In this document: in pieces, positions 1 through 64,000 of the stretch
How positions within the stretch are numbered: the stretch's first letter is position 1
How the letters are laid out: every line of letters begins with the position of its first letter
DNA from: a virus
Direction: 5' to 3' (one strand)
Length of the DNA: 64,000 nt
IMG/VR virus record: IMGVR_UViG_3300021962_000084
Span: 5,808-69,807 of that record
The notes under the pieces: model-generated
What the model was told of the DNA's origin: nothing
What the model saw: the letters and a program-made list of their open reading frames with translations, nothing else
Database searches by the model: none
Made by a program: the position numbers and the translations under genes

Positions 1-2
1 TA

Positions 3-935
3 AGAAGTGAAATAGATTTAATTGAAGCATATACCGCATCGTTAAAAGGAGCAGCAATTGTATCATCTTCACAACAAATAACAAACTATTATAAGTTCGC
101 TGAAACGGCATCAGCAAATACTTTCTATGGTATTCAAACTATAAGTGGTTCATTAAGAATAAGTGGTTCATTAAGAACAAATATAATAACTGGTGGATTG
201 GATGTTAATGGTGGTATCACTGGTTCATTCAAAGGAAATTTAGCAGGTGTAGCGGATTATGCATCAACGATAGTGGTTGTAAATACAGGTACAACAACCG
301 ATACAACATTATACCCAACATTCACATTACAACCTGTATTGGCACAATATACATCTCTTTACTCACATGCATCTTCTTCATTCTTCTACAATGGTGTGAC
401 AAGAAGATTACACATGGAAGGATTTGTTGTTTCTGGTAGTAATAATATTGCAGAAATTAGTGGTTCATTAAATGTAAGTGGTTCAACAAACTTAACTGGT
501 TCGGTGACGGTAAACCAAAGTAGAATTGATAATGGTTGGACAGCATATACACCGGAATGGACAGCAGCATCTGTAAACCCTGTAATTAACAACGGAACAA
601 TCGAAGGTTACTACAAAGTAATTGGTAAGACTTGTTTCGTAAGAGGTAATATTGCCATGGGAAGTACAACAACATTTGGTACTGGTGAGTGGTATGTATC
701 AATGCCATTTACCGCATCGCATGCAGACGCTATCTTAATGAATGCAACTTTATTAGATAATGGCACTGCTTGGTATAACGCTACAATGGTAGGAGCAAGA
801 GCAGGATTTAATCACAAAGCACCTATACAATACCAAAATACAGGTGGAACTGCTAGTGATGTAAACCCAACTCAACCATTCACTTGGACAACTAGTGATA
901 GATTTGTTTGGAACGGAAGTTACGAAATAGCATAA
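3..935 (+). CDS. Tail fibre / minor virion protein, 5'-partial
   Basis: The frame of ORF 198..935 stays open back to position 3 (RSEIDLIEAYTASLKG...), so the gene starts upstream of the window. SGS-rich beta repeats and a C-terminal WTAYTP...NGTIEGYYKVIGKTCFVR domain resemble phage fibre tips. Confidence 0.6.
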   Translation, partial: RSEIDLIEAYTASLKGAAIVSSSQQITNYYKFAETASANTFYGIQTISGSLRISGSLRTNIITGGLDVNGGITGSFKGNLAGVADYASTIVVVNTGTTTDTTLYPTFTLQPVLAQYTSLYSHASSSFFYNGVTRRLHMEGFVVSGSNNIAEISGSLNVSGSTNLTGSVTVNQSRIDNGWTAYTPEWTAASVNPVINNGTIEGYYKVIGKTCFVRGNIAMGSTTTFGTGEWYVSMPFTASHADAILMNATLLDNGTAWYNATMVGARAGFNHKAPIQYQNTGGTASDVNPTQPFTWTTSDRFVWNGSYEIA

Positions 936-954
936 AATAAGTACATAATACTAA

Positions 955-1161
955 ATGGCAATTAATAAAGTATATATATCCGAAGTACCACCAATAGTAC
1001 TTAAAAACCCTGGTAAAGATGGAACTAGTGGTACATCGGGTATATCTGGCACATCTGGAACTTCTGGTATTTCTATGGGTATATCATTAAGTGATTTGAA
1101 AAATGTTGTATCCCAATCAATTGATTTTAATGATTTTCAAAATAGAATAGAAGCATTATAA
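955..1161 (+). CDS. Small hypothetical virion-associated protein with a short Gly-Thr-Ser repeat
   Basis: 68 aa; GKDGTSGTSGISGTSGTSG is a miniature of the G-X-X tracts in the giant fibres; A-rich start context. Confidence 0.55.
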   Translation: MAINKVYISEVPPIVLKNPGKDGTSGTSGISGTSGTSGISMGISLSDLKNVVSQSIDFNDFQNRIEAL

Positions 1162-1193
1162 TCTTCACCAAACACTATTCTTTTGATTCTTAA

Positions 1194-1201
1194 TATTTAT
1201 A
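1194..1201 (+). promoter_or_regulatory. TATTTATA motif, putative phage late promoter
   Basis: Intergenic, 26 nt before the ATG at 1228; the same octamer recurs in most intergenic gaps (see findings). Confidence 0.6.
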
Positions 1202-1227
1202 GGTAACGATAAAATAAGTACTTATAA

Positions 1228-2391
1228 ATGATGGAAACTTTAATATATCCTGGTTCATCTTCATTCTTTCCGGGACAAACTCCTTTTGGAATATATGATA
1301 ATGATTATGCTTTTACAGAAGAAGCCCCAAAAGTAGCACTTTGGTGTGCTAGACGATTGGGATACCCAATTCAAAATGTAGAATTAATAGATGAAAACTT
1401 CTATGCATGCTTCGAAGAATCAGTATCCGAATATGGTGCTCAAGTAAACCAATTCAATATTCGTAATAATTTGGATTCTCTAAAAGGGAAGCTAAAAACT
1501 ACAAATCTTACAAATAAACTTGTTCAAGGTTCAAATTTACCCACATTAATTGCAATTTCAGATGCGTATGGTACTTTAGCTGGAGTTGGTGGTAATACGG
1601 ATATTAAAAAAGGATACATTGAATTACAACCAGGAAAGCAAGAATATGATTTAGATTCTTTATGGTCTGCCGTATCCGAAAGTGGAAAACGTATTGAAAT
1701 TATAAAAGTATTTCAAGAACCAGTACCAGCGATTAATAGATTCTTTGACCCTTATTCAGTTTCTGGACAAGGTACATTGAATTTAATTGATGAATTTGGA
1801 TTCGGTTCATATTCTCCAGCAGCACAATTTATATTGATGCCAATGTTTGAAGATATGCTAAGAATACAGGCAATTGAATTTAATGACCAATTTAGAAAAT
1901 CAGCATTTACCTTTAATATTGTAAATGGTAAACTTAGAGTATTTCCAATGCCAACTTCTCAAAATGTAAATCTATATGGAAAATTATATTTTGATTATTT
2001 TGTAAAAGATGAATTTACTGAAAATTCAACTACAATCACACCATCGGTAATATCTGATTATTCAGATATACCATACAGTTTTATGGAATATAGTGGTATA
2101 AATGATGTGGGTAAGCAGTGGATTAGAAAATATACCCTTGCATTGGTAAAAGAATTATTGGGAGCTGTTAGAGAAAAATATTCAAATATACCAATACCTG
2201 GCTCTGAAGTGAGTTTGGATGGTGCTGCATTGAGAGCTGAAGCAACTACTGAAAAGGAAGCCCTAATGACTCAATTAAGAGAAACATTAGAGGAATTAAG
2301 TAGAAAAATTCAATTTGAAAACCGAAACAATGAAGCTAATCAACATCAAGAAATGTTGAGAAAAGTTCCATTGGCAATTTATATAGGATAA
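1228..2391 (+). CDS. Neck / head-tail adaptor protein (T4 gp13-like)
   Basis: N-terminal RRLGYPIQNVEL and C-terminal WIRKYTLALVKELLG...KYSNIPIPG.EVSLDG motifs match gp13-type neck proteins; first gene of the neck/tail block. Confidence 0.75.
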   Translation: MMETLIYPGSSSFFPGQTPFGIYDNDYAFTEEAPKVALWCARRLGYPIQNVELIDENFYACFEESVSEYGAQVNQFNIRNNLDSLKGKLKTTNLTNKLVQGSNLPTLIAISDAYGTLAGVGGNTDIKKGYIELQPGKQEYDLDSLWSAVSESGKRIEIIKVFQEPVPAINRFFDPYSVSGQGTLNLIDEFGFGSYSPAAQFILMPMFEDMLRIQAIEFNDQFRKSAFTFNIVNGKLRVFPMPTSQNVNLYGKLYFDYFVKDEFTENSTTITPSVISDYSDIPYSFMEYSGINDVGKQWIRKYTLALVKELLGAVREKYSNIPIPGSEVSLDGAALRAEATTEKEALMTQLRETLEELSRKIQFENRNNEANQHQEMLRKVPLAIYIG

Positions 2392-2392
2392 T

Positions 2393-2860
2393 ATGGCAAG
2401 ATTTGCATTAGGTAGAGATATAAGATTCTTCGAAGGAATTTCAAGAGAATTGGTAGATGCAGTTATCGAAACGGCTGTAGTACTATATAAACTTGTCATA
2501 GAAGATAGTAAAACTAATCTTTATGGAGAATCTTTAAATAAAACATATTATCAAGGAGTAGAGTGTAGTGCAATAATTCAAAGAGATGACACTCAAGCTA
2601 ATTATGAAGGATTTGGTGTAGATGCATCTCAAACTGTACAATTTCGTTTTAATAGATTTACGTTAGCAGAAAAAGAATTTTACCCAGAAGTTGGTGATAT
2701 TATTTTTCATAATGAAGCTTATTTTGAAATTGATAATGTGACAGAAGACCAATTAATAGGTGGTAGAACTGAAACTGGAGATGGAGAAAAATTCTCAATT
2801 ATATGTTCAACATTTATGACTAGAAGAAACGCAATACAAACTGAAATGAGAGTAATATAA
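2393..2860 (+). CDS. Head closure / neck protein (T4 gp14-like)
   Basis: NLYGES...K.Y and PEVGDII motifs; directly follows the gp13-like gene. Confidence 0.65.
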   Translation: MARFALGRDIRFFEGISRELVDAVIETAVVLYKLVIEDSKTNLYGESLNKTYYQGVECSAIIQRDDTQANYEGFGVDASQTVQFRFNRFTLAEKEFYPEVGDIIFHNEAYFEIDNVTEDQLIGGRTETGDGEKFSIICSTFMTRRNAIQTEMRVI

Positions 2861-3921
2861 TGGATAACAAAGAAACAAATAGAGGTAAACAACTTTCAGT
2901 AGAAAAGCAATTCATTAAAGGCGTAAATTTAATTGATGTTGATACTACTATTGCCGATTATATGGCATCAATAGTAATACCCGATGTTGAGGAAAATGGA
3001 TTGAAAGTTAAAGTTCCACTTCTTTATGGTAATGCCGAAAGATGGGCTGGTGCACGAAAGGAGGGTTATTTAAGAGACCAAAGAGGAAAAATACAAATTC
3101 CTTTAGTAATGTTTAAAAGAAATTCCATAGATAGAAATGAATCTATGAATAATTTTAGCGAACAAAATACTATTGCTACATTCCAAAGATATTCGCCTAA
3201 AAGTAAATATGAAAGGTTTTCTTTACAAAATAATGTAAAACCCTCAAAAGAATTATATAGTATAAATGTACCAAAATATGTAACTATAACGTATGAGGTA
3301 ATGATTTGGACATCTTTTACAGAGCACATGAATAAAATTGTAGAAGCATTTCAATGGGCAACTGATAGATATTGGGGTAAAGATGATAGTTACAAATTTA
3401 AAGTAAAAATAGATTCATTTGACAATCAACAAGAGGTTGGACAGGGTACTGAAAGAATTATAAGAACTACATTTACTATGGTTGTAAATGCTTATTTACT
3501 TCCTGAAAGATATAATGAAAAACCAACTATTAAAAAGACTTACTCTCCTAAACGAATAATATTTAGTGTAGAAACGGATTTAAGTGGAGCTATGTTTACT
3601 CAACCATCTTTATACAACGAATATGCGCAGGTGATTGATTTTATAGGTATTAGAGGAAATCAAATGGCAATTTTTGTAAACTCATCAACAGCTAAATTAA
3701 CTAATGTAAAGAAGCCAGTTTTACCACAAGAATTGGTTGGTGTGTTTGATGTTGAAACTTGGTTTAGAGTTTACATAAATGGAGATTTTATATCACCTTC
3801 TTTGTACACCTATATCTATAATGGATATACAAAAGAAATAATTTTTTCATTTGATTCGTTAGGATTTCCATTAGATACTGAAGATGAAATTGCAATAACT
3901 GGTAAATTTCAAGAACTATGA
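2860..3921 (+). CDS. Tail terminator / sheath stabiliser (T4 gp15-like)
   Basis: KVPLLYGNAERW, PKYVTITYEVMIW...MNKIVE motifs; synteny after gp13/gp14-like genes; translationally coupled (TAATG). Confidence 0.65.
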   Translation: MDNKETNRGKQLSVEKQFIKGVNLIDVDTTIADYMASIVIPDVEENGLKVKVPLLYGNAERWAGARKEGYLRDQRGKIQIPLVMFKRNSIDRNESMNNFSEQNTIATFQRYSPKSKYERFSLQNNVKPSKELYSINVPKYVTITYEVMIWTSFTEHMNKIVEAFQWATDRYWGKDDSYKFKVKIDSFDNQQEVGQGTERIIRTTFTMVVNAYLLPERYNEKPTIKKTYSPKRIIFSVETDLSGAMFTQPSLYNEYAQVIDFIGIRGNQMAIFVNSSTAKLTNVKKPVLPQELVGVFDVETWFRVYINGDFISPSLYTYIYNGYTKEIIFSFDSLGFPLDTEDEIAITGKFQEL

Positions 3922-4271
3922 GTGTAACAATCTTAAAAAATATAATGAAACAAGTAAACGAACCAAATGAGTTTGAATTATTTTTTCATGCAGATGAACC
4001 ATTCTATTGGGTTTATAAAGTTGATGGAGTGAGGGTAAAAGATTTATATAAAACAATGGTTGAGTTAAGAAGACCGACTGCAAGATTCGATGTTTTTATA
4101 AATGGATTATTTATATCTGAAAACGATTATATTTTTGACCAATTGGGTAATGATTTTTATATTAAATTTATAAAAAATAGATTTCCTGAATTTGACAGAT
4201 TTGATAATCCATATATATTAAATGATGATGATGAGGTAAAAATAGAAGGAGACGTTGAAAAATTTATATAA
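3918..4271 (+). CDS. Hypothetical virion protein
   Basis: 117 aa, ATGA overlap with the upstream gene; FDVFING...D.V.I.G resembles the C-terminal domain of the upstream protein (FRVYING...DEIAITG). Confidence 0.6.
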   Translation: MSVTILKNIMKQVNEPNEFELFFHADEPFYWVYKVDGVRVKDLYKTMVELRRPTARFDVFINGLFISENDYIFDQLGNDFYIKFIKNRFPEFDRFDNPYILNDDDEVKIEGDVEKFI

Positions 4272-4654
4272 TGACCAGAAAAAAACCTAATATAAACGTA
4301 CAAACAACACAATTATTGAGAGATAGACAGGCTTTCAAAGATTTTGTGCTTAAAATTAATACGGATACATTCACATATTCATATTCCCCAAATATAATTT
4401 CAGTAGAAAATCAAATATATTTTACTTTAACGTTGTTAAATAAAAAATTTGTTTTTGATATTTTAGTTGTAGATGATGTGAGAGATTACGTTGATGTATA
4501 TTTATTTGGAGTAAAGCAACCTGCGGATAGATATAATGTTCAACAGGTTGATACTAATATAATTGTTACATTCACAGCTGATATTACAAGATTACCAAAT
4601 GAGGTAAAAGCATCAGATTTCGAAATAAAAGGTAAAATAGCAGAAATAGTATAA
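4271..4654 (+). CDS. Hypothetical virion protein
   Basis: 127 aa, coupled on both sides (TAATG overlaps); VDVYLFG...FEIKGK is similar to the two preceding domains. Confidence 0.6.
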   Translation: MTRKKPNINVQTTQLLRDRQAFKDFVLKINTDTFTYSYSPNIISVENQIYFTLTLLNKKFVFDILVVDDVRDYVDVYLFGVKQPADRYNVQQVDTNIIVTFTADITRLPNEVKASDFEIKGKIAEIV

Positions 4655-7600
4655 TGGCAAGACTGATACCTCGTAAACAAATTGAAGAACAACAGGATAT
4701 AAGTGCTTCTTTAGCGATTAGAGAAAATCTATATGTTGGTAATGATATTATTAATAGCGGCTCATTATTTGTATCAAAAAGTTTCTTTTTGGGAAACGAT
4801 ACGGGCTCTTTAAATGAGATTACGGGTTCTGTATTCGTAACAGGTTCATTTACAGTTGATGGTTTATTTCAATTAGGTTCACAAACTTTATTTTCTGGAA
4901 CAGCTTCGTTTTCATCTGAATCTGTTGATACACAAAGATACTCTGGAATTCTTGCAAAAGATTTTGGTGCTAACCAACCTACATTATATGTTTCTTCAAC
5001 TGATGGTGATGATACTAACGATGGTAGAACAATTCAATATCCACTTCGTACAATTAAAAGAGCCGCTCAATTAGCATCTCCGGGGTATGATGGTAGATAT
5101 GGTTTTGATACTGGTTCGGTTTCAAATGGATATGTAATTAAGGTACAGGCAGGAACGTATTTAGAGGATAATCCTGTGATACTTCCATCCAACACAACCA
5201 TTTGGGGTGCTGGTTTGCGTATTACCAAAATTAACGCTAAGAATCCCTCTGAAGACCTTTTTTGGGTAAACGCTGGATGTTACATTGCCGAAGTTACTAT
5301 GGGAGGATTGAGATTATATCCAGACCAAATAAATCCTGAAAAAGGATTTGCTGTGGCTTTCCAACCTGGTGCATTTATTACAACTTCACCATACGTTCAG
5401 AACTGCTCGCAGATTTCAAACCAAGAGAATTCATTCACCGAACTTTATGAAGAAATACCGCCAGGTGGTGGAGGACTTTATGTTAATGGTGATGTAATTC
5501 ATCCCGATTCTCCATTGGCTTCAATGGTATTAGATGCTTATACTCAAATTTCTCCAAACGGAGTTGGGTGTTTAGTTAATGGTAGAGGTTTCATTCAGCT
5601 CGTATCTTTCTTTAATAACTTCTCATATTACGCAATTAGAGTAAACAATGGTGGACATGCTACACTAAACAACTCAAACATTTCGTTTGGTTTGTATGGT
5701 ATGTATGCTAGTGGTTCTCGTTTTATTTCTGGTAGTGGTGGTAATATTGATGCAAGAAATAGAGTAAGACAAAGTTGGAGTGTGGTAGTGGATGTACTTA
5801 ATAGAGGGTTGGGTGCACTTCCTGAAATAACAACTTTAAATACAGCAGAAGGCATTCGTGCAACATCTTTATCACAATATCCTCAATTATATCTTTCTGG
5901 TAGTGATATAAATTTAACACCAACTACACAAAATATTGAAGAAGTAGCTTCTGATTTTAAATTAATATCTGCTATTGTAGAAAATGGTACATCCAATTTT
6001 CCAACTCTTTTAGCAAGAAGTTCTAATAAGGGATATGGATTTGAATCTCCTTATAATATTTTAGGAGCTGAGCAAATTACATCATCAATAGCATCGGCAT
6101 CTGCTGAAATTTTAACTGATATAAGTGAATCATTTGGAGCTATATTGGGTATATTTGCAAATGGTACTGGTTCTTTTAATTTTGTATCAAATACCAAAAA
6201 TGCTATTAAAGCAACTGAATTAGAACCAACAGCTATTGGTATGTCTGTTTCAAATAGTATTACGGCTAGTGTTAGTTCATCATTTGAAACAGTAATATCA
6301 ATTATATCTTCTGGATTAACAGCAGTTGCAAAAGTAACTTCATCAAATGAAGCAGCTATAAAAGTTTCTGGTGTAGAACAATTTACAACGGGATTATCAT
6401 CATCTTTACAAACAACTAATAGTGTAAGTGCAAGTTTTAGTATAATTTACAATATTTTGGATAAAGGAACTGGTAGTGTAATTTTACCAATACCTGAAAA
6501 TCATCAAAGAAATTATACAATAACAAATAATGGTAGTTCATCGTATCAATGGCAAGGTGTAGGTTCAAATCCAACAATAACATTATATAGAGGTGAAACT
6601 TACAAATTTTATGTAAGTGCATCTAGCGTAGTTGGTGGAATAAATTATCCTTTCTTTATTAGAACTAGACCTTTAAGTGGTATTAGTGAACAATTTGATT
6701 ATGATAAAGGTGTAATAAATAATGGAGATTCAATTGGTAATATAACATTTACAGTACCATACGATGCTCCCAATGAATTATATTACGTTGCACAAAATAC
6801 GGATAATATGACAGGTAAGTTTCATATTATTAATAATTCAGCAACTCCGTTTGGTTTTATACAAAATACATTAACATATCCACAAACAATAAGTGGTAGT
6901 GTGGAATCAACATCTAATATAGATAAATTAAATGCTTACGAACTTCTTATTGGAAACAAATCATTTATTCAAGAAGAAACAATTGAATTTGTATCATCCT
7001 CTTGGTCTGATTTTGATTATGTAGAATCAACTTGCCGTAGAGATATTGGATATTTAATAGATGCGGTAGCTAATGACCTTATATATGGTGGAAACAATAA
7101 TAGTATTACCGCTGGTAGATTTTATTATGAGTATCCATCAACAGCAACTACAACACAAAAAGACCCAACCAAAACTGCAGTTAAATATGCAGCTGGAATG
7201 GCTGAAAAATTATTAAAAGGTGTAACATTCGTTGAACCAAACAATGAAAGAGATGCAGTAGCAACTGCTATACAGGCAAATAGAGAATTTATACAAACCG
7301 AAACAATAACGTTCCTTTCATCTTCTTGGAGTAACTTCTATTATAATGAAGCTAAATGTAAAAGAGATGTGGGATATATTTTAGATGCGGTAGCAACTGA
7401 TGCTAGATATGGTGGTAACGAAAGGTCTGTACAAGCAGGTCAATTCTATTATTTATATCCATCATTAGCAGTTGTTGATGGTGATGGTGATTCTGAAGGT
7501 CAATTAGGACAAACATTAGATGGAGTGCGTTTCGCAGCTGGTAATACTAATAATATAATAGCTGGAATTGTACATCAAACTGCATCATTGGATGTTAGAG

Positions 7601-10600
7601 AATCATATAGATTATTAAGAGAAAACAAAGAATTGATTCAAAACGAAACAATTCAGTTTATTAATGTAGCATATCCTCAATTAAAATATAATCAAGACAA
7701 ATGTAAGAGAGATGTTGGTTATATAATTGATGCAATATCAACTGACCTTCTTTATGGTGGAATCGAAAGAAGTGTAACTGCTGGTAAATATTATTATGAA
7801 TATCCATCACAAGCTACAAAAACGCAAAAGAGAGAAACTTCTGGTGGTATAAGATATTCTAAAATTATTTCTGACTTTATTGTTCAAAATATTGTTTTAG
7901 AAACTCCACGTATTATTACTAACGATGAAAAATTATTTAAAGTAGTAAGTGGTAGTAGTAATATTACATCTTCATTTAGTGGTACTATAAATGAGCAAAA
8001 TTCTATTAGTAGTTCATTTGCTATTATTGAAGGAATTATAAAAAGAGGAACTGCAGCCGTACCATCAATATTGGCACAAAATAGTGATTTGAATTGGAGT
8101 GTTGGCATTCCATTAAGCGTTACCGGTCAAACACAAATAACCAATTCATTCGTATCACCTACTGAAGCAGAAAAGTTAGGAAATGGATTTGATGTAGTTA
8201 CTTCTATACTTCAAAGTAATGGAGTTGAGCCTGTATTTACATCATCTTTAAATACACAAATAAAAGTAACAAACAACGAACAAATAACAGGTTCAGTATC
8301 TAATCCTTATGCATTAACATCATCAATATCAGCATCATTTGGATATGTTGTTGAAATTATAAGTGGTGGATTATCTAAATTAGACCCAATTGTTTCTAAT
8401 GTATCTGCAAGTATTAAAGTAACAGCAACTCCACAATTTACAAGTGGTGTAGTTGGTACAAATGCACAAACCTCAAGTGTTAGTTCTTCTTTCGGAAGTA
8501 TTATAAATGTGATTGTTAGTGGAACTGCTGCATTACCATCATTGGTACAAAATACAAATGCAAATAGAAAGGTAACAACAACTACACAATTCATATCAGC
8601 ATCTTATAGTGGTAGTTTGGAAGATATAGAATTTGTTTCACAATCTATTTCTAAAGTAACTCAAATAGTTGAAACTGGAAATGTAGACCTTTTTGGAAAA
8701 ACAAATTATTCAGCAAGTATTACTGCTAGAGTTGGGGTGTACGAAATATTAAAACAAAACATTCCATTTATACAAAACGAAACTATTGCATATCTAAGTT
8801 CTTCTTGGGCTGGATTCCAATATGATGAAGTTAAGTGTAAGAGAGATATTGGATTGATTGTTAGTGGAGCAGCGGAAGACCTTTTATTTGGTGCTAATTC
8901 GGCATCAATTGTAAACGGACAATTCTACTATGAATACCCATCACAAGCAACTATTGCAAATGATGGTGATACTGGTGGACAGTTAAATCAAACTTTAGAT
9001 GGTATAAACTACGCAAGTAGATTAGCACAAAAGGTAATTCAAAATGTCGTATTTAATTTACCATCAACTGAAGTATCTGCTTCAAACGCTTTATTATTTA
9101 ATAACAAAGAGTTTATCCAAAATGAAACAATCGCATACCTAAGTTCTTCTTGGGGTGGTTTTGATTATAACGAAACAACTTGTAAGAGAGATGTTGGATA
9201 TATTATTGATGCGGTTAGAACTGATTTGGTATATGGTGGTAATGAGAGAAGTAGACAGGCTGGTTTATATTATTTCTTATATCCATCTCAAGCTACTGGT
9301 TCTCAATTATTGCAAACAACAGATGGTATTAAATATGCATCGCATATCTCACAAAAGATAGTTAGTGGTTCGATATTCCAATCTGCTGATTCTGATAAAT
9401 TGGAAGTAAGTAGATTGATGAGAGTGAACAAAGGACTTATCGCTGATGAGGTTGTTGAGTATGTATCATCTTCTTGGAGTGAGGTATCATATAACGAAGA
9501 TAAGTGTAAGAGAGATGTGGGGTATATTATTGATGCAGTAAGAACTGACTTGGTATATGGTGGTAACGAAAGAACATCTATTGCGGGTGAATTCTATTAT
9601 CGATTCCCATCATCAGCAACCGTTGGAGGAGAACCTTCAGCAACTCAACAATTAGACCCAACTGTAACTGGTGTTGAGTATGCAAATCGTTTAGCACAAA
9701 ATATAGTTCAAAATAAAGTATTAGTTAATCCATCTGCGGAAGTATTAGCAGCAGCTGAATTAGTAAGAACTAATAGAACATTCTTACAACAAAACGTAAT
9801 ACAATTTATTTCTCAAAACTATCCTAATTTAGATTACATAGTTTCTAAATGTTTCAGAGATGTTGGATTTATTACCGATGGAGCTGTAACCGATTTAGTA
9901 TATGGTGGTAATGAGAGAAGTATAAACTCTGGTAGATTCTACTTTAAGTTTGCTAACAAAGCAACTGGTGACCAATTAGTTGAAACTGTAGCTGGTATTA
10001 ACTTTGCTAAAGATTTGGCTAAGTTAGTAGCAATTGGTGGAAAGGCTGTTGAAGATGGATATGATAACGTTGCTAAAATAATAGCAAGTGGAAGTTCATC
10101 TGCACCTGCTTTAGTAACAAATACTGAAAACGCAATTAGAAAGACAGTTGAGCAACAATTTACATCAAGTCAAAGTGTTCAATCATCTGATAAGCAATTA
10201 GTATCAGCATCATTTGCGAATGTAATTACTATAATTTCAAATGGTACTGGTTCTATACCAACAATTGTAGAGAGTTCTAATAGAGGTATATTAGTAACAA
10301 TTGGTTCACATCAAATAACATCATCAATAACTCCATCTTTAGCAGATATTAATAAAGTTGAAAGTGGATTTAATATTGTTACTAGCATAATAGAAAATGG
10401 TACAGGTTCATTACCTACATTAGTTAAGAACACTCAAAATGGTATTAAGAGAACTGATTCAATTCAATTTACTTCAACTGCATCTATTTCTAATACAATT
10501 ATTTCAAGCTCCAATACAGCATTTGATAATGTATTATTAATTGTATCTGACGGAACTGGTTCAACTCCAACTTTGGTTAAAAATACTTCTAATTTAGTTA

Positions 10601-13600
10601 AGGTAACAAACTCTACTCAATATATCGGAACTACTACTGTTTCTTCATCTATAATAAATGGTATCACTGGTAGTTTTAATACTATTATAACGATATTAGA
10701 AAATGGTATAGGTACTTTACCAAATGTAGTTGATAATACAATATCAGGTATTAAAGTAACAAACACTGCTCAATTTATATCTGCATCTGCTACTCAACTT
10801 GAAAGTAATTTAATATCGCAATCTATATCAATAGTAACTGATATTATAGCAAATGGTGTGGGTTCTACATTAGCATATTTACCAACATCATCTTATACAG
10901 CTTCCGTTAGTGATTTAAATAGATGGAAGGCTTATAATTTATTAAAAGCAAACATTCAGTTTATACAGGATGAAACTATTGCATATTTAAGTTCTTCTTG
11001 GAGCACTGCTTCTTATAATGAGGAAAAATGTAGAAGGGATGTTGGGTTGATTATTAGTGGAGCAGTTGAAGATTTGGTGTTTAATAGTAATTCCGCATCA
11101 TTAGTAAATGGAAAGTTCTATTATGATTATCCATCGCAAGCACAAGGTGCACAATTAAATCAAACTTTAGATGGTGTATTCTACGCATCTAAATTAGCAC
11201 AAAAGATTGTAAAAGGTGATGTGTTCAATTACCCATCTGCTCAATCAAATACTGCGTATGATTTATTGGTAAACAATAAGCAATTAATACAAAACGAAAC
11301 GATTGCTTACATTAGTTCTTCTTGGAGTACTCATCAATATAATGAAACAACTTGTAAGAGAGATGTTGGATATATTATTGATGCAGTAGCAACCGATGTT
11401 AAATGGGGTGGTAATGAAAGAAGTGTAAAAGCTGGAGAATTCTATTACTTATATCCATCCGAAGCAACAGGTTCACAAATAGAAGAAACTGTTACTGGTA
11501 TAACCTATGTTAGAAACTTAGCAGATAGATTATTAAGAAATCTAACACTACAATCGGTTTCTCAAAATAAATTACAAGCTAAACAACTTATTTTCAATAA
11601 CAAAGAGTTTATACAAAACGAAGTTATTGAGTATGTATCGGCTAGTTGGAACGGATTCTTATACAACGAAGATACTTGTAAGAGAGATGTAGGATTCATT
11701 TTAGATGCAGTGGCTACTGATGTGGTCTATGGTGGAAATGAGAGAGCCTTAGAAGCTGGAAGGTATTATTACTTATATCCATCCGAAGCAACTACAACTC
11801 AATTAGGTCCAACCCTGAGCGGTATTAGACATGCAAAGGGAATGTTAGAACAAATATTGAAAAATTCAGTATTTGGATTAGCATCTAATTCGGCACAAAC
11901 GGCTTACAATTTATTATTAGAGAATAAGCAATTAATACAAAACGAAACGATAGCATTTGTAAGTTCTTCTTGGAGTATGTTCAATTACAACGAAGCAAGT
12001 TGTAGTAGAGATACTGGATACATCGTAGATGCGGTAGCAACTGATATACTTTATGGTGGAAACGAAAGAGTAAGAGAAGCTGGTGAATACTACTATCTAT
12101 ATCCATCGTTAGCAACGGTTGATGGTGATGGAGATGCGGCTGGACAATTGGGACAAACTTTAGATGGTGTAAATTACGCTAAAGGAATTTCTAAAAAGAT
12201 AGTATCAAACATCTTATTACAATCAGCAAGTATTTCCGAATTAACTGGTTGGAGTTTATTAAGACAAAATAAACCATTGATTCAAAAAGAAACTATTGCT
12301 TACCTAAGTTCTTCTTGGACTGGAGTTGATGGTTTCTATTATAACGAAGCAAGTTGTAGTAGAGATGTTGCGTACATCATTGATAATGTAGCAACTGATT
12401 TATTATATGGTGGAAATGAAAGAAGTTCTAAAGCTGGTGAATACTATTTCTTATATCCGTCAAAAGCAACGGTTGGTGGAGTTCCATCGGTTAATGCACA
12501 ATTAGAACAAACTGTACAAGGTATCAGATTTGCAGCAGGAACTGCACAAAATGTAATATCAAATACAATATTAGAACAGCCTACTCAATTCGTATCATCT
12601 TCAGTAAGTTTATTAAGAAGTAATAGAGGATTCATCCAAAATGAAACTATACAATACATAGATGCATTCTTCCCTAGCTTAGTTTACAATAGAGAAAAGT
12701 GTAGAAGGGATGTTGGATATATTGTTGATAATGTATCTACTGATTTATGGTATGGTGGAAATGAAAGAAGCATTATAGCTGGTGATTACTATTATCGTTA
12801 TCCATCTTTAGCAACTAAGCAAGAGCAAGTAAGAGAAACTGTGGCAGGTGTTGAATACGCAAAAGCAGTATCAAAGGCAATTGTACAAAATGTATTATTA
12901 CAAACTCCATCTTTAGTTTTAAATACTGATGGTAATATTAAAGTGGGTAGTGTAGCACAAATAACATCATCGTTATCAGCTACAAATACTGAAGTATCAA
13001 ATATTAGTTCATCGTTCTCAACCGTAACAAAAATTATTGAAGGTGGTTTGAGTGTGTTACCAACAATTACTTCTAACAACGAAGGTTTAATTAAGGTAAC
13101 AAATGAAACTCAAATAACATCATCAATATCAGCATCATCTGCTGAAGTTGGTGTTGTAACGGCATCATTTGGATTGATTAGAGATATAATATATTGGGGT
13201 TCTGCTTCATTACCTGATTCATTAGCTAATAACTTCCAATATGGATTTAATAATAGTGTACCAACATTATTGCGTATTTCTTCATTCACTCAAACATTAG
13301 GAAGTGGTGTATATAATGCACAAACATCAAGCGTAAGTTCTTCATTTGGTAATGTAATTAATGTTATCAACAATGGAACGGCTTCATTACCAACATTGGA
13401 AGCTAATACATCGGCAAGTGTAAGTGTAAGTGGTATTACTACATTCAAATCAACAACATCTGGTTCTGAATATCAAAAAAGTAGAATTGGAAACTTATTT
13501 GGTGTTGTTATGAATATAGTTGAAGGTGGTAGAAGTTCTATACCTACATTATTATCAAATACATCGTCTAGTATTAAAGTAACAAATACTCCACAAATTA

Positions 13601-16600
13601 TTAGTGGTAGTGGTAGTGATAGATTGCAAGCAAGATTAGTATCATCATCATTTGGTATTGTAATAGACTCATTATTAAATAATGGTACTAGTTCAATTGC
13701 TTATGTTGGACCAACTGGAATTAATACAAATGCAAAAATAACATCTGCATATAATTTGTTATTAAATAACCAACAAATGATTATAGATGAAACCATAACT
13801 TATATGAGTTCATCTTGGAGTAATTTTGTTTATTCTCAATCATTATGTGAGAGAGATTTAGGGTTGATTATTAGTGGAGCAGCATTTGATTTATTATGGG
13901 GTGGTAATTCCGCATCATTAGTAAATGGTAAATACTATTTCGAATCCGCATCTCAAGCAACTACTACACAATTAGACCAAACAATTACTGCTATCCGATA
14001 TGCTGGTGGAATTATTGAAAAGGTTGTTAGAAATACACCATTAGTACATATTTCAGCATCATTAGAAACATCGGCATCATATACATCATTGATTAAAAAC
14101 AAAGGATTTATACAATCTGAATCAATATCTTATGTAAATTCTTCTTGGGAAGGATTTGAGTACAATGAAGCAAGTTGCAGTAGAGATATTGGTTATATTG
14201 TAGATGCGGTAGCAACTGACTTGTTATATGGTGGTAACGAAAGAAGTATTATAGCTGGTAGATACTATTATGATTTCCCATCTGAAGCTACTTCAACACA
14301 ATTAGAACCAACATTGACCGGTGTAAGATTCGCTAAAGGAACTTCTATGAACGTAGTTGTTAATAAGCAATTCTTCTCACCAAATGCAAACAACCAAACG
14401 GCTTACAATTTAATTAAAGATAATAAAGAGTTTGTTCAGGAAGAAACTGTGGCATTTGTAAACGCTAAGTACCCTGAATTGGATTACATTGAAGATAAGT
14501 GTAAGAGAGATGTGGGTTATATTGTAGATGCAGTAGCAACTGACTTATTATATGGTGGAAACGAAAGAAGTAACAAAGCTGGTGAGTTCTATTACTTATA
14601 TCCTTCATTAGCAACTGAAAATGAGCAAGTAATTGAAACAACAACTGCAGTAGATTATGCTAGAAGATTAACACAAAATGTTATCAATAGTATAGCAATA
14701 GAAACTCCGCAAATTGTTCTTAATACTACAAATAATATTAAGGTAACAAACACACCTCAATATGTTAGTTCATCATTTAGTGGAAGTGCATACGAAGCGG
14801 GATTAATATCAGCATCTATTTCAATCGTAACAAATATTGTAGCAAATGGAACTGGTTCTGTTGGAACTCCTGTAAATTATACAACTCCATCAACTGCATC
14901 GAATGTTTGGTATGCATACAATTTATTGAAAGAAAATATTCCATTCATCCAAAGTGAAACGATTGCTTATATTAGTTCTTCTTGGAGTACTGCTTCTTAT
15001 AATGAGGCAAGTTGTAGTAGAGATGTAGCATTAATTGTAAGTGGAGCAGCTGAAGATATGTTATTTGGTGTAGATTCTGCATCAATTGTGAATGGTAAGT
15101 TCTACTATGAATATCCATCTGAAGCAACTGGTTCTCAATTAAACTATACATTGGATGGATTGTTCTACGCAAGTAGACTAGCACAAAAAGTTCTTCAAAA
15201 CGTAGAATTCGTAACAGCATCTTTATTAGTATCTGCATCTTACGCATTGATAAGAAATAATAAATTATTCATACAATCAGAATCCGTAGAATATGTTGAT
15301 TCTTCTTGGGTTGGATTGGATTACAATAAAGAAAAATGTAGAAGGGATGTTGGTCATTTAATTGACGCAGTTTCAACTGATTTATTGTATGGTGGAAATG
15401 AAAGAAGTGCAATAGCTGGAGAATACTATTTCAAATATCCATCAGAAGCTACAACAGGTTCTCAATTAGACCCAACGGTGGATGCAATTGATTACGCAGC
15501 TGGAGTAGCAAGTAAAGTAATACAAAGTTTAACATTTGTAACGGCTTCACAAATCATATCAGCATCGGTTGGATTGTTGAGAGGAAATAGAAACTTCATT
15601 CAGGAAGAAACAATGGCATACTTAACTGCTAGTTGGAGTACTTTTGAATATGATAAAGTTAAATGTAGACGTGATGTAGGATATGTTATTGATGGTGTAG
15701 CAACTGATTTACTATATGGTGGAAACGAAAGAAGTGTGATGAGTGGGGAGTTCTATTATAGATACCCATCTAAAGCAGTATTGTTGGGTGATGGTGATGG
15801 AGCTGGACAATTAAAACAAACTGTTGATGGTATAAACTACGCAAGTAGAGTAGCACAAAAAGTTGTCAAAAATACTGTATTCCAAAATGCATCATCAGCA
15901 GCTTCTGCATCATTTGATTTATTAAGAAAAAATAAATCATTTATAGCAGGAGAGGTAATTGAATATGTATCTTCATCTTGGAGTACTGTTTATTACAATC
16001 AAGCTTCTTGTTCGCGTGATGTGGGATATTTAATAGATGCAGCAGCAACAGATGTACTTTATGGTGGTAAGGAACGAAGTGTAATAGCAGGTAATTTCTA
16101 TTATCTATTCCCATCAAAAGCAACTGTGGCTGGTGTTCCATCTGAAGCAAATCAATTAGACCCAACAATTACGGGTGTGAGATATGCTGGAAGATTAGCA
16201 ACTAAAGTTGTAGTTAATCCAAAATTTGTGGAAGCTTCTGGTTCTGCTATTGGTGGCAGTAGATTATTAAAATTAAATAAATCTCTAATCCAAAAAGAAA
16301 CTATAACATTCTTAAGTTCTTCTTGGAGTACATTGGTTTACAACGAAGCAAGTTGTTCTCGTGACGTAGGATTTATTATAGATGCGGTAAGAACTGACTT
16401 AGTTTATGGTGGTAATGAAAGAAGTATTGAAGCAGGCTCGTACTACTACAAAATTCCTTCAGTAGCAATTAAAGAATCTTATACTGATAATGGTACATTT
16501 GGACAGAAAAAACAAACTGTTGATGGTGTAAATTACGCAGGTGGTATTTCCGAAAAGATTGTAGCACAAACTCAATTAGTAAGACCTGGTACAAAACGAA

Positions 16601-17211
16601 TTGAAGCTACTAATAGATTAAGAGGAGCTAAGGAAGAATTAAAACAAAGAGCAATTGGATACACCAATGGGGCATTCCCTTATTTGGTTTACAATGAAGC
16701 AAGTTGTTCGCGTGATACTGGTTTGATTGTGGATGCTTGTTGCACTGATTTATTCTATGGTGGAAACGAAAGAGCAATCGCAGCAGCATCATCATATTAT
16801 ACAGGACAATACGGAAATGCGGATGAGGTAATATTTAAACAAAGACTAGAAACTCTTGAAACTAATAGATATTTAAGAACTAGAGCAGAGTTTATAGCAG
16901 CTGGTGCTCCTGTTGAAGCATTTGGTTCTCTAATTGTGGCAACTGGTATTGACTACTCTTATAATGGTAGTGGTGTGACATTTAAAGCACTTCCTCCAAA
17001 TCAGGGTGGTAGTGGTGTGGCAAATCCAATTTATGAGATTACCGAATTAGGAGGAGGTAGAATATTCTTTACTTCTGGTAACCAAGATGGTGACTTTAGA
17101 ATTGGAACTGGATTGAGTATTAATCAGGCAACTGGTACTCTTGTGGGTAGAACATTTAGTAAATCTCTATTCTCATTAGTAACTCCGTTCTCATTAGCAC
17201 TTCAAATATAA
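4654..17211 (+). CDS. Giant virion structural protein (4185 aa): beta-helix-like N-terminal region, degenerate cupredoxin-like domain, 22 CxRD helical repeats
   Basis: Uninterrupted ORF. N-terminal LYVSSTDGDDTNDG...PLRTIKRA and TSPYVQNCS and C-terminal GGRIFFTSGNQDGDFRIG...F.KSLF.LVTPF.LAL resemble large structural proteins of T4-like aquatic phages. The central ~3700 aa is built from two repeat types. Confidence 0.8.
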   Translation: MARLIPRKQIEEQQDISASLAIRENLYVGNDIINSGSLFVSKSFFLGNDTGSLNEITGSVFVTGSFTVDGLFQLGSQTLFSGTASFSSESVDTQRYSGILAKDFGANQPTLYVSSTDGDDTNDGRTIQYPLRTIKRAAQLASPGYDGRYGFDTGSVSNGYVIKVQAGTYLEDNPVILPSNTTIWGAGLRITKINAKNPSEDLFWVNAGCYIAEVTMGGLRLYPDQINPEKGFAVAFQPGAFITTSPYVQNCSQISNQENSFTELYEEIPPGGGGLYVNGDVIHPDSPLASMVLDAYTQISPNGVGCLVNGRGFIQLVSFFNNFSYYAIRVNNGGHATLNNSNISFGLYGMYASGSRFISGSGGNIDARNRVRQSWSVVVDVLNRGLGALPEITTLNTAEGIRATSLSQYPQLYLSGSDINLTPTTQNIEEVASDFKLISAIVENGTSNFPTLLARSSNKGYGFESPYNILGAEQITSSIASASAEILTDISESFGAILGIFANGTGSFNFVSNTKNAIKATELEPTAIGMSVSNSITASVSSSFETVISIISSGLTAVAKVTSSNEAAIKVSGVEQFTTGLSSSLQTTNSVSASFSIIYNILDKGTGSVILPIPENHQRNYTITNNGSSSYQWQGVGSNPTITLYRGETYKFYVSASSVVGGINYPFFIRTRPLSGISEQFDYDKGVINNGDSIGNITFTVPYDAPNELYYVAQNTDNMTGKFHIINNSATPFGFIQNTLTYPQTISGSVESTSNIDKLNAYELLIGNKSFIQEETIEFVSSSWSDFDYVESTCRRDIGYLIDAVANDLIYGGNNNSITAGRFYYEYPSTATTTQKDPTKTAVKYAAGMAEKLLKGVTFVEPNNERDAVATAIQANREFIQTETITFLSSSWSNFYYNEAKCKRDVGYILDAVATDARYGGNERSVQAGQFYYLYPSLAVVDGDGDSEGQLGQTLDGVRFAAGNTNNIIAGIVHQTASLDVRESYRLLRENKELIQNETIQFINVAYPQLKYNQDKCKRDVGYIIDAISTDLLYGGIERSVTAGKYYYEYPSQATKTQKRETSGGIRYSKIISDFIVQNIVLETPRIITNDEKLFKVVSGSSNITSSFSGTINEQNSISSSFAIIEGIIKRGTAAVPSILAQNSDLNWSVGIPLSVTGQTQITNSFVSPTEAEKLGNGFDVVTSILQSNGVEPVFTSSLNTQIKVTNNEQITGSVSNPYALTSSISASFGYVVEIISGGLSKLDPIVSNVSASIKVTATPQFTSGVVGTNAQTSSVSSSFGSIINVIVSGTAALPSLVQNTNANRKVTTTTQFISASYSGSLEDIEFVSQSISKVTQIVETGNVDLFGKTNYSASITARVGVYEILKQNIPFIQNETIAYLSSSWAGFQYDEVKCKRDIGLIVSGAAEDLLFGANSASIVNGQFYYEYPSQATIANDGDTGGQLNQTLDGINYASRLAQKVIQNVVFNLPSTEVSASNALLFNNKEFIQNETIAYLSSSWGGFDYNETTCKRDVGYIIDAVRTDLVYGGNERSRQAGLYYFLYPSQATGSQLLQTTDGIKYASHISQKIVSGSIFQSADSDKLEVSRLMRVNKGLIADEVVEYVSSSWSEVSYNEDKCKRDVGYIIDAVRTDLVYGGNERTSIAGEFYYRFPSSATVGGEPSATQQLDPTVTGVEYANRLAQNIVQNKVLVNPSAEVLAAAELVRTNRTFLQQNVIQFISQNYPNLDYIVSKCFRDVGFITDGAVTDLVYGGNERSINSGRFYFKFANKATGDQLVETVAGINFAKDLAKLVAIGGKAVEDGYDNVAKIIASGSSSAPALVTNTENAIRKTVEQQFTSSQSVQSSDKQLVSASFANVITIISNGTGSIPTIVESSNRGILVTIGSHQITSSITPSLADINKVESGFNIVTSIIENGTGSLPTLVKNTQNGIKRTDSIQFTSTASISNTIISSSNTAFDNVLLIVSDGTGSTPTLVKNTSNLVKVTNSTQYIGTTTVSSSIINGITGSFNTIITILENGIGTLPNVVDNTISGIKVTNTAQFISASATQLESNLISQSISIVTDIIANGVGSTLAYLPTSSYTASVSDLNRWKAYNLLKANIQFIQDETIAYLSSSWSTASYNEEKCRRDVGLIISGAVEDLVFNSNSASLVNGKFYYDYPSQAQGAQLNQTLDGVFYASKLAQKIVKGDVFNYPSAQSNTAYDLLVNNKQLIQNETIAYISSSWSTHQYNETTCKRDVGYIIDAVATDVKWGGNERSVKAGEFYYLYPSEATGSQIEETVTGITYVRNLADRLLRNLTLQSVSQNKLQAKQLIFNNKEFIQNEVIEYVSASWNGFLYNEDTCKRDVGFILDAVATDVVYGGNERALEAGRYYYLYPSEATTTQLGPTLSGIRHAKGMLEQILKNSVFGLASNSAQTAYNLLLENKQLIQNETIAFVSSSWSMFNYNEASCSRDTGYIVDAVATDILYGGNERVREAGEYYYLYPSLATVDGDGDAAGQLGQTLDGVNYAKGISKKIVSNILLQSASISELTGWSLLRQNKPLIQKETIAYLSSSWTGVDGFYYNEASCSRDVAYIIDNVATDLLYGGNERSSKAGEYYFLYPSKATVGGVPSVNAQLEQTVQGIRFAAGTAQNVISNTILEQPTQFVSSSVSLLRSNRGFIQNETIQYIDAFFPSLVYNREKCRRDVGYIVDNVSTDLWYGGNERSIIAGDYYYRYPSLATKQEQVRETVAGVEYAKAVSKAIVQNVLLQTPSLVLNTDGNIKVGSVAQITSSLSATNTEVSNISSSFSTVTKIIEGGLSVLPTITSNNEGLIKVTNETQITSSISASSAEVGVVTASFGLIRDIIYWGSASLPDSLANNFQYGFNNSVPTLLRISSFTQTLGSGVYNAQTSSVSSSFGNVINVINNGTASLPTLEANTSASVSVSGITTFKSTTSGSEYQKSRIGNLFGVVMNIVEGGRSSIPTLLSNTSSSIKVTNTPQIISGSGSDRLQARLVSSSFGIVIDSLLNNGTSSIAYVGPTGINTNAKITSAYNLLLNNQQMIIDETITYMSSSWSNFVYSQSLCERDLGLIISGAAFDLLWGGNSASLVNGKYYFESASQATTTQLDQTITAIRYAGGIIEKVVRNTPLVHISASLETSASYTSLIKNKGFIQSESISYVNSSWEGFEYNEASCSRDIGYIVDAVATDLLYGGNERSIIAGRYYYDFPSEATSTQLEPTLTGVRFAKGTSMNVVVNKQFFSPNANNQTAYNLIKDNKEFVQEETVAFVNAKYPELDYIEDKCKRDVGYIVDAVATDLLYGGNERSNKAGEFYYLYPSLATENEQVIETTTAVDYARRLTQNVINSIAIETPQIVLNTTNNIKVTNTPQYVSSSFSGSAYEAGLISASISIVTNIVANGTGSVGTPVNYTTPSTASNVWYAYNLLKENIPFIQSETIAYISSSWSTASYNEASCSRDVALIVSGAAEDMLFGVDSASIVNGKFYYEYPSEATGSQLNYTLDGLFYASRLAQKVLQNVEFVTASLLVSASYALIRNNKLFIQSESVEYVDSSWVGLDYNKEKCRRDVGHLIDAVSTDLLYGGNERSAIAGEYYFKYPSEATTGSQLDPTVDAIDYAAGVASKVIQSLTFVTASQIISASVGLLRGNRNFIQEETMAYLTASWSTFEYDKVKCRRDVGYVIDGVATDLLYGGNERSVMSGEFYYRYPSKAVLLGDGDGAGQLKQTVDGINYASRVAQKVVKNTVFQNASSAASASFDLLRKNKSFIAGEVIEYVSSSWSTVYYNQASCSRDVGYLIDAAATDVLYGGKERSVIAGNFYYLFPSKATVAGVPSEANQLDPTITGVRYAGRLATKVVVNPKFVEASGSAIGGSRLLKLNKSLIQKETITFLSSSWSTLVYNEASCSRDVGFIIDAVRTDLVYGGNERSIEAGSYYYKIPSVAIKESYTDNGTFGQKKQTVDGVNYAGGISEKIVAQTQLVRPGTKRIEATNRLRGAKEELKQRAIGYTNGAFPYLVYNEASCSRDTGLIVDACCTDLFYGGNERAIAAASSYYTGQYGNADEVIFKQRLETLETNRYLRTRAEFIAAGAPVEAFGSLIVATGIDYSYNGSGVTFKALPPNQGGSGVANPIYEITELGGGRIFFTSGNQDGDFRIGTGLSINQATGTLVGRTFSKSLFSLVTPFSLALQI
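5760..16890 (+). repeat. Protein-level repeat array: 22 core repeats (~95-110 aa, CxRD) in clusters of 3,4,6,3,6 and 22 partner helices in groups of 5,5,6,5,1
   Basis: Counted by eye in the translation. Core consensus AYxLLxxNKxFIQxETIxYxSSSW...YNExxCxRDVGYIIDAVATDLLYGGNERSxxAGxYYYxYPS...TxxGIxYA; helix consensus ISSSFxxVxxIIxxGTGSLPTLV. Confidence 0.85.
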
Positions 17212-17235
17212 AAAGAAAATAAAAGATAAAATAAA

Positions 17236-18159
17236 ATGGCAGAAGTTTTTGTACCACTAAATCGATTCCAGTCAGTTGTAACAAATCTGACTGGTGAAGA
17301 AGATGAAATATATGTTACACCGACTGGTGTATCATCAATTGTGCTATCAGCTCAAATTACAAATAATAGTTTTTCAACACAACCTGTAACTATTTTTGTA
17401 ACATCTAATAGAGAATTACCTGTACCTTCCTTTGAAGGACTTTATATTAGTTCATCTTTTTATACTGGTTCTACATCTTTAGAAAATCTTAGTGGAAGTT
17501 TTGATAGTGCATCTGCCCTTCTTAATTTGAATAGACAGTTTATTCGTAAAGAAGTAGCAGCATATACATCATTTCAAAATAATTTGCAAGAAACTCCATT
17601 TACGTTTGTATCTTCTCGTTTTGAAGATTATGCATTAGGAGCAACTGATGCAATTACATACGATATAGCAAATTCAAAAACAATTAGAACAGACAAAGAG
17701 GCAAGAAATTATTTTACAAAAAATGGTATCAATATTATAAAAACTTCTTATGATGAAGAATATTCATCATCTTTATTTGCTTTAGATTATGTTGGAAAAT
17801 TAGCAGGGCAAATTATAAAAAACCAATCGGTAACAGGTTCAGCTGAAATTGGTAGATTCTATCAAACATCAGTAACTCAATCATTTGATTCAACTTATGC
17901 AATAAGCGGTTCTGCATGGAGTGGTTCTAACTACGTTATAACGGAATTGCTGAATGTTATCAGAGATACAATAGAAAATCCTAATTTAGTAGCACAAAGG
18001 GCCGTAAAATTAGTAACAAATGTAACTATACCATCTGCTGATTCACTTTCACCAGTTGTAAGTGGTAAATTGGTGTTAGAGGAAGGATATGGTTTCATCG
18101 TTTCGGGTTCAACGGAATTAAGTGTGATTCTTTCTTTGCTTGAAAGTGCAAATGAATAA
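17236..18159 (+). CDS. Fibre adaptor-like protein with one inserted degenerate copy of the 4185-aa repeat
   Basis: N- and C-terminal parts align with ORF 30884..31216 (IYVTP / AYTTP; GKLVLEEG / QKVVLEAN). The middle (SASALLNLNRQFIRKEVAAY...DAITYDI...ALDYVGKLAGQII) is a Cys-less repeat copy. Confidence 0.7.
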   Translation: MAEVFVPLNRFQSVVTNLTGEEDEIYVTPTGVSSIVLSAQITNNSFSTQPVTIFVTSNRELPVPSFEGLYISSSFYTGSTSLENLSGSFDSASALLNLNRQFIRKEVAAYTSFQNNLQETPFTFVSSRFEDYALGATDAITYDIANSKTIRTDKEARNYFTKNGINIIKTSYDEEYSSSLFALDYVGKLAGQIIKNQSVTGSAEIGRFYQTSVTQSFDSTYAISGSAWSGSNYVITELLNVIRDTIENPNLVAQRAVKLVTNVTIPSADSLSPVVSGKLVLEEGYGFIVSGSTELSVILSLLESANE

Positions 18160-18178
18160 CGATATTATCATTGGGTAA

Positions 18179-18186
18179 TATTTATA
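18179..18186 (+). promoter_or_regulatory. TATTTATA motif, putative late promoter
   Basis: Intergenic, upstream of the ATG at 18227. Confidence 0.6.
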
Positions 18187-18226
18187 AGGGATTCATTATT
18201 TTTATAAAAAAGCTGGAAAGTAAAGA

Positions 18227-21200
18227 ATGGCAATAAGTAATCTATTAACGGGAAGGGTAAGGGTAGTTTCACCTAAAAATGTAACATCAGACAGGTATCA
18301 ATTTCTTGATTTATCTCAAGCTGAACCAAATTTAGGTGTTCCTAATTTCAGTGCTTCATTGTCTGGGTCCCCAGCTATCGTAGTATCGGATGACCAAGGC
18401 AACAGAGGATTTGTAAGAAGCCTTGATTTAGAGAGAGTAACTGGACAATTTACAGGCTCATTTACAGGTAGTGCTACCGATTTAAGTGGTAGTTTTTCTG
18501 GTTCGTTCACTGGTTCATTTATAGGAGATGGTTCTCGATTAGTTAATCTTCCTGAAGTAACTAGAATAGCAAGTGGTTCTGCAACAGCCTCAATATCTCC
18601 AAATTTTGGATTTCAAATAAATGTAGATACAACTATTACTGAAAATCTTTATGTATCTAAATCAATTTATGCTGAACAATTAATTGTTTCTTACATATCA
18701 TCATCTATAATTTATTCATCTGGTTCAAATGTATTTGGTGATTCTGAAAATGATTCACAGCAATTTACTGGTTCGGTTGAGGTAAGGGATAGATTAAATG
18801 CTTATGTAATTTCTGGTTCAACCATAGCTGGTAATTTAACTGGTTCATTTATTGGATTAGCAGAAGCTACGGGTTCATTTAGTGGTTCTTTAATAGGAAG
18901 AAGTGATACATTTGGTACATTTACTGGTTCTGCTGAAGCAACGGGTTCATTTAGTGGGTCTTTTATTGGTACGGCTGATTTATTCGGAACATTTACAGGT
19001 TCTGCAGAACTGACTGGTTCGTTTAGTGGTTCATTTACAGGTTCTTTCTTTGGAGATGGTAGAAATTTATTTAACTTACCAGAAGCAACAAAATTAGCAA
19101 CTGGTTCTGTTACGGCATCTGTAACACCTGAATTTGGATTTAAAGTATTATCAATTGATAAAGGTTCTGAATTTACTGGAAGTGTCGATATTACTGGTAG
19201 TTTAAGTATAACAGCAACATCTGGAGCATTAGTATTGGGTTCTTCATCAGCGTATTATGGCGAGGGTACATATTTAAGAAACATACCTCGTTCAGCATTA
19301 ACGGAAGATGCATTAGTTTCATCTTTTATTGTAAGTGGTAGTGTAACAGCATCAGTTTCTCCTAATTTTGGATTTGTTGTAAAATCACCTGATAGTGGTT
19401 CTGAATTTACAGGTTCTGTTGATGTAAGTGGAAGTGTAATTGCACAATTCTTTATAGGAGATGGTTCTCAATTATTAAATGTACCATCAACTGTTGCACC
19501 TAGAATAGCAAGTGGAAGCGTAACTGCTTCTGTTTCTCCTCAATTTGGATTTAAAGTAGAATCGAATGCAAGTGGTTCTGAATTTACTGGTTCAGTAGAT
19601 ATATCAGGTTCTATATCAGCATCATTATATAGGGGTGATGGTAGTGGATTATTTAATATTCCGGTATCAGCATTATCGGAAGAAGTATCTCGTATCGCTA
19701 GTGGTAGTGTAACCGCATCAGTTTCTCCTGTATATGGATTTAGAGTTGAAGCAGCAGCAAGTGGGTCTGAATTTACTGGTAGTGTTAATGTAACTGGTAG
19801 TGTAATTGTAGAAAGTGGTTCTATATATGTTGGTGATGGTAGTGGATTAAGAAATATTCCATTATCTGCATTGGCTGAAGAAGTAGTTGCTGCAACAAAA
19901 ATATTATCTGGAAGTGTAACAGCTTCTGTATCTCCTGAATTTGGATTTAGAGTAGAATCTACACTTAGTGGTTCTCAATTTACAGGTTCTTTATTAGTAA
20001 GTGGAAACGTAGAATTATATACTGGTTCATTTAGTGGTAGTGGTAAGAATCTTAGAGAAATTCCAAAATCAGCAATTTCTGATTTAGATACATCTTTAAT
20101 CTTTTCTGGTTCTGCAACTGCATCAATTAATCCTGTAAAAGGGTTTAATGTAAATATATTTTCACAATTTAGTGGAAGTATGTCTGTATCGGCTTCTAAC
20201 TTTGTAGTACCAAGTCAATCATTAGATTTAACATTTAATGTAACAAATGATGGTTTCGCAGCTTATGTATTTACTGGAGCAGCAAGCGGTTCAAATCCAA
20301 CACTTACTTTAGTAGAAAATGTTGTTTATAGATTTGTAGTAAATGCACCCGGTCATCCTTTTTATATTAAAACAACAAACACAAGCGGAGCTGGTGGTGC
20401 ATATAACTCTGGAGTATTAAACAATGGTACTGATAATGGTGTAGTAACATTTAATGTACCATCTGGAGCACCATCAACATTATATTATGTTTGTGGAAAC
20501 CACTCATCAATGGTAGGTACAATTAATATTGTATCTGAAATAGTAAGACCTGCATTGATTGAGTTTATAGGACCTACTAATATCACTGGAAGTTTAGGAA
20601 TTAGTGGTAATGTTACTGCATCTATGTTTAGTGGAAGTGGTAGAGGATTATTTGATATTCCATTCACATCATTTACAGGAGATGCATTTAGAATAGCTAG
20701 TGGTTCGGTTACAGCGTCTGTTGCACCCAATTATGGATTTAGAGTTGAGGCTTTAGATTTGGGTAGTGAATTTACAGGTAGTGTTGATATAAGTGGTTCA
20801 TTATTTGTAAGTGGTTCAATAACCGCATCTAAGGGAATAGTTGCAAATACAATATCAGCATCATTCTTTATTGGCGATGGTTCTCAACTTAGAAATGTAC
20901 CATCATTAGAAAGTTTTAGAATTGCTAGTGGTAGTGTAACCGCATCCGTTTCTCCTGATTTTGGATTTAGAGTTGATTCTGTTGAACTTGGTTCATATTT
21001 TAGTGGAAGTGTTAAGGTTAGTGGAAGTATATTCACATTTGGAAATATAGAACTACAAAGTGGTTCTGCGTTTAGTGGTAGTGGTAAAAATTTATTTGAT
21101 ATACCTCGTTCCGCTTTAACTCCTGATGCATTAGAATCAACATTCATAGCAAGTGGTAGTGTAACTGCATCGGTTACTCCAAATCAAGGATTTGTTGTTC

Positions 21201-24200
21201 AATCGGTTGCAAGTGGTTCTAAATTTAGTGGCTCGTTATTCCTAAGTGGTTCAGTATTTTTAACAACTGGTTCATTTAGTGGTAGTGGTAAGCAATTATT
21301 TGATATACCCGTTGCGGCCATTTCCGATTTAGATACATCAAAAATATTTAGTGGTTCGGTAACCGCATCCGTTTCTCCTGTTCAAGGATTTGTAGTTACA
21401 TCTTATGCAACGGGAAGTACATTCTTAGGTAGTGTAAGAGTAACAGGAAGTTTATCAGCAACAGGAAGTGGATTTTTTGCAGCGGGTGTATCGGCATCAG
21501 TATTTAGTGGTAGTGGTGCAGGTTTAACGGATATTCCGTTTTCAGCATTATCGCAAGAATTATTTAGAATAGCAAGTGGAAGTGTAACTGCTTCCGCATT
21601 GCCTGATAGAGGGTTTGTTGTTCAATCTGCGGCAAGTGGTTCAAGAATAACTGGTAGTGTTGCAATTACAGGTAGTTTAACAATAACTGCAACCTCTGGA
21701 GCATTGGTATTGGGTTCTTCATCAGCTTATTTTGGAGAAGGTACTTATTTAAGAAATATACCTAGAAATGCATTAACTGAAGATGCATTATTATCAACGG
21801 AAATTAAATCTGGTTCGGTAACTGCGTCTGTATCACCTGACTTTGGATTTGTAGTAAAATCTCCTGATAGTGGGTCAGAATTTACTGGTTCTATTGATGT
21901 TAGTGGTAGTTTGTATGTTAGAGGTGATGTAACTTCTACTAGTGGTTCTTACTTTATTGGAGATGGTAGGTATTTATCAAATATAACAGTTGCAAATTTA
22001 GCAATTGATTCTACAAAAATATTTAGTGGAAGTGCTACTGCATCTATTTCACCAACTGAAGGATTTGAAGTAAATACTCATTCTAGATTCGATGGTAGTT
22101 TTATTGTATCATCTTCTGGAAGGCCTACTCCTGATTATTTAATTGAAAAAGTATTTAATGTAACAAATGAAGGTAGTAATGCATACACTTTTAGTGGAGC
22201 TGCAACTGGTTCAAATCCAAACATTACTTTAGTAAGGGGTACAACATATACATTTAATGTAAACGCTCCTGGTCATCCTTTTTGGGTAAAATATGTTGCT
22301 TCAATAGGAACATCTTGGCAATATAGTGGAAGTATTTCAAATAATGGTACTGATAATGGTACTATAACATTTACGCCACCATCTGGTTCTCCTGATACAT
22401 TGTATTACAATTGCCAACTTCATTCTTTGATGGCAGGTACTATAAACATAGTAAATGAAATTACTATACCTGCTGAAATTAAATTTGTTGGAAATACAAA
22501 AATAGAAGGCAACTTAACTGCTTCTATGTATAGTGGTAGTGGTAGAGGATTATTTGATATACCTCGTTCAGCGTTATCGGAAGAAGTATTTAGAATTGCT
22601 TCTGGTTCAATAACAGCATCAGTAACTCCTGATTTTGGATTTAAAGTTGAATCAATAGAAAGTGGTTCTCAATTTACTGGTTCTGTTAATATTAGTGGAA
22701 GCTTATATATAAATCCTTATAGTGGTTCATTACAATTAGCATCTGGTTCATCTTATTATGGTGAGGGTTCTTATTTAAGAAATATCCCTCGTTCGGCACT
22801 TACCGAAGATGCACAAATATCAACCGAAATCAAATCTGGGTCAGTTACCGCATCAGTATCACCTGATTATGGATTTATTGTATTAACTCCATTTACATCT
22901 TCATTTGGTGAAAATGGTTCATTTACCGCATCGATAGCATCGCAATTTACTGGTTCGGTTTCTATATCTGGTAGTTTATTTGTTGGTGATGTAAGTGGTG
23001 GTTTGTTTATAGAATCATCATCATTTATATACGCAGAAGGTACTTATTTAAGAAATATACCTCGTTCATCTCTAACAGAAGATGCACTTATTAGTACCGA
23101 AATCAAATCGGGTTCAGTAACTGCATCTGTAACTCCTGACGAAGGCTTTAGAGTAATTACTCCATTTACTGGTTCGCAAATTGGTTCTCAATTTACTGGT
23201 TCGGTTAATGTAAGTGGTTCTATCATTGTAGATGACGTAACTGCTAGGGGATTCTTCTTTGGTGATGGTAGGTATATTACAAACGTACAAGCGGCAGCAG
23301 CTCCTTTAATCGCTAGTGGTTCGGCAACGGCATCCGTAGCAAGTGGCGAATCTTTTGTAGTAATAACTGCAAAAACAGGTTCACAAATTGGTTCTGAATT
23401 TACTGGCTCGGTTGGTATTAGTGGTTCTATTTCAGCATTTGATATTACATCCACTGGATTCTTCTTTGGTGATGGTAGATTTATTACAAATGTACAAGCA
23501 TCAGCGGCACCATTAATCGCTAGTGGTTCGGCAACTGCATCAGTAGCAAGTGGTGATACTTTTATAGTAACTACATCTGCAACTGGTTCTCAAATTGGTT
23601 CTAGAATTACTGGTAGTGTTTCAGTTAGTGGTTCATTAACTGCTGATGATTTAACTGCAAGAGGATTTGTATTTGGTGATGGTAGATATTTAACAAATGT
23701 ACAAGCGGCAGCAGCTCCTTTAATCGCTAGTGGTTCGGCAACCGCATCGGTACAAAGTGGACAACAATTTATTGTAACAACTGCACCATCATCTGGTTCA
23801 TATCAATCTCAATTCACATCATCGGTAGCAATTAGTGGTTCGATAACTGCATCTTTATTTATAGGTGATGGTGGTGGATTATTTAACATTCCACCTGATG
23901 CGATTGAAAACTTAGAGTTATTTAAAATTAACTCTGGTTCTGGATTTGCACAGGTAGACCCAACTAAATTATTAGTAAACGTACCAATAACAGCGGCACT
24001 TTACATAGGTGATGGTGGTGGACTATTTAATATCCCTGCAAATGCATTACAAGACCTTAAGTTAGATAGAATTATATCAGGTTCGGTTCAGGCGGTAATA
24101 TCTCCTGATAAAGGATTGGAAGTTGGAACTAAAACATTCGTATCTGGTAATTTAAGTGTTAGTGGTGGATTATTTGTGACAGGAGGAAATGTAATAGTTT

Positions 24201-27200
24201 CTTCTGGTTCAACATTCATTGGAGATGGTAGTGGAATCACAAACATTAACATAGCTAACTTATCATTTGAAACATTCATATTAAAGAGTGGTTCATATAC
24301 CGCATCAATTTCTCCTGATAAAGGATTTGTAGTTAATACATCTGCTAGTATTTGGGGTAATGTTTATGTTGGTAATAATTTAACAGCAACTGATGTAACT
24401 GCATCTCATAGAGTATTTGCTCCTTTATTTACTGGTTCATTCTTAGGAACTTATAATTTCCAAGGAGTAGGACCTACCGCATCGGCTCAATATGATATTT
24501 TAAGATTTGATGAAAATAGAGGATATTTTGTACCTCAACCTGAAACTTCACTAACCGAAACTGTACCATTTAATAGTGTAAGTGATTTGACTATTGTACA
24601 TAATTTGGGGATACGATACCCGATGGTACAGGTTTATGCAACTGGTTCTGAAGACCAATTGTTACCAGGTCAAATTATTTCAATAGATGAAGATACAATT
24701 CAAATTAAATTTGCTGGATTAACTTCTGGACATGTCGTAATTGGTAGTGGTGGTTCTCTAATAAATGGCACATTACCTGGCGATAGAGTATTTGGGGCTG
24801 TACTTTCAGCATCTTATGCACAAACTGCAGAATTTGCAAAAACTGTAGCAGGTTTTGATTCAGCATCGTTAGCATCATTATCAGCATCATTGAGTGATAC
24901 ATCTCAATATGTTAGAAATAATCAAACATCATCTATGGCTGTGTTTAGTGCAGTAAGTTCTTCTTACGCATTAACTGCATCTTATGTTTCTGATTTGAGT
25001 GGTATAAATTTAACTGATTATGTAAGAAATGACCAAACAGCATCTATGAGGGTGTTGAGTTCATCATTTGCAATTACATCATCTTACGCATTATTTGCAC
25101 AAAACGCATCGAATGTAGATACATCAAACTTTGTTCAGAATTCACAAACCGCATCAATGTTGGTTGGTACTGCTTCATTAGCATTTACCGCATCATACGC
25201 TCTTTACGCTTTAAATGCGGAAGGTGTAAATACAGCATCATTCTTACAAGTAAATAAAGATTCTTCTATAAATGCTAATTTAACAATTAGTGGAAGTTTG
25301 GGTGTAAGTGGTAGTGTTTATTTGGGTGGTATTGCATCTGCATCTTATGATGAAGTTGTAACATGGGACCCAATAAGTAAAAAATTAGGATATAGAAACG
25401 TAGCAGCAGCTGTTGGTTCTTCTGGAACTGGTGGTACTTCTGGTTTTGATGGTAATGACGGAACTGATGGTACTTCTGGAAGTAGTGGTACATCTGGAAG
25501 TAGTGGTTCAAGCGGCTCATCTGGAAGTAGTGGTACATCTGGAAGTAGTGGACAGGATGGTTCATCTGGTTCATCTGGAAGTAGCGGTTCATCTGGAAGT
25601 AGCGGTTCATCTGGAAGTAGTGGTTCATCTGGAAGTAGTGGTTCAAGTGGCACATCTGGAAGTAGTGGTTCAAGCGGCACATCTGGAAGTAGTGGTACTG
25701 ATGGTACACCTGGTTCATCTGGTACGAGCGGTACAAGCGGCACATCCGGTTCATCTGGTACGAGCGGAAGTAGTGGTTCAAGCGGCACATCAGGAACTTC
25801 TGGTACAAGTGGCTCAAGTGGAACATCAGCAACAAGCGGAAGTAGTGGTTCATCTGGTAGTGGTGGAACTTCTGGCACAAGCGGTAGTGGAGGTTCTTCG
25901 GGAACATCTGGTACGAGCGGAAGTAGTGGTTCAAGTGGCACATCAGGAACTTCTGGTACAAGTGGCTCAAGTGGTAGTGGTGGTTCTTCAGGATCGTCTG
26001 GAACAAGTGGCACATCTGGAACAAGCGGTTCAAGTGGCACATCGGGAACATCTGGTTCATCGGGAACATCCGCATCATCTGGTAGTGGTGGAACATCAGG
26101 CTCTGGTGGTACGTCTGGTACAAGCGGCACAAGCGGTTCATCGGGAACTTCTGGAACAGCTGGTACAAGCGGCTCAAGTGGTACATCAGCATCTTCTGGT
26201 TCTGGCGGTACGGCAGGTACATCAGGTACAGCTGGAACTGGTGGTACTTCTGGCACAAGTGGAACAAGTGGCACATCTGGTTCAGATGGTTCAAATGGTA
26301 CATCAGGAAGTAGTGGAACTGCTGGTACGGGTGGTTCGGCTGGTACATCGGGAACTTCTGGCACATCGGGAACTTCTGGAAGTTCTGGCACGAGCGGTAG
26401 TAGTGGTTCGAAAGGTTCGGATGGTACAAGTGGTACATCTGGTTCTGATGGTTCGTCTGGAACAAGTGGCTCTGCTGGAACAAGTGGTAGTAGTGGTAGT
26501 AGTGGAAGCTCAGGAACTTCTGGTACTACGGGTTCGTTTGGTACATCCGGCTCAAGTGGAAGTAGTGGAACATCTGGTTCAAGTGGCACAAGCGGAAGTA
26601 GTGGAAGTAGTGGTACTACGGGTTCGTTTGGTACATCCGGCTCAAGTGGAAGTAGTGGAACGAGTGGCACATCTGGAACATCGGGTTCAGCCGGTTCGTC
26701 TGGTAGTAGTGGTTCGTCTGGTACAACAGGTTCATTCGGAACAAGCGGCAGTAGTGGTACATCAGCCACATCTGGAAGTGGTGGTACAAGCGGTACAAGC
26801 GGTACTGATGGTTCTAGCGGAACTGGTGGCACAAGCGGCTCATCTGGAACATCTGGTACAACGGGTTCATTCGGAACAAGCGGCTCATCTGGTTCATCGG
26901 GTACATCGGGTGTTGATGGTACAAATGGTTCAAGCGGTTCTTCTGGGTCTTCTGGTACAAGCGGTACATCTGGCACAAGCGGTACATCTGGTTTAGATGG
27001 AACATTCTTTGGTTCATCTGGAACAAGCGGCACATCGGGAACAACGGGAACTGCTGGTAGTGGTGGTTCTTCGGGAACATCTGGCACAAGCGGTTCATCT
27101 GGAAGTAGTGGTATAGATGGAACATTCTTTGGAACACATGGTACATCTGGAACTAGCGGTTCAAGTGGTACATCAGCAAGTGCAGGTACATCTGGAAGTA

Positions 27201-29167
27201 GTGGAACAAGTGGCATCAGCGGTTCTTCTGGAACTACTGGAAGTTCTGGTTCATCTGGTTTAGATGGTACATATTTTGGTTCATCGGGAACATCTGGCAG
27301 TAGTGGTAGTGGAGGAACATCAGGTTCTTCTGGAACTACGGGAACAAGTGGTTCATCCGGTTCATCTGGTTTAGACGGAACATTCTTCGGTTCGCATGGA
27401 ACAAGCGGTTCAGCTGGAAGTGGAGGTACGTCTGGCTCGTCTGGTTCATCTGGGTCAGCTGGAACTGGTGGTACATCAGGTTCGAGCGGTATCGATGGAA
27501 CTAATGGTTCAGCTGGAAGTGGGGGTTCATCTGGTACATCCGGAACATCTGGTTCATCTGGATTAGATGGAACATTCTTTGGTTCACATGGTACATCAGG
27601 AACTTCTGGTTCGTCTGGTAGTGGAGGTTCTTCGGGAACTTCTGGTTCTTCTGGTTCTTCTGGTAGCGCAGGTTCTGATGGAACTTCGGGTTCATCTGGT
27701 TTAGATGGGACATTCTTTGGTTCTCATGGTACTGCTGGTACGGGTGGTTCATCTGGTACGTCTGGTACATCAGGTAGTAGTGGTGAGAGTGGCACATCCG
27801 GTAGTAGTGGAGTTAGTGGTACGTCTGGTTCATCTGGATTAGATGGAACATTCTTTGGTTCTAATGGTACGTCTGGCACAAGCGGAAGTAGTGGAGAAAG
27901 TGGAACAAGTGGTACAACAGGAACAGCAGGTTCAAGCGGTACTTCAGCTACATCAGGTTCTTCTGGTTTAGATGGTACAAATTTTGGAACATCTGGAACT
28001 AGCGGAGAAAGTGGTACTTCTGGAACTAGCGGAGAAAGTGGCACATCAGGAACATCTGGTTCATCAGGAACATCTGGTTCTTCTGGTTTGGATGGAACAT
28101 ATTTTGGTAGTAGCGGTACAACGGGAACATCTGGAACAAGCGGAGAGAGTGGTACAAGCGGCAGTAGTGGAGAAAGTGGCACATCAGGAACATCCGGTTC
28201 ATCTGGATTAGATGGAACATTCTTTGGAAGTAGTGGTACATCGGGAACATCCGGTTCAAGTGGAGAAAGTGGTACATCTGGTACATCTGGATTGGGTACA
28301 AATGGTACATCTGGTAGTAGCGGATTGGATGGTACTTATTTTGGAAGTAGTGGTACATCTGGTACATCTGGGGCAGGAACATCTGGTTCTTCTGGTACTG
28401 ATGGAATTGGTACAAATGGTACAAGCGGAAGTAGTGGTGTTGATGGTACATTCTTTGGAAGTAGTGGTACATCGGGAACATCTGGAGCAGGAACATCTGG
28501 TTCGTCTGGTACATCTGGACTTGGAACATCTGGTACTTCTGGAGTTGATGGAACTTTATTTGGTTCTTCTGGTACTTCGGGTGTTAATGGTACGTCTGGA
28601 ATTACGGGCACAAATGGAACATCGGGAACATCGGGAGTAACTGGTACAAGTGGAACATCTGGATTCCTACCATTATCCGGAACTACAAATAATGGTGTTA
28701 TTACATGGGATAATCCGTTATCGGCTGGAAATGTTGAAAGTAATTTAACATTTAACGGAAGTACATTAAGTATAACAGGAAATGTAACAACAACTACATC
28801 GGTAGAGGCAACAACATTTGTATCAGCTGGTTCTTATATAGTTGGTACACAATATAGAGAAACATTCTCTGATTTAGGAACAGGTGGAAGTGTAACAATA
28901 GACCTTTCAACTGGTAATAATTTCAGAAGACAATTTAATGGAGCAGCAACACTTACATTTAACAATCCACCATCATCAAATGCGTTTGGATTTACTTTAA
29001 CAATGGTAAATGCAGGTGCATACGTTATCACATGGCCGGCTTCAATAGATTGGGTAGGAGGTACATCACCGATATTAACATCAGCTGGAACGGATGTATT
29101 AACATTCTTTACATTTAATGGTGGTACAACTTATTATGGATTTGTTGTTGGAAAAAATCTTAGTTAA
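18227..29167 (+). CDS. Giant tail fibre-like protein (3646 aa) with ~23 SGSVTAS repeats, two cupredoxin-like domains and a ~1080-aa Gly-X-X tract
   Basis: Repeat unit RIASGSVTASVSPxFGFxV...GSEFTGSVxxSGS...GDGxxLxNIP; two H...CxxHxxM domains; a G-S/T-S tract; C-terminal DLSTGNNF...ITWPASIDWVGGTSP...DVLTF domain typical of fibre ends. Confidence 0.8.
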   Translation: MAISNLLTGRVRVVSPKNVTSDRYQFLDLSQAEPNLGVPNFSASLSGSPAIVVSDDQGNRGFVRSLDLERVTGQFTGSFTGSATDLSGSFSGSFTGSFIGDGSRLVNLPEVTRIASGSATASISPNFGFQINVDTTITENLYVSKSIYAEQLIVSYISSSIIYSSGSNVFGDSENDSQQFTGSVEVRDRLNAYVISGSTIAGNLTGSFIGLAEATGSFSGSLIGRSDTFGTFTGSAEATGSFSGSFIGTADLFGTFTGSAELTGSFSGSFTGSFFGDGRNLFNLPEATKLATGSVTASVTPEFGFKVLSIDKGSEFTGSVDITGSLSITATSGALVLGSSSAYYGEGTYLRNIPRSALTEDALVSSFIVSGSVTASVSPNFGFVVKSPDSGSEFTGSVDVSGSVIAQFFIGDGSQLLNVPSTVAPRIASGSVTASVSPQFGFKVESNASGSEFTGSVDISGSISASLYRGDGSGLFNIPVSALSEEVSRIASGSVTASVSPVYGFRVEAAASGSEFTGSVNVTGSVIVESGSIYVGDGSGLRNIPLSALAEEVVAATKILSGSVTASVSPEFGFRVESTLSGSQFTGSLLVSGNVELYTGSFSGSGKNLREIPKSAISDLDTSLIFSGSATASINPVKGFNVNIFSQFSGSMSVSASNFVVPSQSLDLTFNVTNDGFAAYVFTGAASGSNPTLTLVENVVYRFVVNAPGHPFYIKTTNTSGAGGAYNSGVLNNGTDNGVVTFNVPSGAPSTLYYVCGNHSSMVGTINIVSEIVRPALIEFIGPTNITGSLGISGNVTASMFSGSGRGLFDIPFTSFTGDAFRIASGSVTASVAPNYGFRVEALDLGSEFTGSVDISGSLFVSGSITASKGIVANTISASFFIGDGSQLRNVPSLESFRIASGSVTASVSPDFGFRVDSVELGSYFSGSVKVSGSIFTFGNIELQSGSAFSGSGKNLFDIPRSALTPDALESTFIASGSVTASVTPNQGFVVQSVASGSKFSGSLFLSGSVFLTTGSFSGSGKQLFDIPVAAISDLDTSKIFSGSVTASVSPVQGFVVTSYATGSTFLGSVRVTGSLSATGSGFFAAGVSASVFSGSGAGLTDIPFSALSQELFRIASGSVTASALPDRGFVVQSAASGSRITGSVAITGSLTITATSGALVLGSSSAYFGEGTYLRNIPRNALTEDALLSTEIKSGSVTASVSPDFGFVVKSPDSGSEFTGSIDVSGSLYVRGDVTSTSGSYFIGDGRYLSNITVANLAIDSTKIFSGSATASISPTEGFEVNTHSRFDGSFIVSSSGRPTPDYLIEKVFNVTNEGSNAYTFSGAATGSNPNITLVRGTTYTFNVNAPGHPFWVKYVASIGTSWQYSGSISNNGTDNGTITFTPPSGSPDTLYYNCQLHSLMAGTINIVNEITIPAEIKFVGNTKIEGNLTASMYSGSGRGLFDIPRSALSEEVFRIASGSITASVTPDFGFKVESIESGSQFTGSVNISGSLYINPYSGSLQLASGSSYYGEGSYLRNIPRSALTEDAQISTEIKSGSVTASVSPDYGFIVLTPFTSSFGENGSFTASIASQFTGSVSISGSLFVGDVSGGLFIESSSFIYAEGTYLRNIPRSSLTEDALISTEIKSGSVTASVTPDEGFRVITPFTGSQIGSQFTGSVNVSGSIIVDDVTARGFFFGDGRYITNVQAAAAPLIASGSATASVASGESFVVITAKTGSQIGSEFTGSVGISGSISAFDITSTGFFFGDGRFITNVQASAAPLIASGSATASVASGDTFIVTTSATGSQIGSRITGSVSVSGSLTADDLTARGFVFGDGRYLTNVQAAAAPLIASGSATASVQSGQQFIVTTAPSSGSYQSQFTSSVAISGSITASLFIGDGGGLFNIPPDAIENLELFKINSGSGFAQVDPTKLLVNVPITAALYIGDGGGLFNIPANALQDLKLDRIISGSVQAVISPDKGLEVGTKTFVSGNLSVSGGLFVTGGNVIVSSGSTFIGDGSGITNINIANLSFETFILKSGSYTASISPDKGFVVNTSASIWGNVYVGNNLTATDVTASHRVFAPLFTGSFLGTYNFQGVGPTASAQYDILRFDENRGYFVPQPETSLTETVPFNSVSDLTIVHNLGIRYPMVQVYATGSEDQLLPGQIISIDEDTIQIKFAGLTSGHVVIGSGGSLINGTLPGDRVFGAVLSASYAQTAEFAKTVAGFDSASLASLSASLSDTSQYVRNNQTSSMAVFSAVSSSYALTASYVSDLSGINLTDYVRNDQTASMRVLSSSFAITSSYALFAQNASNVDTSNFVQNSQTASMLVGTASLAFTASYALYALNAEGVNTASFLQVNKDSSINANLTISGSLGVSGSVYLGGIASASYDEVVTWDPISKKLGYRNVAAAVGSSGTGGTSGFDGNDGTDGTSGSSGTSGSSGSSGSSGSSGTSGSSGQDGSSGSSGSSGSSGSSGSSGSSGSSGSSGSSGTSGSSGSSGTSGSSGTDGTPGSSGTSGTSGTSGSSGTSGSSGSSGTSGTSGTSGSSGTSATSGSSGSSGSGGTSGTSGSGGSSGTSGTSGSSGSSGTSGTSGTSGSSGSGGSSGSSGTSGTSGTSGSSGTSGTSGSSGTSASSGSGGTSGSGGTSGTSGTSGSSGTSGTAGTSGSSGTSASSGSGGTAGTSGTAGTGGTSGTSGTSGTSGSDGSNGTSGSSGTAGTGGSAGTSGTSGTSGTSGSSGTSGSSGSKGSDGTSGTSGSDGSSGTSGSAGTSGSSGSSGSSGTSGTTGSFGTSGSSGSSGTSGSSGTSGSSGSSGTTGSFGTSGSSGSSGTSGTSGTSGSAGSSGSSGSSGTTGSFGTSGSSGTSATSGSGGTSGTSGTDGSSGTGGTSGSSGTSGTTGSFGTSGSSGSSGTSGVDGTNGSSGSSGSSGTSGTSGTSGTSGLDGTFFGSSGTSGTSGTTGTAGSGGSSGTSGTSGSSGSSGIDGTFFGTHGTSGTSGSSGTSASAGTSGSSGTSGISGSSGTTGSSGSSGLDGTYFGSSGTSGSSGSGGTSGSSGTTGTSGSSGSSGLDGTFFGSHGTSGSAGSGGTSGSSGSSGSAGTGGTSGSSGIDGTNGSAGSGGSSGTSGTSGSSGLDGTFFGSHGTSGTSGSSGSGGSSGTSGSSGSSGSAGSDGTSGSSGLDGTFFGSHGTAGTGGSSGTSGTSGSSGESGTSGSSGVSGTSGSSGLDGTFFGSNGTSGTSGSSGESGTSGTTGTAGSSGTSATSGSSGLDGTNFGTSGTSGESGTSGTSGESGTSGTSGSSGTSGSSGLDGTYFGSSGTTGTSGTSGESGTSGSSGESGTSGTSGSSGLDGTFFGSSGTSGTSGSSGESGTSGTSGLGTNGTSGSSGLDGTYFGSSGTSGTSGAGTSGSSGTDGIGTNGTSGSSGVDGTFFGSSGTSGTSGAGTSGSSGTSGLGTSGTSGVDGTLFGSSGTSGVNGTSGITGTNGTSGTSGVTGTSGTSGFLPLSGTTNNGVITWDNPLSAGNVESNLTFNGSTLSITGNVTTTTSVEATTFVSAGSYIVGTQYRETFSDLGTGGSVTIDLSTGNNFRRQFNGAATLTFNNPPSSNAFGFTLTMVNAGAYVITWPASIDWVGGTSPILTSAGTDVLTFFTFNGGTTYYGFVVGKNLS
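25415..28663 (+). repeat. Gly-X-X (GSS/GTS) low-complexity coding repeat, ~1080 codons
   Basis: Gly at every third residue, X mostly Ser/Thr. The second half is punctuated by ~13 G(L/I/V)DGT(F/Y)FG motifs. Includes an exact 51-nt direct repeat at 26521-26571 / 26611-26661. Confidence 0.95.
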
Positions 29168-29178
29168 TAATTAGAGTT

Positions 29179-30078
29179 ATGAGTATAGCAAGAAAATTAA
29201 TACCAAGTGGAGATGAACAATTTCCATTTAAAATACAAATAACAACAACCGCATCTAATACGGTATTTACTGTACCATTGGTTGATTATGGGTCTTTGAC
29301 ACCACAATTAACAATAACTTGGGGTGATAGTTCAAGTTCACCATTGATTACATCATCCACATCAACAGATAGAATACATACATACGTTTCACCTGGAACA
29401 TATACTATAACAATATCTGGATTTATGCCAGGATTTGTTGTAAATAATAACTCGGCTATAAGAAGTTTAATTACTTCAATAGTACAATGGGGTGTTGTTG
29501 GGATACGAACTATTAACTTTTATGGTTGTACAAATTTAACATCAATACCTGGTAGTGGTACTTTAAGTGGTGTGGGTGGATACACTGGTTTGAATGAAGT
29601 AGTTTCTTTTGCATCTTTTATGAGAGGAACTCGTATAACTTCAATTCCATCTGATATGTTTGATTATTCACCAAATGCAACAACTTTTACAAATACATTT
29701 GAATCGATATTAACGCTAACATCAGTTCCATCTGGATTATTTGATAACGTTCCATTAGCAACAACCTTTGCATCTTGTTTTTCGGCTTGTAACGCTTTAA
29801 CAACAGTACCAACCGATTTATTTGATTTAAATACAAATGTAGTAAACTTTTCATCAACATTTCGTAACTGTAGGGCATTGACAAATGTTTTGCAATTTAC
29901 AAATAATACACAAGTTACAATTTTTAATAGTGTTTATAATATGAGTTCTACTTCAAATGCATTAACTGGAACAGCTCCTGAATTATGGAATAGAACACCT
30001 ACACCAGCGGGTACAGATGCATTTAATAATTGTATAAACTTATCTAACTTTGCATCAATACCTGTAAATTGGAAATAA
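29179..30078 (+). CDS. PKD-like plus BspA/DUF285-type leucine-rich-repeat protein, putative fibre-tip adhesin
   Basis: ITWGD...HTYVSPGTYTITISG (PKD-like) followed by LTSIPxxLFDxxxxxTTFxxxFxxC repeats; sits between a fibre gene and a fibre chaperone. Confidence 0.7.
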   Translation: MSIARKLIPSGDEQFPFKIQITTTASNTVFTVPLVDYGSLTPQLTITWGDSSSSPLITSSTSTDRIHTYVSPGTYTITISGFMPGFVVNNNSAIRSLITSIVQWGVVGIRTINFYGCTNLTSIPGSGTLSGVGGYTGLNEVVSFASFMRGTRITSIPSDMFDYSPNATTFTNTFESILTLTSVPSGLFDNVPLATTFASCFSACNALTTVPTDLFDLNTNVVNFSSTFRNCRALTNVLQFTNNTQVTIFNSVYNMSSTSNALTGTAPELWNRTPTPAGTDAFNNCINLSNFASIPVNWK

Positions 30079-30079
30079 T

Positions 30080-30523
30080 ATGTATTTAAGAATTATAAAT
30101 AACGAAATTATTTATCCATACTCTTTACAACAATTAAGAGTAGATAATCCACATTCTAGCTTTCCATCACAAATGACAGATGAAGTAATGAATGAATTCA
30201 ATATATTTGAAGTAAGAATTACTCCAAAACCCAGCAATCATACAAAAAATATTTCAGAAGGGGCACCATTATTAGTGGAAGGTGTTTATTATCAAAATTG
30301 GGAAATTACCGATGCTTTATCAGAAGAAATAAATTCAAGAATAGAATTTAAGTGGGATGAAATTAGAGAAATAAGAAATTCTCTATTACAAGAATGCGAT
30401 TGGACACAATTAGGAGACATTTCAGTAGAAACCAAAGAGATTTGGGCAACATATAGACAAAATTTAAGAGATATAACAAATCAATCAAATCCATTTAGTA
30501 TTGAGTGGCCGGTAAAACCTTAA
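30080..30523 (+). CDS. Tail fibre assembly chaperone
   Basis: C-terminal WDEIREIRNSLLQECDWTQL...W.TYRQNLRDIT.Q..P..I.WP.KP is the typical phage tail assembly chaperone motif. Confidence 0.8.
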   Translation: MYLRIINNEIIYPYSLQQLRVDNPHSSFPSQMTDEVMNEFNIFEVRITPKPSNHTKNISEGAPLLVEGVYYQNWEITDALSEEINSRIEFKWDEIREIRNSLLQECDWTQLGDISVETKEIWATYRQNLRDITNQSNPFSIEWPVKP

Positions 30524-30538
30524 ATAAGGATAGGTTTA

Positions 30539-30546
30539 TATTTATA
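30539..30546 (+). promoter_or_regulatory. TATTTATA motif, putative late promoter
   Basis: Intergenic, upstream of the ATG at 30572. Confidence 0.6.
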
Positions 30547-30571
30547 TCTATAAAACTAACAAATAGAATAA

Positions 30572-30871
30572 ATGGTAATCCATAACCCCATATTTTCAGG
30601 TTCAATCATTCAAGACAGAAATAACGCTTATGCGGATTTGAGTGGTTCTTTTACTGGTTCATTGACTGGTTCGTTTAAGGGAACAATCGATGTACAACAG
30701 GCATCATTTGATAATTTAACTATCAGTAATAAACTTGTTGTAAGCGGTTCAATTTTAGCTACTGGTTCAATGCAAATGACTGGTTCATTTTATTCATTGA
30801 ATGGTGGGTATTATGTTAATAATGTAAATGTATTAGATACAGCTTTGGCATACGCTATAGCTTTAGGTTAA
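30572..30871 (+). CDS. Short virion/fibre-associated protein
   Basis: 99 aa; SGSFTGSLTGSF repeats like the N-terminus of the 3646-aa protein; ends in YAIALG. Confidence 0.65.
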   Translation: MVIHNPIFSGSIIQDRNNAYADLSGSFTGSLTGSFKGTIDVQQASFDNLTISNKLVVSGSILATGSMQMTGSFYSLNGGYYVNNVNVLDTALAYAIALG

Positions 30872-30883
30872 AATATAAAATAA

Positions 30884-31216
30884 ATGGCAAACGTATTTAA
30901 AAATAGTATGACGAGTGGAGTGGGTACAACTGGAGTTGTAGCTTACACAACCCCATCAGCAACAACAACTACAATCATAGGTGTAAGTGTAGCAAATATA
31001 AATTCAAATAATATATCAGTTAGTGTAATGGCTAGAGATAGTTCGGAAAATAAAACTGTATATTTAGTGAAGGATGCTCTCATCACACCAAATTCATCAA
31101 CTGTTTTGGTTGGTGGAGAGCAAAAAGTTGTTTTAGAAGCAAATGATTTTCTTTCCGTAACATCATCACTTGTTTCTTCAGCAGATATAATTGTTTCAGC
31201 ATTGGAGTTGAGTTAA
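30884..31216 (+). CDS. Small beta-rich virion adaptor protein
   Basis: 110 aa; paralogous to the ends of ORF 17236..18159. Confidence 0.7.
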   Translation: MANVFKNSMTSGVGTTGVVAYTTPSATTTTIIGVSVANINSNNISVSVMARDSSENKTVYLVKDALITPNSSTVLVGGEQKVVLEANDFLSVTSSLVSSADIIVSALELS

Positions 31217-31231
31217 AACTAAAATAAATAG

Positions 31232-34200
31232 ATGAGTAGTTTCATAGGTATTGACCCAAATGGTTTAAATCAAATAAGTTCTAGCGTAATATCACTTTAT
31301 GTTAGTGGAAGCCCTGTTATTAACGCTTCGCCAAAATCAGTAAGTATTGTTAATGCAGCAGCTTTTTCCGCTTCAATAATTGAAGTTAGTACAATTGATT
31401 CTCCGGGTAGTTCTTCACTTGTAATAAGTGCAAACACACAAATAACAGGAGGACTTAACATTTCTGGATCTGTATCTGCATCTTTTTTAAGAGGAGACGG
31501 TAGTGGAATTACGAATATATCCGCTGAATCTATTGGTGACATTAATAGAATTAAATCAGGTTCAGCAATCGCTCAAATATCTCCAAACAGAGGTTTGGAA
31601 ATTAATAAAGGTGTTACTATAAATGAATTTTTAATTCTAACTGGGAGTGCAAATATCAGTAGTAATCTAACAGTAGGTGGAAAAATTACAGCTACTGAAT
31701 TACATACAACATTTATTTCATCATCAATAATATATGCTACTGGTTCAAACAAATTTGGTGATAATGTTACTGATAGACAAGAAATTACTGGTAGTTTAAA
31801 CATAAGTGGTTCGATAGTAGTAACCGGAGATACAATACCAACTGATAATACAACAAATGAAGTGTTGGTATTGAATACAACTACCGGTAGAATTAGTAGA
31901 AGATTTGCAGCAGCAACTTCTGGTACTTCTGGTACATCAGGTACATCGGGAAGTAGTGGTTCAAGTGGAACTTCTGGCACATCAGGAACTTCTGGCACAT
32001 CAGGAACTTCTGGCACATCGGGAAGTAGTGGTTCAAGTGGCTCAAGCGGAAGTAGTGGTACATCAGGAACTTCTGGTTCAAGCGGAACAAGAGGTACTTC
32101 TGGAAGTAGTGGTTCAAGTGGCTCATCTGGAACAAGCGGCTCATCTGGAACAAGCGGTAGTAGTGGTACTTCTGGGACAAGCGGCTCTTCAGGAACTTCT
32201 GGAAGTTCTGGTTCAAGTGGAAGTAGTGGAACATCTGGTTCAAGCGGTAGTAGTGGTTCTTCGGGAAGTAGTGGTAAAGATGGTTCAAGCGGCTCATCTG
32301 GAACTACTGGAACATCGGGTTCATCTGGAACTTCTGGTTTAACAGGAACTTCTGGTTCAAGTGGCTCTAGCGGAAGTAGTGGTGTAAGTGGTTCAAGTGG
32401 AAGTAGTGGAACTTCTGGTTCTAGCGGTAGTAGTGGTGTGAGTGGAGCAGGTGGAACTGCGGGTACATCTGGTAGTACAGGTACATCCGGCTCATCTGGT
32501 ATTTCTGGTTCAAGTGGCTCTAGCGGTAGTAGTGGAAGTAGTGGAACTTCTGGTTCAAGTGGTTCTTCTGGTTTAACTGGTGCTGGTGGTGGTAGTGGTT
32601 CTTCTGGTTCAAGTGGAAGTAGTGGCACAAGCGGAAGTTCTGGAACATCCGGTTCATCTGGAAGTAGTGGTTCATCCGGTACAAGCGGTTCATCTGGAAG
32701 TAGTGGTATTTCTGGAGGTGCTGGTACAAGTGGTTCTTCTGGTACAAGTGGTTCAAGCGGAGTAAGTGGAAGTAGTGGGTCATCTGGGTCATCAGGTACT
32801 TCAGGTATATCTGGTTCATCTGGAAGTAGTGGTTCAAGTGGTTCATCTGGAACTAGCGGAAGTAGCGGTAAAGATGGAACAAGTGGTTCTGCTGGAACAA
32901 GTGGAAGTAGTGGAGTGAGTGGAAGTAGTGGTACATCTGGAAAAGATGGTACGGCTGGTTCGTCTGGTAGTAGTGGTTCGTCTGGTTCGTCTGGTAGTAG
33001 TGGAGCAGCAGGTACGAGTGGTAGTAGTGGAACTAGTGGCTCAAGTGGAACACGTGGTACTTCTGGTAGTAGTGGAGTAAGTGGTTCATCTGGAAGTAGT
33101 GGCTCATCGGGAACTAGCGGTTCATCGGGAACATCTGGGTCAAGTGGTACAACTGGAAGTTCTGGTAGTGGTGGTTCATCTGGCTCATCCGGTAGTAGTG
33201 GTTCAAGTGGAAGTAGTGGAAGTAGTGGTACAAGTGGCTCAAGTGGAAGTAGTGGAAGCTCGGGAACAAGTGGCACATCGGGAACTTCTGGTACACAAGG
33301 TACATCAGGTTCTTCTGGATTATTAGCATTAACTGGTACAACTAATAATGGTGTAATCACATTAGATGGAACTGCACCAAATGGTACAGTTGAAGCAAAT
33401 TTAACTTTTGATGGTACTACATTAGCAGTAACTGGTAACGCTACAATTAGTGGTAATCTTACTGTAAGTGGTACAACAACATATATTAATACAACAACTT
33501 TAAATGTAGGTGATAATATCATCACATTAAATGCTGATTTTGCATCTGGTGCACCAACTGAAAATGCTGGTATTGAAGTAAGGAGAGGTTCATCATCAAC
33601 GGTTTCTTTCTATTGGAATGAATCAACTGATAGATGGTATGCAGATAATACATTAGAAGTAGCTGGTAACGTTGTTCTTAGTGGTACAATTGATACGGGA
33701 CAAGGAGCAACCGAAGTTTACTTAATGAACCAAAATATTAGAACTACGGATTCTCCAACTTTCGCAGGTTTAATATTGAATGGTACATTAGATATGAATA
33801 ACAATGACATTACTGAAGTTAATGCATTGACATTTAATGATCCTGGTCCAAACGAAGGTATTAATTGGGCTGGTGGAAACCTTTGGAGAATATATGAATC
33901 TCCTGATGATTTAACAACAAACTCTGCTGGTAATTTACAAATAGTCCAAGGTACAACTAGGAGAGGAACTTGGGATACATCTGGTAACTACACACAAATT
34001 GGAAATATCTATGCAGATTCAATAATTGATAGAAATAATAACTCATATAATTTAGACCCAGCAGGAAGCTCGAATCTATATGGGTTAAGAATATATAATG
34101 CATTTGATACAGCAACATCAGATGTTTATGCTAGTGTAAGAGTTATTAGAAATAATGGTTCTAATGCCGGTAATGATGGTATGTTTATTGGTTATGGTAA

Positions 34201-37200
34201 TGCAGGTGGTGGTATAACTAGAATATTTGGTGGTGGTGCAACTGGTGGAGCATTGGAAAAATACTCAACTTATACATATGAACCGGGTTCATTTAGAGCA
34301 CCAATATTCTATGATTCTGATGATACAAACTATTATTTAAACCCAGCATCAACATCTGTTTTAAATACTAATGTTGTAAGCATACATAGATTAGATAGCA
34401 ATTATGGTGAAAGATTATTTGGAATTTCTTTCCCGAATGGTACAGCTAACCAAGCATTTGATATACGAATAGGTAACGTATCTCTTTGGGGTTATATTGA
34501 AGTTGAAATAACAGGAACATATTCATTCCAAAATACACCTGGTAAATTAACCAAAAGTTTTGCAATTGGTACAAATCCCGGTAATAACATCTATGCAAAT
34601 ACAAGTAGAGTATCCGATGTTATGGGACCTATTGCAGATAATATTTCCATTGGAGAATTTGCATGGGATTCTGGAAATAGTACCTTTAGAATACCAATTT
34701 CTCATATAGTTTCATCTGGAAACTCATACACTGTTAAAATAAGAGTGTTTAGCCATGGTGGTGGTGTAGGAAGTCATTTGGCATCAATGACAATGTCACC
34801 AATATACACATTATCTGCATTAGCACAACATACCGCAGTAACATTTAATACAAATGTTTTTGTAAGTGGTGAGGTGAGAGGAACATTGTTTAGAGATATA
34901 GATGATAACAATTATTATCTAAATCCAAACAGTACTTCTCGTATTAGAAGAACTGATATTGTAGCAAGTGGAGCTGGATGGGATGACCAATTAAATCTTT
35001 ACTCATCGGACCAAAGTAATAGATGGAATATCTTAACGGATAGTGGTGCATCAAATTATTTAAGATTTGCATATAATAATTCGGAAAGATTTAGAATGCA
35101 ACCAAATGGAGATACCTATAACTTTGGTGCATTTTTAGCAGATATTTATTATGATAGAAACAATACAGCATATTACATTGACCCAACATCAACTCAATCA
35201 ATAAGAACTGTTGGTGATTGGAGAAGTGATTCATCTACATGGACAGGTGAATTTGCAGGTAAGATTCAATATCATAGTACTAACTGGTATTTCCAATACG
35301 CTGGTTCATTTATATTCAGAAATAGTGGAGGTTCAAACGTAACTTATGGTGATACATCTGGTAACCTTTGGGCAGTAGCATCAATGCGCTCTCCTGTTTT
35401 TTATGATAATGATGATACAACGTATAGAGTTGACCCTAATGGTAATTCGGTATTAGTAAACACATTTGCTAGTAGATACTTTACGCTTTACAATAACTTT
35501 GGTGATACAACAAATAATGCACCTTGGTATGGATTGGGTGGTTCTAATGTTGGAGGACCTTTTGGTGGTTCTATGGTTCAATTAGCTGGTTATTATGGCT
35601 TACGATTAAGAAGTGCAAACATAACTTTTGAATTAGATGGACCTAACTATGGTGCATCTTGGACTTGGACAAATAATAACTTTGCATCTGCGGCACAAGT
35701 AAGAGGAACATCTTTTTATGATTACAATAATACAGCATATTATTTAGACCCGAATGGTACATCTAACTTATATGATGTTTATTCATATTCTTATAGAGGT
35801 AATGGTAACGTTGGTGGAACTGGAAACGCATCTTGGCATCCATCTGGTATTTACTCTGCTGGATATAACTGGTTGTATGGTGGTATCAATGGTGGTGGTA
35901 GTTCTGGTACAAACTTTAGTGATTTAAGAGCAAATATATTCTATGATTATAATGACACTAACTATTTTATAGACCCTAATACAACTGCAACTTCATTAAG
36001 AATAGCTGGTGGTATCAAACAAAGAAATATAGTTGGTAGACCTTACGCTGTTTGGGGTTCTAGTGGAACAACTGGAGCAGTAGTTATTAAATTCCCTGGT
36101 GGAATTGGTAACTATGGTATGATTCATGCTGTAATTGACATTTATGAATATAATGGAAGTGCGGCAGCAACCGTAATAGTTGGTGGACATAACTGGAATG
36201 GTGCATGGTATAACTATAATGCAAACGTTGTAGGATATACTGATAAGCAAGTTAGAGTTGGTGTTAAAGATGGTAGATATTGTATCGTAATTGGTACTGG
36301 TGGTTCTTCTTGGTCTTATGGGCAGGTGGTTCTTCGTAAAATACAAAATGGTACATATTACGATGGAGTGATGGATGTTGCTGAAGGATATTCGGTAGCA
36401 ATCGAATCCGATTCATATAGCTGGATTTCTGGTGACCTTCAAGTTCTTAGAAGTAGAGACATCTATGGTGTAAACTATGTACAAGCGCCAATATTCTACG
36501 ATACAAACTCAGCATATTTTGGAGATTTTGGTTCTGAAATAAGAATGCCTTACGCAAATGGAGGTACTATGAGATTGAGAACTAATACACATTGGGATTC
36601 TCAATCTGGTATTGACCTTATTGGTGGGGCTGGTGAATTCCGTATGAGTTCGGATAGTGGTAATCTTAATCTTAGAATTGATGGTTGGTTAATTGCATAC
36701 GATTATGTTCAGGGATTGGGAGCAATGTATTCTCCAATTTATTATGATAGTGATAACTCAGGATATTATACAAATCCTGCAGGATATTCTAACATGAACG
36801 AAGGTAACTTTGCTGGTAGAGTATGGTATAGCAACTATTTGGTAAGTAGGAATAGTGGTGGTATGATGGGTGATTACAATGTAAATGGTACATCATCTAA
36901 AGTAATTTGGACTATTGGTGAATCTTGGCCAATCGGTAATATGTACGGATTGGGTTATGAGTATGGAAGTGGATATGACCATCACTTAGCATTGAGAAAT
37001 AATGGTACAACTTACTCTCGTTTTGGATTTGCCGGTGGAGCATTTATTGGTGGTAACTTAACATTAGGTTCTGATTTATATGCATATAGATTTTACGATA
37101 GAGATAATACAGGATATTATGATGACCCGGCTGGAACATCTCGTAGAAACTATGATGTAACTAATAGAATTAAACTTGTTAATAACGTAAACAATGAACC

Positions 37201-40200
37201 TCGTTGGGATTTCTCAGCTTATGTAGTTGAGGCACAACATTGGTATGGTAACAATTCATCTATGACAATGTATATGGGTGAGGGTAGTAATACAATTCAA
37301 ATACCTGGTAGTGGTGGTATTAGACCTCAACTAATGTATGATTATAATGATACATCATATTATGTTGACCCTAGAAGTACAACTAATTTATACGCAATTA
37401 CTGATTATACTCGTAGAGCAGCATTTAACTTAGGTAGAATGCTTACAACCCGTAGAGATATTACATCAGACCAAAACCATTGGACTGGTACGTGGGGTTG
37501 GGGTACATCTTATGGTACGTGGGCAAGTGCTTGGGAAGCTGGATTTAGTGGATGGGATATTTGGGGTAGTGGAACTGACCACCCGCAAGGTGGTGGATAT
37601 GTTCATGCTCAAGGTATTGTTTCTGGTCAACACTATGCAACATCTGGTGGTGGAACTGCTTATGGCTGGCAAATGGTTGGTGCTGGAGATGCTGATAGCC
37701 GTTGGTGGTTAAGAGGTAAGTGGGGTGGTACTGTTCGTCCGTGGTATGAGATAATGCTGTATGGTAGAAACATCGGTGGTGGTACATTCTATGCTGGATA
37801 TTGGTACGATGGAAATGATACTGGATATTATGTAGACCCTAATGGTTCTACACAATTAAGAACGGTGTATGCAAACGACTGGTTCAGACCACAAGGATGT
37901 ACTGGTATTTATTTACAATCTTATGATAAAGGTATTTGGTCTCCTGAATGTGCCGGAAACACTTATGGCACTGTAAACACTTATGGTAGTGGTAGAAATG
38001 GATGGTACGGATGGGGTATTAGTTCTCGTTATGTATTAATGACAACAACCGGCGATAACGTTGGTATGCATGATAATAGCAGAAGTTGGATTTGGTATAT
38101 GAGTGGTGGTGACCTTAACTTATATTGGGCAGGTAACCGTAGAGCGTTAATTACCGATTACGGAGTGTATTCCGATAACCAAGTTAGAGCAGCTATATAT
38201 TATGACCACAATACTTCATTTTATTTTAATGGTGATGGTGATAGTAGATGGAATGGCTTGGATGATTACTCTAAAATGAGAATTGGATTGACCGGCAGAG
38301 GTAACTTCCGTAGAAACGATTATACATCAGATACTGCTTATTGGGTTGGTTCAATGGGTTGGGGTACAACTGATATGAATTCAGTAGCCTCTTGGGGCTC
38401 CGGCTTTATTGATTCTTGGTCAAACCCTGGAAACCAACCTAGCGGAACAAGCCATTGGGTTGGTACACAAGCGTTCCACTATGCGTATGGTGGAAATAGT
38501 AACACTGGTTGGCAGTTGGTTGGAGGTCCGATAAGTAACTTAAGGTTTAGAAATGCCTGGGGTGGTTGGTCTGGATGGACAACTGTTGCAATGCATGACC
38601 GTAATGATGGTAGTGGTGGTTGGTTATATGCTGGTGGATACTATGATGCAAATAATACTGGATATTATGTAAATCCTGACTCCACATCTGAATTTTATAG
38701 AGTAAATGTAGCAGAATATCTATATGCTAGAAATGGTTGTGGTAGAATTTATCTTTCAGGTAACTTACACATAGATTCTTTCTGTGGAAATGACATTTAT
38801 TTACAATATTATTCAAATAGACCAATAAGAATGTATTATTGGTTAGAAATGAATGGTTATGACATTTATGGTGTTAGTGGTTTATATGCAACTATAATGT
38901 ATGACCGTAATAATACGGGATACTATATAGACCCAGCATCTTCATCGCAACTTCACTATGTGATGGCAAACAACTGGTTTAGACCGCAAGGTTGTACTGG
39001 TGTTTATTGGAATGATTATGGACATGGTATTTGGTCTCCTGAATGTGAGGGTAACCCGTATGGACATATCGCAACTTATGGTGGTGGTAGAAACGGATGG
39101 TATGGGTATGGTGTAGGTAGTAGATATACCTTAATGAGTACTTTAGGTCATAACTTTGGTCTACATGATACATCTTATGGTTGGATTTGGTATATGAGTG
39201 GTGGTGAATTACAAATGTACTATAATGGTTCTAGAAGAATGGTTACTACCGGATGGGGTGTTTATGTAGACCAATATTTAGAAGCTGGTTCTTCGTTAAG
39301 AGCACCAATATTCTATGATAACCAAGATACTGGATACTATTTAGACCCACATAATACCGATGACCAAGGTTTAAGAATGAGAGGTGGTGCACTTCACGGA
39401 CCTAACTGGTGGTGGGGAGCTTATCTAAGAGTTGGTACAAATAGTAGAGTTGATAGCTGGGCAAGTATGTTCACATCAAATGGTAACTTACACATTGATT
39501 CTCGTAATGGTTACCCAATGTATCTTAACTGGCATAATGGTAACGTTGTTTATGTTGAAAACTCAATAGAGGCACAAATCTTCTATGATAGAAATGATAC
39601 TGGATACTATTTTGGTTCAAGTTCTGGTGATGGTAGATTTAGATACACTAACACAAATGGTGGTTTCTCACAATCAAACAACCAATTCCAATTTAACGTA
39701 AACAGAGGTTACTATAATGGTAGTACCAATACAGGTAACTTACAAGCATATTCGGAAGGTAATAACTCGGCATTCTTCTCTTGGCATAAGACGGGTGTAT
39801 ATGCAACAAATATGGGATTGGATGGTGATAACGTTATTCGTATTGGTGGATGGTCTATGTCAGCAAATAGATGGCAATTAGACCCATCTGGTAATATGTA
39901 TGCAGCTGGTAACGTTGTAGCATATTCATCTGATGAAAGATTGAAAGAAAATATCACTACAATTCCTAATGCATTAAAAATGTTAAACGAATTGAGAGGT
40001 GTTTATTTTGATTGGAAACCTATTGTTGACAGTTTAGGATTTTATCCTGAAGATAGACATGATATTGGAGTTATTGCACAAGAAGTTGAAAGAGTAATAC
40101 CACAAGCTATTAAACCAGCTCCGTTTGATGCACTTTCTGATGGTAAATCATTATCTGGACAGAATTATAAAACTGTACAACTTGAAAAAATTGTTCCTGT

Positions 40201-40300
40201 ATTAATTCAATCTGTAAAAGAACAACAAAAAATTATCGAAGAACAAAGTTCGGAAATTGAAAAATTGAAAAAAATAGTTTATGAATTTATAAACAAATAA
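31232..40300 (+). CDS. Long tail fibre (3022 aa) with Gly-X-X tract and C-terminal peptidase S74 intramolecular chaperone
   Basis: C-terminal YSSDERLKENI...LRGVYFDWK...DIGVIAQEVERVIP plus a coiled-coil is the S74 autocleaving chaperone signature; 15-17 YDxxxTxYYxDP linker repeats separate Trp/Gly/Tyr-rich modules. Confidence 0.85.
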   Translation: MSSFIGIDPNGLNQISSSVISLYVSGSPVINASPKSVSIVNAAAFSASIIEVSTIDSPGSSSLVISANTQITGGLNISGSVSASFLRGDGSGITNISAESIGDINRIKSGSAIAQISPNRGLEINKGVTINEFLILTGSANISSNLTVGGKITATELHTTFISSSIIYATGSNKFGDNVTDRQEITGSLNISGSIVVTGDTIPTDNTTNEVLVLNTTTGRISRRFAAATSGTSGTSGTSGSSGSSGTSGTSGTSGTSGTSGTSGSSGSSGSSGSSGTSGTSGSSGTRGTSGSSGSSGSSGTSGSSGTSGSSGTSGTSGSSGTSGSSGSSGSSGTSGSSGSSGSSGSSGKDGSSGSSGTTGTSGSSGTSGLTGTSGSSGSSGSSGVSGSSGSSGTSGSSGSSGVSGAGGTAGTSGSTGTSGSSGISGSSGSSGSSGSSGTSGSSGSSGLTGAGGGSGSSGSSGSSGTSGSSGTSGSSGSSGSSGTSGSSGSSGISGGAGTSGSSGTSGSSGVSGSSGSSGSSGTSGISGSSGSSGSSGSSGTSGSSGKDGTSGSAGTSGSSGVSGSSGTSGKDGTAGSSGSSGSSGSSGSSGAAGTSGSSGTSGSSGTRGTSGSSGVSGSSGSSGSSGTSGSSGTSGSSGTTGSSGSGGSSGSSGSSGSSGSSGSSGTSGSSGSSGSSGTSGTSGTSGTQGTSGSSGLLALTGTTNNGVITLDGTAPNGTVEANLTFDGTTLAVTGNATISGNLTVSGTTTYINTTTLNVGDNIITLNADFASGAPTENAGIEVRRGSSSTVSFYWNESTDRWYADNTLEVAGNVVLSGTIDTGQGATEVYLMNQNIRTTDSPTFAGLILNGTLDMNNNDITEVNALTFNDPGPNEGINWAGGNLWRIYESPDDLTTNSAGNLQIVQGTTRRGTWDTSGNYTQIGNIYADSIIDRNNNSYNLDPAGSSNLYGLRIYNAFDTATSDVYASVRVIRNNGSNAGNDGMFIGYGNAGGGITRIFGGGATGGALEKYSTYTYEPGSFRAPIFYDSDDTNYYLNPASTSVLNTNVVSIHRLDSNYGERLFGISFPNGTANQAFDIRIGNVSLWGYIEVEITGTYSFQNTPGKLTKSFAIGTNPGNNIYANTSRVSDVMGPIADNISIGEFAWDSGNSTFRIPISHIVSSGNSYTVKIRVFSHGGGVGSHLASMTMSPIYTLSALAQHTAVTFNTNVFVSGEVRGTLFRDIDDNNYYLNPNSTSRIRRTDIVASGAGWDDQLNLYSSDQSNRWNILTDSGASNYLRFAYNNSERFRMQPNGDTYNFGAFLADIYYDRNNTAYYIDPTSTQSIRTVGDWRSDSSTWTGEFAGKIQYHSTNWYFQYAGSFIFRNSGGSNVTYGDTSGNLWAVASMRSPVFYDNDDTTYRVDPNGNSVLVNTFASRYFTLYNNFGDTTNNAPWYGLGGSNVGGPFGGSMVQLAGYYGLRLRSANITFELDGPNYGASWTWTNNNFASAAQVRGTSFYDYNNTAYYLDPNGTSNLYDVYSYSYRGNGNVGGTGNASWHPSGIYSAGYNWLYGGINGGGSSGTNFSDLRANIFYDYNDTNYFIDPNTTATSLRIAGGIKQRNIVGRPYAVWGSSGTTGAVVIKFPGGIGNYGMIHAVIDIYEYNGSAAATVIVGGHNWNGAWYNYNANVVGYTDKQVRVGVKDGRYCIVIGTGGSSWSYGQVVLRKIQNGTYYDGVMDVAEGYSVAIESDSYSWISGDLQVLRSRDIYGVNYVQAPIFYDTNSAYFGDFGSEIRMPYANGGTMRLRTNTHWDSQSGIDLIGGAGEFRMSSDSGNLNLRIDGWLIAYDYVQGLGAMYSPIYYDSDNSGYYTNPAGYSNMNEGNFAGRVWYSNYLVSRNSGGMMGDYNVNGTSSKVIWTIGESWPIGNMYGLGYEYGSGYDHHLALRNNGTTYSRFGFAGGAFIGGNLTLGSDLYAYRFYDRDNTGYYDDPAGTSRRNYDVTNRIKLVNNVNNEPRWDFSAYVVEAQHWYGNNSSMTMYMGEGSNTIQIPGSGGIRPQLMYDYNDTSYYVDPRSTTNLYAITDYTRRAAFNLGRMLTTRRDITSDQNHWTGTWGWGTSYGTWASAWEAGFSGWDIWGSGTDHPQGGGYVHAQGIVSGQHYATSGGGTAYGWQMVGAGDADSRWWLRGKWGGTVRPWYEIMLYGRNIGGGTFYAGYWYDGNDTGYYVDPNGSTQLRTVYANDWFRPQGCTGIYLQSYDKGIWSPECAGNTYGTVNTYGSGRNGWYGWGISSRYVLMTTTGDNVGMHDNSRSWIWYMSGGDLNLYWAGNRRALITDYGVYSDNQVRAAIYYDHNTSFYFNGDGDSRWNGLDDYSKMRIGLTGRGNFRRNDYTSDTAYWVGSMGWGTTDMNSVASWGSGFIDSWSNPGNQPSGTSHWVGTQAFHYAYGGNSNTGWQLVGGPISNLRFRNAWGGWSGWTTVAMHDRNDGSGGWLYAGGYYDANNTGYYVNPDSTSEFYRVNVAEYLYARNGCGRIYLSGNLHIDSFCGNDIYLQYYSNRPIRMYYWLEMNGYDIYGVSGLYATIMYDRNNTGYYIDPASSSQLHYVMANNWFRPQGCTGVYWNDYGHGIWSPECEGNPYGHIATYGGGRNGWYGYGVGSRYTLMSTLGHNFGLHDTSYGWIWYMSGGELQMYYNGSRRMVTTGWGVYVDQYLEAGSSLRAPIFYDNQDTGYYLDPHNTDDQGLRMRGGALHGPNWWWGAYLRVGTNSRVDSWASMFTSNGNLHIDSRNGYPMYLNWHNGNVVYVENSIEAQIFYDRNDTGYYFGSSSGDGRFRYTNTNGGFSQSNNQFQFNVNRGYYNGSTNTGNLQAYSEGNNSAFFSWHKTGVYATNMGLDGDNVIRIGGWSMSANRWQLDPSGNMYAAGNVVAYSSDERLKENITTIPNALKMLNELRGVYFDWKPIVDSLGFYPEDRHDIGVIAQEVERVIPQAIKPAPFDALSDGKSLSGQNYKTVQLEKIVPVLIQSVKEQQKIIEEQSSEIEKLKKIVYEFINK
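31922..33319 (+). repeat. Gly-X-X (GSS/GTS) coding repeat, ~466 codons
   Basis: Continuous G-X-X register in the translation. Confidence 0.95.
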
Positions 40301-40330
40301 TAATTGGTTACCTTTTTTAAAAAATACACA

Positions 40331-40338
40331 TATTTATA
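40331..40338 (+). promoter_or_regulatory. TATTTATA motif, putative late promoter
   Basis: Intergenic, upstream of the ATG at 40356. Confidence 0.6.
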
Positions 40339-40355
40339 CATAAAAGAAATATATT

Positions 40356-40781
40356 ATGGCATATACAGAACAATGGAGTCTTAAAAGTCTAAAAAAGCAA
40401 AATTATAATGGACTTGAGGGTGTTATCATTGGCACTCAATGGGAAGTAAAAGTAATTGATACTGATGGATATAGTGGTAGTTTTCAAGGAGCTACACCAT
40501 TTCCAGCAGCAGATGTAAATGTTGATTCATTCACATCGTATAGTGAACTTACTCAAGAACAAGTATTGGGATGGATTAAAAATCATGTAAGTGGTTCTAA
40601 CCCATCTACAAATTACTGGAATCATATTATGGGTAGAATTCAGAAAGATATTGATGGGCAGAAATATACTGTTACCAGCGTAAATGAATATGAATTACCT
40701 TGGTATACTGGTTCATTATCTGGTTCAGTAACACCTGACCCACTTGCTAATGAAGCAAGATATATGGCACAACCAGAATAA
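40356..40781 (+). CDS. Hypothetical fibre-associated protein
   Basis: 141 aa; the FTSYSELTQEQVLGWIK motif is of a type seen in small genes next to S74 fibres; follows the fibre gene. Confidence 0.65.
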   Translation: MAYTEQWSLKSLKKQNYNGLEGVIIGTQWEVKVIDTDGYSGSFQGATPFPAADVNVDSFTSYSELTQEQVLGWIKNHVSGSNPSTNYWNHIMGRIQKDIDGQKYTVTSVNEYELPWYTGSLSGSVTPDPLANEARYMAQPE

Positions 40782-40801
40782 TGGTTTTTAGTTCAAATAT
40801 T

Positions 40802-40846
40802 AAAAAGACCCAAACATTAATATTAAAATTGTGTTTTGGGTCTTTT
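40802..40846 (+). terminator. Intrinsic terminator-like inverted repeat, possibly bidirectional
   Basis: AAAAGACCCAAA...TTTGGGTCTTTT arms with an AT-rich loop, between the fibre block and the sheath gene. Confidence 0.65.
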
Positions 40847-40851
40847 CATTA

Positions 40852-40859
40852 TATTTATA
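40852..40859 (+). promoter_or_regulatory. TATTTATA motif, putative late promoter for sheath/tube
   Basis: Immediately after the terminator and upstream of the ATG at 40917. Confidence 0.65.
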
Positions 40860-40916
40860 TGTGTATTTTTATAACATTAATAAATACAAACCTAAAATAC
40901 AAATTGGAGAAATAAA

Positions 40917-43217
40917 ATGGCAGAAAGAATCGTATCACCTGGCGTATTCACAAGAGAAAATGACCTATCCTTCTTAGCGCAAGGAGTAGGAGAAATTGGA
41001 GCAGCATTCGTAGGACCTTTTAAGCAAGGACCTGCATTCGTTCCAACTATTGTGAGAACACAATCGGAGTTTGAAGAAATCTTCGGAACACCTGACGGAA
41101 CTTATTATACTGAATATGCAGTACAAAACTATCTAAGAGAAGCTGGAACAGCAACAATTGTAAGAGTAGCGGGAATTGGTGGATACCAGCAAGCAGCTCC
41201 TTTAGCAATTATGGCATCTGGTTCTGCTGGATTAGGACAAAAAATGATTGGTGTATTATTTAACACATCAAATGGGTTTCAAACTTTTGGATTTACAGGA
41301 GCAACTATTTCTGATACTTTAGCTAGTTCTGGTTCATTTGCAGTATCTGCATCTGGATTATTCAATAGTGCATCTATTCTTCCATCAGCAACTAATGACC
41401 TTTCTGATGTTTGGGGAGAATCTCCATACGGAACTAAAGCAGCTTATGTATATGCATATTTTGAAGATTCAACTTTAAACTATACAGGTTCAGCTGTAAG
41501 TGAAACTGTAATATCTGCACAAATTCTTCCAACACAAAATTTTGCATTAGATGCAAAAGAAGCTGAAACTCCAATGGTTAAATCTCAAGCAATTTCTGGT
41601 GAAAGATTTGACCTTTTCAAATTTGTAACTTTAGGACATGGTACATTATATAACCAAAAGTTAAAAGTTGGTATTTCTAATGTTAAAGCAGCTGGTGAAG
41701 ATGGTTCAACCGATTATTCAACATTTACTTTAACCATTAGAGGATATTCTGATACCGATAAAAGAAAGACTGTATTAGAAACATATAATAATGTAAACTT
41801 AGACCCATCATCTCCAAACTACATAGCTAAGAGAGTGGGTGATAGATACCTTACAATCGACACATCAGGAAAAATTACTGAAAATGGTGACTATTCAAAC
41901 AAATCAAAATTCGTAAGAGTTGTGGTTTCTGAACCAGGTTCATTCCCAGTATCAGCAGCACCGTTTGGACATGGTGCATATACCAATCCTATTTATTGTG
42001 GTAATGCTACAATAGCTGCTAAAGTTCCTTCGGTTACTTATGTAACAGCATCTGCTAACAATACAGCATCATCTCCAATTTATTATTCTGGATTTGATTT
42101 CACTTCAATTGATAATACTCAATATTTGAAACCAATTCCTGTTGATGCAGAAACTGGAGCAAACGCAGTATTCGCATTTGATTCTCAATTATCATATCAA
42201 ATGACAGGTTCTAAATCTGATGATATGGTTAAGAGACAATTTGTATTAGCATTCCAATTTGGATTTGATGGTACTAATCCAACTATAAAACCTGCTAAAG
42301 CTGGTGAAACTGGTTGGGGTAACTCAAATACGCAAGGATTCAATTGTTCAAACGCATCAGCAAGTGGTTCAGTAGCATACACAAAAGCAATTAATGCTGT
42401 ATCTAATCCTGATGAGTGGGATATTAACTTAGTTGTAACTCCTGGTATTGTTAGAGAACTTCACCCATCTATTACTCAAAAAGTAATTGATATGGTAGAA
42501 GATAGACAAGATTGTTTCTATATTGCTGACTTTACTGATTACAACGCATCAATAACTGTAGCAACTGAACAAGCAGCTGAAGTAGATTCTAACTATGTTG
42601 GTACTTACTTCCCTTGGGTTAAGACAGTGGATAACAACACAAATAAATTAACAACTGTTCCTCCATCAGTTTTACTTCCAGCGGTTTACGCTCAGAACGA
42701 TAGATTGGCGGCAGAATGGTTCGCACCTGCTGGTTTAAATAGAGGTGGTATCATTGGAGCAGTTAGTGTATTGAATAGATTAACACATTCTGAAAGAGAT
42801 ACTCTATATGAGAACAAAGTAAACCCAATCGCAGCATTCCCTGGACAAGGTATTGTAGCATTTGGACAGAAGACATTGCAAGATAAGGCTTCAGCATTAG
42901 ATAGAATCAACGTAAGAAGATTACTTATCAACTTGAAGAAGTTTGTAGCATCTACATCTCGTTTCTTAGTATTTGAACAAAATACTTCAACAACTAGAGC
43001 AAGATTCTTAAACACTGTGAATCCTTACTTAGAGGCAATTCAACAAAGACAAGGGTTATACGCATTCAGAGTTGTAATGGATGAAACCAACAACACACCG
43101 GATGTAATTGATAGAAACATATTAGCAGGACAGATATTCCTACAACCGGCTAAGACAGCTGAATTCATCGTAATTGATTTCAACATCTTACCAACTGGGG
43201 CATCTTTCTCCGCATAA
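40917..43217 (+). CDS. Contractile tail sheath protein (T4 gp18-like)
   Basis: N-terminal SPGVFTREND; C-terminal WFAPAGLNRG, LYENKVNPI, GQKTLQ...SALDRINVRRLL, VFEQN, QPAKTAEFI. Confidence 0.95.
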   Translation: MAERIVSPGVFTRENDLSFLAQGVGEIGAAFVGPFKQGPAFVPTIVRTQSEFEEIFGTPDGTYYTEYAVQNYLREAGTATIVRVAGIGGYQQAAPLAIMASGSAGLGQKMIGVLFNTSNGFQTFGFTGATISDTLASSGSFAVSASGLFNSASILPSATNDLSDVWGESPYGTKAAYVYAYFEDSTLNYTGSAVSETVISAQILPTQNFALDAKEAETPMVKSQAISGERFDLFKFVTLGHGTLYNQKLKVGISNVKAAGEDGSTDYSTFTLTIRGYSDTDKRKTVLETYNNVNLDPSSPNYIAKRVGDRYLTIDTSGKITENGDYSNKSKFVRVVVSEPGSFPVSAAPFGHGAYTNPIYCGNATIAAKVPSVTYVTASANNTASSPIYYSGFDFTSIDNTQYLKPIPVDAETGANAVFAFDSQLSYQMTGSKSDDMVKRQFVLAFQFGFDGTNPTIKPAKAGETGWGNSNTQGFNCSNASASGSVAYTKAINAVSNPDEWDINLVVTPGIVRELHPSITQKVIDMVEDRQDCFYIADFTDYNASITVATEQAAEVDSNYVGTYFPWVKTVDNNTNKLTTVPPSVLLPAVYAQNDRLAAEWFAPAGLNRGGIIGAVSVLNRLTHSERDTLYENKVNPIAAFPGQGIVAFGQKTLQDKASALDRINVRRLLINLKKFVASTSRFLVFEQNTSTTRARFLNTVNPYLEAIQQRQGLYAFRVVMDETNNTPDVIDRNILAGQIFLQPAKTAEFIVIDFNILPTGASFSA

Positions 43218-43270
43218 TATGAAAACAAAGTAAGGTAATATTTATTAATATAAAATAAAAGGGAAACAAA

Positions 43271-43759
43271 ATGGCAGAAATATTAGAGTTTGACAAGATG
43301 TTCTATACGAACTTCGAACCTAAAATGAAGAATCGCTATATTATGGAGTGGGACGGTGTTCCTGGCTACATGGTAAAAGCAGCGGCAAGACCTTCAATTC
43401 AATTTGAAAAGGTAACTTTAGACCACATAAACATAAAAAGACAATTGCAAGGTAAAGGTGAGTGGCAAGATATTACTGTTACCCTTTATGACCCAATTGT
43501 ACCATCAGCAGCTCAATCTGTTATGGAGTGGGTACGTTTAGGTCATGAATCAATTACTGGTAGACGTGGATATGCGGACTTCTATAAAAAAGATATAGAT
43601 TTCTATATGTTAGGTCCTGTTGGTGATAAAATTGAGCAGTGGAAAATAAAAGGTGCATTTATCACATCAGCTAACTTTGGAGATGTTGCATTTGATTCTA
43701 ACGAACCTGCAACAATCGAATTAACATTAGCTTACGATTACGCAATCTTAGAATTCTAA
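43271..43759 (+). CDS. Tail tube protein (T4 gp19-like)
   Basis: FEPKMKNRY, W.DITVTLYDPI, W.IKGAF, LTLAYDYA motifs; directly after the sheath gene. Confidence 0.9.
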   Translation: MAEILEFDKMFYTNFEPKMKNRYIMEWDGVPGYMVKAAARPSIQFEKVTLDHINIKRQLQGKGEWQDITVTLYDPIVPSAAQSVMEWVRLGHESITGRRGYADFYKKDIDFYMLGPVGDKIEQWKIKGAFITSANFGDVAFDSNEPATIELTLAYDYAILEF

Positions 43760-43790
43760 AAATATTCCTTACGGAAGCTACCGAAGGACA

Positions 43791-43819
43791 ACCCTCATCA
43801 GAAATGGTGGGGGTTTTTT
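43791..43819 (+). terminator. Rho-independent terminator
   Basis: ACCCTCATCA-GAAA-TGGTGGGGGT forms a 10-bp stem (two G-U pairs) with a GNRA loop, followed by a T tract. Confidence 0.85.
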
Positions 43820-43843
43820 ATTTCTAATTTTTTTGTTTTTATG

Positions 43844-43851
43844 TATTTATA
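43844..43851 (+). promoter_or_regulatory. TATTTATA motif, putative late promoter
   Basis: After the terminator and 26 nt before the ATG at 43878. Confidence 0.6.
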
Positions 43852-43877
43852 TATACAAACAAAAACATATAAAAGTT

Positions 43878-44690
43878 ATGGCAGAAGTTAATATTACGCA
43901 ACAACCATCTACTCCAAAAGTAGATAATAGAAAATTTGAATTCCCAACCGAAACAATCGAATTACCATCGAAAGGGTTGGGTTATCCAGAATCACACCCT
44001 TTAAAGAAAGGTACAATTGAATTAAAATATATGACAGCAAGAGAAGAAGATATTCTTGCTAACCAAAGTCTTATCAAAAAAGGTATGGTATTGGATAAGT
44101 TATTTGAATCAGTAGTAGTTGAGCCTGGTGTAAATCCAAACGATATATTGGTTGGTGATAAGAATGCAATCTTAATGGCTACTCGTATTTTAGCCTATGG
44201 ACCTGAATATGACGTAGAAATTACTGACCCATTTACATACGAAAAACAAAAAGAGATAATTGATTTATCAAAAGTACAAACTAAAGATATTAATGAATCT
44301 CTTTTAAATTCATCTAATAAATATAAATTCACATTACCGGTAAGTGGTAAAGAAATTGAATTTAAATTATTAACGCATGGTGATGAGCAGGAGATTAATA
44401 GAGAGTTACAAGCTTTGGAAAAATTAAATAAAAATAGTGGGGCATCATTTGATGTTACAACTCGTTTAAAATATATGATTGTATCAGTTGATGGAAATTC
44501 TGATAGAGGGTATATTAATAAATTTGTAATGAATGAATTTTTAGCAAAAGATACAAAATCATTTAGAGCCTATGTAAGAGAAATAAGTCCTGATTTGGAT
44601 ATGAAATTTACATTTACATCTAATATAACAGGTGAGACGGAGGCACTTGATATACCATTTGGGATTGGCTTTTTTTACCCTACCACCTGA
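43878..44690 (+). CDS. Baseplate hub assembly / tail assembly chaperone (T4 gp26-like); start revised to 43878
   Basis: IELPSKG..Y, KYMTAREEDIL, GDKNAILMATRILAYG, LPVSGK motifs. The track start at 43833 runs through the promoter motif; ATG 43878 has an A-rich leader. Confidence 0.75.
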   Translation: MAEVNITQQPSTPKVDNRKFEFPTETIELPSKGLGYPESHPLKKGTIELKYMTAREEDILANQSLIKKGMVLDKLFESVVVEPGVNPNDILVGDKNAILMATRILAYGPEYDVEITDPFTYEKQKEIIDLSKVQTKDINESLLNSSNKYKFTLPVSGKEIEFKLLTHGDEQEINRELQALEKLNKNSGASFDVTTRLKYMIVSVDGNSDRGYINKFVMNEFLAKDTKSFRAYVREISPDLDMKFTFTSNITGETEALDIPFGIGFFYPTT

Positions 44691-44889
44691 TTATAGAACC
44701 CAACTACATTCGCAGATTTGGGATATGGTTCAACATGGTAATGGATTTACTTGGTCAGATGTTTACTTCATGCCAACTTATCTTAGAAGATTCTATTTTA
44801 ATAAATTAGTAGATTTGAAGAAAAAAGAGGCTGACGAAATAAAAAAAGCAAAAGCAAAAACAAAAACACCTAAAGTGAGGATACGATAA
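44671..44889 (+). CDS. Tail chaperone C-terminal extension, probably reached by a programmed frameshift at T7 (44670-44676)
   Basis: The +1 frame reads FFTLPPDYR...GFTWSDVYFMPTYLRRFY. It lacks a convincing start of its own, overlaps the end of the upstream gene and lies shortly before the tape measure gene. Confidence 0.6.
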   Translation, partial: FFTLPPDYRTQLHSQIWDMVQHGNGFTWSDVYFMPTYLRRFYFNKLVDLKKKEADEIKKAKAKTKTPKVRIR

Positions 44890-44904
44890 TCCTCACTTTT
44901 TGTT
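44872..44904 (+). terminator. Intrinsic terminator
   Basis: Perfect 11-bp stem AAAGTGAGGAT / ATCCTCACTTT with a 6-nt loop and T-rich tail; overlaps the stop codon at 44887-44889. Confidence 0.75.
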
Positions 44905-44912
44905 TACTTGAA

Positions 44913-44920
44913 TATTTATA
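44913..44920 (+). promoter_or_regulatory. TATTTATA motif, putative late promoter
   Basis: After the terminator and upstream of the ATG at 44940. Confidence 0.6.
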
Positions 44921-44939
44921 CAATATAAATAAGAAAACT

Positions 44940-45155
44940 ATGTCTAAGCAAATACAAAAAGAAGGATTATTTGGCGCAGCTTCAAATTTTGTTAATTCAT
45001 TTTTTGATGGATTAAAAGCCAATACAACAAATAAAGCATTGGAAAAGGCAAGACAAAATCAACTTCCACAGGATATAGTAGATATTATGGCTAAAATTCA
45101 AGCAGATAGTGATAAACTACGTGACGAAATAAAAAAATATAGCAAATATAAATAA
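44940..45155 (+). CDS. Hypothetical protein
   Basis: 71-aa ORF with an A-rich leader that fills the gap before the tape measure gene. Confidence 0.6.
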   Translation: MSKQIQKEGLFGAASNFVNSFFDGLKANTTNKALEKARQNQLPQDIVDIMAKIQADSDKLRDEIKKYSKYK

Positions 45156-45163
45156 TAATATCT

Positions 45164-47728
45164 GTGGAAAGAGATAGAGTAGAACTACTAAGAACGATTG
45201 CGGAATTAAAAGTAAATGAAGAAACTTTACAAAGAAGTATAAATGCGGGTGCCGCTGGTCTAAATGTTCATCTACAAACTCAAAGAAGATTAATTGCCGA
45301 AGCAGCAGAAGAATTAAAAAAAGTAAATAAAGAACGATTACAAGGATATAAAGCTCAAGAAGACCAAAACAAATCGTTGGGTTCTATGTACAAATCTTTA
45401 TCAGATTTGGAACAAAGAAGAATGATACAAACTATTGCAAGTGACTCAATAACTACTGACCAGGAGAAAACTTTAAATAGAATGGCGGAAATAAATAGGG
45501 ATTTAGCCCAAACAAGCATTTCCGATGTAGTTGCAAAACAATCCTTAAATGAAGAATATAAAGATTTATTAGATTCATTGAATGGTGTTCAAGGAATAGA
45601 CCAGCAAATACTTGATAATTTAGATGCTCAAAATAGATTGGCTGAAAATTACTCTAATATGACAGATGGTCAAAAAGAGCAATTGAAAGCACAATTGGAT
45701 GTTTATGATGGTATTAATAAAGCTCTTTATGGTATATTAGATACCGCAGCAACACTAACATCTGGTCCTGCTGGATTTTTTGGTACTGTTTTAATTGGCG
45801 CAGGTATGTTGGCCAATAAAATGGGAGAAGTTCGTTCTCAATTAGGTGGTCTAAGTGAAGCTGGTACAACCGCTTTAGCATTTTTAGATGATAATGCAGT
45901 AGCTAATGCAAAGGAATTAGCGGCCCAATTTGGTGGTATGAATAATGTTTCTGGAGAATTGCAAGCTTCAATTTCATTAATATCGGCAAATATGGGTATT
46001 AGTGGTGTTGAAGCAGCATCATTAGCAGGTTCATTTGCAAGATTAAATGATGGTAGTGAAGAAACAGCACTAAACCTAACAAAAGCAACGCAAGAATTTG
46101 CAATGCAAAATGGAATAATACCATCTGATTTAATGGCTGATTTAGCAAATTCAGCAGAAGAATTTGCATTATTTGGAAAAGATGGTGGTAAGAATATAAT
46201 TGCAGCAGGTGCGGCAGCTAAGAAGATGGGTGTTGATTTAAAAACAATGTCCGGAATTGCTGACAACCTTCTTGATTTTGAAACATCTATTACAAAGGAG
46301 TTGGAATTAGGTGCTTTATTGGGTAAAGATATTAATTTGGATAAAGCTAGACAATTGGCTTATTCTGGTGATATAGCTGGTGCAACTAAAGAAACATTAA
46401 GTGCGTTGGGTGGTATCGATGGATTTAATCAAATGGATTACTACTCAAAGAAAGCAACTGCAGAATTATTAGGTACTTCCGTAGCTGAACTTCAAAAGAT
46501 GGTTAGTGCTGAAGAAGAAGCTGCAAGAATGGCAGGTACTATTGGTGGACAATTCAGTTTAGCTGGTGAAGCCATAGATGCTGGATTAAACAAATATTTG
46601 GGTACATCATTAGAAGCTTTAGGTGGTATGGTGATGGCTGGTGCACAATTAGGTGGTTCTTTTGCACAAATGGGATTTGATGTAAAAGGTATGGCATCCA
46701 AAATACCAATTATAGGTAGATTATTTGGTGGAGGTGGAGCAGCACCATCTCCAATTCCAAGTCCAGCACCCGGTCCTGGTGGAGGTCCAATCCCACCTGT
46801 TCCTGAAGGAGGTGGTGGTGGATTAACAAGTTTAGCAGCAGGATTGAAAGAAATGGGTAGTGCAAAAGTTTTATTTGGAGCACTAAACCTTATACCTACT
46901 GCAGCTGGATTAGCTCTTATGGTTATTGGTATTCCATCAATGATGGCGCTTGGTGCATTTGGTGCTAATGCCGGTATTGGTTTGGAATTTATTGGAATTG
47001 GTTTACAAGCTATGGGAACTGGTACTGCGTTTGTTGGCGCATTAACATTATCTGTTGCAGCTGCTGGGTTTGCTTTAATGACTGCTGGAGCAATTGGATT
47101 GGCAGCTGTTGCATTAGGTGGTGTTGGTGCTGGAATTGGATTAAGTGCTTTGGCCGCGGGATTAACAGCAATAGGTACAGCTGCAGCAACAGGTCTTCCA
47201 TTCTTAGGCGTTGCTTTAATTGCGGCATTTGGTGTATCTTTAATACCTTTAACATTTGCTTTGAGTTTACTAGCACCGCTTGTTACCTCAATTGGAAATG
47301 TAATTGTAGGTGTTATAACAGCAGTTGCTGGTGGTATTTCAACAATAATTGGTAGTATAGCACAATTTATGACACAAGTACTTCCATTGTTTAGTTTAGA
47401 AAATGCAGCTGGTTTATTGGCAATGGCTGCTGGATTTGGAGCATTATCATTATCATTGATGGGATTTGCTATGGCATCGATTATGGCTATTCCTGGTATG
47501 ATTGCCGTTGGTGCATTCTTAGCATTGGGTGGTGGTGAGTTATTAGGAGGTGGTGGTGAAGGTGGCGAAGCTGGTGGGTCTGATATGGACGAGTTAATAA
47601 ATGAAATTAAAGGGCTGAGAGCAGATTTAAATGCAGGTAAAATAGCAGTTAATATGGATGGCGCAAGTGTTACAGCAAGAGTATCATCTTATGTTGATAG
47701 AAGTAATAAAAATTCATACGCTAAATAA
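45164..47728 (+). CDS. Tape measure protein
   Basis: Coiled-coil N-terminus, LLDFETSI..ELE...LLGK.INLDKARQLA motif, Pro-rich hinge and a long Ala/Gly/Leu hydrophobic C-terminal half; position after tube and chaperone genes. Confidence 0.8.
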   Translation: MERDRVELLRTIAELKVNEETLQRSINAGAAGLNVHLQTQRRLIAEAAEELKKVNKERLQGYKAQEDQNKSLGSMYKSLSDLEQRRMIQTIASDSITTDQEKTLNRMAEINRDLAQTSISDVVAKQSLNEEYKDLLDSLNGVQGIDQQILDNLDAQNRLAENYSNMTDGQKEQLKAQLDVYDGINKALYGILDTAATLTSGPAGFFGTVLIGAGMLANKMGEVRSQLGGLSEAGTTALAFLDDNAVANAKELAAQFGGMNNVSGELQASISLISANMGISGVEAASLAGSFARLNDGSEETALNLTKATQEFAMQNGIIPSDLMADLANSAEEFALFGKDGGKNIIAAGAAAKKMGVDLKTMSGIADNLLDFETSITKELELGALLGKDINLDKARQLAYSGDIAGATKETLSALGGIDGFNQMDYYSKKATAELLGTSVAELQKMVSAEEEAARMAGTIGGQFSLAGEAIDAGLNKYLGTSLEALGGMVMAGAQLGGSFAQMGFDVKGMASKIPIIGRLFGGGGAAPSPIPSPAPGPGGGPIPPVPEGGGGGLTSLAAGLKEMGSAKVLFGALNLIPTAAGLALMVIGIPSMMALGAFGANAGIGLEFIGIGLQAMGTGTAFVGALTLSVAAAGFALMTAGAIGLAAVALGGVGAGIGLSALAAGLTAIGTAAATGLPFLGVALIAAFGVSLIPLTFALSLLAPLVTSIGNVIVGVITAVAGGISTIIGSIAQFMTQVLPLFSLENAAGLLAMAAGFGALSLSLMGFAMASIMAIPGMIAVGAFLALGGGELLGGGGEGGEAGGSDMDELINEIKGLRADLNAGKIAVNMDGASVTARVSSYVDRSNKNSYAK

Positions 47729-50310
47729 TGGGTAGAAGTATAGAAGACTTATTTAAGAAGAAAATTTTACAAAATGGGCAAACTGCTCAAGTAAAATATG
47801 ATATTCGTAATAGTAAAGATGCACCGATAACACCAGCTATTGGAGGATTAAATCTTTCATTTAAAGCAGCTACTGAAGTAAGAAGAAAGTTATCAACAAG
47901 GATAGGTGAAAGTAGATTAGAACAGGAAGTAACAGGTGTAAGAATTATCAATAAACTATCAGCTCCTATAATTTATGGAACTGCAATTACTAAATTGACA
48001 ACTCAAAAGACAGATATGGTTGTCTTTATGAAAGATTCTGTAAATCCAGAAGGAGTATCTTCTGGTGGTTTGGTAGGTGGTACTATACAAAAAATAAAAC
48101 AAATTGGTGAAAACGCACTAACTACACTTGGGGTAAAACTACCAGGTGATATTATTCCAAGCAAAATTGTAATAAATTCTGATTTTAAAGGTAGTAGTGA
48201 ACCAGATATAATGATAACCCTTGCTAAAATTAGAAATGATGCAAAGGGAAATTTTGTAGGAAACTTATTAAAAAATAGTTTAAGAGGTACTCCTAAGCAA
48301 ATTGGAAATGCAATTGTAGGAAATTTAGTAGAAAGTGGAAAAAATGCTTTACGTGATTTATTATTTGGTTCACCAAATCCAACTACTCAAAACTTAGCAA
48401 GAAATAATAATGGTTCTGGATTATACTCAAGTGCTAAAAATTATTCAACAACTATTGATTTAAAAAATACCGATGTAAATTTAAGGTATGATTTATCAAC
48501 ATTATATAAATTAATTGAAGAAGGAAAGGTATCCCCTCCAAGTGTAGCGCAAGCACAAGTAAATAAGCTATCCCAACCAGTACCACCGGTTAGTTCCGAA
48601 ATTAAAACACCATTTGGAAATTTAAATAATCCGTTTGCTAAATTCCAAAACAAGTTTAAAGAACAAAAAGAAAATGTTGTAGGTAAATTAGCTGGAGCTA
48701 GAAAATTGGGTCAACAAGCTATATCAAACGGCACATCAAAAATAGGTTCACTTAATATACCTGGAGTAAAAATTCCAAATATAAATTTAGGTGATGGGGT
48801 ATCCGTACCATCGGCATCTCCTATTATATCAAATGCAGAACAATCTACAATTACCTATTCTGGAACTGTTGATGAAACTCAAGATGATATAGCTTTAAGA
48901 AATGATTTATCATCTGTATTGATGAATTTGGATGAAGCATCTCAAAGATTGAAATTTAATGTTGGTACTGGTGTTCCTGTTGATAGACGTGCATTTTCTA
49001 AATCATATTCTCAAATTAAAAATTTCGAAGTAAATCCAAAAGTAACTTTAAAAACTAAATTGGGTATTGAATCATCTGAAAGAATGGATTTTTTGAATGA
49101 AAAAACCCAATATACACCAAATAAAGGAACTAGTTTACAATTAGCAGATGGTACTGTTTTGGATGATTATGATTTTGTTACATTAAAGTTCAGGTCATTA
49201 TCATCTGGCCTTGCTGTAAATTTTAGAGCAACTATTACTGGATTAAGTGAATCAACAACACCATCTTGGGATAGTGCACAATTTATTGGTTCTCCATTTA
49301 AATACTACACTTATAGTGGTATTGAAAGAAGTGTAACATTTAATTTTAAAGTTTACTCAACAACACCATTACAACACGTTGCTGCATGGCAGAGATTAAA
49401 CTTTCTAACATCGTTAGCATATCCACAAGGTTATGCTGGTGGTATTGGTGTTAGGGCACCATTCTTACAATTTACTTTGGGAAATATGTATAAAGATAGG
49501 GCTTGCTATATTGATAGTTTAAGTTATGGGATTGACGATAATACTCCTTGGCATGTTGGATTTACTGAAGCATCTGGTTTAGCGGATGATTCTAAATTTA
49601 ATATTAATGGAGAAGAAACTTCATTAGATAATTACATATTACCAAAAATTGTTGATGTATCCATTACTCTTAAACTTGTTGAGCAGAGAAGTAATACTGA
49701 AGCTGGGTATCTATATGGATTTGATAAGTTACCAAGAGTTAATATAAATAGTAAACTACTTAGTCAAGAACAAACATCTAAGAATTCTCAAATAGCTGGT
49801 AATATTAACAACGCTAATGGAATATTAGCAAATTCAATAGCAGATAATCCAAAAACAGAAAATAATAAGGAATTAACAAACGCAGCTTCACAAACAAGCT
49901 TAATACCTGCATCTGCGGCTAATAGAATAACTTCTGTAATTGCTGGTGGAGCTTCTTCAACTAATATTGGTTTCTTAGGATTATCAAGTAATTTTAAAGC
50001 ACCTAATGGTGGTATAAATCCTATTGCTGGTATTGCTCCATTTAAAACATCATTCGAGCCATTCAAAGCTAATAATTTTGGAAATTTCTCATCTGTTAAA
50101 TTTAAGAGTTTCGATAGTATCTTTAATACACCAACAACTGCTGCAGCATCATCTGGTGTTCCAACAGCTGGTGGATTAAAGGTAAATCCACCACTTCTAA
50201 TGCCAGAACAACCTGCGTTTTCAACAGCAAATCTTATGAATAATTTAAATTTCAATACATCTAAATTAGGTGCTGATAAATTTAAAATACCATTCAAATT
50301 GGGAGGATAA
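47728..50310 (+). CDS. Baseplate / tube-initiator-like protein
   Basis: Central FRATITGLSES..PSW...YTYSGIERSVTFNFKV...LNFL.SL.YP...PFL.FTLG domain resembles tube-fold baseplate proteins; follows the tape measure gene. Confidence 0.6.
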   Translation: MGRSIEDLFKKKILQNGQTAQVKYDIRNSKDAPITPAIGGLNLSFKAATEVRRKLSTRIGESRLEQEVTGVRIINKLSAPIIYGTAITKLTTQKTDMVVFMKDSVNPEGVSSGGLVGGTIQKIKQIGENALTTLGVKLPGDIIPSKIVINSDFKGSSEPDIMITLAKIRNDAKGNFVGNLLKNSLRGTPKQIGNAIVGNLVESGKNALRDLLFGSPNPTTQNLARNNNGSGLYSSAKNYSTTIDLKNTDVNLRYDLSTLYKLIEEGKVSPPSVAQAQVNKLSQPVPPVSSEIKTPFGNLNNPFAKFQNKFKEQKENVVGKLAGARKLGQQAISNGTSKIGSLNIPGVKIPNINLGDGVSVPSASPIISNAEQSTITYSGTVDETQDDIALRNDLSSVLMNLDEASQRLKFNVGTGVPVDRRAFSKSYSQIKNFEVNPKVTLKTKLGIESSERMDFLNEKTQYTPNKGTSLQLADGTVLDDYDFVTLKFRSLSSGLAVNFRATITGLSESTTPSWDSAQFIGSPFKYYTYSGIERSVTFNFKVYSTTPLQHVAAWQRLNFLTSLAYPQGYAGGIGVRAPFLQFTLGNMYKDRACYIDSLSYGIDDNTPWHVGFTEASGLADDSKFNINGEETSLDNYILPKIVDVSITLKLVEQRSNTEAGYLYGFDKLPRVNINSKLLSQEQTSKNSQIAGNINNANGILANSIADNPKTENNKELTNAASQTSLIPASAANRITSVIAGGASSTNIGFLGLSSNFKAPNGGINPIAGIAPFKTSFEPFKANNFGNFSSVKFKSFDSIFNTPTTAAASSGVPTAGGLKVNPPLLMPEQPAFSTANLMNNLNFNTSKLGADKFKIPFKLGG

Positions 50311-50334
50311 TTATTTTAAATTATATTTAATAAT

Positions 50335-50625
50335 ATGGATAGTAGATATGAAAATAATGAAAAGAAAAAAACTTTTGATGGTAAAGAGGTTTTAAGAAGT
50401 AGAATATATCCCAATATACCATTGAGAGATGATGATATATATGTAATGACGGAAACTGGAGACCGTTTGGATACCTTAGCTTGGCAATATTATGAGAACC
50501 CAACTTTTTGGTGGATTATAGCAGCAGCTAATAATATACACGATGCTCCATTAGGATTAAAAGATGGAACAATATTAAGAATACCACAAAACTATTTAGC
50601 AATATTAACAGAATTTTCAAATTAA
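50335..50625 (+). CDS. LysM-like baseplate wedge protein (gp53/tail X-like)
   Basis: GDRLDTLAWQYY.NP..WWIIAAANNI...G..LRIP. Confidence 0.8.
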   Translation: MDSRYENNEKKKTFDGKEVLRSRIYPNIPLRDDDIYVMTETGDRLDTLAWQYYENPTFWWIIAAANNIHDAPLGLKDGTILRIPQNYLAILTEFSN

Positions 50626-50628
50626 TTT

Positions 50629-53280
50629 ATGTCAGCATTTCCATATTTTTCAAATATAGCACCACATGTACAGGCCGAATTAGCAAGAAGAAAAGATGAT
50701 TTGGTTTATGTATCACGTCTAAATTGCTGGGTACGTGCATCATCTGGAGTTGGAGCAGGTCTAATGATTTATTCCAACCCTGATTTTCAATTGTTTAAAG
50801 CAATGGGAAGTACAGGTACATCAATCTATGGTAATAATACTAGCAGTGGTACAATTGGTGTAAGATGGGATGGAACAACAGCTGTTAATGCATCTGGTGA
50901 CTTTTGGGGATTTAGACCACCACCTATAATAACATCAATTCAAATAGATGAAGGTGCTGGTTCTCTATCTAGAAAAGCAGAATTTTCAATTACTGCATAT
51001 ACAAAAGCACAATTAAATACCTTATGTAAGTATTTTTTAGAACCAGGCTATACTATTTTTTTGGAGTTTGGGTGGAACACTAGAGCAGGTGTTAGCGCAT
51101 ATAAACCAAATTTAAGTGCTGGATATGTAGGTGCGTTTCAATCGTTCGACCTTGTCAATAGAGCAAGAAAAAATACAAACGGACATTATGATAACTATTT
51201 AGGATTTATTACTGGTGGTAGTATTGCTATGAATGGAGATACATGGACAATGAATGTAAAATGTACAGGATTCACAGAGCTCCCAGCATTTTTAAATGCA
51301 GCAGATAGTTCAGAGGCTGTTGAAAAAAACGAAGAACCAGTTGGACAATATTTTAAACCAACTGCAGTTAATGCAGAAACTGATTTGGGTAGAAAACGAT
51401 TTATGATGGCATTTAATAGATTACCATCAAATAAACAAAGTCAAAGAGTTGCAAACTTAATAAACGATAAAACTGTTGCTAACTTTAAAAATTTTATTAA
51501 TGTTGATGAAAATGTAAAGGAAAATATAAATGATACAACTACTGGTACTGAAATTTTTGGATTTTCTATAAATGATGAAGAAGTAAAATCGGAAGATAAG
51601 AATTTTGAAGTTCCATCTGGTACACGCCTAATAGGTGATGAATCCTTTATAAGATTTGGCACCCTAATGAAAATAATAAATACAATTGGGGCTGAGGGAT
51701 TCTATATTGGACAGACATTGGTAAAAAACCACGTAAACACAGAAAATACAGTATGTTCTGCTTTTAAGCTAATGTTTTCTACAGATAAAAGCAAATTGTT
51801 CATACCGAATAATAAAGCACCATTCTTTTCTGTATTTACTGCAGCAACCACCGATACTACAAGTGTAGATACAAAAAGGCCGAATCCATGTAATATAGAA
51901 GATATATATTTTCCATCCCCAACACCAATTATAGCAGGTGTAGCTGATAAAAAGTCAATACAATTTGTGGGACCTGATATGAATGGTGTTAGTAAGGATG
52001 CGTTTGAATGGGGACTTTTAGATAATCTTTATGTAAATATGGATTTTGTTAAAGGTATTTTAGAAACAAAAAACTTTTTAGTTAAAGATGCATTATTTCA
52101 AATTCTAAATGGGATGTCATCCGCAGCCGGAGGTATTTGGGATTTTCAAATCCAAGAATCAAGCACAAAATCAGGAGGGTCTACTGAATTAACTGTTGTG
52201 GATATGAACTTTATACCAAAGGGAGATGGTGGGATGGCCATATTGGATGTGGTTGGTGTTAGTTCTGTCTTTATGGATGCTAATTTGGATTTAGAAATTA
52301 GTGGAATGAAGATGAATCAGGTAATAGCTAAACGTTTGAATTATACCGCTAACTCAAGTTCAAGTCCTGTTGATGTAGATGGAAATAAAGGACTATTTAC
52401 TAATGAACCTGATTTAGTTTTACAATCTATAAAAAAAAGTAATGCAAAGACGGCACCTGTTCAAGTAAAGACAGAAACTCCCCCAACAACCCCACCGGGT
52501 CCAACAGCTGCTGAAGTGGCGGCAAAGGCAAAGGATGTACTTGTTGACCAAACATTCGCAGCTAATGCAAAAGATAGAAATGTTGTGGGTAATTTTGTAA
52601 ATGCAAACGCCAATTTACTTTCTGGTGCAGGAAATACGATTGCAGCTGGATTCTTTTCATTATTTGGTAATGAAGCAGAAGCACAAAAATATCAGGCGGC
52701 AGCTGCTGAAGATTTTGCACAAGCCAACGAATCTCACAATGAAGCAGTAAATGATAGTAAAACTTTTATATCTAATGCAGGTGATACTTTAGTTCAAGCA
52801 GGTGAGGTGATAGCAGATGCAACTGGTGCCACTGCACTTTATGAAATGTATAAAAAATGGTCAGATAAAGAAGAAGCCAAAGAAAAAAACTTTCAACAAT
52901 TTTTGGATAAATTAGGTGCATATCCAAGAGTAAATATTACTTCAACCGATGCTGTTGGTGGTGACGGTGTTAATTTAGAAAGTATTTGTTATTTAGCTTG
53001 TTATAATGACCAATTAACATTTGAATCTTTCAAAAACGGATATGATAAAGCAGTAAAAAACAGCGGTGTAAGTATATCTGCGTTAATGCCAATTAAATTT
53101 AGTTTTACTGTTCATGGTGTAAGTGGTATTAAAAGAGGTGATAAATTTAAAGTAAGGGGAATTCCAACTCAATATGAAACGGGAGGATTCTTTCAGGTAA
53201 CAGCAGTTAAACAGGTTATTGAAGGACAGATGTGGAAAACAGAAGTCGAAGGACAATTTAGATTAGCAAGAAAATCATAA
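50629..53280 (+). CDS. Putative baseplate hub protein
   Basis: Follows the LysM gene; C-terminal PIKFSFTVHGVSGI..GD.F.V..IP..Y...FQVT.V.Q.I....WKT.VEG resembles hub/late-control-D C-termini. Confidence 0.55.
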   Translation: MSAFPYFSNIAPHVQAELARRKDDLVYVSRLNCWVRASSGVGAGLMIYSNPDFQLFKAMGSTGTSIYGNNTSSGTIGVRWDGTTAVNASGDFWGFRPPPIITSIQIDEGAGSLSRKAEFSITAYTKAQLNTLCKYFLEPGYTIFLEFGWNTRAGVSAYKPNLSAGYVGAFQSFDLVNRARKNTNGHYDNYLGFITGGSIAMNGDTWTMNVKCTGFTELPAFLNAADSSEAVEKNEEPVGQYFKPTAVNAETDLGRKRFMMAFNRLPSNKQSQRVANLINDKTVANFKNFINVDENVKENINDTTTGTEIFGFSINDEEVKSEDKNFEVPSGTRLIGDESFIRFGTLMKIINTIGAEGFYIGQTLVKNHVNTENTVCSAFKLMFSTDKSKLFIPNNKAPFFSVFTAATTDTTSVDTKRPNPCNIEDIYFPSPTPIIAGVADKKSIQFVGPDMNGVSKDAFEWGLLDNLYVNMDFVKGILETKNFLVKDALFQILNGMSSAAGGIWDFQIQESSTKSGGSTELTVVDMNFIPKGDGGMAILDVVGVSSVFMDANLDLEISGMKMNQVIAKRLNYTANSSSSPVDVDGNKGLFTNEPDLVLQSIKKSNAKTAPVQVKTETPPTTPPGPTAAEVAAKAKDVLVDQTFAANAKDRNVVGNFVNANANLLSGAGNTIAAGFFSLFGNEAEAQKYQAAAAEDFAQANESHNEAVNDSKTFISNAGDTLVQAGEVIADATGATALYEMYKKWSDKEEAKEKNFQQFLDKLGAYPRVNITSTDAVGGDGVNLESICYLACYNDQLTFESFKNGYDKAVKNSGVSISALMPIKFSFTVHGVSGIKRGDKFKVRGIPTQYETGGFFQVTAVKQVIEGQMWKTEVEGQFRLARKS

Positions 53281-53283
53281 GCT

Positions 53284-53673
53284 ATGTCATACTTTATACC
53301 ATTAAAAAACACTTATAGATATGCATCTGTAGCGAAATTGGGACAAGAATTTAGTCCTAAAAAAATAGCAGCACATATCCCAACACCACAAGATGTTGAT
53401 TATCAGCGTGGCTATATAGTAAGATATTTTATACAAAAAGCAAATGATAAAGATTCTAAAATCTTTGAAGTTGATGAATATGGTTTTGCAAAATTTATAA
53501 ACTCACCATTTTATATTGCGGTTGAAATTGATTGGAGATTGGCAGGGCCTACCGATGAAATTAGACAATCTAATATGAAATCTATAAATTTTGTAAAAAA
53601 ACAAATGCCTGCTTTAAAAATGTATTTGGTAAATTACCTTCAATTTTCAAAAAATAATTTGGAATTGTTATAA
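53284..53673 (+). CDS. Hypothetical protein
   Basis: 129-aa ORF (PTPQDVDYQRGYIVRYF) ending the baseplate operon. Confidence 0.6.
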   Translation: MSYFIPLKNTYRYASVAKLGQEFSPKKIAAHIPTPQDVDYQRGYIVRYFIQKANDKDSKIFEVDEYGFAKFINSPFYIAVEIDWRLAGPTDEIRQSNMKSINFVKKQMPALKMYLVNYLQFSKNNLELL

Positions 53674-53697
53674 AAGTTTCGTATATTTGTATTTATA
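53658..53697 (+). promoter_or_regulatory. Bacteroidota-type primary-sigma promoter fused to a TATTTATA motif, upstream of the tmRNA
   Basis: TTTG (53658-61), 20-nt spacer, TATATTTG (53682-89) matches the TTTG-N19-21-TAnnTTTG consensus; TATTTATA follows at 53690-97. Confidence 0.75.
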
Positions 53698-53703
53698 AAG
53701 TAT

Positions 53704-54095
53704 GGGGATGTGATGGCATTTGATTGCAATGCGAATAGTAGTATCACACGTAGTGGGATGGGTTCTCTCACCACTTTAATCTCGGAATCAAACAATAACC
53801 GACGTAGAATTATCTACTTGGAACTTCGAAGATGCTATGGCATTTGTAGGAGCTTACGATTACGCTGTAGCAGCCTAATCTCCTCCCGCATCACTCGTGG
53901 GATTTAAATAGAAGTGAACAAACCGGAGCATTACTTATCGGCTCCCTAAAACTGATAGGTTGGTGGAAACGCTGAACTAACCATTCGGCCCCAATTATTT
54001 TGGAAAGTTAATAAGATTAAACTTTATCCTAAACGTGTAATTCGTTGGTATTACGATTACTTTGTAAGACACGGGTTCGAATCCCGTCATCTCCA
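53704..54095 (+). ncRNA. ssrA: tmRNA (transfer-messenger RNA)
   Basis: Acceptor stem GGGGATG / CATCTCC with G3-U wobble and discriminator A; T-arm ACGGG-TTCGAAT-CCCGT; helix-2 complementarity (TTGCAA/TTGTAA, GTAGTATCA/TGGTATTAC, CACG/CGTG); tag ORF after AATAACC at 53801-53878 = DVELSTWNFEDAMAFVGAYDYAVAA*. CCA is not encoded. Confidence 0.93.
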
Positions 54096-54100
54096 CAACA

Positions 54101-54138
54101 ATCCTGAACTACTATTTGGTAGTTTGGGATTTTTTTTG
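54101..54138 (+). terminator. Intrinsic terminator of the tmRNA
   Basis: ATCCTGAACTAC / GTAGTTTGGGAT stem (with G-U pairs) followed by a T run. Confidence 0.8.
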
Positions 54139-54146
54139 TATCTTTG
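54115..54146 (+). promoter_or_regulatory. Bacteroidota-type promoter for the DNA polymerase gene
   Basis: TTTG (54115-18), 20-nt spacer, TATCTTTG (54139-46); ATG at 54152. Confidence 0.7.
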
Positions 54147-54151
54147 TGAAT

Positions 54152-55435
54152 ATGAAAATTGTTGAATCTATTGTAGAATTAAACGAATTGAGAAATTTGT
54201 TGGAAACCGAAGTATCCATTTGGTATCCGATGTGGGTAGATAATGATAAGCACCCACAAAACACTCATATATCGTTTGTATTCATTAGAACCCAGTCGGA
54301 CAAGTATATACTACCACAACAACATACAGACGCTGTATCACTCTCTAATGAGGAAATAGAAGGTGTGTTGAATACTGCCGGTGAGAAGTGGGTATTCCAA
54401 AAGAAAAAGCTACTACAATCTTTTACAAATGTAAGGGAAGGATTGAATGATGTTGATACTGCTCACTTCCTAAAGACAGGTGAGCCAATAGATTACCAAC
54501 AACCACTCCAACACTTAGTAGCACCTTTACTACACAAAGGTTACAAAGAGGACATCATTCAATCCATTCCCATTCTAAAACTTGCGGAAGCAATAGAACC
54601 ACAATTACTTAAACATAGAAACCAAAAGAGTAAAACTTATAATTGGTATAACGATACATTCTTACCTACCCTTTCAGATATTGAACGATATGGGATTCGG
54701 GTCGATGGGAAAAAATTTATTGATAGATGGCCTCAAGCTCACAAACAGCTTTCTCCCCATTCAAAGGTATATACGGAGTACAATCCATTTACGGTGACGG
54801 GAAGACCATCCAATAGACATGGTGGTGTGAACTATGCCGCCCTAAACAAAACCGATGGTAGTAGAGATGTGTTCGTTTCCGATGGGATATTTCTACAAAT
54901 GGATTACAACGCATACCACCCACGACTAATTGCTAAGTTGGTTAAGTATGATGCACCGGATGGTAATATGCACCAATGGTTAGCCGAACAATATGGATGT
55001 AGTGTGGATGAATCGAAGGGAATAACATTCCAACTGCTTTATGGTGGTATTGATGATGAGTTTCGACAAATCCCATACTTTGATAAGGTGGCTGATTATA
55101 TTGATAACTTATGGATTGAAACACAAAGGAATGGATACCTCCAAACACCACATAGAATGATACCCCTAAGTTGGATAGAACAACCCAATGCTCAAAAGGT
55201 ATTCAACTATCTACTACAAGCGGTAGAAACTGAAATGAATATTGATAAAATGGGAAAGATATTAGAATGCATTAAGGGGAGTGGGATTGAGTTTTCCCTT
55301 TATACCTATGACTCGTTCCTTTTTGATGTTCCGACTGATGTTGATAAAGAATTAATTAAAGGATTGAAGGAAATAATCGAAGAAGGTGGGTTTCCTATCA
55401 AAGCAAGTTGGGGAAAAACATACGGAAAACTCTAA
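54152..55435 (+). CDS. Compact family A DNA polymerase-like protein; start revised to 54152
   Basis: TVTGRPSN, motif A DYNAYHPRL, motif B KGITFQLLYG, motif C YTYDSFLFD; about 427 aa. The track start at 54116 lies inside the terminator/promoter. Confidence 0.8.
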   Translation: MKIVESIVELNELRNLLETEVSIWYPMWVDNDKHPQNTHISFVFIRTQSDKYILPQQHTDAVSLSNEEIEGVLNTAGEKWVFQKKKLLQSFTNVREGLNDVDTAHFLKTGEPIDYQQPLQHLVAPLLHKGYKEDIIQSIPILKLAEAIEPQLLKHRNQKSKTYNWYNDTFLPTLSDIERYGIRVDGKKFIDRWPQAHKQLSPHSKVYTEYNPFTVTGRPSNRHGGVNYAALNKTDGSRDVFVSDGIFLQMDYNAYHPRLIAKLVKYDAPDGNMHQWLAEQYGCSVDESKGITFQLLYGGIDDEFRQIPYFDKVADYIDNLWIETQRNGYLQTPHRMIPLSWIEQPNAQKVFNYLLQAVETEMNIDKMGKILECIKGSGIEFSLYTYDSFLFDVPTDVDKELIKGLKEIIEEGGFPIKASWGKTYGKL

Positions 55436-55441
55436 AGAACA

Positions 55442-55449
55442 TATTTATA
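55442..55449 (+). promoter_or_regulatory. TATTTATA motif, putative late promoter
   Basis: Just after the polymerase stop and upstream of the ATG at 55476. Confidence 0.6.
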
Positions 55450-55475
55450 GTATATACAAAAACATGCTATATACT

Positions 55476-56084
55476 ATGAAAAAAATCTTTGTTTTATTAT
55501 CGTTTCTTTTTGTTTCGATAGTTTCTTTTGGCCAATTGCCTGATGTTAGAGTAAAGAATGAAGTGTTTGATATACTTTATTCGCAATCGTTAGAACAACC
55601 ACTAATTATCAAGTATCGTTCTACAAATAGACCAACAAATGTGAATAGAGGTCACATGGATTTCTATACCGAAAAGGCAATCAAAACTTCAGATGGTGAA
55701 GATTACAAAGGAAATGTTTACGATAAAGGACATGGGGCTCCAGCAGCAACATTTTCTGATAACGAAGTAAACCTAAAGCAAACTTTTTCATACTTAAACT
55801 CAATAATGCAGAATCAATATCTTAATAGAGGTGAGTGGAGAATGTTAGAAGAACAAATCCGTAAATGGGATGATACAGAACCAATCACTGTCTTAATAAA
55901 AACTTTCTTTGATACTCCGGTTAAAAGAGTACCAACTGGTGCAGCAATTCCATCTCATTTACAAAAACACATTTACTTTGAAAAACAAAAGAAATGGAAG
56001 TGTTTTGTATTCCTAAATGAAAGACCAAAATTTCATTGGGATGAATTGGAAATGATATGTGAAGCTGAAGACCACAAATTTTAA
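55476..56084 (+). CDS. Secreted DNA/RNA non-specific endonuclease (NucA/EndA family); start revised to 55476
   Basis: YDKGHGAPAA...TFSYLN...Q...LNRGEW..LEE is the beta-beta-alpha-Me family signature; N-terminal Sec signal MKKIFVLLSFLFVSIVSFG-Q. Confidence 0.85.
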   Translation: MKKIFVLLSFLFVSIVSFGQLPDVRVKNEVFDILYSQSLEQPLIIKYRSTNRPTNVNRGHMDFYTEKAIKTSDGEDYKGNVYDKGHGAPAATFSDNEVNLKQTFSYLNSIMQNQYLNRGEWRMLEEQIRKWDDTEPITVLIKTFFDTPVKRVPTGAAIPSHLQKHIYFEKQKKWKCFVFLNERPKFHWDELEMICEAEDHKF

Positions 56085-59000
56085 TGAATATGAATTTATC
56101 TGAATTAATAAACGAAATACTATCCGAATGGGCATATAGAGTTGAAAATGGTATGCCTGACCCAAAGAACCCAATCCATATAAAGGAGTTGGGTATCGTA
56201 CTTTCTGAAATGGGATTATCTCATATCAAAAATGATTTAGTTGAAAATCTTTTGATGGAAAAAGGTAAAACTCCAGAAAAGAATGTAGTTGAAGCTGAAA
56301 AAGGTAACTTTACAAATCCAGCTTTAAACAAATCTATTAAGTATAGAAACGATAAAGGTGAAGATGCAGAAGGTATTGTTGGTAACCTTTTAAGATTACC
56401 AAAAGAACATCCCGGTAGAGTAGCTGCAGAAAAAACATTACCACAGGATGGTACTCCGGAAAGAGATTCTATTAATAAAGATTTAGGCGGAGAGGGGCAA
56501 CCTAAAAAGCCTGAAGATGGAAAAGGTGAAAAAGGTGGTGAAGAAGGTGGAGCTCCAAAAGAAGACCCAATAAAGAAAGCGGCCCCAATGTTTGACCCAA
56601 AAGTAGACCCTGCTATGGCGGCTCGCATGGATAAAGAAAAAGAAGTTCAATCCCAATTAGCAAAAGATGCTGAAGCCGATAAAGAAGCTGAAAAAGCACA
56701 AGAACCAAAAAAAGATGATGAATTTCAACCAATAGATTCAAAGGATGTTGCAAAAGAAATGCCTGAAGCTGACCCAGAAACATTTAGTGGAGGTTCGGAT
56801 ATTCCAGATGGTGTAAAACCAGAGGAGTTGGAAAAATTTAATACCGATATTAAAAAAGTTGCACAACAAGTAGCAGATGCAAAAGCTAAAGGAGAACCAG
56901 CCCCAAACATTAACTTATGTGATGTAACTGTGCCGGGTACTAACTTATATTGTGATGATAATTTGGGAATACCAAGAGATGAGATGCCTCAATTCAAAGG
57001 TAACGCATCGCCGGGTAGTAGAGCAGCCGGAATGGATGCTGATGCAAGTGGTGAAGTGGATACCGAACCTGTGTTCAAAGAAATGCTAAAAGAAAAAGGG
57101 ATTAAAACCCTTCAAACCGAAATTCCTGCTGATAAATTAAAAGCAACACAAAAAGATTTAGTTGGAGCAAAAGTAGTTGGTATGATGGCGGCTTTAGAAA
57201 AAGACCCACAACATCCAAAAATTACTGCACCAATTTATGTTAGTAGAGATGGGCATGTAATTGATGGCCACCACCGTTGGGCGGCAATTGTAGCTCATAA
57301 CGCAGCAAATCCAGACAATCAAATACCAATGAAAACAACGGTATTGGATATGGATATTAAAGATGCAATACCAATGGCAAATAAGTTTGCAGAAGATATG
57401 GGTATTGCGGCTAAGAAAGCAGACGCTAATAAGGAAACTCCATCAGAACCACAAAAGGTAACATCGGCACCAAAAATAACCGAAAAGATAAAGAAAAAGA
57501 TAGAAAATTGGACCGAAAAGGAAAAAGCATTCTTTGATAGAAATGAAGGAGCACCTGGTTCAAAAGAACGTAGAAGTTTAGGACAGGCTTTAAAGGATAA
57601 AGCAGCTGGTGCTTTGAAGGCAATTAAAAAAGGATTCAAACATGAAGTAGAAGAATTTAAAGCAGCTGGTTCTGGTGTTAAAAACTTCTTTAGTGGTAAA
57701 GAATTAAGTGAACATGAAGTAAAAGCAGTTAAAGCAGTTGCATTTAAAGTAGTAACCACTGCGGTATTTGGAGCTGCATTTGGTGGATTATCACATGGTG
57801 TTGCTGCATTTGGAAAGCACGTAGCAATGGAATTTATACCTCACGTTATTGCAGAAACCATTTTAAAAGGAGCTGGTAAAGCGGCAGTATTTGCTGATAT
57901 GGAAGGTGAAGCTGAAATGGATGCGAATATGGTTAAGTTTGCTGAGATGATTGCAGATGGATTAGAGAATATGGAAATTAGTCCTGAAATGATGGAGGAT
58001 ATGGTAGATTCTTATAATCAGAAAAAAGAAAGTGGAGAATTGGACGATAATGGAGAGCCAATGGTTAAATCAGAACATTTACATTTGGTAGATGAGTTAA
58101 TGTTAGAAATGATTTATGGATTTATTGAAGAAGCAACTACTACTAAAGATTGGAAATTAGCCGCAAGAAAAGGTGGACCCAAAGGTAAAATAGTTTATTT
58201 TGGTTCTAAAGAAAAAAAACAAGCGGCTGTAAAATCTGGTACTCATGTTGATGTTGATAAAAATCTCAATGCAAAAAGTGGTAGTGATACTACCCAAACT
58301 CCTCCTGCTAGACAGTTAGGAGCTGGAGATTTTAGACCAACCGGAGAAAAAGATTTGGAAAAGAGTACAAAACCTGCAAGAACACCACAAGAATTAGAGG
58401 ACATACGAAATGAAGTATTTAGTGGTAACAAAGGTGTTGTAATTGGTAAAAACGAAGAAGCAGATAATGTTGTTAAAAACAATTTGTTGAAGCATGGTTA
58501 TAATGGGTATCTGAAAGCAACTGGTAAAAAACCAGCACCTGGTTCAGAAGGGTCTGCGTTTAACGAAATAGTATCAGGTACGGCTGCAAAACTTCTAAAT
58601 AAACATCCTGATTTATCCGAAGAAGAATTAACTAGAATTATTGTTAGTCAATTTTGTTCTACGGCATTGGGTAAAGAACAATCTTTAACTGCAGAAGTCA
58701 ATGGTAGTTTACCAAAAGACTTAAAAAACAATCCATGCGCTTCTAAAGCTTTAATAGCCGCAAGGTCTGCTAGAAAAAAATATGATAACTCGATTAGTAG
58801 AGCAGATGAATTGACAAAAAAAGGCTTATTTGGAAAACAAAGAAATTTAGAAACATTTTATGGTGCAGAAGAATCAAAGGAAGCACAGGTAAAATCAATC
58901 CAATCAGCAAAACGAATATTAACACCGGATGGAGATGTTGTTAGTAAAGAAGATGCTATTGCATTCGTAATGATGGGTGGTGGTGGAGCAAACCCATCGG

Positions 59001-60217
59001 ATACCGCTACTTTTGTTACCGATGAAAAAGGTAATTTAATTTTACAATTTCATTCCGATAAAACATCAACAGGTGATATTCAAGATAATTCAACTTTGAA
59101 AAAAGAGATTGATAAAAAATTGGAACAAATCGATGGAATGGTATCGAGAGGAATTATCACTAAGAAACAAGCAACTGAAATAAAAGGAATCGTTCTACAA
59201 CATGCTAAAGAAATTGAAGAAGTAGAATCTACATACAATGATGGTGTGGCTATGGTTGCTAATAATTTAATAAAAAACGATAAAAAAGCTGGGGCATCAT
59301 TTGCGGAGCAAGTTGATGTAATAAGAACTGGTGGAGAAAAAACAATATTAAAAAATATTGATGATGCATTATTTGGTAAAAAAGGACTTAAATCCGAAAC
59401 TTTTAAACATCTCCCACCTGCTTATTTAGGTAAAGATGGTAAACCTAAACCTGGATTAGGTCCTGATGATATTTCTCTAGAAGATAAATATAAAATAATA
59501 AGAGCTATTGCAGCAACAACTGGTGGTGAAGCATTTAATAAAGTAGTAGTTAAAGTTTCAAAGATGCTAGTATCTAAAGCTATTAGAAATGGTAAAAAAC
59601 CACCTGCAGGAATTGATATTAATAATATACTATCTTTTCAACGTAAAAAAGTTGTAAAGTCTCATTTCAAACAATTTAGAGAAATGGATAAAACAACTAT
59701 TAATTATAGAGGTAAAAAAATGGGATTAGGAACTTATTTACAGGGGATTGATGTGGTTGATTCATTCCATTTAAAACTTATGGATTCTGATACTAAAAAG
59801 TATGAAGAAGGAAAGCCGGAAAGTCTAATGTATTCTACATTTGATGTGAATATGGGTGGAAATGTTATTGATGGTGAAGTATTAAAAAATTGTTTTGGTG
59901 TAAATTCATCAAGAGAATTTTTACAAAACTTTAGTGTACAGGAAGAAGTATCATTAACATATGAATTTACCGAGAAACAGGCAATAAAAAATTTAGCAGC
60001 TGCTGGTGTTAAAAAACCAACACCTGAGCAAATTGAAGATGCTAGGAATGTAACTGGAATGAACATATTCACATTTGCAATCGATAAGAAAAGTGGAGAA
60101 GTACGAAAAGTTGGGTATAGGACGTATAGACCAAAAAGCGGTAAAGCTGGTAGAACTAACACAACAATGCAGTATTCACCTGAAATGCAAAATTGTTTTA
60201 AAAGTAAAAATAAATAA
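56084..60217 (+). CDS. Large mosaic protein (1377 aa) with a ParB/Srx-like domain and a possible C-terminal nuclease-like region
   Basis: LKATQ...PIYVSRDGHVIDGHHRWAA (~57120-57370) is a ParB-like motif; charged linkers; internal GKIVYFGSKEKKQAAVKSGTH module shared with ORFs 62804 and 63631. Confidence 0.7.
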   Translation: MNMNLSELINEILSEWAYRVENGMPDPKNPIHIKELGIVLSEMGLSHIKNDLVENLLMEKGKTPEKNVVEAEKGNFTNPALNKSIKYRNDKGEDAEGIVGNLLRLPKEHPGRVAAEKTLPQDGTPERDSINKDLGGEGQPKKPEDGKGEKGGEEGGAPKEDPIKKAAPMFDPKVDPAMAARMDKEKEVQSQLAKDAEADKEAEKAQEPKKDDEFQPIDSKDVAKEMPEADPETFSGGSDIPDGVKPEELEKFNTDIKKVAQQVADAKAKGEPAPNINLCDVTVPGTNLYCDDNLGIPRDEMPQFKGNASPGSRAAGMDADASGEVDTEPVFKEMLKEKGIKTLQTEIPADKLKATQKDLVGAKVVGMMAALEKDPQHPKITAPIYVSRDGHVIDGHHRWAAIVAHNAANPDNQIPMKTTVLDMDIKDAIPMANKFAEDMGIAAKKADANKETPSEPQKVTSAPKITEKIKKKIENWTEKEKAFFDRNEGAPGSKERRSLGQALKDKAAGALKAIKKGFKHEVEEFKAAGSGVKNFFSGKELSEHEVKAVKAVAFKVVTTAVFGAAFGGLSHGVAAFGKHVAMEFIPHVIAETILKGAGKAAVFADMEGEAEMDANMVKFAEMIADGLENMEISPEMMEDMVDSYNQKKESGELDDNGEPMVKSEHLHLVDELMLEMIYGFIEEATTTKDWKLAARKGGPKGKIVYFGSKEKKQAAVKSGTHVDVDKNLNAKSGSDTTQTPPARQLGAGDFRPTGEKDLEKSTKPARTPQELEDIRNEVFSGNKGVVIGKNEEADNVVKNNLLKHGYNGYLKATGKKPAPGSEGSAFNEIVSGTAAKLLNKHPDLSEEELTRIIVSQFCSTALGKEQSLTAEVNGSLPKDLKNNPCASKALIAARSARKKYDNSISRADELTKKGLFGKQRNLETFYGAEESKEAQVKSIQSAKRILTPDGDVVSKEDAIAFVMMGGGGANPSDTATFVTDEKGNLILQFHSDKTSTGDIQDNSTLKKEIDKKLEQIDGMVSRGIITKKQATEIKGIVLQHAKEIEEVESTYNDGVAMVANNLIKNDKKAGASFAEQVDVIRTGGEKTILKNIDDALFGKKGLKSETFKHLPPAYLGKDGKPKPGLGPDDISLEDKYKIIRAIAATTGGEAFNKVVVKVSKMLVSKAIRNGKKPPAGIDINNILSFQRKKVVKSHFKQFREMDKTTINYRGKKMGLGTYLQGIDVVDSFHLKLMDSDTKKYEEGKPESLMYSTFDVNMGGNVIDGEVLKNCFGVNSSREFLQNFSVQEEVSLTYEFTEKQAIKNLAAAGVKKPTPEQIEDARNVTGMNIFTFAIDKKSGEVRKVGYRTYRPKSGKAGRTNTTMQYSPEMQNCFKSKNK

Positions 60218-60254
60218 AAAATAACCTGTTTTTATCCTTCCTTTCCATTTTTGA

Positions 60255-60262
60255 TATTTATA
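60255..60262 (+). promoter_or_regulatory. TATTTATA motif, putative late promoter
   Basis: Intergenic, upstream of the ATG at 60293. Confidence 0.6.
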
Positions 60263-60292
60263 GTAGAATATTAAAAAAGAAAGAAACAGAGG

Positions 60293-60709
60293 ATGAAGAC
60301 ACAGTTACTTTGTACATTTACAACAAAAGCAGAGTTACAAAATACTCTACAACAAATTAGAGAAACGTATCATATAGTGTATAATTACATCTATATTTTG
60401 CAGAACAAGTCTAATTTGGATGAGTTGTTTATTACATATAATATAGATACAGCTTTCCAACCAGCAACTCCGTTGGAAAATACAATACTAATACATAGGA
60501 AAAAAGAGTCTAATACACTTTACACTATTAACGCCTTAAACGAATTGGTTAAGGAAGAAAATGGTGGTGTGTTGGACACTTCTTTTGTCATCAATTGGCA
60601 GAAGTTTAAAAACTCAATCATATTAACAAATGCCGAAGGAACTAAGAAAATTCAGACAAGAGTTTTCGAAGTAATGTCATTTGGTGAAGAAGCTAACCCA
60701 TCAACTTAA
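60293..60709 (+). CDS. Hypothetical phage protein
   Basis: 138-aa ORF (MKTQLLCTFT...HRKKESNTLYTINALN); no function recognised. Confidence 0.7.
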   Translation: MKTQLLCTFTTKAELQNTLQQIRETYHIVYNYIYILQNKSNLDELFITYNIDTAFQPATPLENTILIHRKKESNTLYTINALNELVKEENGGVLDTSFVINWQKFKNSIILTNAEGTKKIQTRVFEVMSFGEEANPST

Positions 60710-60718
60710 ATTTAGATT

Positions 60719-61120
60719 ATGTTTGTACCAAATCATTTACATTTACTTGTAAAAGGTTATTTAAAGACCCCACCCCAAACGGAAAAAGTGTTAAACATTT
60801 GGTTTACACAATTAGTTCATAATGTAGGAATGAAAGTAGTTGCAGGACCTACATCGGTTTATGTAAATGAACCTGGTAACGAAGGAATAACTGGAACTGT
60901 AACATTAGCAACATCGCATGCTAGTATTCATGTTTGGGATAAACAAAATCCAGCTATGTTCCAATTTGATTTATATAGTTGTTCTGATTTTAAACCAAAT
61001 GATGTATTAAATCATATAAACGATTGGTTTGGGTTGGAGAAAGCATATTGGAGTTTTATAGATAGAAACTCGGATGTTTTTTATGAATTAAAGCACGGAG
61101 TTTGGGAAAATAAACAGTAG
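60719..61120 (+). CDS. speD: Pyruvoyl-dependent S-adenosylmethionine decarboxylase-like proenzyme
   Basis: N-terminal HLLV, GITGTVTLATSHASIHVW (self-cleavage Ser-His), FDLYSC; size typical of class 1B AdoMetDC. Confidence 0.8.
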   Translation: MFVPNHLHLLVKGYLKTPPQTEKVLNIWFTQLVHNVGMKVVAGPTSVYVNEPGNEGITGTVTLATSHASIHVWDKQNPAMFQFDLYSCSDFKPNDVLNHINDWFGLEKAYWSFIDRNSDVFYELKHGVWENKQ

Positions 61121-61123
61121 TAA

Positions 61124-61131
61124 TATTTATA
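61124..61131 (+). promoter_or_regulatory. TATTTATA motif 6 nt upstream of an ATG
   Basis: Same 6-nt spacing as between the motif and the tmRNA 5' end. Confidence 0.55.
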
Positions 61132-61137
61132 ATTACT

Positions 61138-61908
61138 ATGTATGCAGTTAGAGGATATTTCAAGCCTGAAAGTTCATTTCACACAATCGCAGAATGGGAA
61201 ACCATTTGTAACGAATTCCTAGCTCTACAAAAAAACGGATTTGATGTTAGAGGTGGAACTATTGATTATAGTCCTCAACTTATAGATTTAATTAACAAAT
61301 ACTTTTCATATCAATTATATATTGAAACTGAACAATTTCCTGATTTGACAAGAAAGAAGGTATTGGATTTCATTGAAGATTTCGTAAACCATAAAGTTTG
61401 GTCATTAAAGAAGGATTACAACGATTATATAGTTAATATAGATAATGATAGAATTGCTTTCCTATATTCAAGAGGAGCAATTGAACCATACTTACTTTTA
61501 GATAAGCAATTTACATTAGATACATACGGAACGGCTGATGAGGAAGTAACCGCATTACATTGGACATCTAAAGAGGGATTGATTAACTTAATAGATAGTA
61601 CAAAAAATGGATACGGATTTTCAGTATCAACATTCACAACACAAGCTAAAGAATTTTTTAGACCAGAAAGTAATATATTAGTAAAATTAAGTGGAACATT
61701 AGTAGCAGCTTTCAAATCAGATGCTAAAACATTCGCAACTGATAAAGGTAATAAAGCAGTTAATATGTTCCGATTATCATACCCTGGAAATGAAAACAAT
61801 CTTTGTAGAAATGTAGAAGATTGTAAAGAGAATAAAACATCCTTATGGAACGAAATAGTTATGAAACCAAAACAAGTTATAATGTATAAAGAAATTAAAA
61901 AATATTAA
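61138..61908 (+). CDS. Hypothetical protein, possible ADP-ribosyltransferase-like C-terminal domain
   Basis: LHWTSKEGLINLI...G, SVSTFT and WNEIV have the order of an ART H-S-E triad; weak evidence. Confidence 0.5.
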   Translation: MYAVRGYFKPESSFHTIAEWETICNEFLALQKNGFDVRGGTIDYSPQLIDLINKYFSYQLYIETEQFPDLTRKKVLDFIEDFVNHKVWSLKKDYNDYIVNIDNDRIAFLYSRGAIEPYLLLDKQFTLDTYGTADEEVTALHWTSKEGLINLIDSTKNGYGFSVSTFTTQAKEFFRPESNILVKLSGTLVAAFKSDAKTFATDKGNKAVNMFRLSYPGNENNLCRNVEDCKENKTSLWNEIVMKPKQVIMYKEIKKY

Positions 61909-61912
61909 TATT

Positions 61913-62749
61913 ATGATACTTAAAAAAGGCGATAATAACGAAAACGTTAGGTTAATGCAACAAAAGCTGGGTATTGAACCAGCGGTAACAAATTTTGGAC
62001 CTAAAACTGAAGCAGCTGTAAAAGAGTGGCAAGCTAAAAATGGTTTAGTAGCAGATGGTATTGTGGGACCGGCAACTTGGGCAAAGATAATGGGAGAAAG
62101 TACTCCAGTTCCAGCAGCACCAGTTCAACCAGTAGCACCGGTAGGTGGGTTGAAATTGGATAAATTAAGAGGACATATTCCTGATGCAGTAATCGCAATG
62201 ATTCCTGATACGGCAGCTAAGTTCCAAATCAATACTCCATTAAGATTGGCACACTTCTTAGCACAATGTGGACATGAGAGTGGTGGATTCAGAGCAACAC
62301 AAGAGAACTTAAACTATTCAGCTAAAGGGTTGAATGGTATCTTTAAGAAATACTTTCCAACCGAAGCATCTGCAGCAGCTTATGCTAGAAACCCACAAAA
62401 GATTGCTAACAAAGTATATGGTGGTAGAATGGGTAATGGATTGGAAGCAAGCGGTGATGGCTACAAATTCAGAGGTCGTGGATATATCCAATTGACAGGA
62501 AAGGATAACTATACTGCATTTGGTAAAGCTATTGGTGAAGATATATGTGCAAACCCTGATAAGGTGGCATCTACTTACGCATTATTATCAGCAGCTTGGT
62601 TCTTCTCTAAAAACGGATTACATAAAATGGCAGATGGTGGAGCAACTGACCAAGTGGTAACATCTATTACTAAAAGAGTAAATGGTGGTACAATTGGATT
62701 GGCAGACCGTATTAAACACTTTAAAGAATATTATCATTTGTTGGCATAA
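61913..62749 (+). CDS. Endolysin: peptidoglycan-binding domain plus glycoside hydrolase family 19
   Basis: LKKGD...FGPKTEAAVKEWQ..NGLVADGIVGPATW (PG_binding_1); AHFLAQCGHESGGF, FRGRGYIQLTGKDNY and ITKRVNGG.IGL.DR (GH19). Confidence 0.92.
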   Translation: MILKKGDNNENVRLMQQKLGIEPAVTNFGPKTEAAVKEWQAKNGLVADGIVGPATWAKIMGESTPVPAAPVQPVAPVGGLKLDKLRGHIPDAVIAMIPDTAAKFQINTPLRLAHFLAQCGHESGGFRATQENLNYSAKGLNGIFKKYFPTEASAAAYARNPQKIANKVYGGRMGNGLEASGDGYKFRGRGYIQLTGKDNYTAFGKAIGEDICANPDKVASTYALLSAAWFFSKNGLHKMADGGATDQVVTSITKRVNGGTIGLADRIKHFKEYYHLLA

Positions 62750-62751
62750 TA

Positions 62752-62784
62752 TTTGGTAGTTTGGAGAAAAATTCGTATATTTAT
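62752..62784 (+). promoter_or_regulatory. Near-consensus host-type promoter overlapping a TATTTATA motif
   Basis: TTTG (62752-55), 19-nt spacer, TATATTTA (one mismatch to TAnnTTTG); TATTTATA at 62777-84. Confidence 0.5.
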
Positions 62785-62803
62785 AGGACATAAGATGATG
62801 TAA

Positions 62804-63592
62804 ATGGCAAATATTAAATTAAAAGAATTACTATTTGAAATTGAGGATTTTACAGCTAAAAGTAAAGAAACTGGAAAGTTAGTACACTTCAAATCAAAAG
62901 ATGCATATCAAGCTGCACTAAAAGCCGGTACACATGAAAACCCTAAAAATAACAAAGGTGGTTCATCTAAAGCTGGTAAATCTAATGATATGTTTGGTGG
63001 AGATTATGCAAAAGATAGAGGAGGAAGAACTTCGACAACCAATACATCAGTTAAAGATGAGTTTCCAACTGAAATGGAAACTTTGGAAAAATATGTAAGA
63101 CCAGGAGGAGAACGAAATACAAATATAGATGACGCTGTAGAAACTTTATTTAAGAATAAATCAAAGTATCCAAAAGAATTGACAGCAAAGCCGGGTGAAG
63201 TTTATAGAGGAACGATTGCAAGTGGTGAGGAGTTAAAAAAAATGAAGCCTGTAAAAAAAGAAGGTAGATGGTTCTATTATAAAAAACCATATACATCAAA
63301 AAGAAAGGTTCAATCCTTTACATACAAAGAAGATATTGCTTCAAAGTTTGCAATGCATAATGCATTGGCTAATTCAAGGAGTGGTGGAAACGGAATTGTT
63401 GAAGCGGTAATTGTTGTAAATGTTGATAGTAATTTTGTAGTAAATCCCAAATGGTTATTTGATGAAATTGGAAAAAATGCTAATTTAAAAAAGAACGAAC
63501 AAGAAACATTCCATGTTGGATATAACATACCCAACGCATTAATTAAGGTAGATGCTCTGCAATTATATGGATTTGATTGGAGGGATTATTAA
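62804..63592 (+). CDS. Putative ADP-ribosyltransferase (R-S-E type) with a conserved N-terminal module
   Basis: VYRG, QSFT...IA.KFA and NEQE occur in the canonical order; the N-terminal ~73 aa is paralogous to ORF 63631. Confidence 0.6.
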   Translation: MANIKLKELLFEIEDFTAKSKETGKLVHFKSKDAYQAALKAGTHENPKNNKGGSSKAGKSNDMFGGDYAKDRGGRTSTTNTSVKDEFPTEMETLEKYVRPGGERNTNIDDAVETLFKNKSKYPKELTAKPGEVYRGTIASGEELKKMKPVKKEGRWFYYKKPYTSKRKVQSFTYKEDIASKFAMHNALANSRSGGNGIVEAVIVVNVDSNFVVNPKWLFDEIGKNANLKKNEQETFHVGYNIPNALIKVDALQLYGFDWRDY

Positions 63593-63601
63593 AGATTAGT
63601 A

Positions 63602-63609
63602 TATTTATA
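63602..63609 (+). promoter_or_regulatory. TATTTATA motif, putative late promoter
   Basis: Intergenic, upstream of the ATG at 63631. Confidence 0.6.
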
Positions 63610-63630
63610 ATATGTAAAAATAGAACACAA

Positions 63631-64000
63631 ATGGCAAATATTAAACTAAAATCACTAATTACTGAAGCTGAAGATTTTCAAGCTAGAAGTAAAGAAACTG
63701 GAAAGTTGGTACATTTTAAATCAAAAGATGCATATCAAGCTGCATTAAAAGCTGGTACTCACGAAGACCCTAAAGCTAAAAAAGGTGAACAACCTAAAGC
63801 AGCTGCAAAACCAAATGATATGTTTGGTGGAGATTATGCAAAAGATAGAGGTGATAGTGGATTTGGATATGGACCTGAAACTGATAGAAAAAAAGCAACT
63901 GGACTTCCAAAGAAAGCATCTCAATTAAATTATAAACATGCCGAAGTCTTAGAAAAAGCACTTAACGCTGAAGCTGGATTGGATGGATATGTTGATACTG
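63631..64000 (+). CDS. 3'-partial protein sharing its N-terminal module with ORF 62804 (missing from the ORF track)
   Basis: Open frame to the window end: MANIKLKSLITEAEDFQARSKETGKLVHFKSKDAYQAALKAGTHEDPK...NDMFGGDYAKDRG, then divergent sequence. Confidence 0.85.
   Translation, partial: MANIKLKSLITEAEDFQARSKETGKLVHFKSKDAYQAALKAGTHEDPKAKKGEQPKAAAKPNDMFGGDYAKDRGDSGFGYGPETDRKKATGLPKKASQLNYKHAEVLEKALNAEAGLDGYVDT

What the first reader, a model, noticed from the sequence alone, without database searches (positions are those of the whole stretch)
5760..16890. Parenthesis-like nesting of 22 helices and 22 cores implies a branched single-chain protein
Seen: the amphipathic helix repeat (H, ISSSFxxVxxIIxxG) and the CxRD core (C) occur as H5-C3-H5-C4-H6-C6-H5-C3-H1-C6. 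Totals are 22 and 22, and the running balance (5,2,7,3,9,3,8,5,6,0) never goes negative and closes at zero. Last-in-first-out pairing gives a 6-unit trunk with side arms of 3, 4, 6 and 3 units. Three independent features agree. (1) Atypical linkers LARSSNKGYGFESP (~6010), LAQNSDLNWSVGIP (~8070) and LANNFQYGFNNSVP (~13222) fall exactly at predicted branch points, and the fourth arm starts after a uniquely short linker (IGGKAVEDG). (2) The last core of every cluster is a distinct (Y/F)PxLxY subtype. (3) The first cores of clusters 2-5 are a LI(V/I)SGA subtype, three of them preceded by an SIS-variant helix. H resembles the terminal helix of phycobiliproteins (xxSYFDxxxxAL), and in ORF 17236 a core is followed directly by its helix. 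Inference: each domain is completed by a helix donated from a distant outbound segment, so the gene encodes a tree-shaped, antenna-like appendage.
Basis: partly seen in the sequence, partly recalled or inferred. Interest (0 to 1): 0.9.

Follow-up and report, generated by a model that had tools for sequence, protein, structure and literature searches.

The report
Branched phage fibre of phycobiliprotein-like modules
A giant phage structural protein is built from 22 phycobiliprotein-like domains, each apparently completed by a short helix unit from a distant part of the same chain, which would fold it into a small tree and hints that phage-made pigments may sit on the virus particle itself.

Summary
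ORF 4654-17211 (4185 aa) holds 22 H units (about 51 aa: short strand plus helix) and 22 C units (about 110 aa, five helices, invariant Cys-x-Arg-Asp), in the order H5-C3-H5-C4-H6-C6-H5-C3-H1-C6.

The nested-pairing reading is supported.
- H = C holds in 17 different architectures, from 12 to 28 pairs.
- Long H-H linkers fall where last-in-first-out pairing predicts branches.
- AlphaFold2 gives confident fold-back models (pTM 0.88 and 0.60). Structural matches in them span each H and its predicted distant C.
- In most of the wider family C and an H-sized spacer alternate with a period of about 160 aa.

- C is phycobiliprotein-like. The top structure matches are phycobiliproteins (Z 9.2-9.7), and the Cys-x-Arg-Asp aligns with the bilin-attachment site.
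- All 4 complete relatives' genomes carry a heme oxygenase plus bilin reductase cassette but no psbA.
- In Synechococcus myoviruses the lyase gene cpeT sits just upstream of the giant gene that carries C-like modules.

Bilin binding is untested. I could not inspect model coordinates.

The parts
4654..17211 (+). Giant gene, 4185 aa (P0001)
   Evidence: ORF list and translation. PHROG hits to families of giant cyanomyovirus 'short tail fiber' and 'virion structural' proteins, E 5.9e-205 and 9.8e-166.
4654..5700 (+). N-terminal domain (aa 1-349), not a repeat; presumed attachment end
   Evidence: No H or C hits here. phrog_5342 'tail fiber protein' has its best stretch at aa 111-215. The role is inferred.
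5701..6504 (+). H run 1: H1-H5 (aa 350-617). H1 and H2 are predicted trunk, H3-H5 arm 1; long linkers follow H1 and H2
   Evidence: anchor spacings 60, 59, 50, 51.
6505..6918 (+). Inserted domain of about 120 aa at the predicted tip of arm 1 (aa 618-755)
   Evidence: Unassigned stretch between H5 and C1. An insert at this H-to-C junction is present in 101 cases among the homologues.
6919..7917 (+). C run 1: C1-C3 (aa 756-1088)
7927..8697 (+). H run 2: H6-H10 (aa 1092-1348). H6 is predicted trunk; a long linker follows H6
8722..10065 (+). C run 2: C4-C7 (aa 1357-1804)
10042..10893 (+). H run 3: H11-H16 (aa 1797-2080). H11 is a half unit
   Evidence: H11 matches profile positions 26-53 only.
10915..12918 (+). 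C run 3: C8-C13 (aa 2088-2755)
12925..13719 (+). H run 4: H17-H21 (aa 2758-3022). H17 and H18 are predicted trunk; a long linker follows H18
   Evidence: In AF2 model 1 the H18-H19 linker is the only long stretch under pLDDT 50.
13732..14718 (+). C run 4: C14-C16 (aa 3027-3355)
   Evidence: modelled.
14725..14886 (+). H22 (aa 3358-3411)
14899..16929 (+). C run 5: C17-C22 (aa 3416-4092). C22 is the most divergent core
   Evidence: C22 is 27% identical to C1.
16930..17211 (+). C-terminal domain of about 93 aa, not a repeat
   Evidence: phrog_3442 matches aa 4091-4183. A tail of 92-93 aa after the last C is kept in 34 of 37 homologues listed.
17236..18159 (+). Small downstream ORF (307 aa) with one degenerate C-like domain that lacks the Cys
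   Evidence: C profile E 0.0048 at aa 90-207; sequence. A like ORF with a weak C match follows the giant gene in G001, G011 and G012.

Best explanation
The gene encodes a giant virion fibre-type protein of an uncultured large T4-like myovirus.

Its repeat part is made of 22 two-piece modules. The C piece is a five-helix, phycobiliprotein-like globin core of about 110 aa with an invariant Cys-x-Arg-Asp. The H piece is about 51 aa, a short strand plus one 20-residue helix.

In most relatives the two pieces alternate along the chain with a period of about 160 aa. In this lineage they are sorted into runs. The chain runs outward as a string of H units, turns, and comes back as a string of C cores. 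Each core packs against the H unit laid down last. Short strand-to-strand rungs form at the unit boundaries.

Because the runs have unequal lengths, the hairpins nest. The result is a 6-module trunk bearing arms of 3, 4, 6 and 3 modules, with the non-repeat N- and C-terminal domains side by side at the base.

Shown here: the counts, their conservation, the linker pattern, the alternating relatives, and confident fold-back models. Inferred: the exact contacts, the closure of the trunk, the location on the particle, and the function. The likely function is host recognition or adsorption, possibly carrying bilin pigments (see the section on the most novel reading).
For: 1. 22 H and 22 C by motif and by profile.

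2. Among 121 giant homologues H = C in 75 and H = C-1 in 30. All 30 deficits lie in the first H run (14 cases) or the third H run (16 cases), where this protein's own H1 and H11 are the weakest units. A 3075-aa relative has 15 and 15. Further relatives have 18/18 and 12/12 (two forms). Changes are balanced: H1-C6 to H2-C7 to H3-C8; H6-C6 to H7-C7 or H5-C5; H6-C6 to H6-C4-H4-C6; C3-H1-C6 to C8.

3. All 76 balanced proteins give a valid nesting.

4. H-to-H spacing is 48-54 aa at 981 of 1072 junctions not predicted as branches. It is >= 56 aa at 213 of 224 predicted branch junctions. By architecture and junction, leaving out H1-H2, the split is 40 long and 8 regular at predicted branches against 8 long and 176 regular elsewhere.

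5. Extra domains of >= 60 aa are inserted only at H-to-C turns (101) or between H units (32), never between C units or at C-to-H joints (0).

6. AF2: the two-pair tip (aa 2919-3246) has pLDDT 88.9 and pTM 0.88. The six-pair segment with a predicted branch (aa 2758-3750) has pLDDT 83.7 and pTM 0.60, with all H helices at pLDDT about 85-95.

7. DSSP strand residues occur only at unit boundaries. There are five on the H side and five on the C side, and their sizes match pairwise under the nested pairing: 2-2, 2-2, 1-1, 2-2, 2-2.

8. In the unbiased structure search, rows matching compact folds of 110-120 residues span the predicted partners. Ten rows run from H18 (model residues 50-97) to C18 (868-870). 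Two run from the H19 helix to C16 (130 or 135 to 590). Four run from H20 to C15 (160-181 to 481-482). One runs from H22 to C17 (606-731). In model 2, three rows span the H20 helix to C15. All 17 long-span rows of model 1 that start inside an H unit end in the predicted partner.

9. A covariation test on 36 proteins of one architecture gives total mutual information 681.7 for the nested pairing. The null from 1000 random pairings is 589.8 +/- 18.9 and none reaches the observed value. First-in-first-out pairing gives 577 and parallel pairing within arms gives 611.7.

10. Among 148 further family representatives, 129 are not of the sorted type. Their C-to-C period has a median of 157-162 aa, against 108 aa inside the C runs of the sorted type. 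The S-CAM1 giant protein shows five cores, each followed by an H-like helix.
Against: - No coordinates, contact map or PAE could be read. Pairing in the models is inferred from first and last aligned residues and from DSSP.
- Nine long-span rows are ambiguous: eight run from 595-599 to 868-873 and one from 50 to 986.
- The covariation signal is not unique. 16 of 231 single swaps score higher, and hill-climbing finds higher-scoring pairings that share only 2-5 pairs with the nested one.
- 8 of 48 predicted branch junctions (architecture by junction) have regular spacing. The long linker after the second H persists in the H5-C8 forms, where no branch is predicted.
- The architectures share ancestry, so the counts are not independent events.
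- In the wider family my H profile finds equal numbers in only 7 of 148 proteins. The one-to-one ratio there rests on spacing.
- The alignments for the folds were shallow (36 and 87 rows).
- Oligomeric state is unknown.
Confidence: 0.7

Rival explanations
1. Beads on a string. H runs and C runs are independent tandem-repeat segments of a linear fibre. H units form their own small domains or a rod, C cores fold alone, and the equal numbers come from shared ancestry and chance.
For: H and C are each regular tandem repeats. Most architectures descend from one ancestor. My H profile finds H = C in only 7 of 148 wider family members. C alone already gives a globin-like match.
Against: At least nine different gains or losses of units are all balanced, over 12-28 pairs. 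Long linkers fall at the junctions predicted from counts alone. The AF2 models are compact (pTM 0.88) and matches span H and its distant C. Where C cores are not preceded by H runs, they carry a spacer of about 50 aa after each core.
Confidence: 0.1
2. H and C do pair one to one, but between chains of an oligomer (swapped arms) rather than within one chain. The particle would then carry an interlaced bundle, not a single-chain tree.
For: Phage fibres are commonly trimers (general knowledge, not tested here). Equal numbers and complementary runs would also be needed for such swapping. The single-chain folds cannot exclude it.
Against: A parallel in-register oligomer would put H opposite H. The nesting rule and the branch-point linkers are properties of an intramolecular stack. 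Single chains fold back confidently on their own.
Confidence: 0.15
3. The likeness to phycobiliproteins is only a shared helical arrangement, or a very old kinship without pigment. The Cys-x-Arg-Asp has a structural role, and the phages' heme oxygenase and bilin reductase serve something else, such as iron release or host physiology.
For: Z 9.2-9.7 is below the level the tool calls safe for helical models. Foldseek found nothing. PF00502 is not reached by this protein or by any of its 22 single cores. Profile against PDB sequences gives E 0.67-1.1. No T-type or S-type lyase is found in the relatives' genomes. T-type lyases are described as serving the Cys-153 site, not Cys-84 (review passage). 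The C module occurs in 284 phage records but cpeT in only 62. The cassette lies over 100 kb from the giant gene in G001.
Against: In two separate models the top rows out of 48,161 chains are phycobiliproteins and other bilin-binding globins, ahead of haem globins. The sequence profile aligns the Cys-x-Arg-Asp to the Cys-84 site of phycocyanin alpha. PF00502 passes its whole-protein cut-off in both homologues scanned. Cys, Arg and Asp are kept in 2675 of 2678 cores while the residue between them varies freely. The cassette is present in 4 of 4 complete relatives. cpeT lies next to the giant gene in 11 of 12 phages.
Confidence: 0.45

Closest known systems
Phycobiliproteins and the bilin-binding domain of the phycobilisome core-membrane linker ApcE (Pfam PF00502)
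   Same: Globin-like helical core. Best structural matches: 4xxi_A Z 9.7, rmsd 3.2, 99 aligned; 8imk_G Z 9.7, rmsd 2.4, 104 aligned; 5aqd_M Z 9.7, rmsd 2.4, 111 aligned; 8or7_A Z 9.5-9.6. Cys-x-Arg-Asp sits at the position of the Cys-84 chromophore site. The C plus H module of about 160 aa equals the length of a phycobiliprotein. Like ApcE, it is one long chain holding such a domain among repeats (ApcE's autocatalytic attachment is recalled, not tested here).
   Different: There are 22 copies in one chain of a phage structural protein. The last helix is not contiguous with the core but is supplied from a separate run. No alpha-beta ring assembly is indicated. Sequence likeness is marginal. Pigment binding is unproven. 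The relatives' genomes lack psbA, so the hosts may not be cyanobacteria.
Giant 'short tail fiber' or 'structural protein' genes of marine cyanomyoviruses (S-CAM1 SXBG_00073, S-PM2, S-RSM4, ACG-2014i, Syn9 'putative fiber; 101')
   Same: They share the C module with its Cys-x-Arg-Asp, the same PHROG families and giant size. They are annotated as structural.
   Different: There C and H-like units alternate, five and five in S-CAM1, so no fold-back is needed. Identity is 24-35%. Those phages carry cpeT next to the gene. The window's lineage carries a heme oxygenase and bilin reductase cassette and no cpeT.
Bilin biosynthesis-associated globins (BBAGs) and photocobilin bilin domains
   Same: These are phycobiliprotein relatives outside photosynthetic antennae. 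Photocobilins 8j2y_B and 8j2w_B are among the top matches, Z 9.3-9.5 and 7.4-7.8. Wegner et al. 2024 name BBAGs as a possible partner for phage-made bilin (PMC11480375, section 11 read).
   Different: Those are small soluble cellular proteins encoded beside the bilin genes. This is a 4185-aa virion-type protein, far from the cassette in the genome.

Membership tests
Phycobiliprotein family (Pfam PF00502, Phycobilisome protein) | Sequence reaches the curated Pfam score | tested here: inconclusive
   P0001 has no PF00502 hit at E <= 1. None of its 22 single C units hits it. Homologues P0017 (36.4 bits) and P0096 (36.0 bits) pass the whole-protein cut-off of 22.2, with no single stretch passing alone. 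PF00502 is precomputed for 8 of the 120 listed homologues.
Phycobiliprotein family (Pfam PF00502, Phycobilisome protein) | Globin-like phycobiliprotein fold | tested here: met
   VIA-align against 48,161 chains. In model 1 the top 9 rows are all phycobiliproteins or bilin-binding globins, Z 8.5-9.7, rmsd 2.4-3.9, 99-111 aligned. In model 2, 8 of the top 11 are, Z 7.8-9.5. Caveats: the tool warns that Z under about 13 for helical models can be a common arrangement, and Foldseek found nothing.
Phycobiliprotein family (Pfam PF00502, Phycobilisome protein) | Cys-84-type chromophore site (Cys-x-Arg-Asp in the central helix) | tested here: met
   The profile of the 22 cores aligns its Cys-x-Arg-Asp to that site in phycocyanin alpha chains 1f99_A, 3brp_A and 1phn_A, but at E 0.67-0.9. 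The motif is present in 22 of 22 cores here and in 2675 of 2678 cores of 122 proteins. That these residues hold the bilin in phycobiliproteins is recalled knowledge.
Phycobiliprotein family (Pfam PF00502, Phycobilisome protein) | Covalently bound bilin | not testable with these tools
   Needs spectroscopy, zinc blot or MS. Context only: cassette in 4 of 4 complete relatives; cpeT synteny in cyanophages.
Phycobiliprotein family (Pfam PF00502, Phycobilisome protein) | Contiguous domain with N-terminal X-Y helices and C-terminal helix H, assembling as alpha-beta rings | tested here: inconclusive
   Matches to phycobiliproteins end at chain residues 141-151, before the last helix. At the N-terminal side they reach back only to an H-unit boundary. 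Ring assembly was not tested.
Cyanomyovirus giant fibre or structural proteins (PHROG phrog_4527, phrog_5342) | Significant match to the family profile | tested here: met
   phrog_4527 E 5.9e-205 with 22 stretches; phrog_5342 E 9.8e-166. The label 'short tail fiber' is an annotation. Kinship with T4 gp12 was not tested.
Cyanomyovirus giant fibre or structural proteins (PHROG phrog_4527, phrog_5342) | Presence in the virion | not testable with these tools
   The gene lies among neck, sheath, baseplate-hub and fibre genes. The Syn9 homologue is annotated 'structural protein; putative fiber'. No proteomics exists for this phage.
Bilin biosynthesis-associated globins (BBAG) | Small globin encoded next to bilin biosynthesis genes | tested here: not met
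   In G001 the giant gene lies at about 112-125 kb and the cassette at 243-244.5 kb. The cassette's neighbours are thymidylate synthase, GroES and GroEL.

The most novel reading that the evidence does not exclude
The tree is a real pigment array. Each of the 22 cores would bind a bilin at its conserved Cys, made by the phage's own heme oxygenase and bilin reductase. In Synechococcus phages the attachment would be by the phage CpeT encoded just upstream of the giant gene. On this reading the bilin 'auxiliary metabolic genes' of myoviruses are, at least in part, virion-building genes. The particles would carry a coloured, light-responsive fibre. That would also give a candidate sensor for the light-dependent adsorption reported for S-PM2, P-HM1 and P-HM2.
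Probability: 0.4. Interest if true: 0.97.

Novelty: categorically new. Interest (0 to 1): 0.9.

Why it matters
1. A protein in which two halves of a repeated domain are sorted into separate runs, so that one chain must fold back on itself in nested hairpins and form a branched tree, has no counterpart that I know of or found. It gives a sequence-level grammar (balanced brackets) that predicts three-dimensional topology.

2. It bears on an open question. Wegner et al. 2024 call the heme oxygenase plus bilin reductase genes of phages of non-photosynthetic hosts 'still enigmatic' (PMC11480375, section 11). Clokie et al. 2010 say it is unclear how bilin genes help phages of Prochlorococcus (PMC2984593, passages). 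A phage-encoded, phycobiliprotein-like virion protein with 22 conserved attachment-type sites is a concrete candidate acceptor.

3. Liu et al. [quoted passage not shown] S-PM2 and P-HM2 both carry cpeT and C-like modules.

All three points can be tested with standard expression and virion biochemistry. My searches found no paper linking phycobiliprotein-like domains to phage structural proteins (one search found 0 papers).

Tried and rejected
- Foldseek against the PDB found nothing at E <= 0.001 for either model.
- Pfam on P0001 and on the 22 single cores gave no phycobilisome hit.
- The ESM Atlas search on one core gave only a 0.76 lead to an unrelated DUF.
- Complex prediction with H1-H2 (aa 345-470) against C21-C22 (aa 3860-4095) returned 'no answer': score 0.00, controls not run. 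It counts neither for nor against.
- The covariation test cannot single out the nested pairing.
- psbA and CpeT were absent from the own record and from five relatives. CpeS was absent from five relatives.
- The bilin reductase was absent from the own record, which is 41% complete, and from nine other fragments that are 27-67% complete. These absences are uninformative.
- Pelagibacter phage Mosig, which has the closest bilin reductase among isolates (31% identity), has no C module.
- A genome-contig scan with S-CAM1 CpeT, meant to reach a cyanobacterial genome for a profile-profile comparison with true phycobiliproteins, found nothing. That comparison was not made.
- A megablast of the gene against isolate phages found nothing.
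- I considered an antiparallel dimer of chains as the source of H = C and rejected it, because reversing the unit string does not put H opposite C.
- Supplementary files were not opened. The contig lists of Wegner et al. 2024 (their Supplementary Data) could show whether their cassette-bearing contigs hold this gene. Gasper et al. 2017 on the phage CpeT is not held; I saw only its reference entry.
Full report
**What is there.** The window is the structural block of a large T4-like myovirus. It holds neck, sheath-stabiliser, sheath, baseplate-hub and several giant fibre genes. It comes from a 69.8-kb viral record estimated 41% complete. The nearest isolates by tail sheath are Microcystis phage Mel-JY01 (47%) and Flavobacterium phages (48%). 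ORF 4654-17211 encodes 4185 aa.

**The counts.** The Cys-x-Arg-Asp motif occurs 22 times, in clusters of 3, 4, 6, 3 and 6. Profiles grown from one seed unit each, chosen by residue number, recover 22 C units of about 110 aa and 22 H units, with a clear gap to the next best hits. Their order is H5-C3-H5-C4-H6-C6-H5-C3-H1-C6. H is a complete tandem unit of about 51 aa.

**Is H = C meaningful?**
- I counted both units in 121 giant homologues from the protein database. I used profiles rebuilt from up to 1500 units drawn from all 121 proteins.
- H = C in 75 proteins and H = C-1 in 30. Of the remaining 16, 14 have unit strings that start or stop abruptly (2373-3923 aa, probably fragments) and 2 are short by two.
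- All 30 one-unit deficits lie in the first or third H run, where this protein's own H1 and H11 are the weakest units.
- A complete relative's 3075-aa protein has 15 and 15. Representatives from the 1.84-billion-protein library add 18/18 and two forms of 12/12.
- In all there are 17 balanced architectures from 12 to 28 pairs. They are reached by changes that always add or remove H and C together.
- All 76 balanced proteins satisfy the bracket rule.

**A test independent of the counts.** From the unit string alone, last-in-first-out pairing says which H-H junctions are branch points.
- Measured from a conserved Gly, spacing is >= 56 aa at 213 of 224 predicted branch junctions (median 58). It is 48-54 aa at 981 of 1072 others (median 51).
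- Most of the other long junctions are H1-H2.
- Exceptions exist. Eight predicted branches have regular spacing, mostly in forms that look like recent duplications of an H4-C4 tip. The long linker also persists in H5-C8 forms, where the small arm has been lost.
- Inserted extra domains occur only at H-to-C turns (101) and between H units (32), never within C runs or at C-to-H joints.

**Structure prediction.** Two AF2 jobs were run with alignments built from related loci by coordinates.
- The six-pair segment aa 2758-3750, predicted to be a closed trunk-plus-arm unit, gave pLDDT 83.7 and pTM 0.60. Its only long low-confidence stretch is the H18-H19 branch linker.
- The two-pair tip aa 2919-3246 gave pLDDT 88.9 and pTM 0.88.
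- Coordinates are not exposed, so I used two indirect read-outs.
- First read-out: DSSP strand residues occur only at unit boundaries. Five lie on the H side and five on the C side, with sizes that match pairwise under the nested pairing.
- Second read-out: in the all-against-48,161-chains search, matches to compact folds of 110-120 residues span H18 to C18 (10 rows), H19 to C16 (2), H20 to C15 (4) and H22 to C17 (1). Nine rows start at a unit boundary and are ambiguous. None links an H helix to a non-partner core. Model 2 agrees.
- H18 and C18 lie about 700 residues apart, on either side of the arm. This is the best evidence here for a branch.

**Covariation.** The test favours the nested pairing over random, first-in-first-out and parallel pairings. 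It is not sharp enough to identify that pairing uniquely.

**The wider family.** The C profile finds 1318 representative clusters at E <= 0.001 and 964 at <= 1e-10.
- Of the 148 new proteins among the 150 best representatives (two were already in the first set), 19 are of the sorted type.
- In the other 129 the C-to-C period has a median of 157-162 aa, whether or not my H profile detects the spacer. Inside sorted C runs the period is 108 aa.
- The S-CAM1 giant protein shows five cores, each followed by an H-like helix.
- So the common form is an alternating module of about 160 aa, and the window's lineage is a sorted variant of it.
- My H profile itself finds H = C in only 7 of these 148. For them the one-to-one ratio rests on spacing.

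**What the module is.**
- In both models the top structural matches are phycobiliproteins and other bilin-binding globins. They include the ApcE bilin domain, allophycocyanin, phycoerythrin, phycobilisome core chains and photocobilins, at Z 8.5-9.7. They rank ahead of haem globins at Z 4.5-8.2.
- The tool cautions that such Z values for helical models can reflect a common arrangement, and Foldseek was blank.
- Sequence support is weak but points the same way. PF00502 passes its whole-protein cut-off in both homologues scanned, though not in this protein or its single cores.
- The core profile's best PDB hits are phycocyanin alpha chains aligned exactly at the Cys-84 site, at E about 0.7-1.
- Cys, Arg and Asp are kept in 2675 of 2678 cores, while the residue between them varies freely. 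22 of the protein's 27 cysteines are these.
- The matches stop at phycobiliprotein residues 141-151, before the last helix. This last step is inference.

**Genomic context.**
- All 15 viral records searched hold the giant gene. The bilin reductase family PF05996 is present, above its cut-off, in 5 of them. That is 4 of 4 records at least 97% complete (188-274 kb) and 1 of 11 fragments.
- In all five a heme oxygenase lies beside it.
- Two of these complete genomes (G001, G002) were also searched for psbA and cpeT and lack both. The other two were not searched for these.
- In 50,697 isolate phage records this reductase type matches only 23.
- Separately, in Synechococcus myoviruses of four genera the lyase gene cpeT ends 0.4-1.4 kb upstream of the giant gene, on the same strand.
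- By coordinates, cpeT lies 1.0-3.7 kb from the best C-module match in 11 of 12 phages found in both listings. P-HM2 is the exception; its modules lie in gp7.
- Against a simple link: 284 records hold the module but only 62 hold cpeT. T-type lyases are described as serving Cys-153. No lyase was found in the window's lineage.

**Literature.**
- Wegner et al. 2024 (sections 6 and 11 read) describe heme oxygenase plus bilin reductase cassettes in marine and freshwater myophages and call their purpose enigmatic.
- Liu et al. 2019 (passages) report phages that do not adsorb in the dark, and name tail fibres as a possible light sensor.
- Clokie et al. 2010 (passages) note that the benefit of bilin genes is unclear.
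- Rockwell et al. 2023 (passages with 'phage' only) mention phages only for PcyX.
- Three searches found no report of phycobiliprotein-like phage structural proteins.

**Verdict.** The nested, branched single-chain reading is the best-supported explanation (about 0.7). The module is probably a phycobiliprotein relative (about 0.8 for kinship or fold). Pigment binding is plausible but unproven (about 0.4).

Noticed in passing
window 18227-29167 and 31232-40300: Two more giant ORFs (3646 and 3022 aa) with strong hits to collagen-like tail-fibre PHROG families. The first contains a stretch of 50% G+C (26-28 kb) in a window that averages about 33%.
   Followed up: partly
window 17236-18159: A small ORF after the giant gene holds one degenerate C-like domain without the Cys. 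A like ORF with a weak C match follows the giant gene in three complete relatives (G001, G011, G012).
   Followed up: partly
window 6505-6918 (aa 618-755); homologues P0018, P0036, P0090 and others: A strand-rich insert of about 120 aa sits at the turn of arm 1. Homologues carry further inserts of about 130 or 390 aa, always at H-to-C turns or between H units.
   Followed up: partly
L117 (G001:242482-246033): In a complete 252.6-kb relative, thymidylate synthase lies upstream of the heme oxygenase and bilin reductase pair, and phage GroES and GroEL genes lie downstream. A 99-aa ORF of no known family sits between the reductase and GroES.
   Followed up: partly
L159 (Pelagibacter phage Mosig, 36653-43279): In Mosig the heme oxygenase and bilin reductase pair lies directly beside the neck protein genes, after three 2OG-Fe(II) oxygenases and a ferrochelatase. 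No C module was found in that genome.
   Followed up: partly
Prochlorococcus phage P-HM2 54712-55203: C-like modules lie inside the gene annotated gp7 (baseplate wedge initiator) of P-HM2. This phage is reported not to adsorb in the dark.
   Followed up: no
L165, L166 (S-CAM1, S-PM2): A 2OG-Fe(II) oxygenase gene and a cluster of tRNA genes lie between cpeT and the giant gene. In the S-PM2 RefSeq record many tRNA features are drawn inside the giant CDS, which looks like an annotation conflict.
   Followed up: no
window 30080-30523: A 147-aa ORF matches tail-fibre assembly and chaperone PHROG families. It lies between the two collagen-like giant genes.
   Followed up: no
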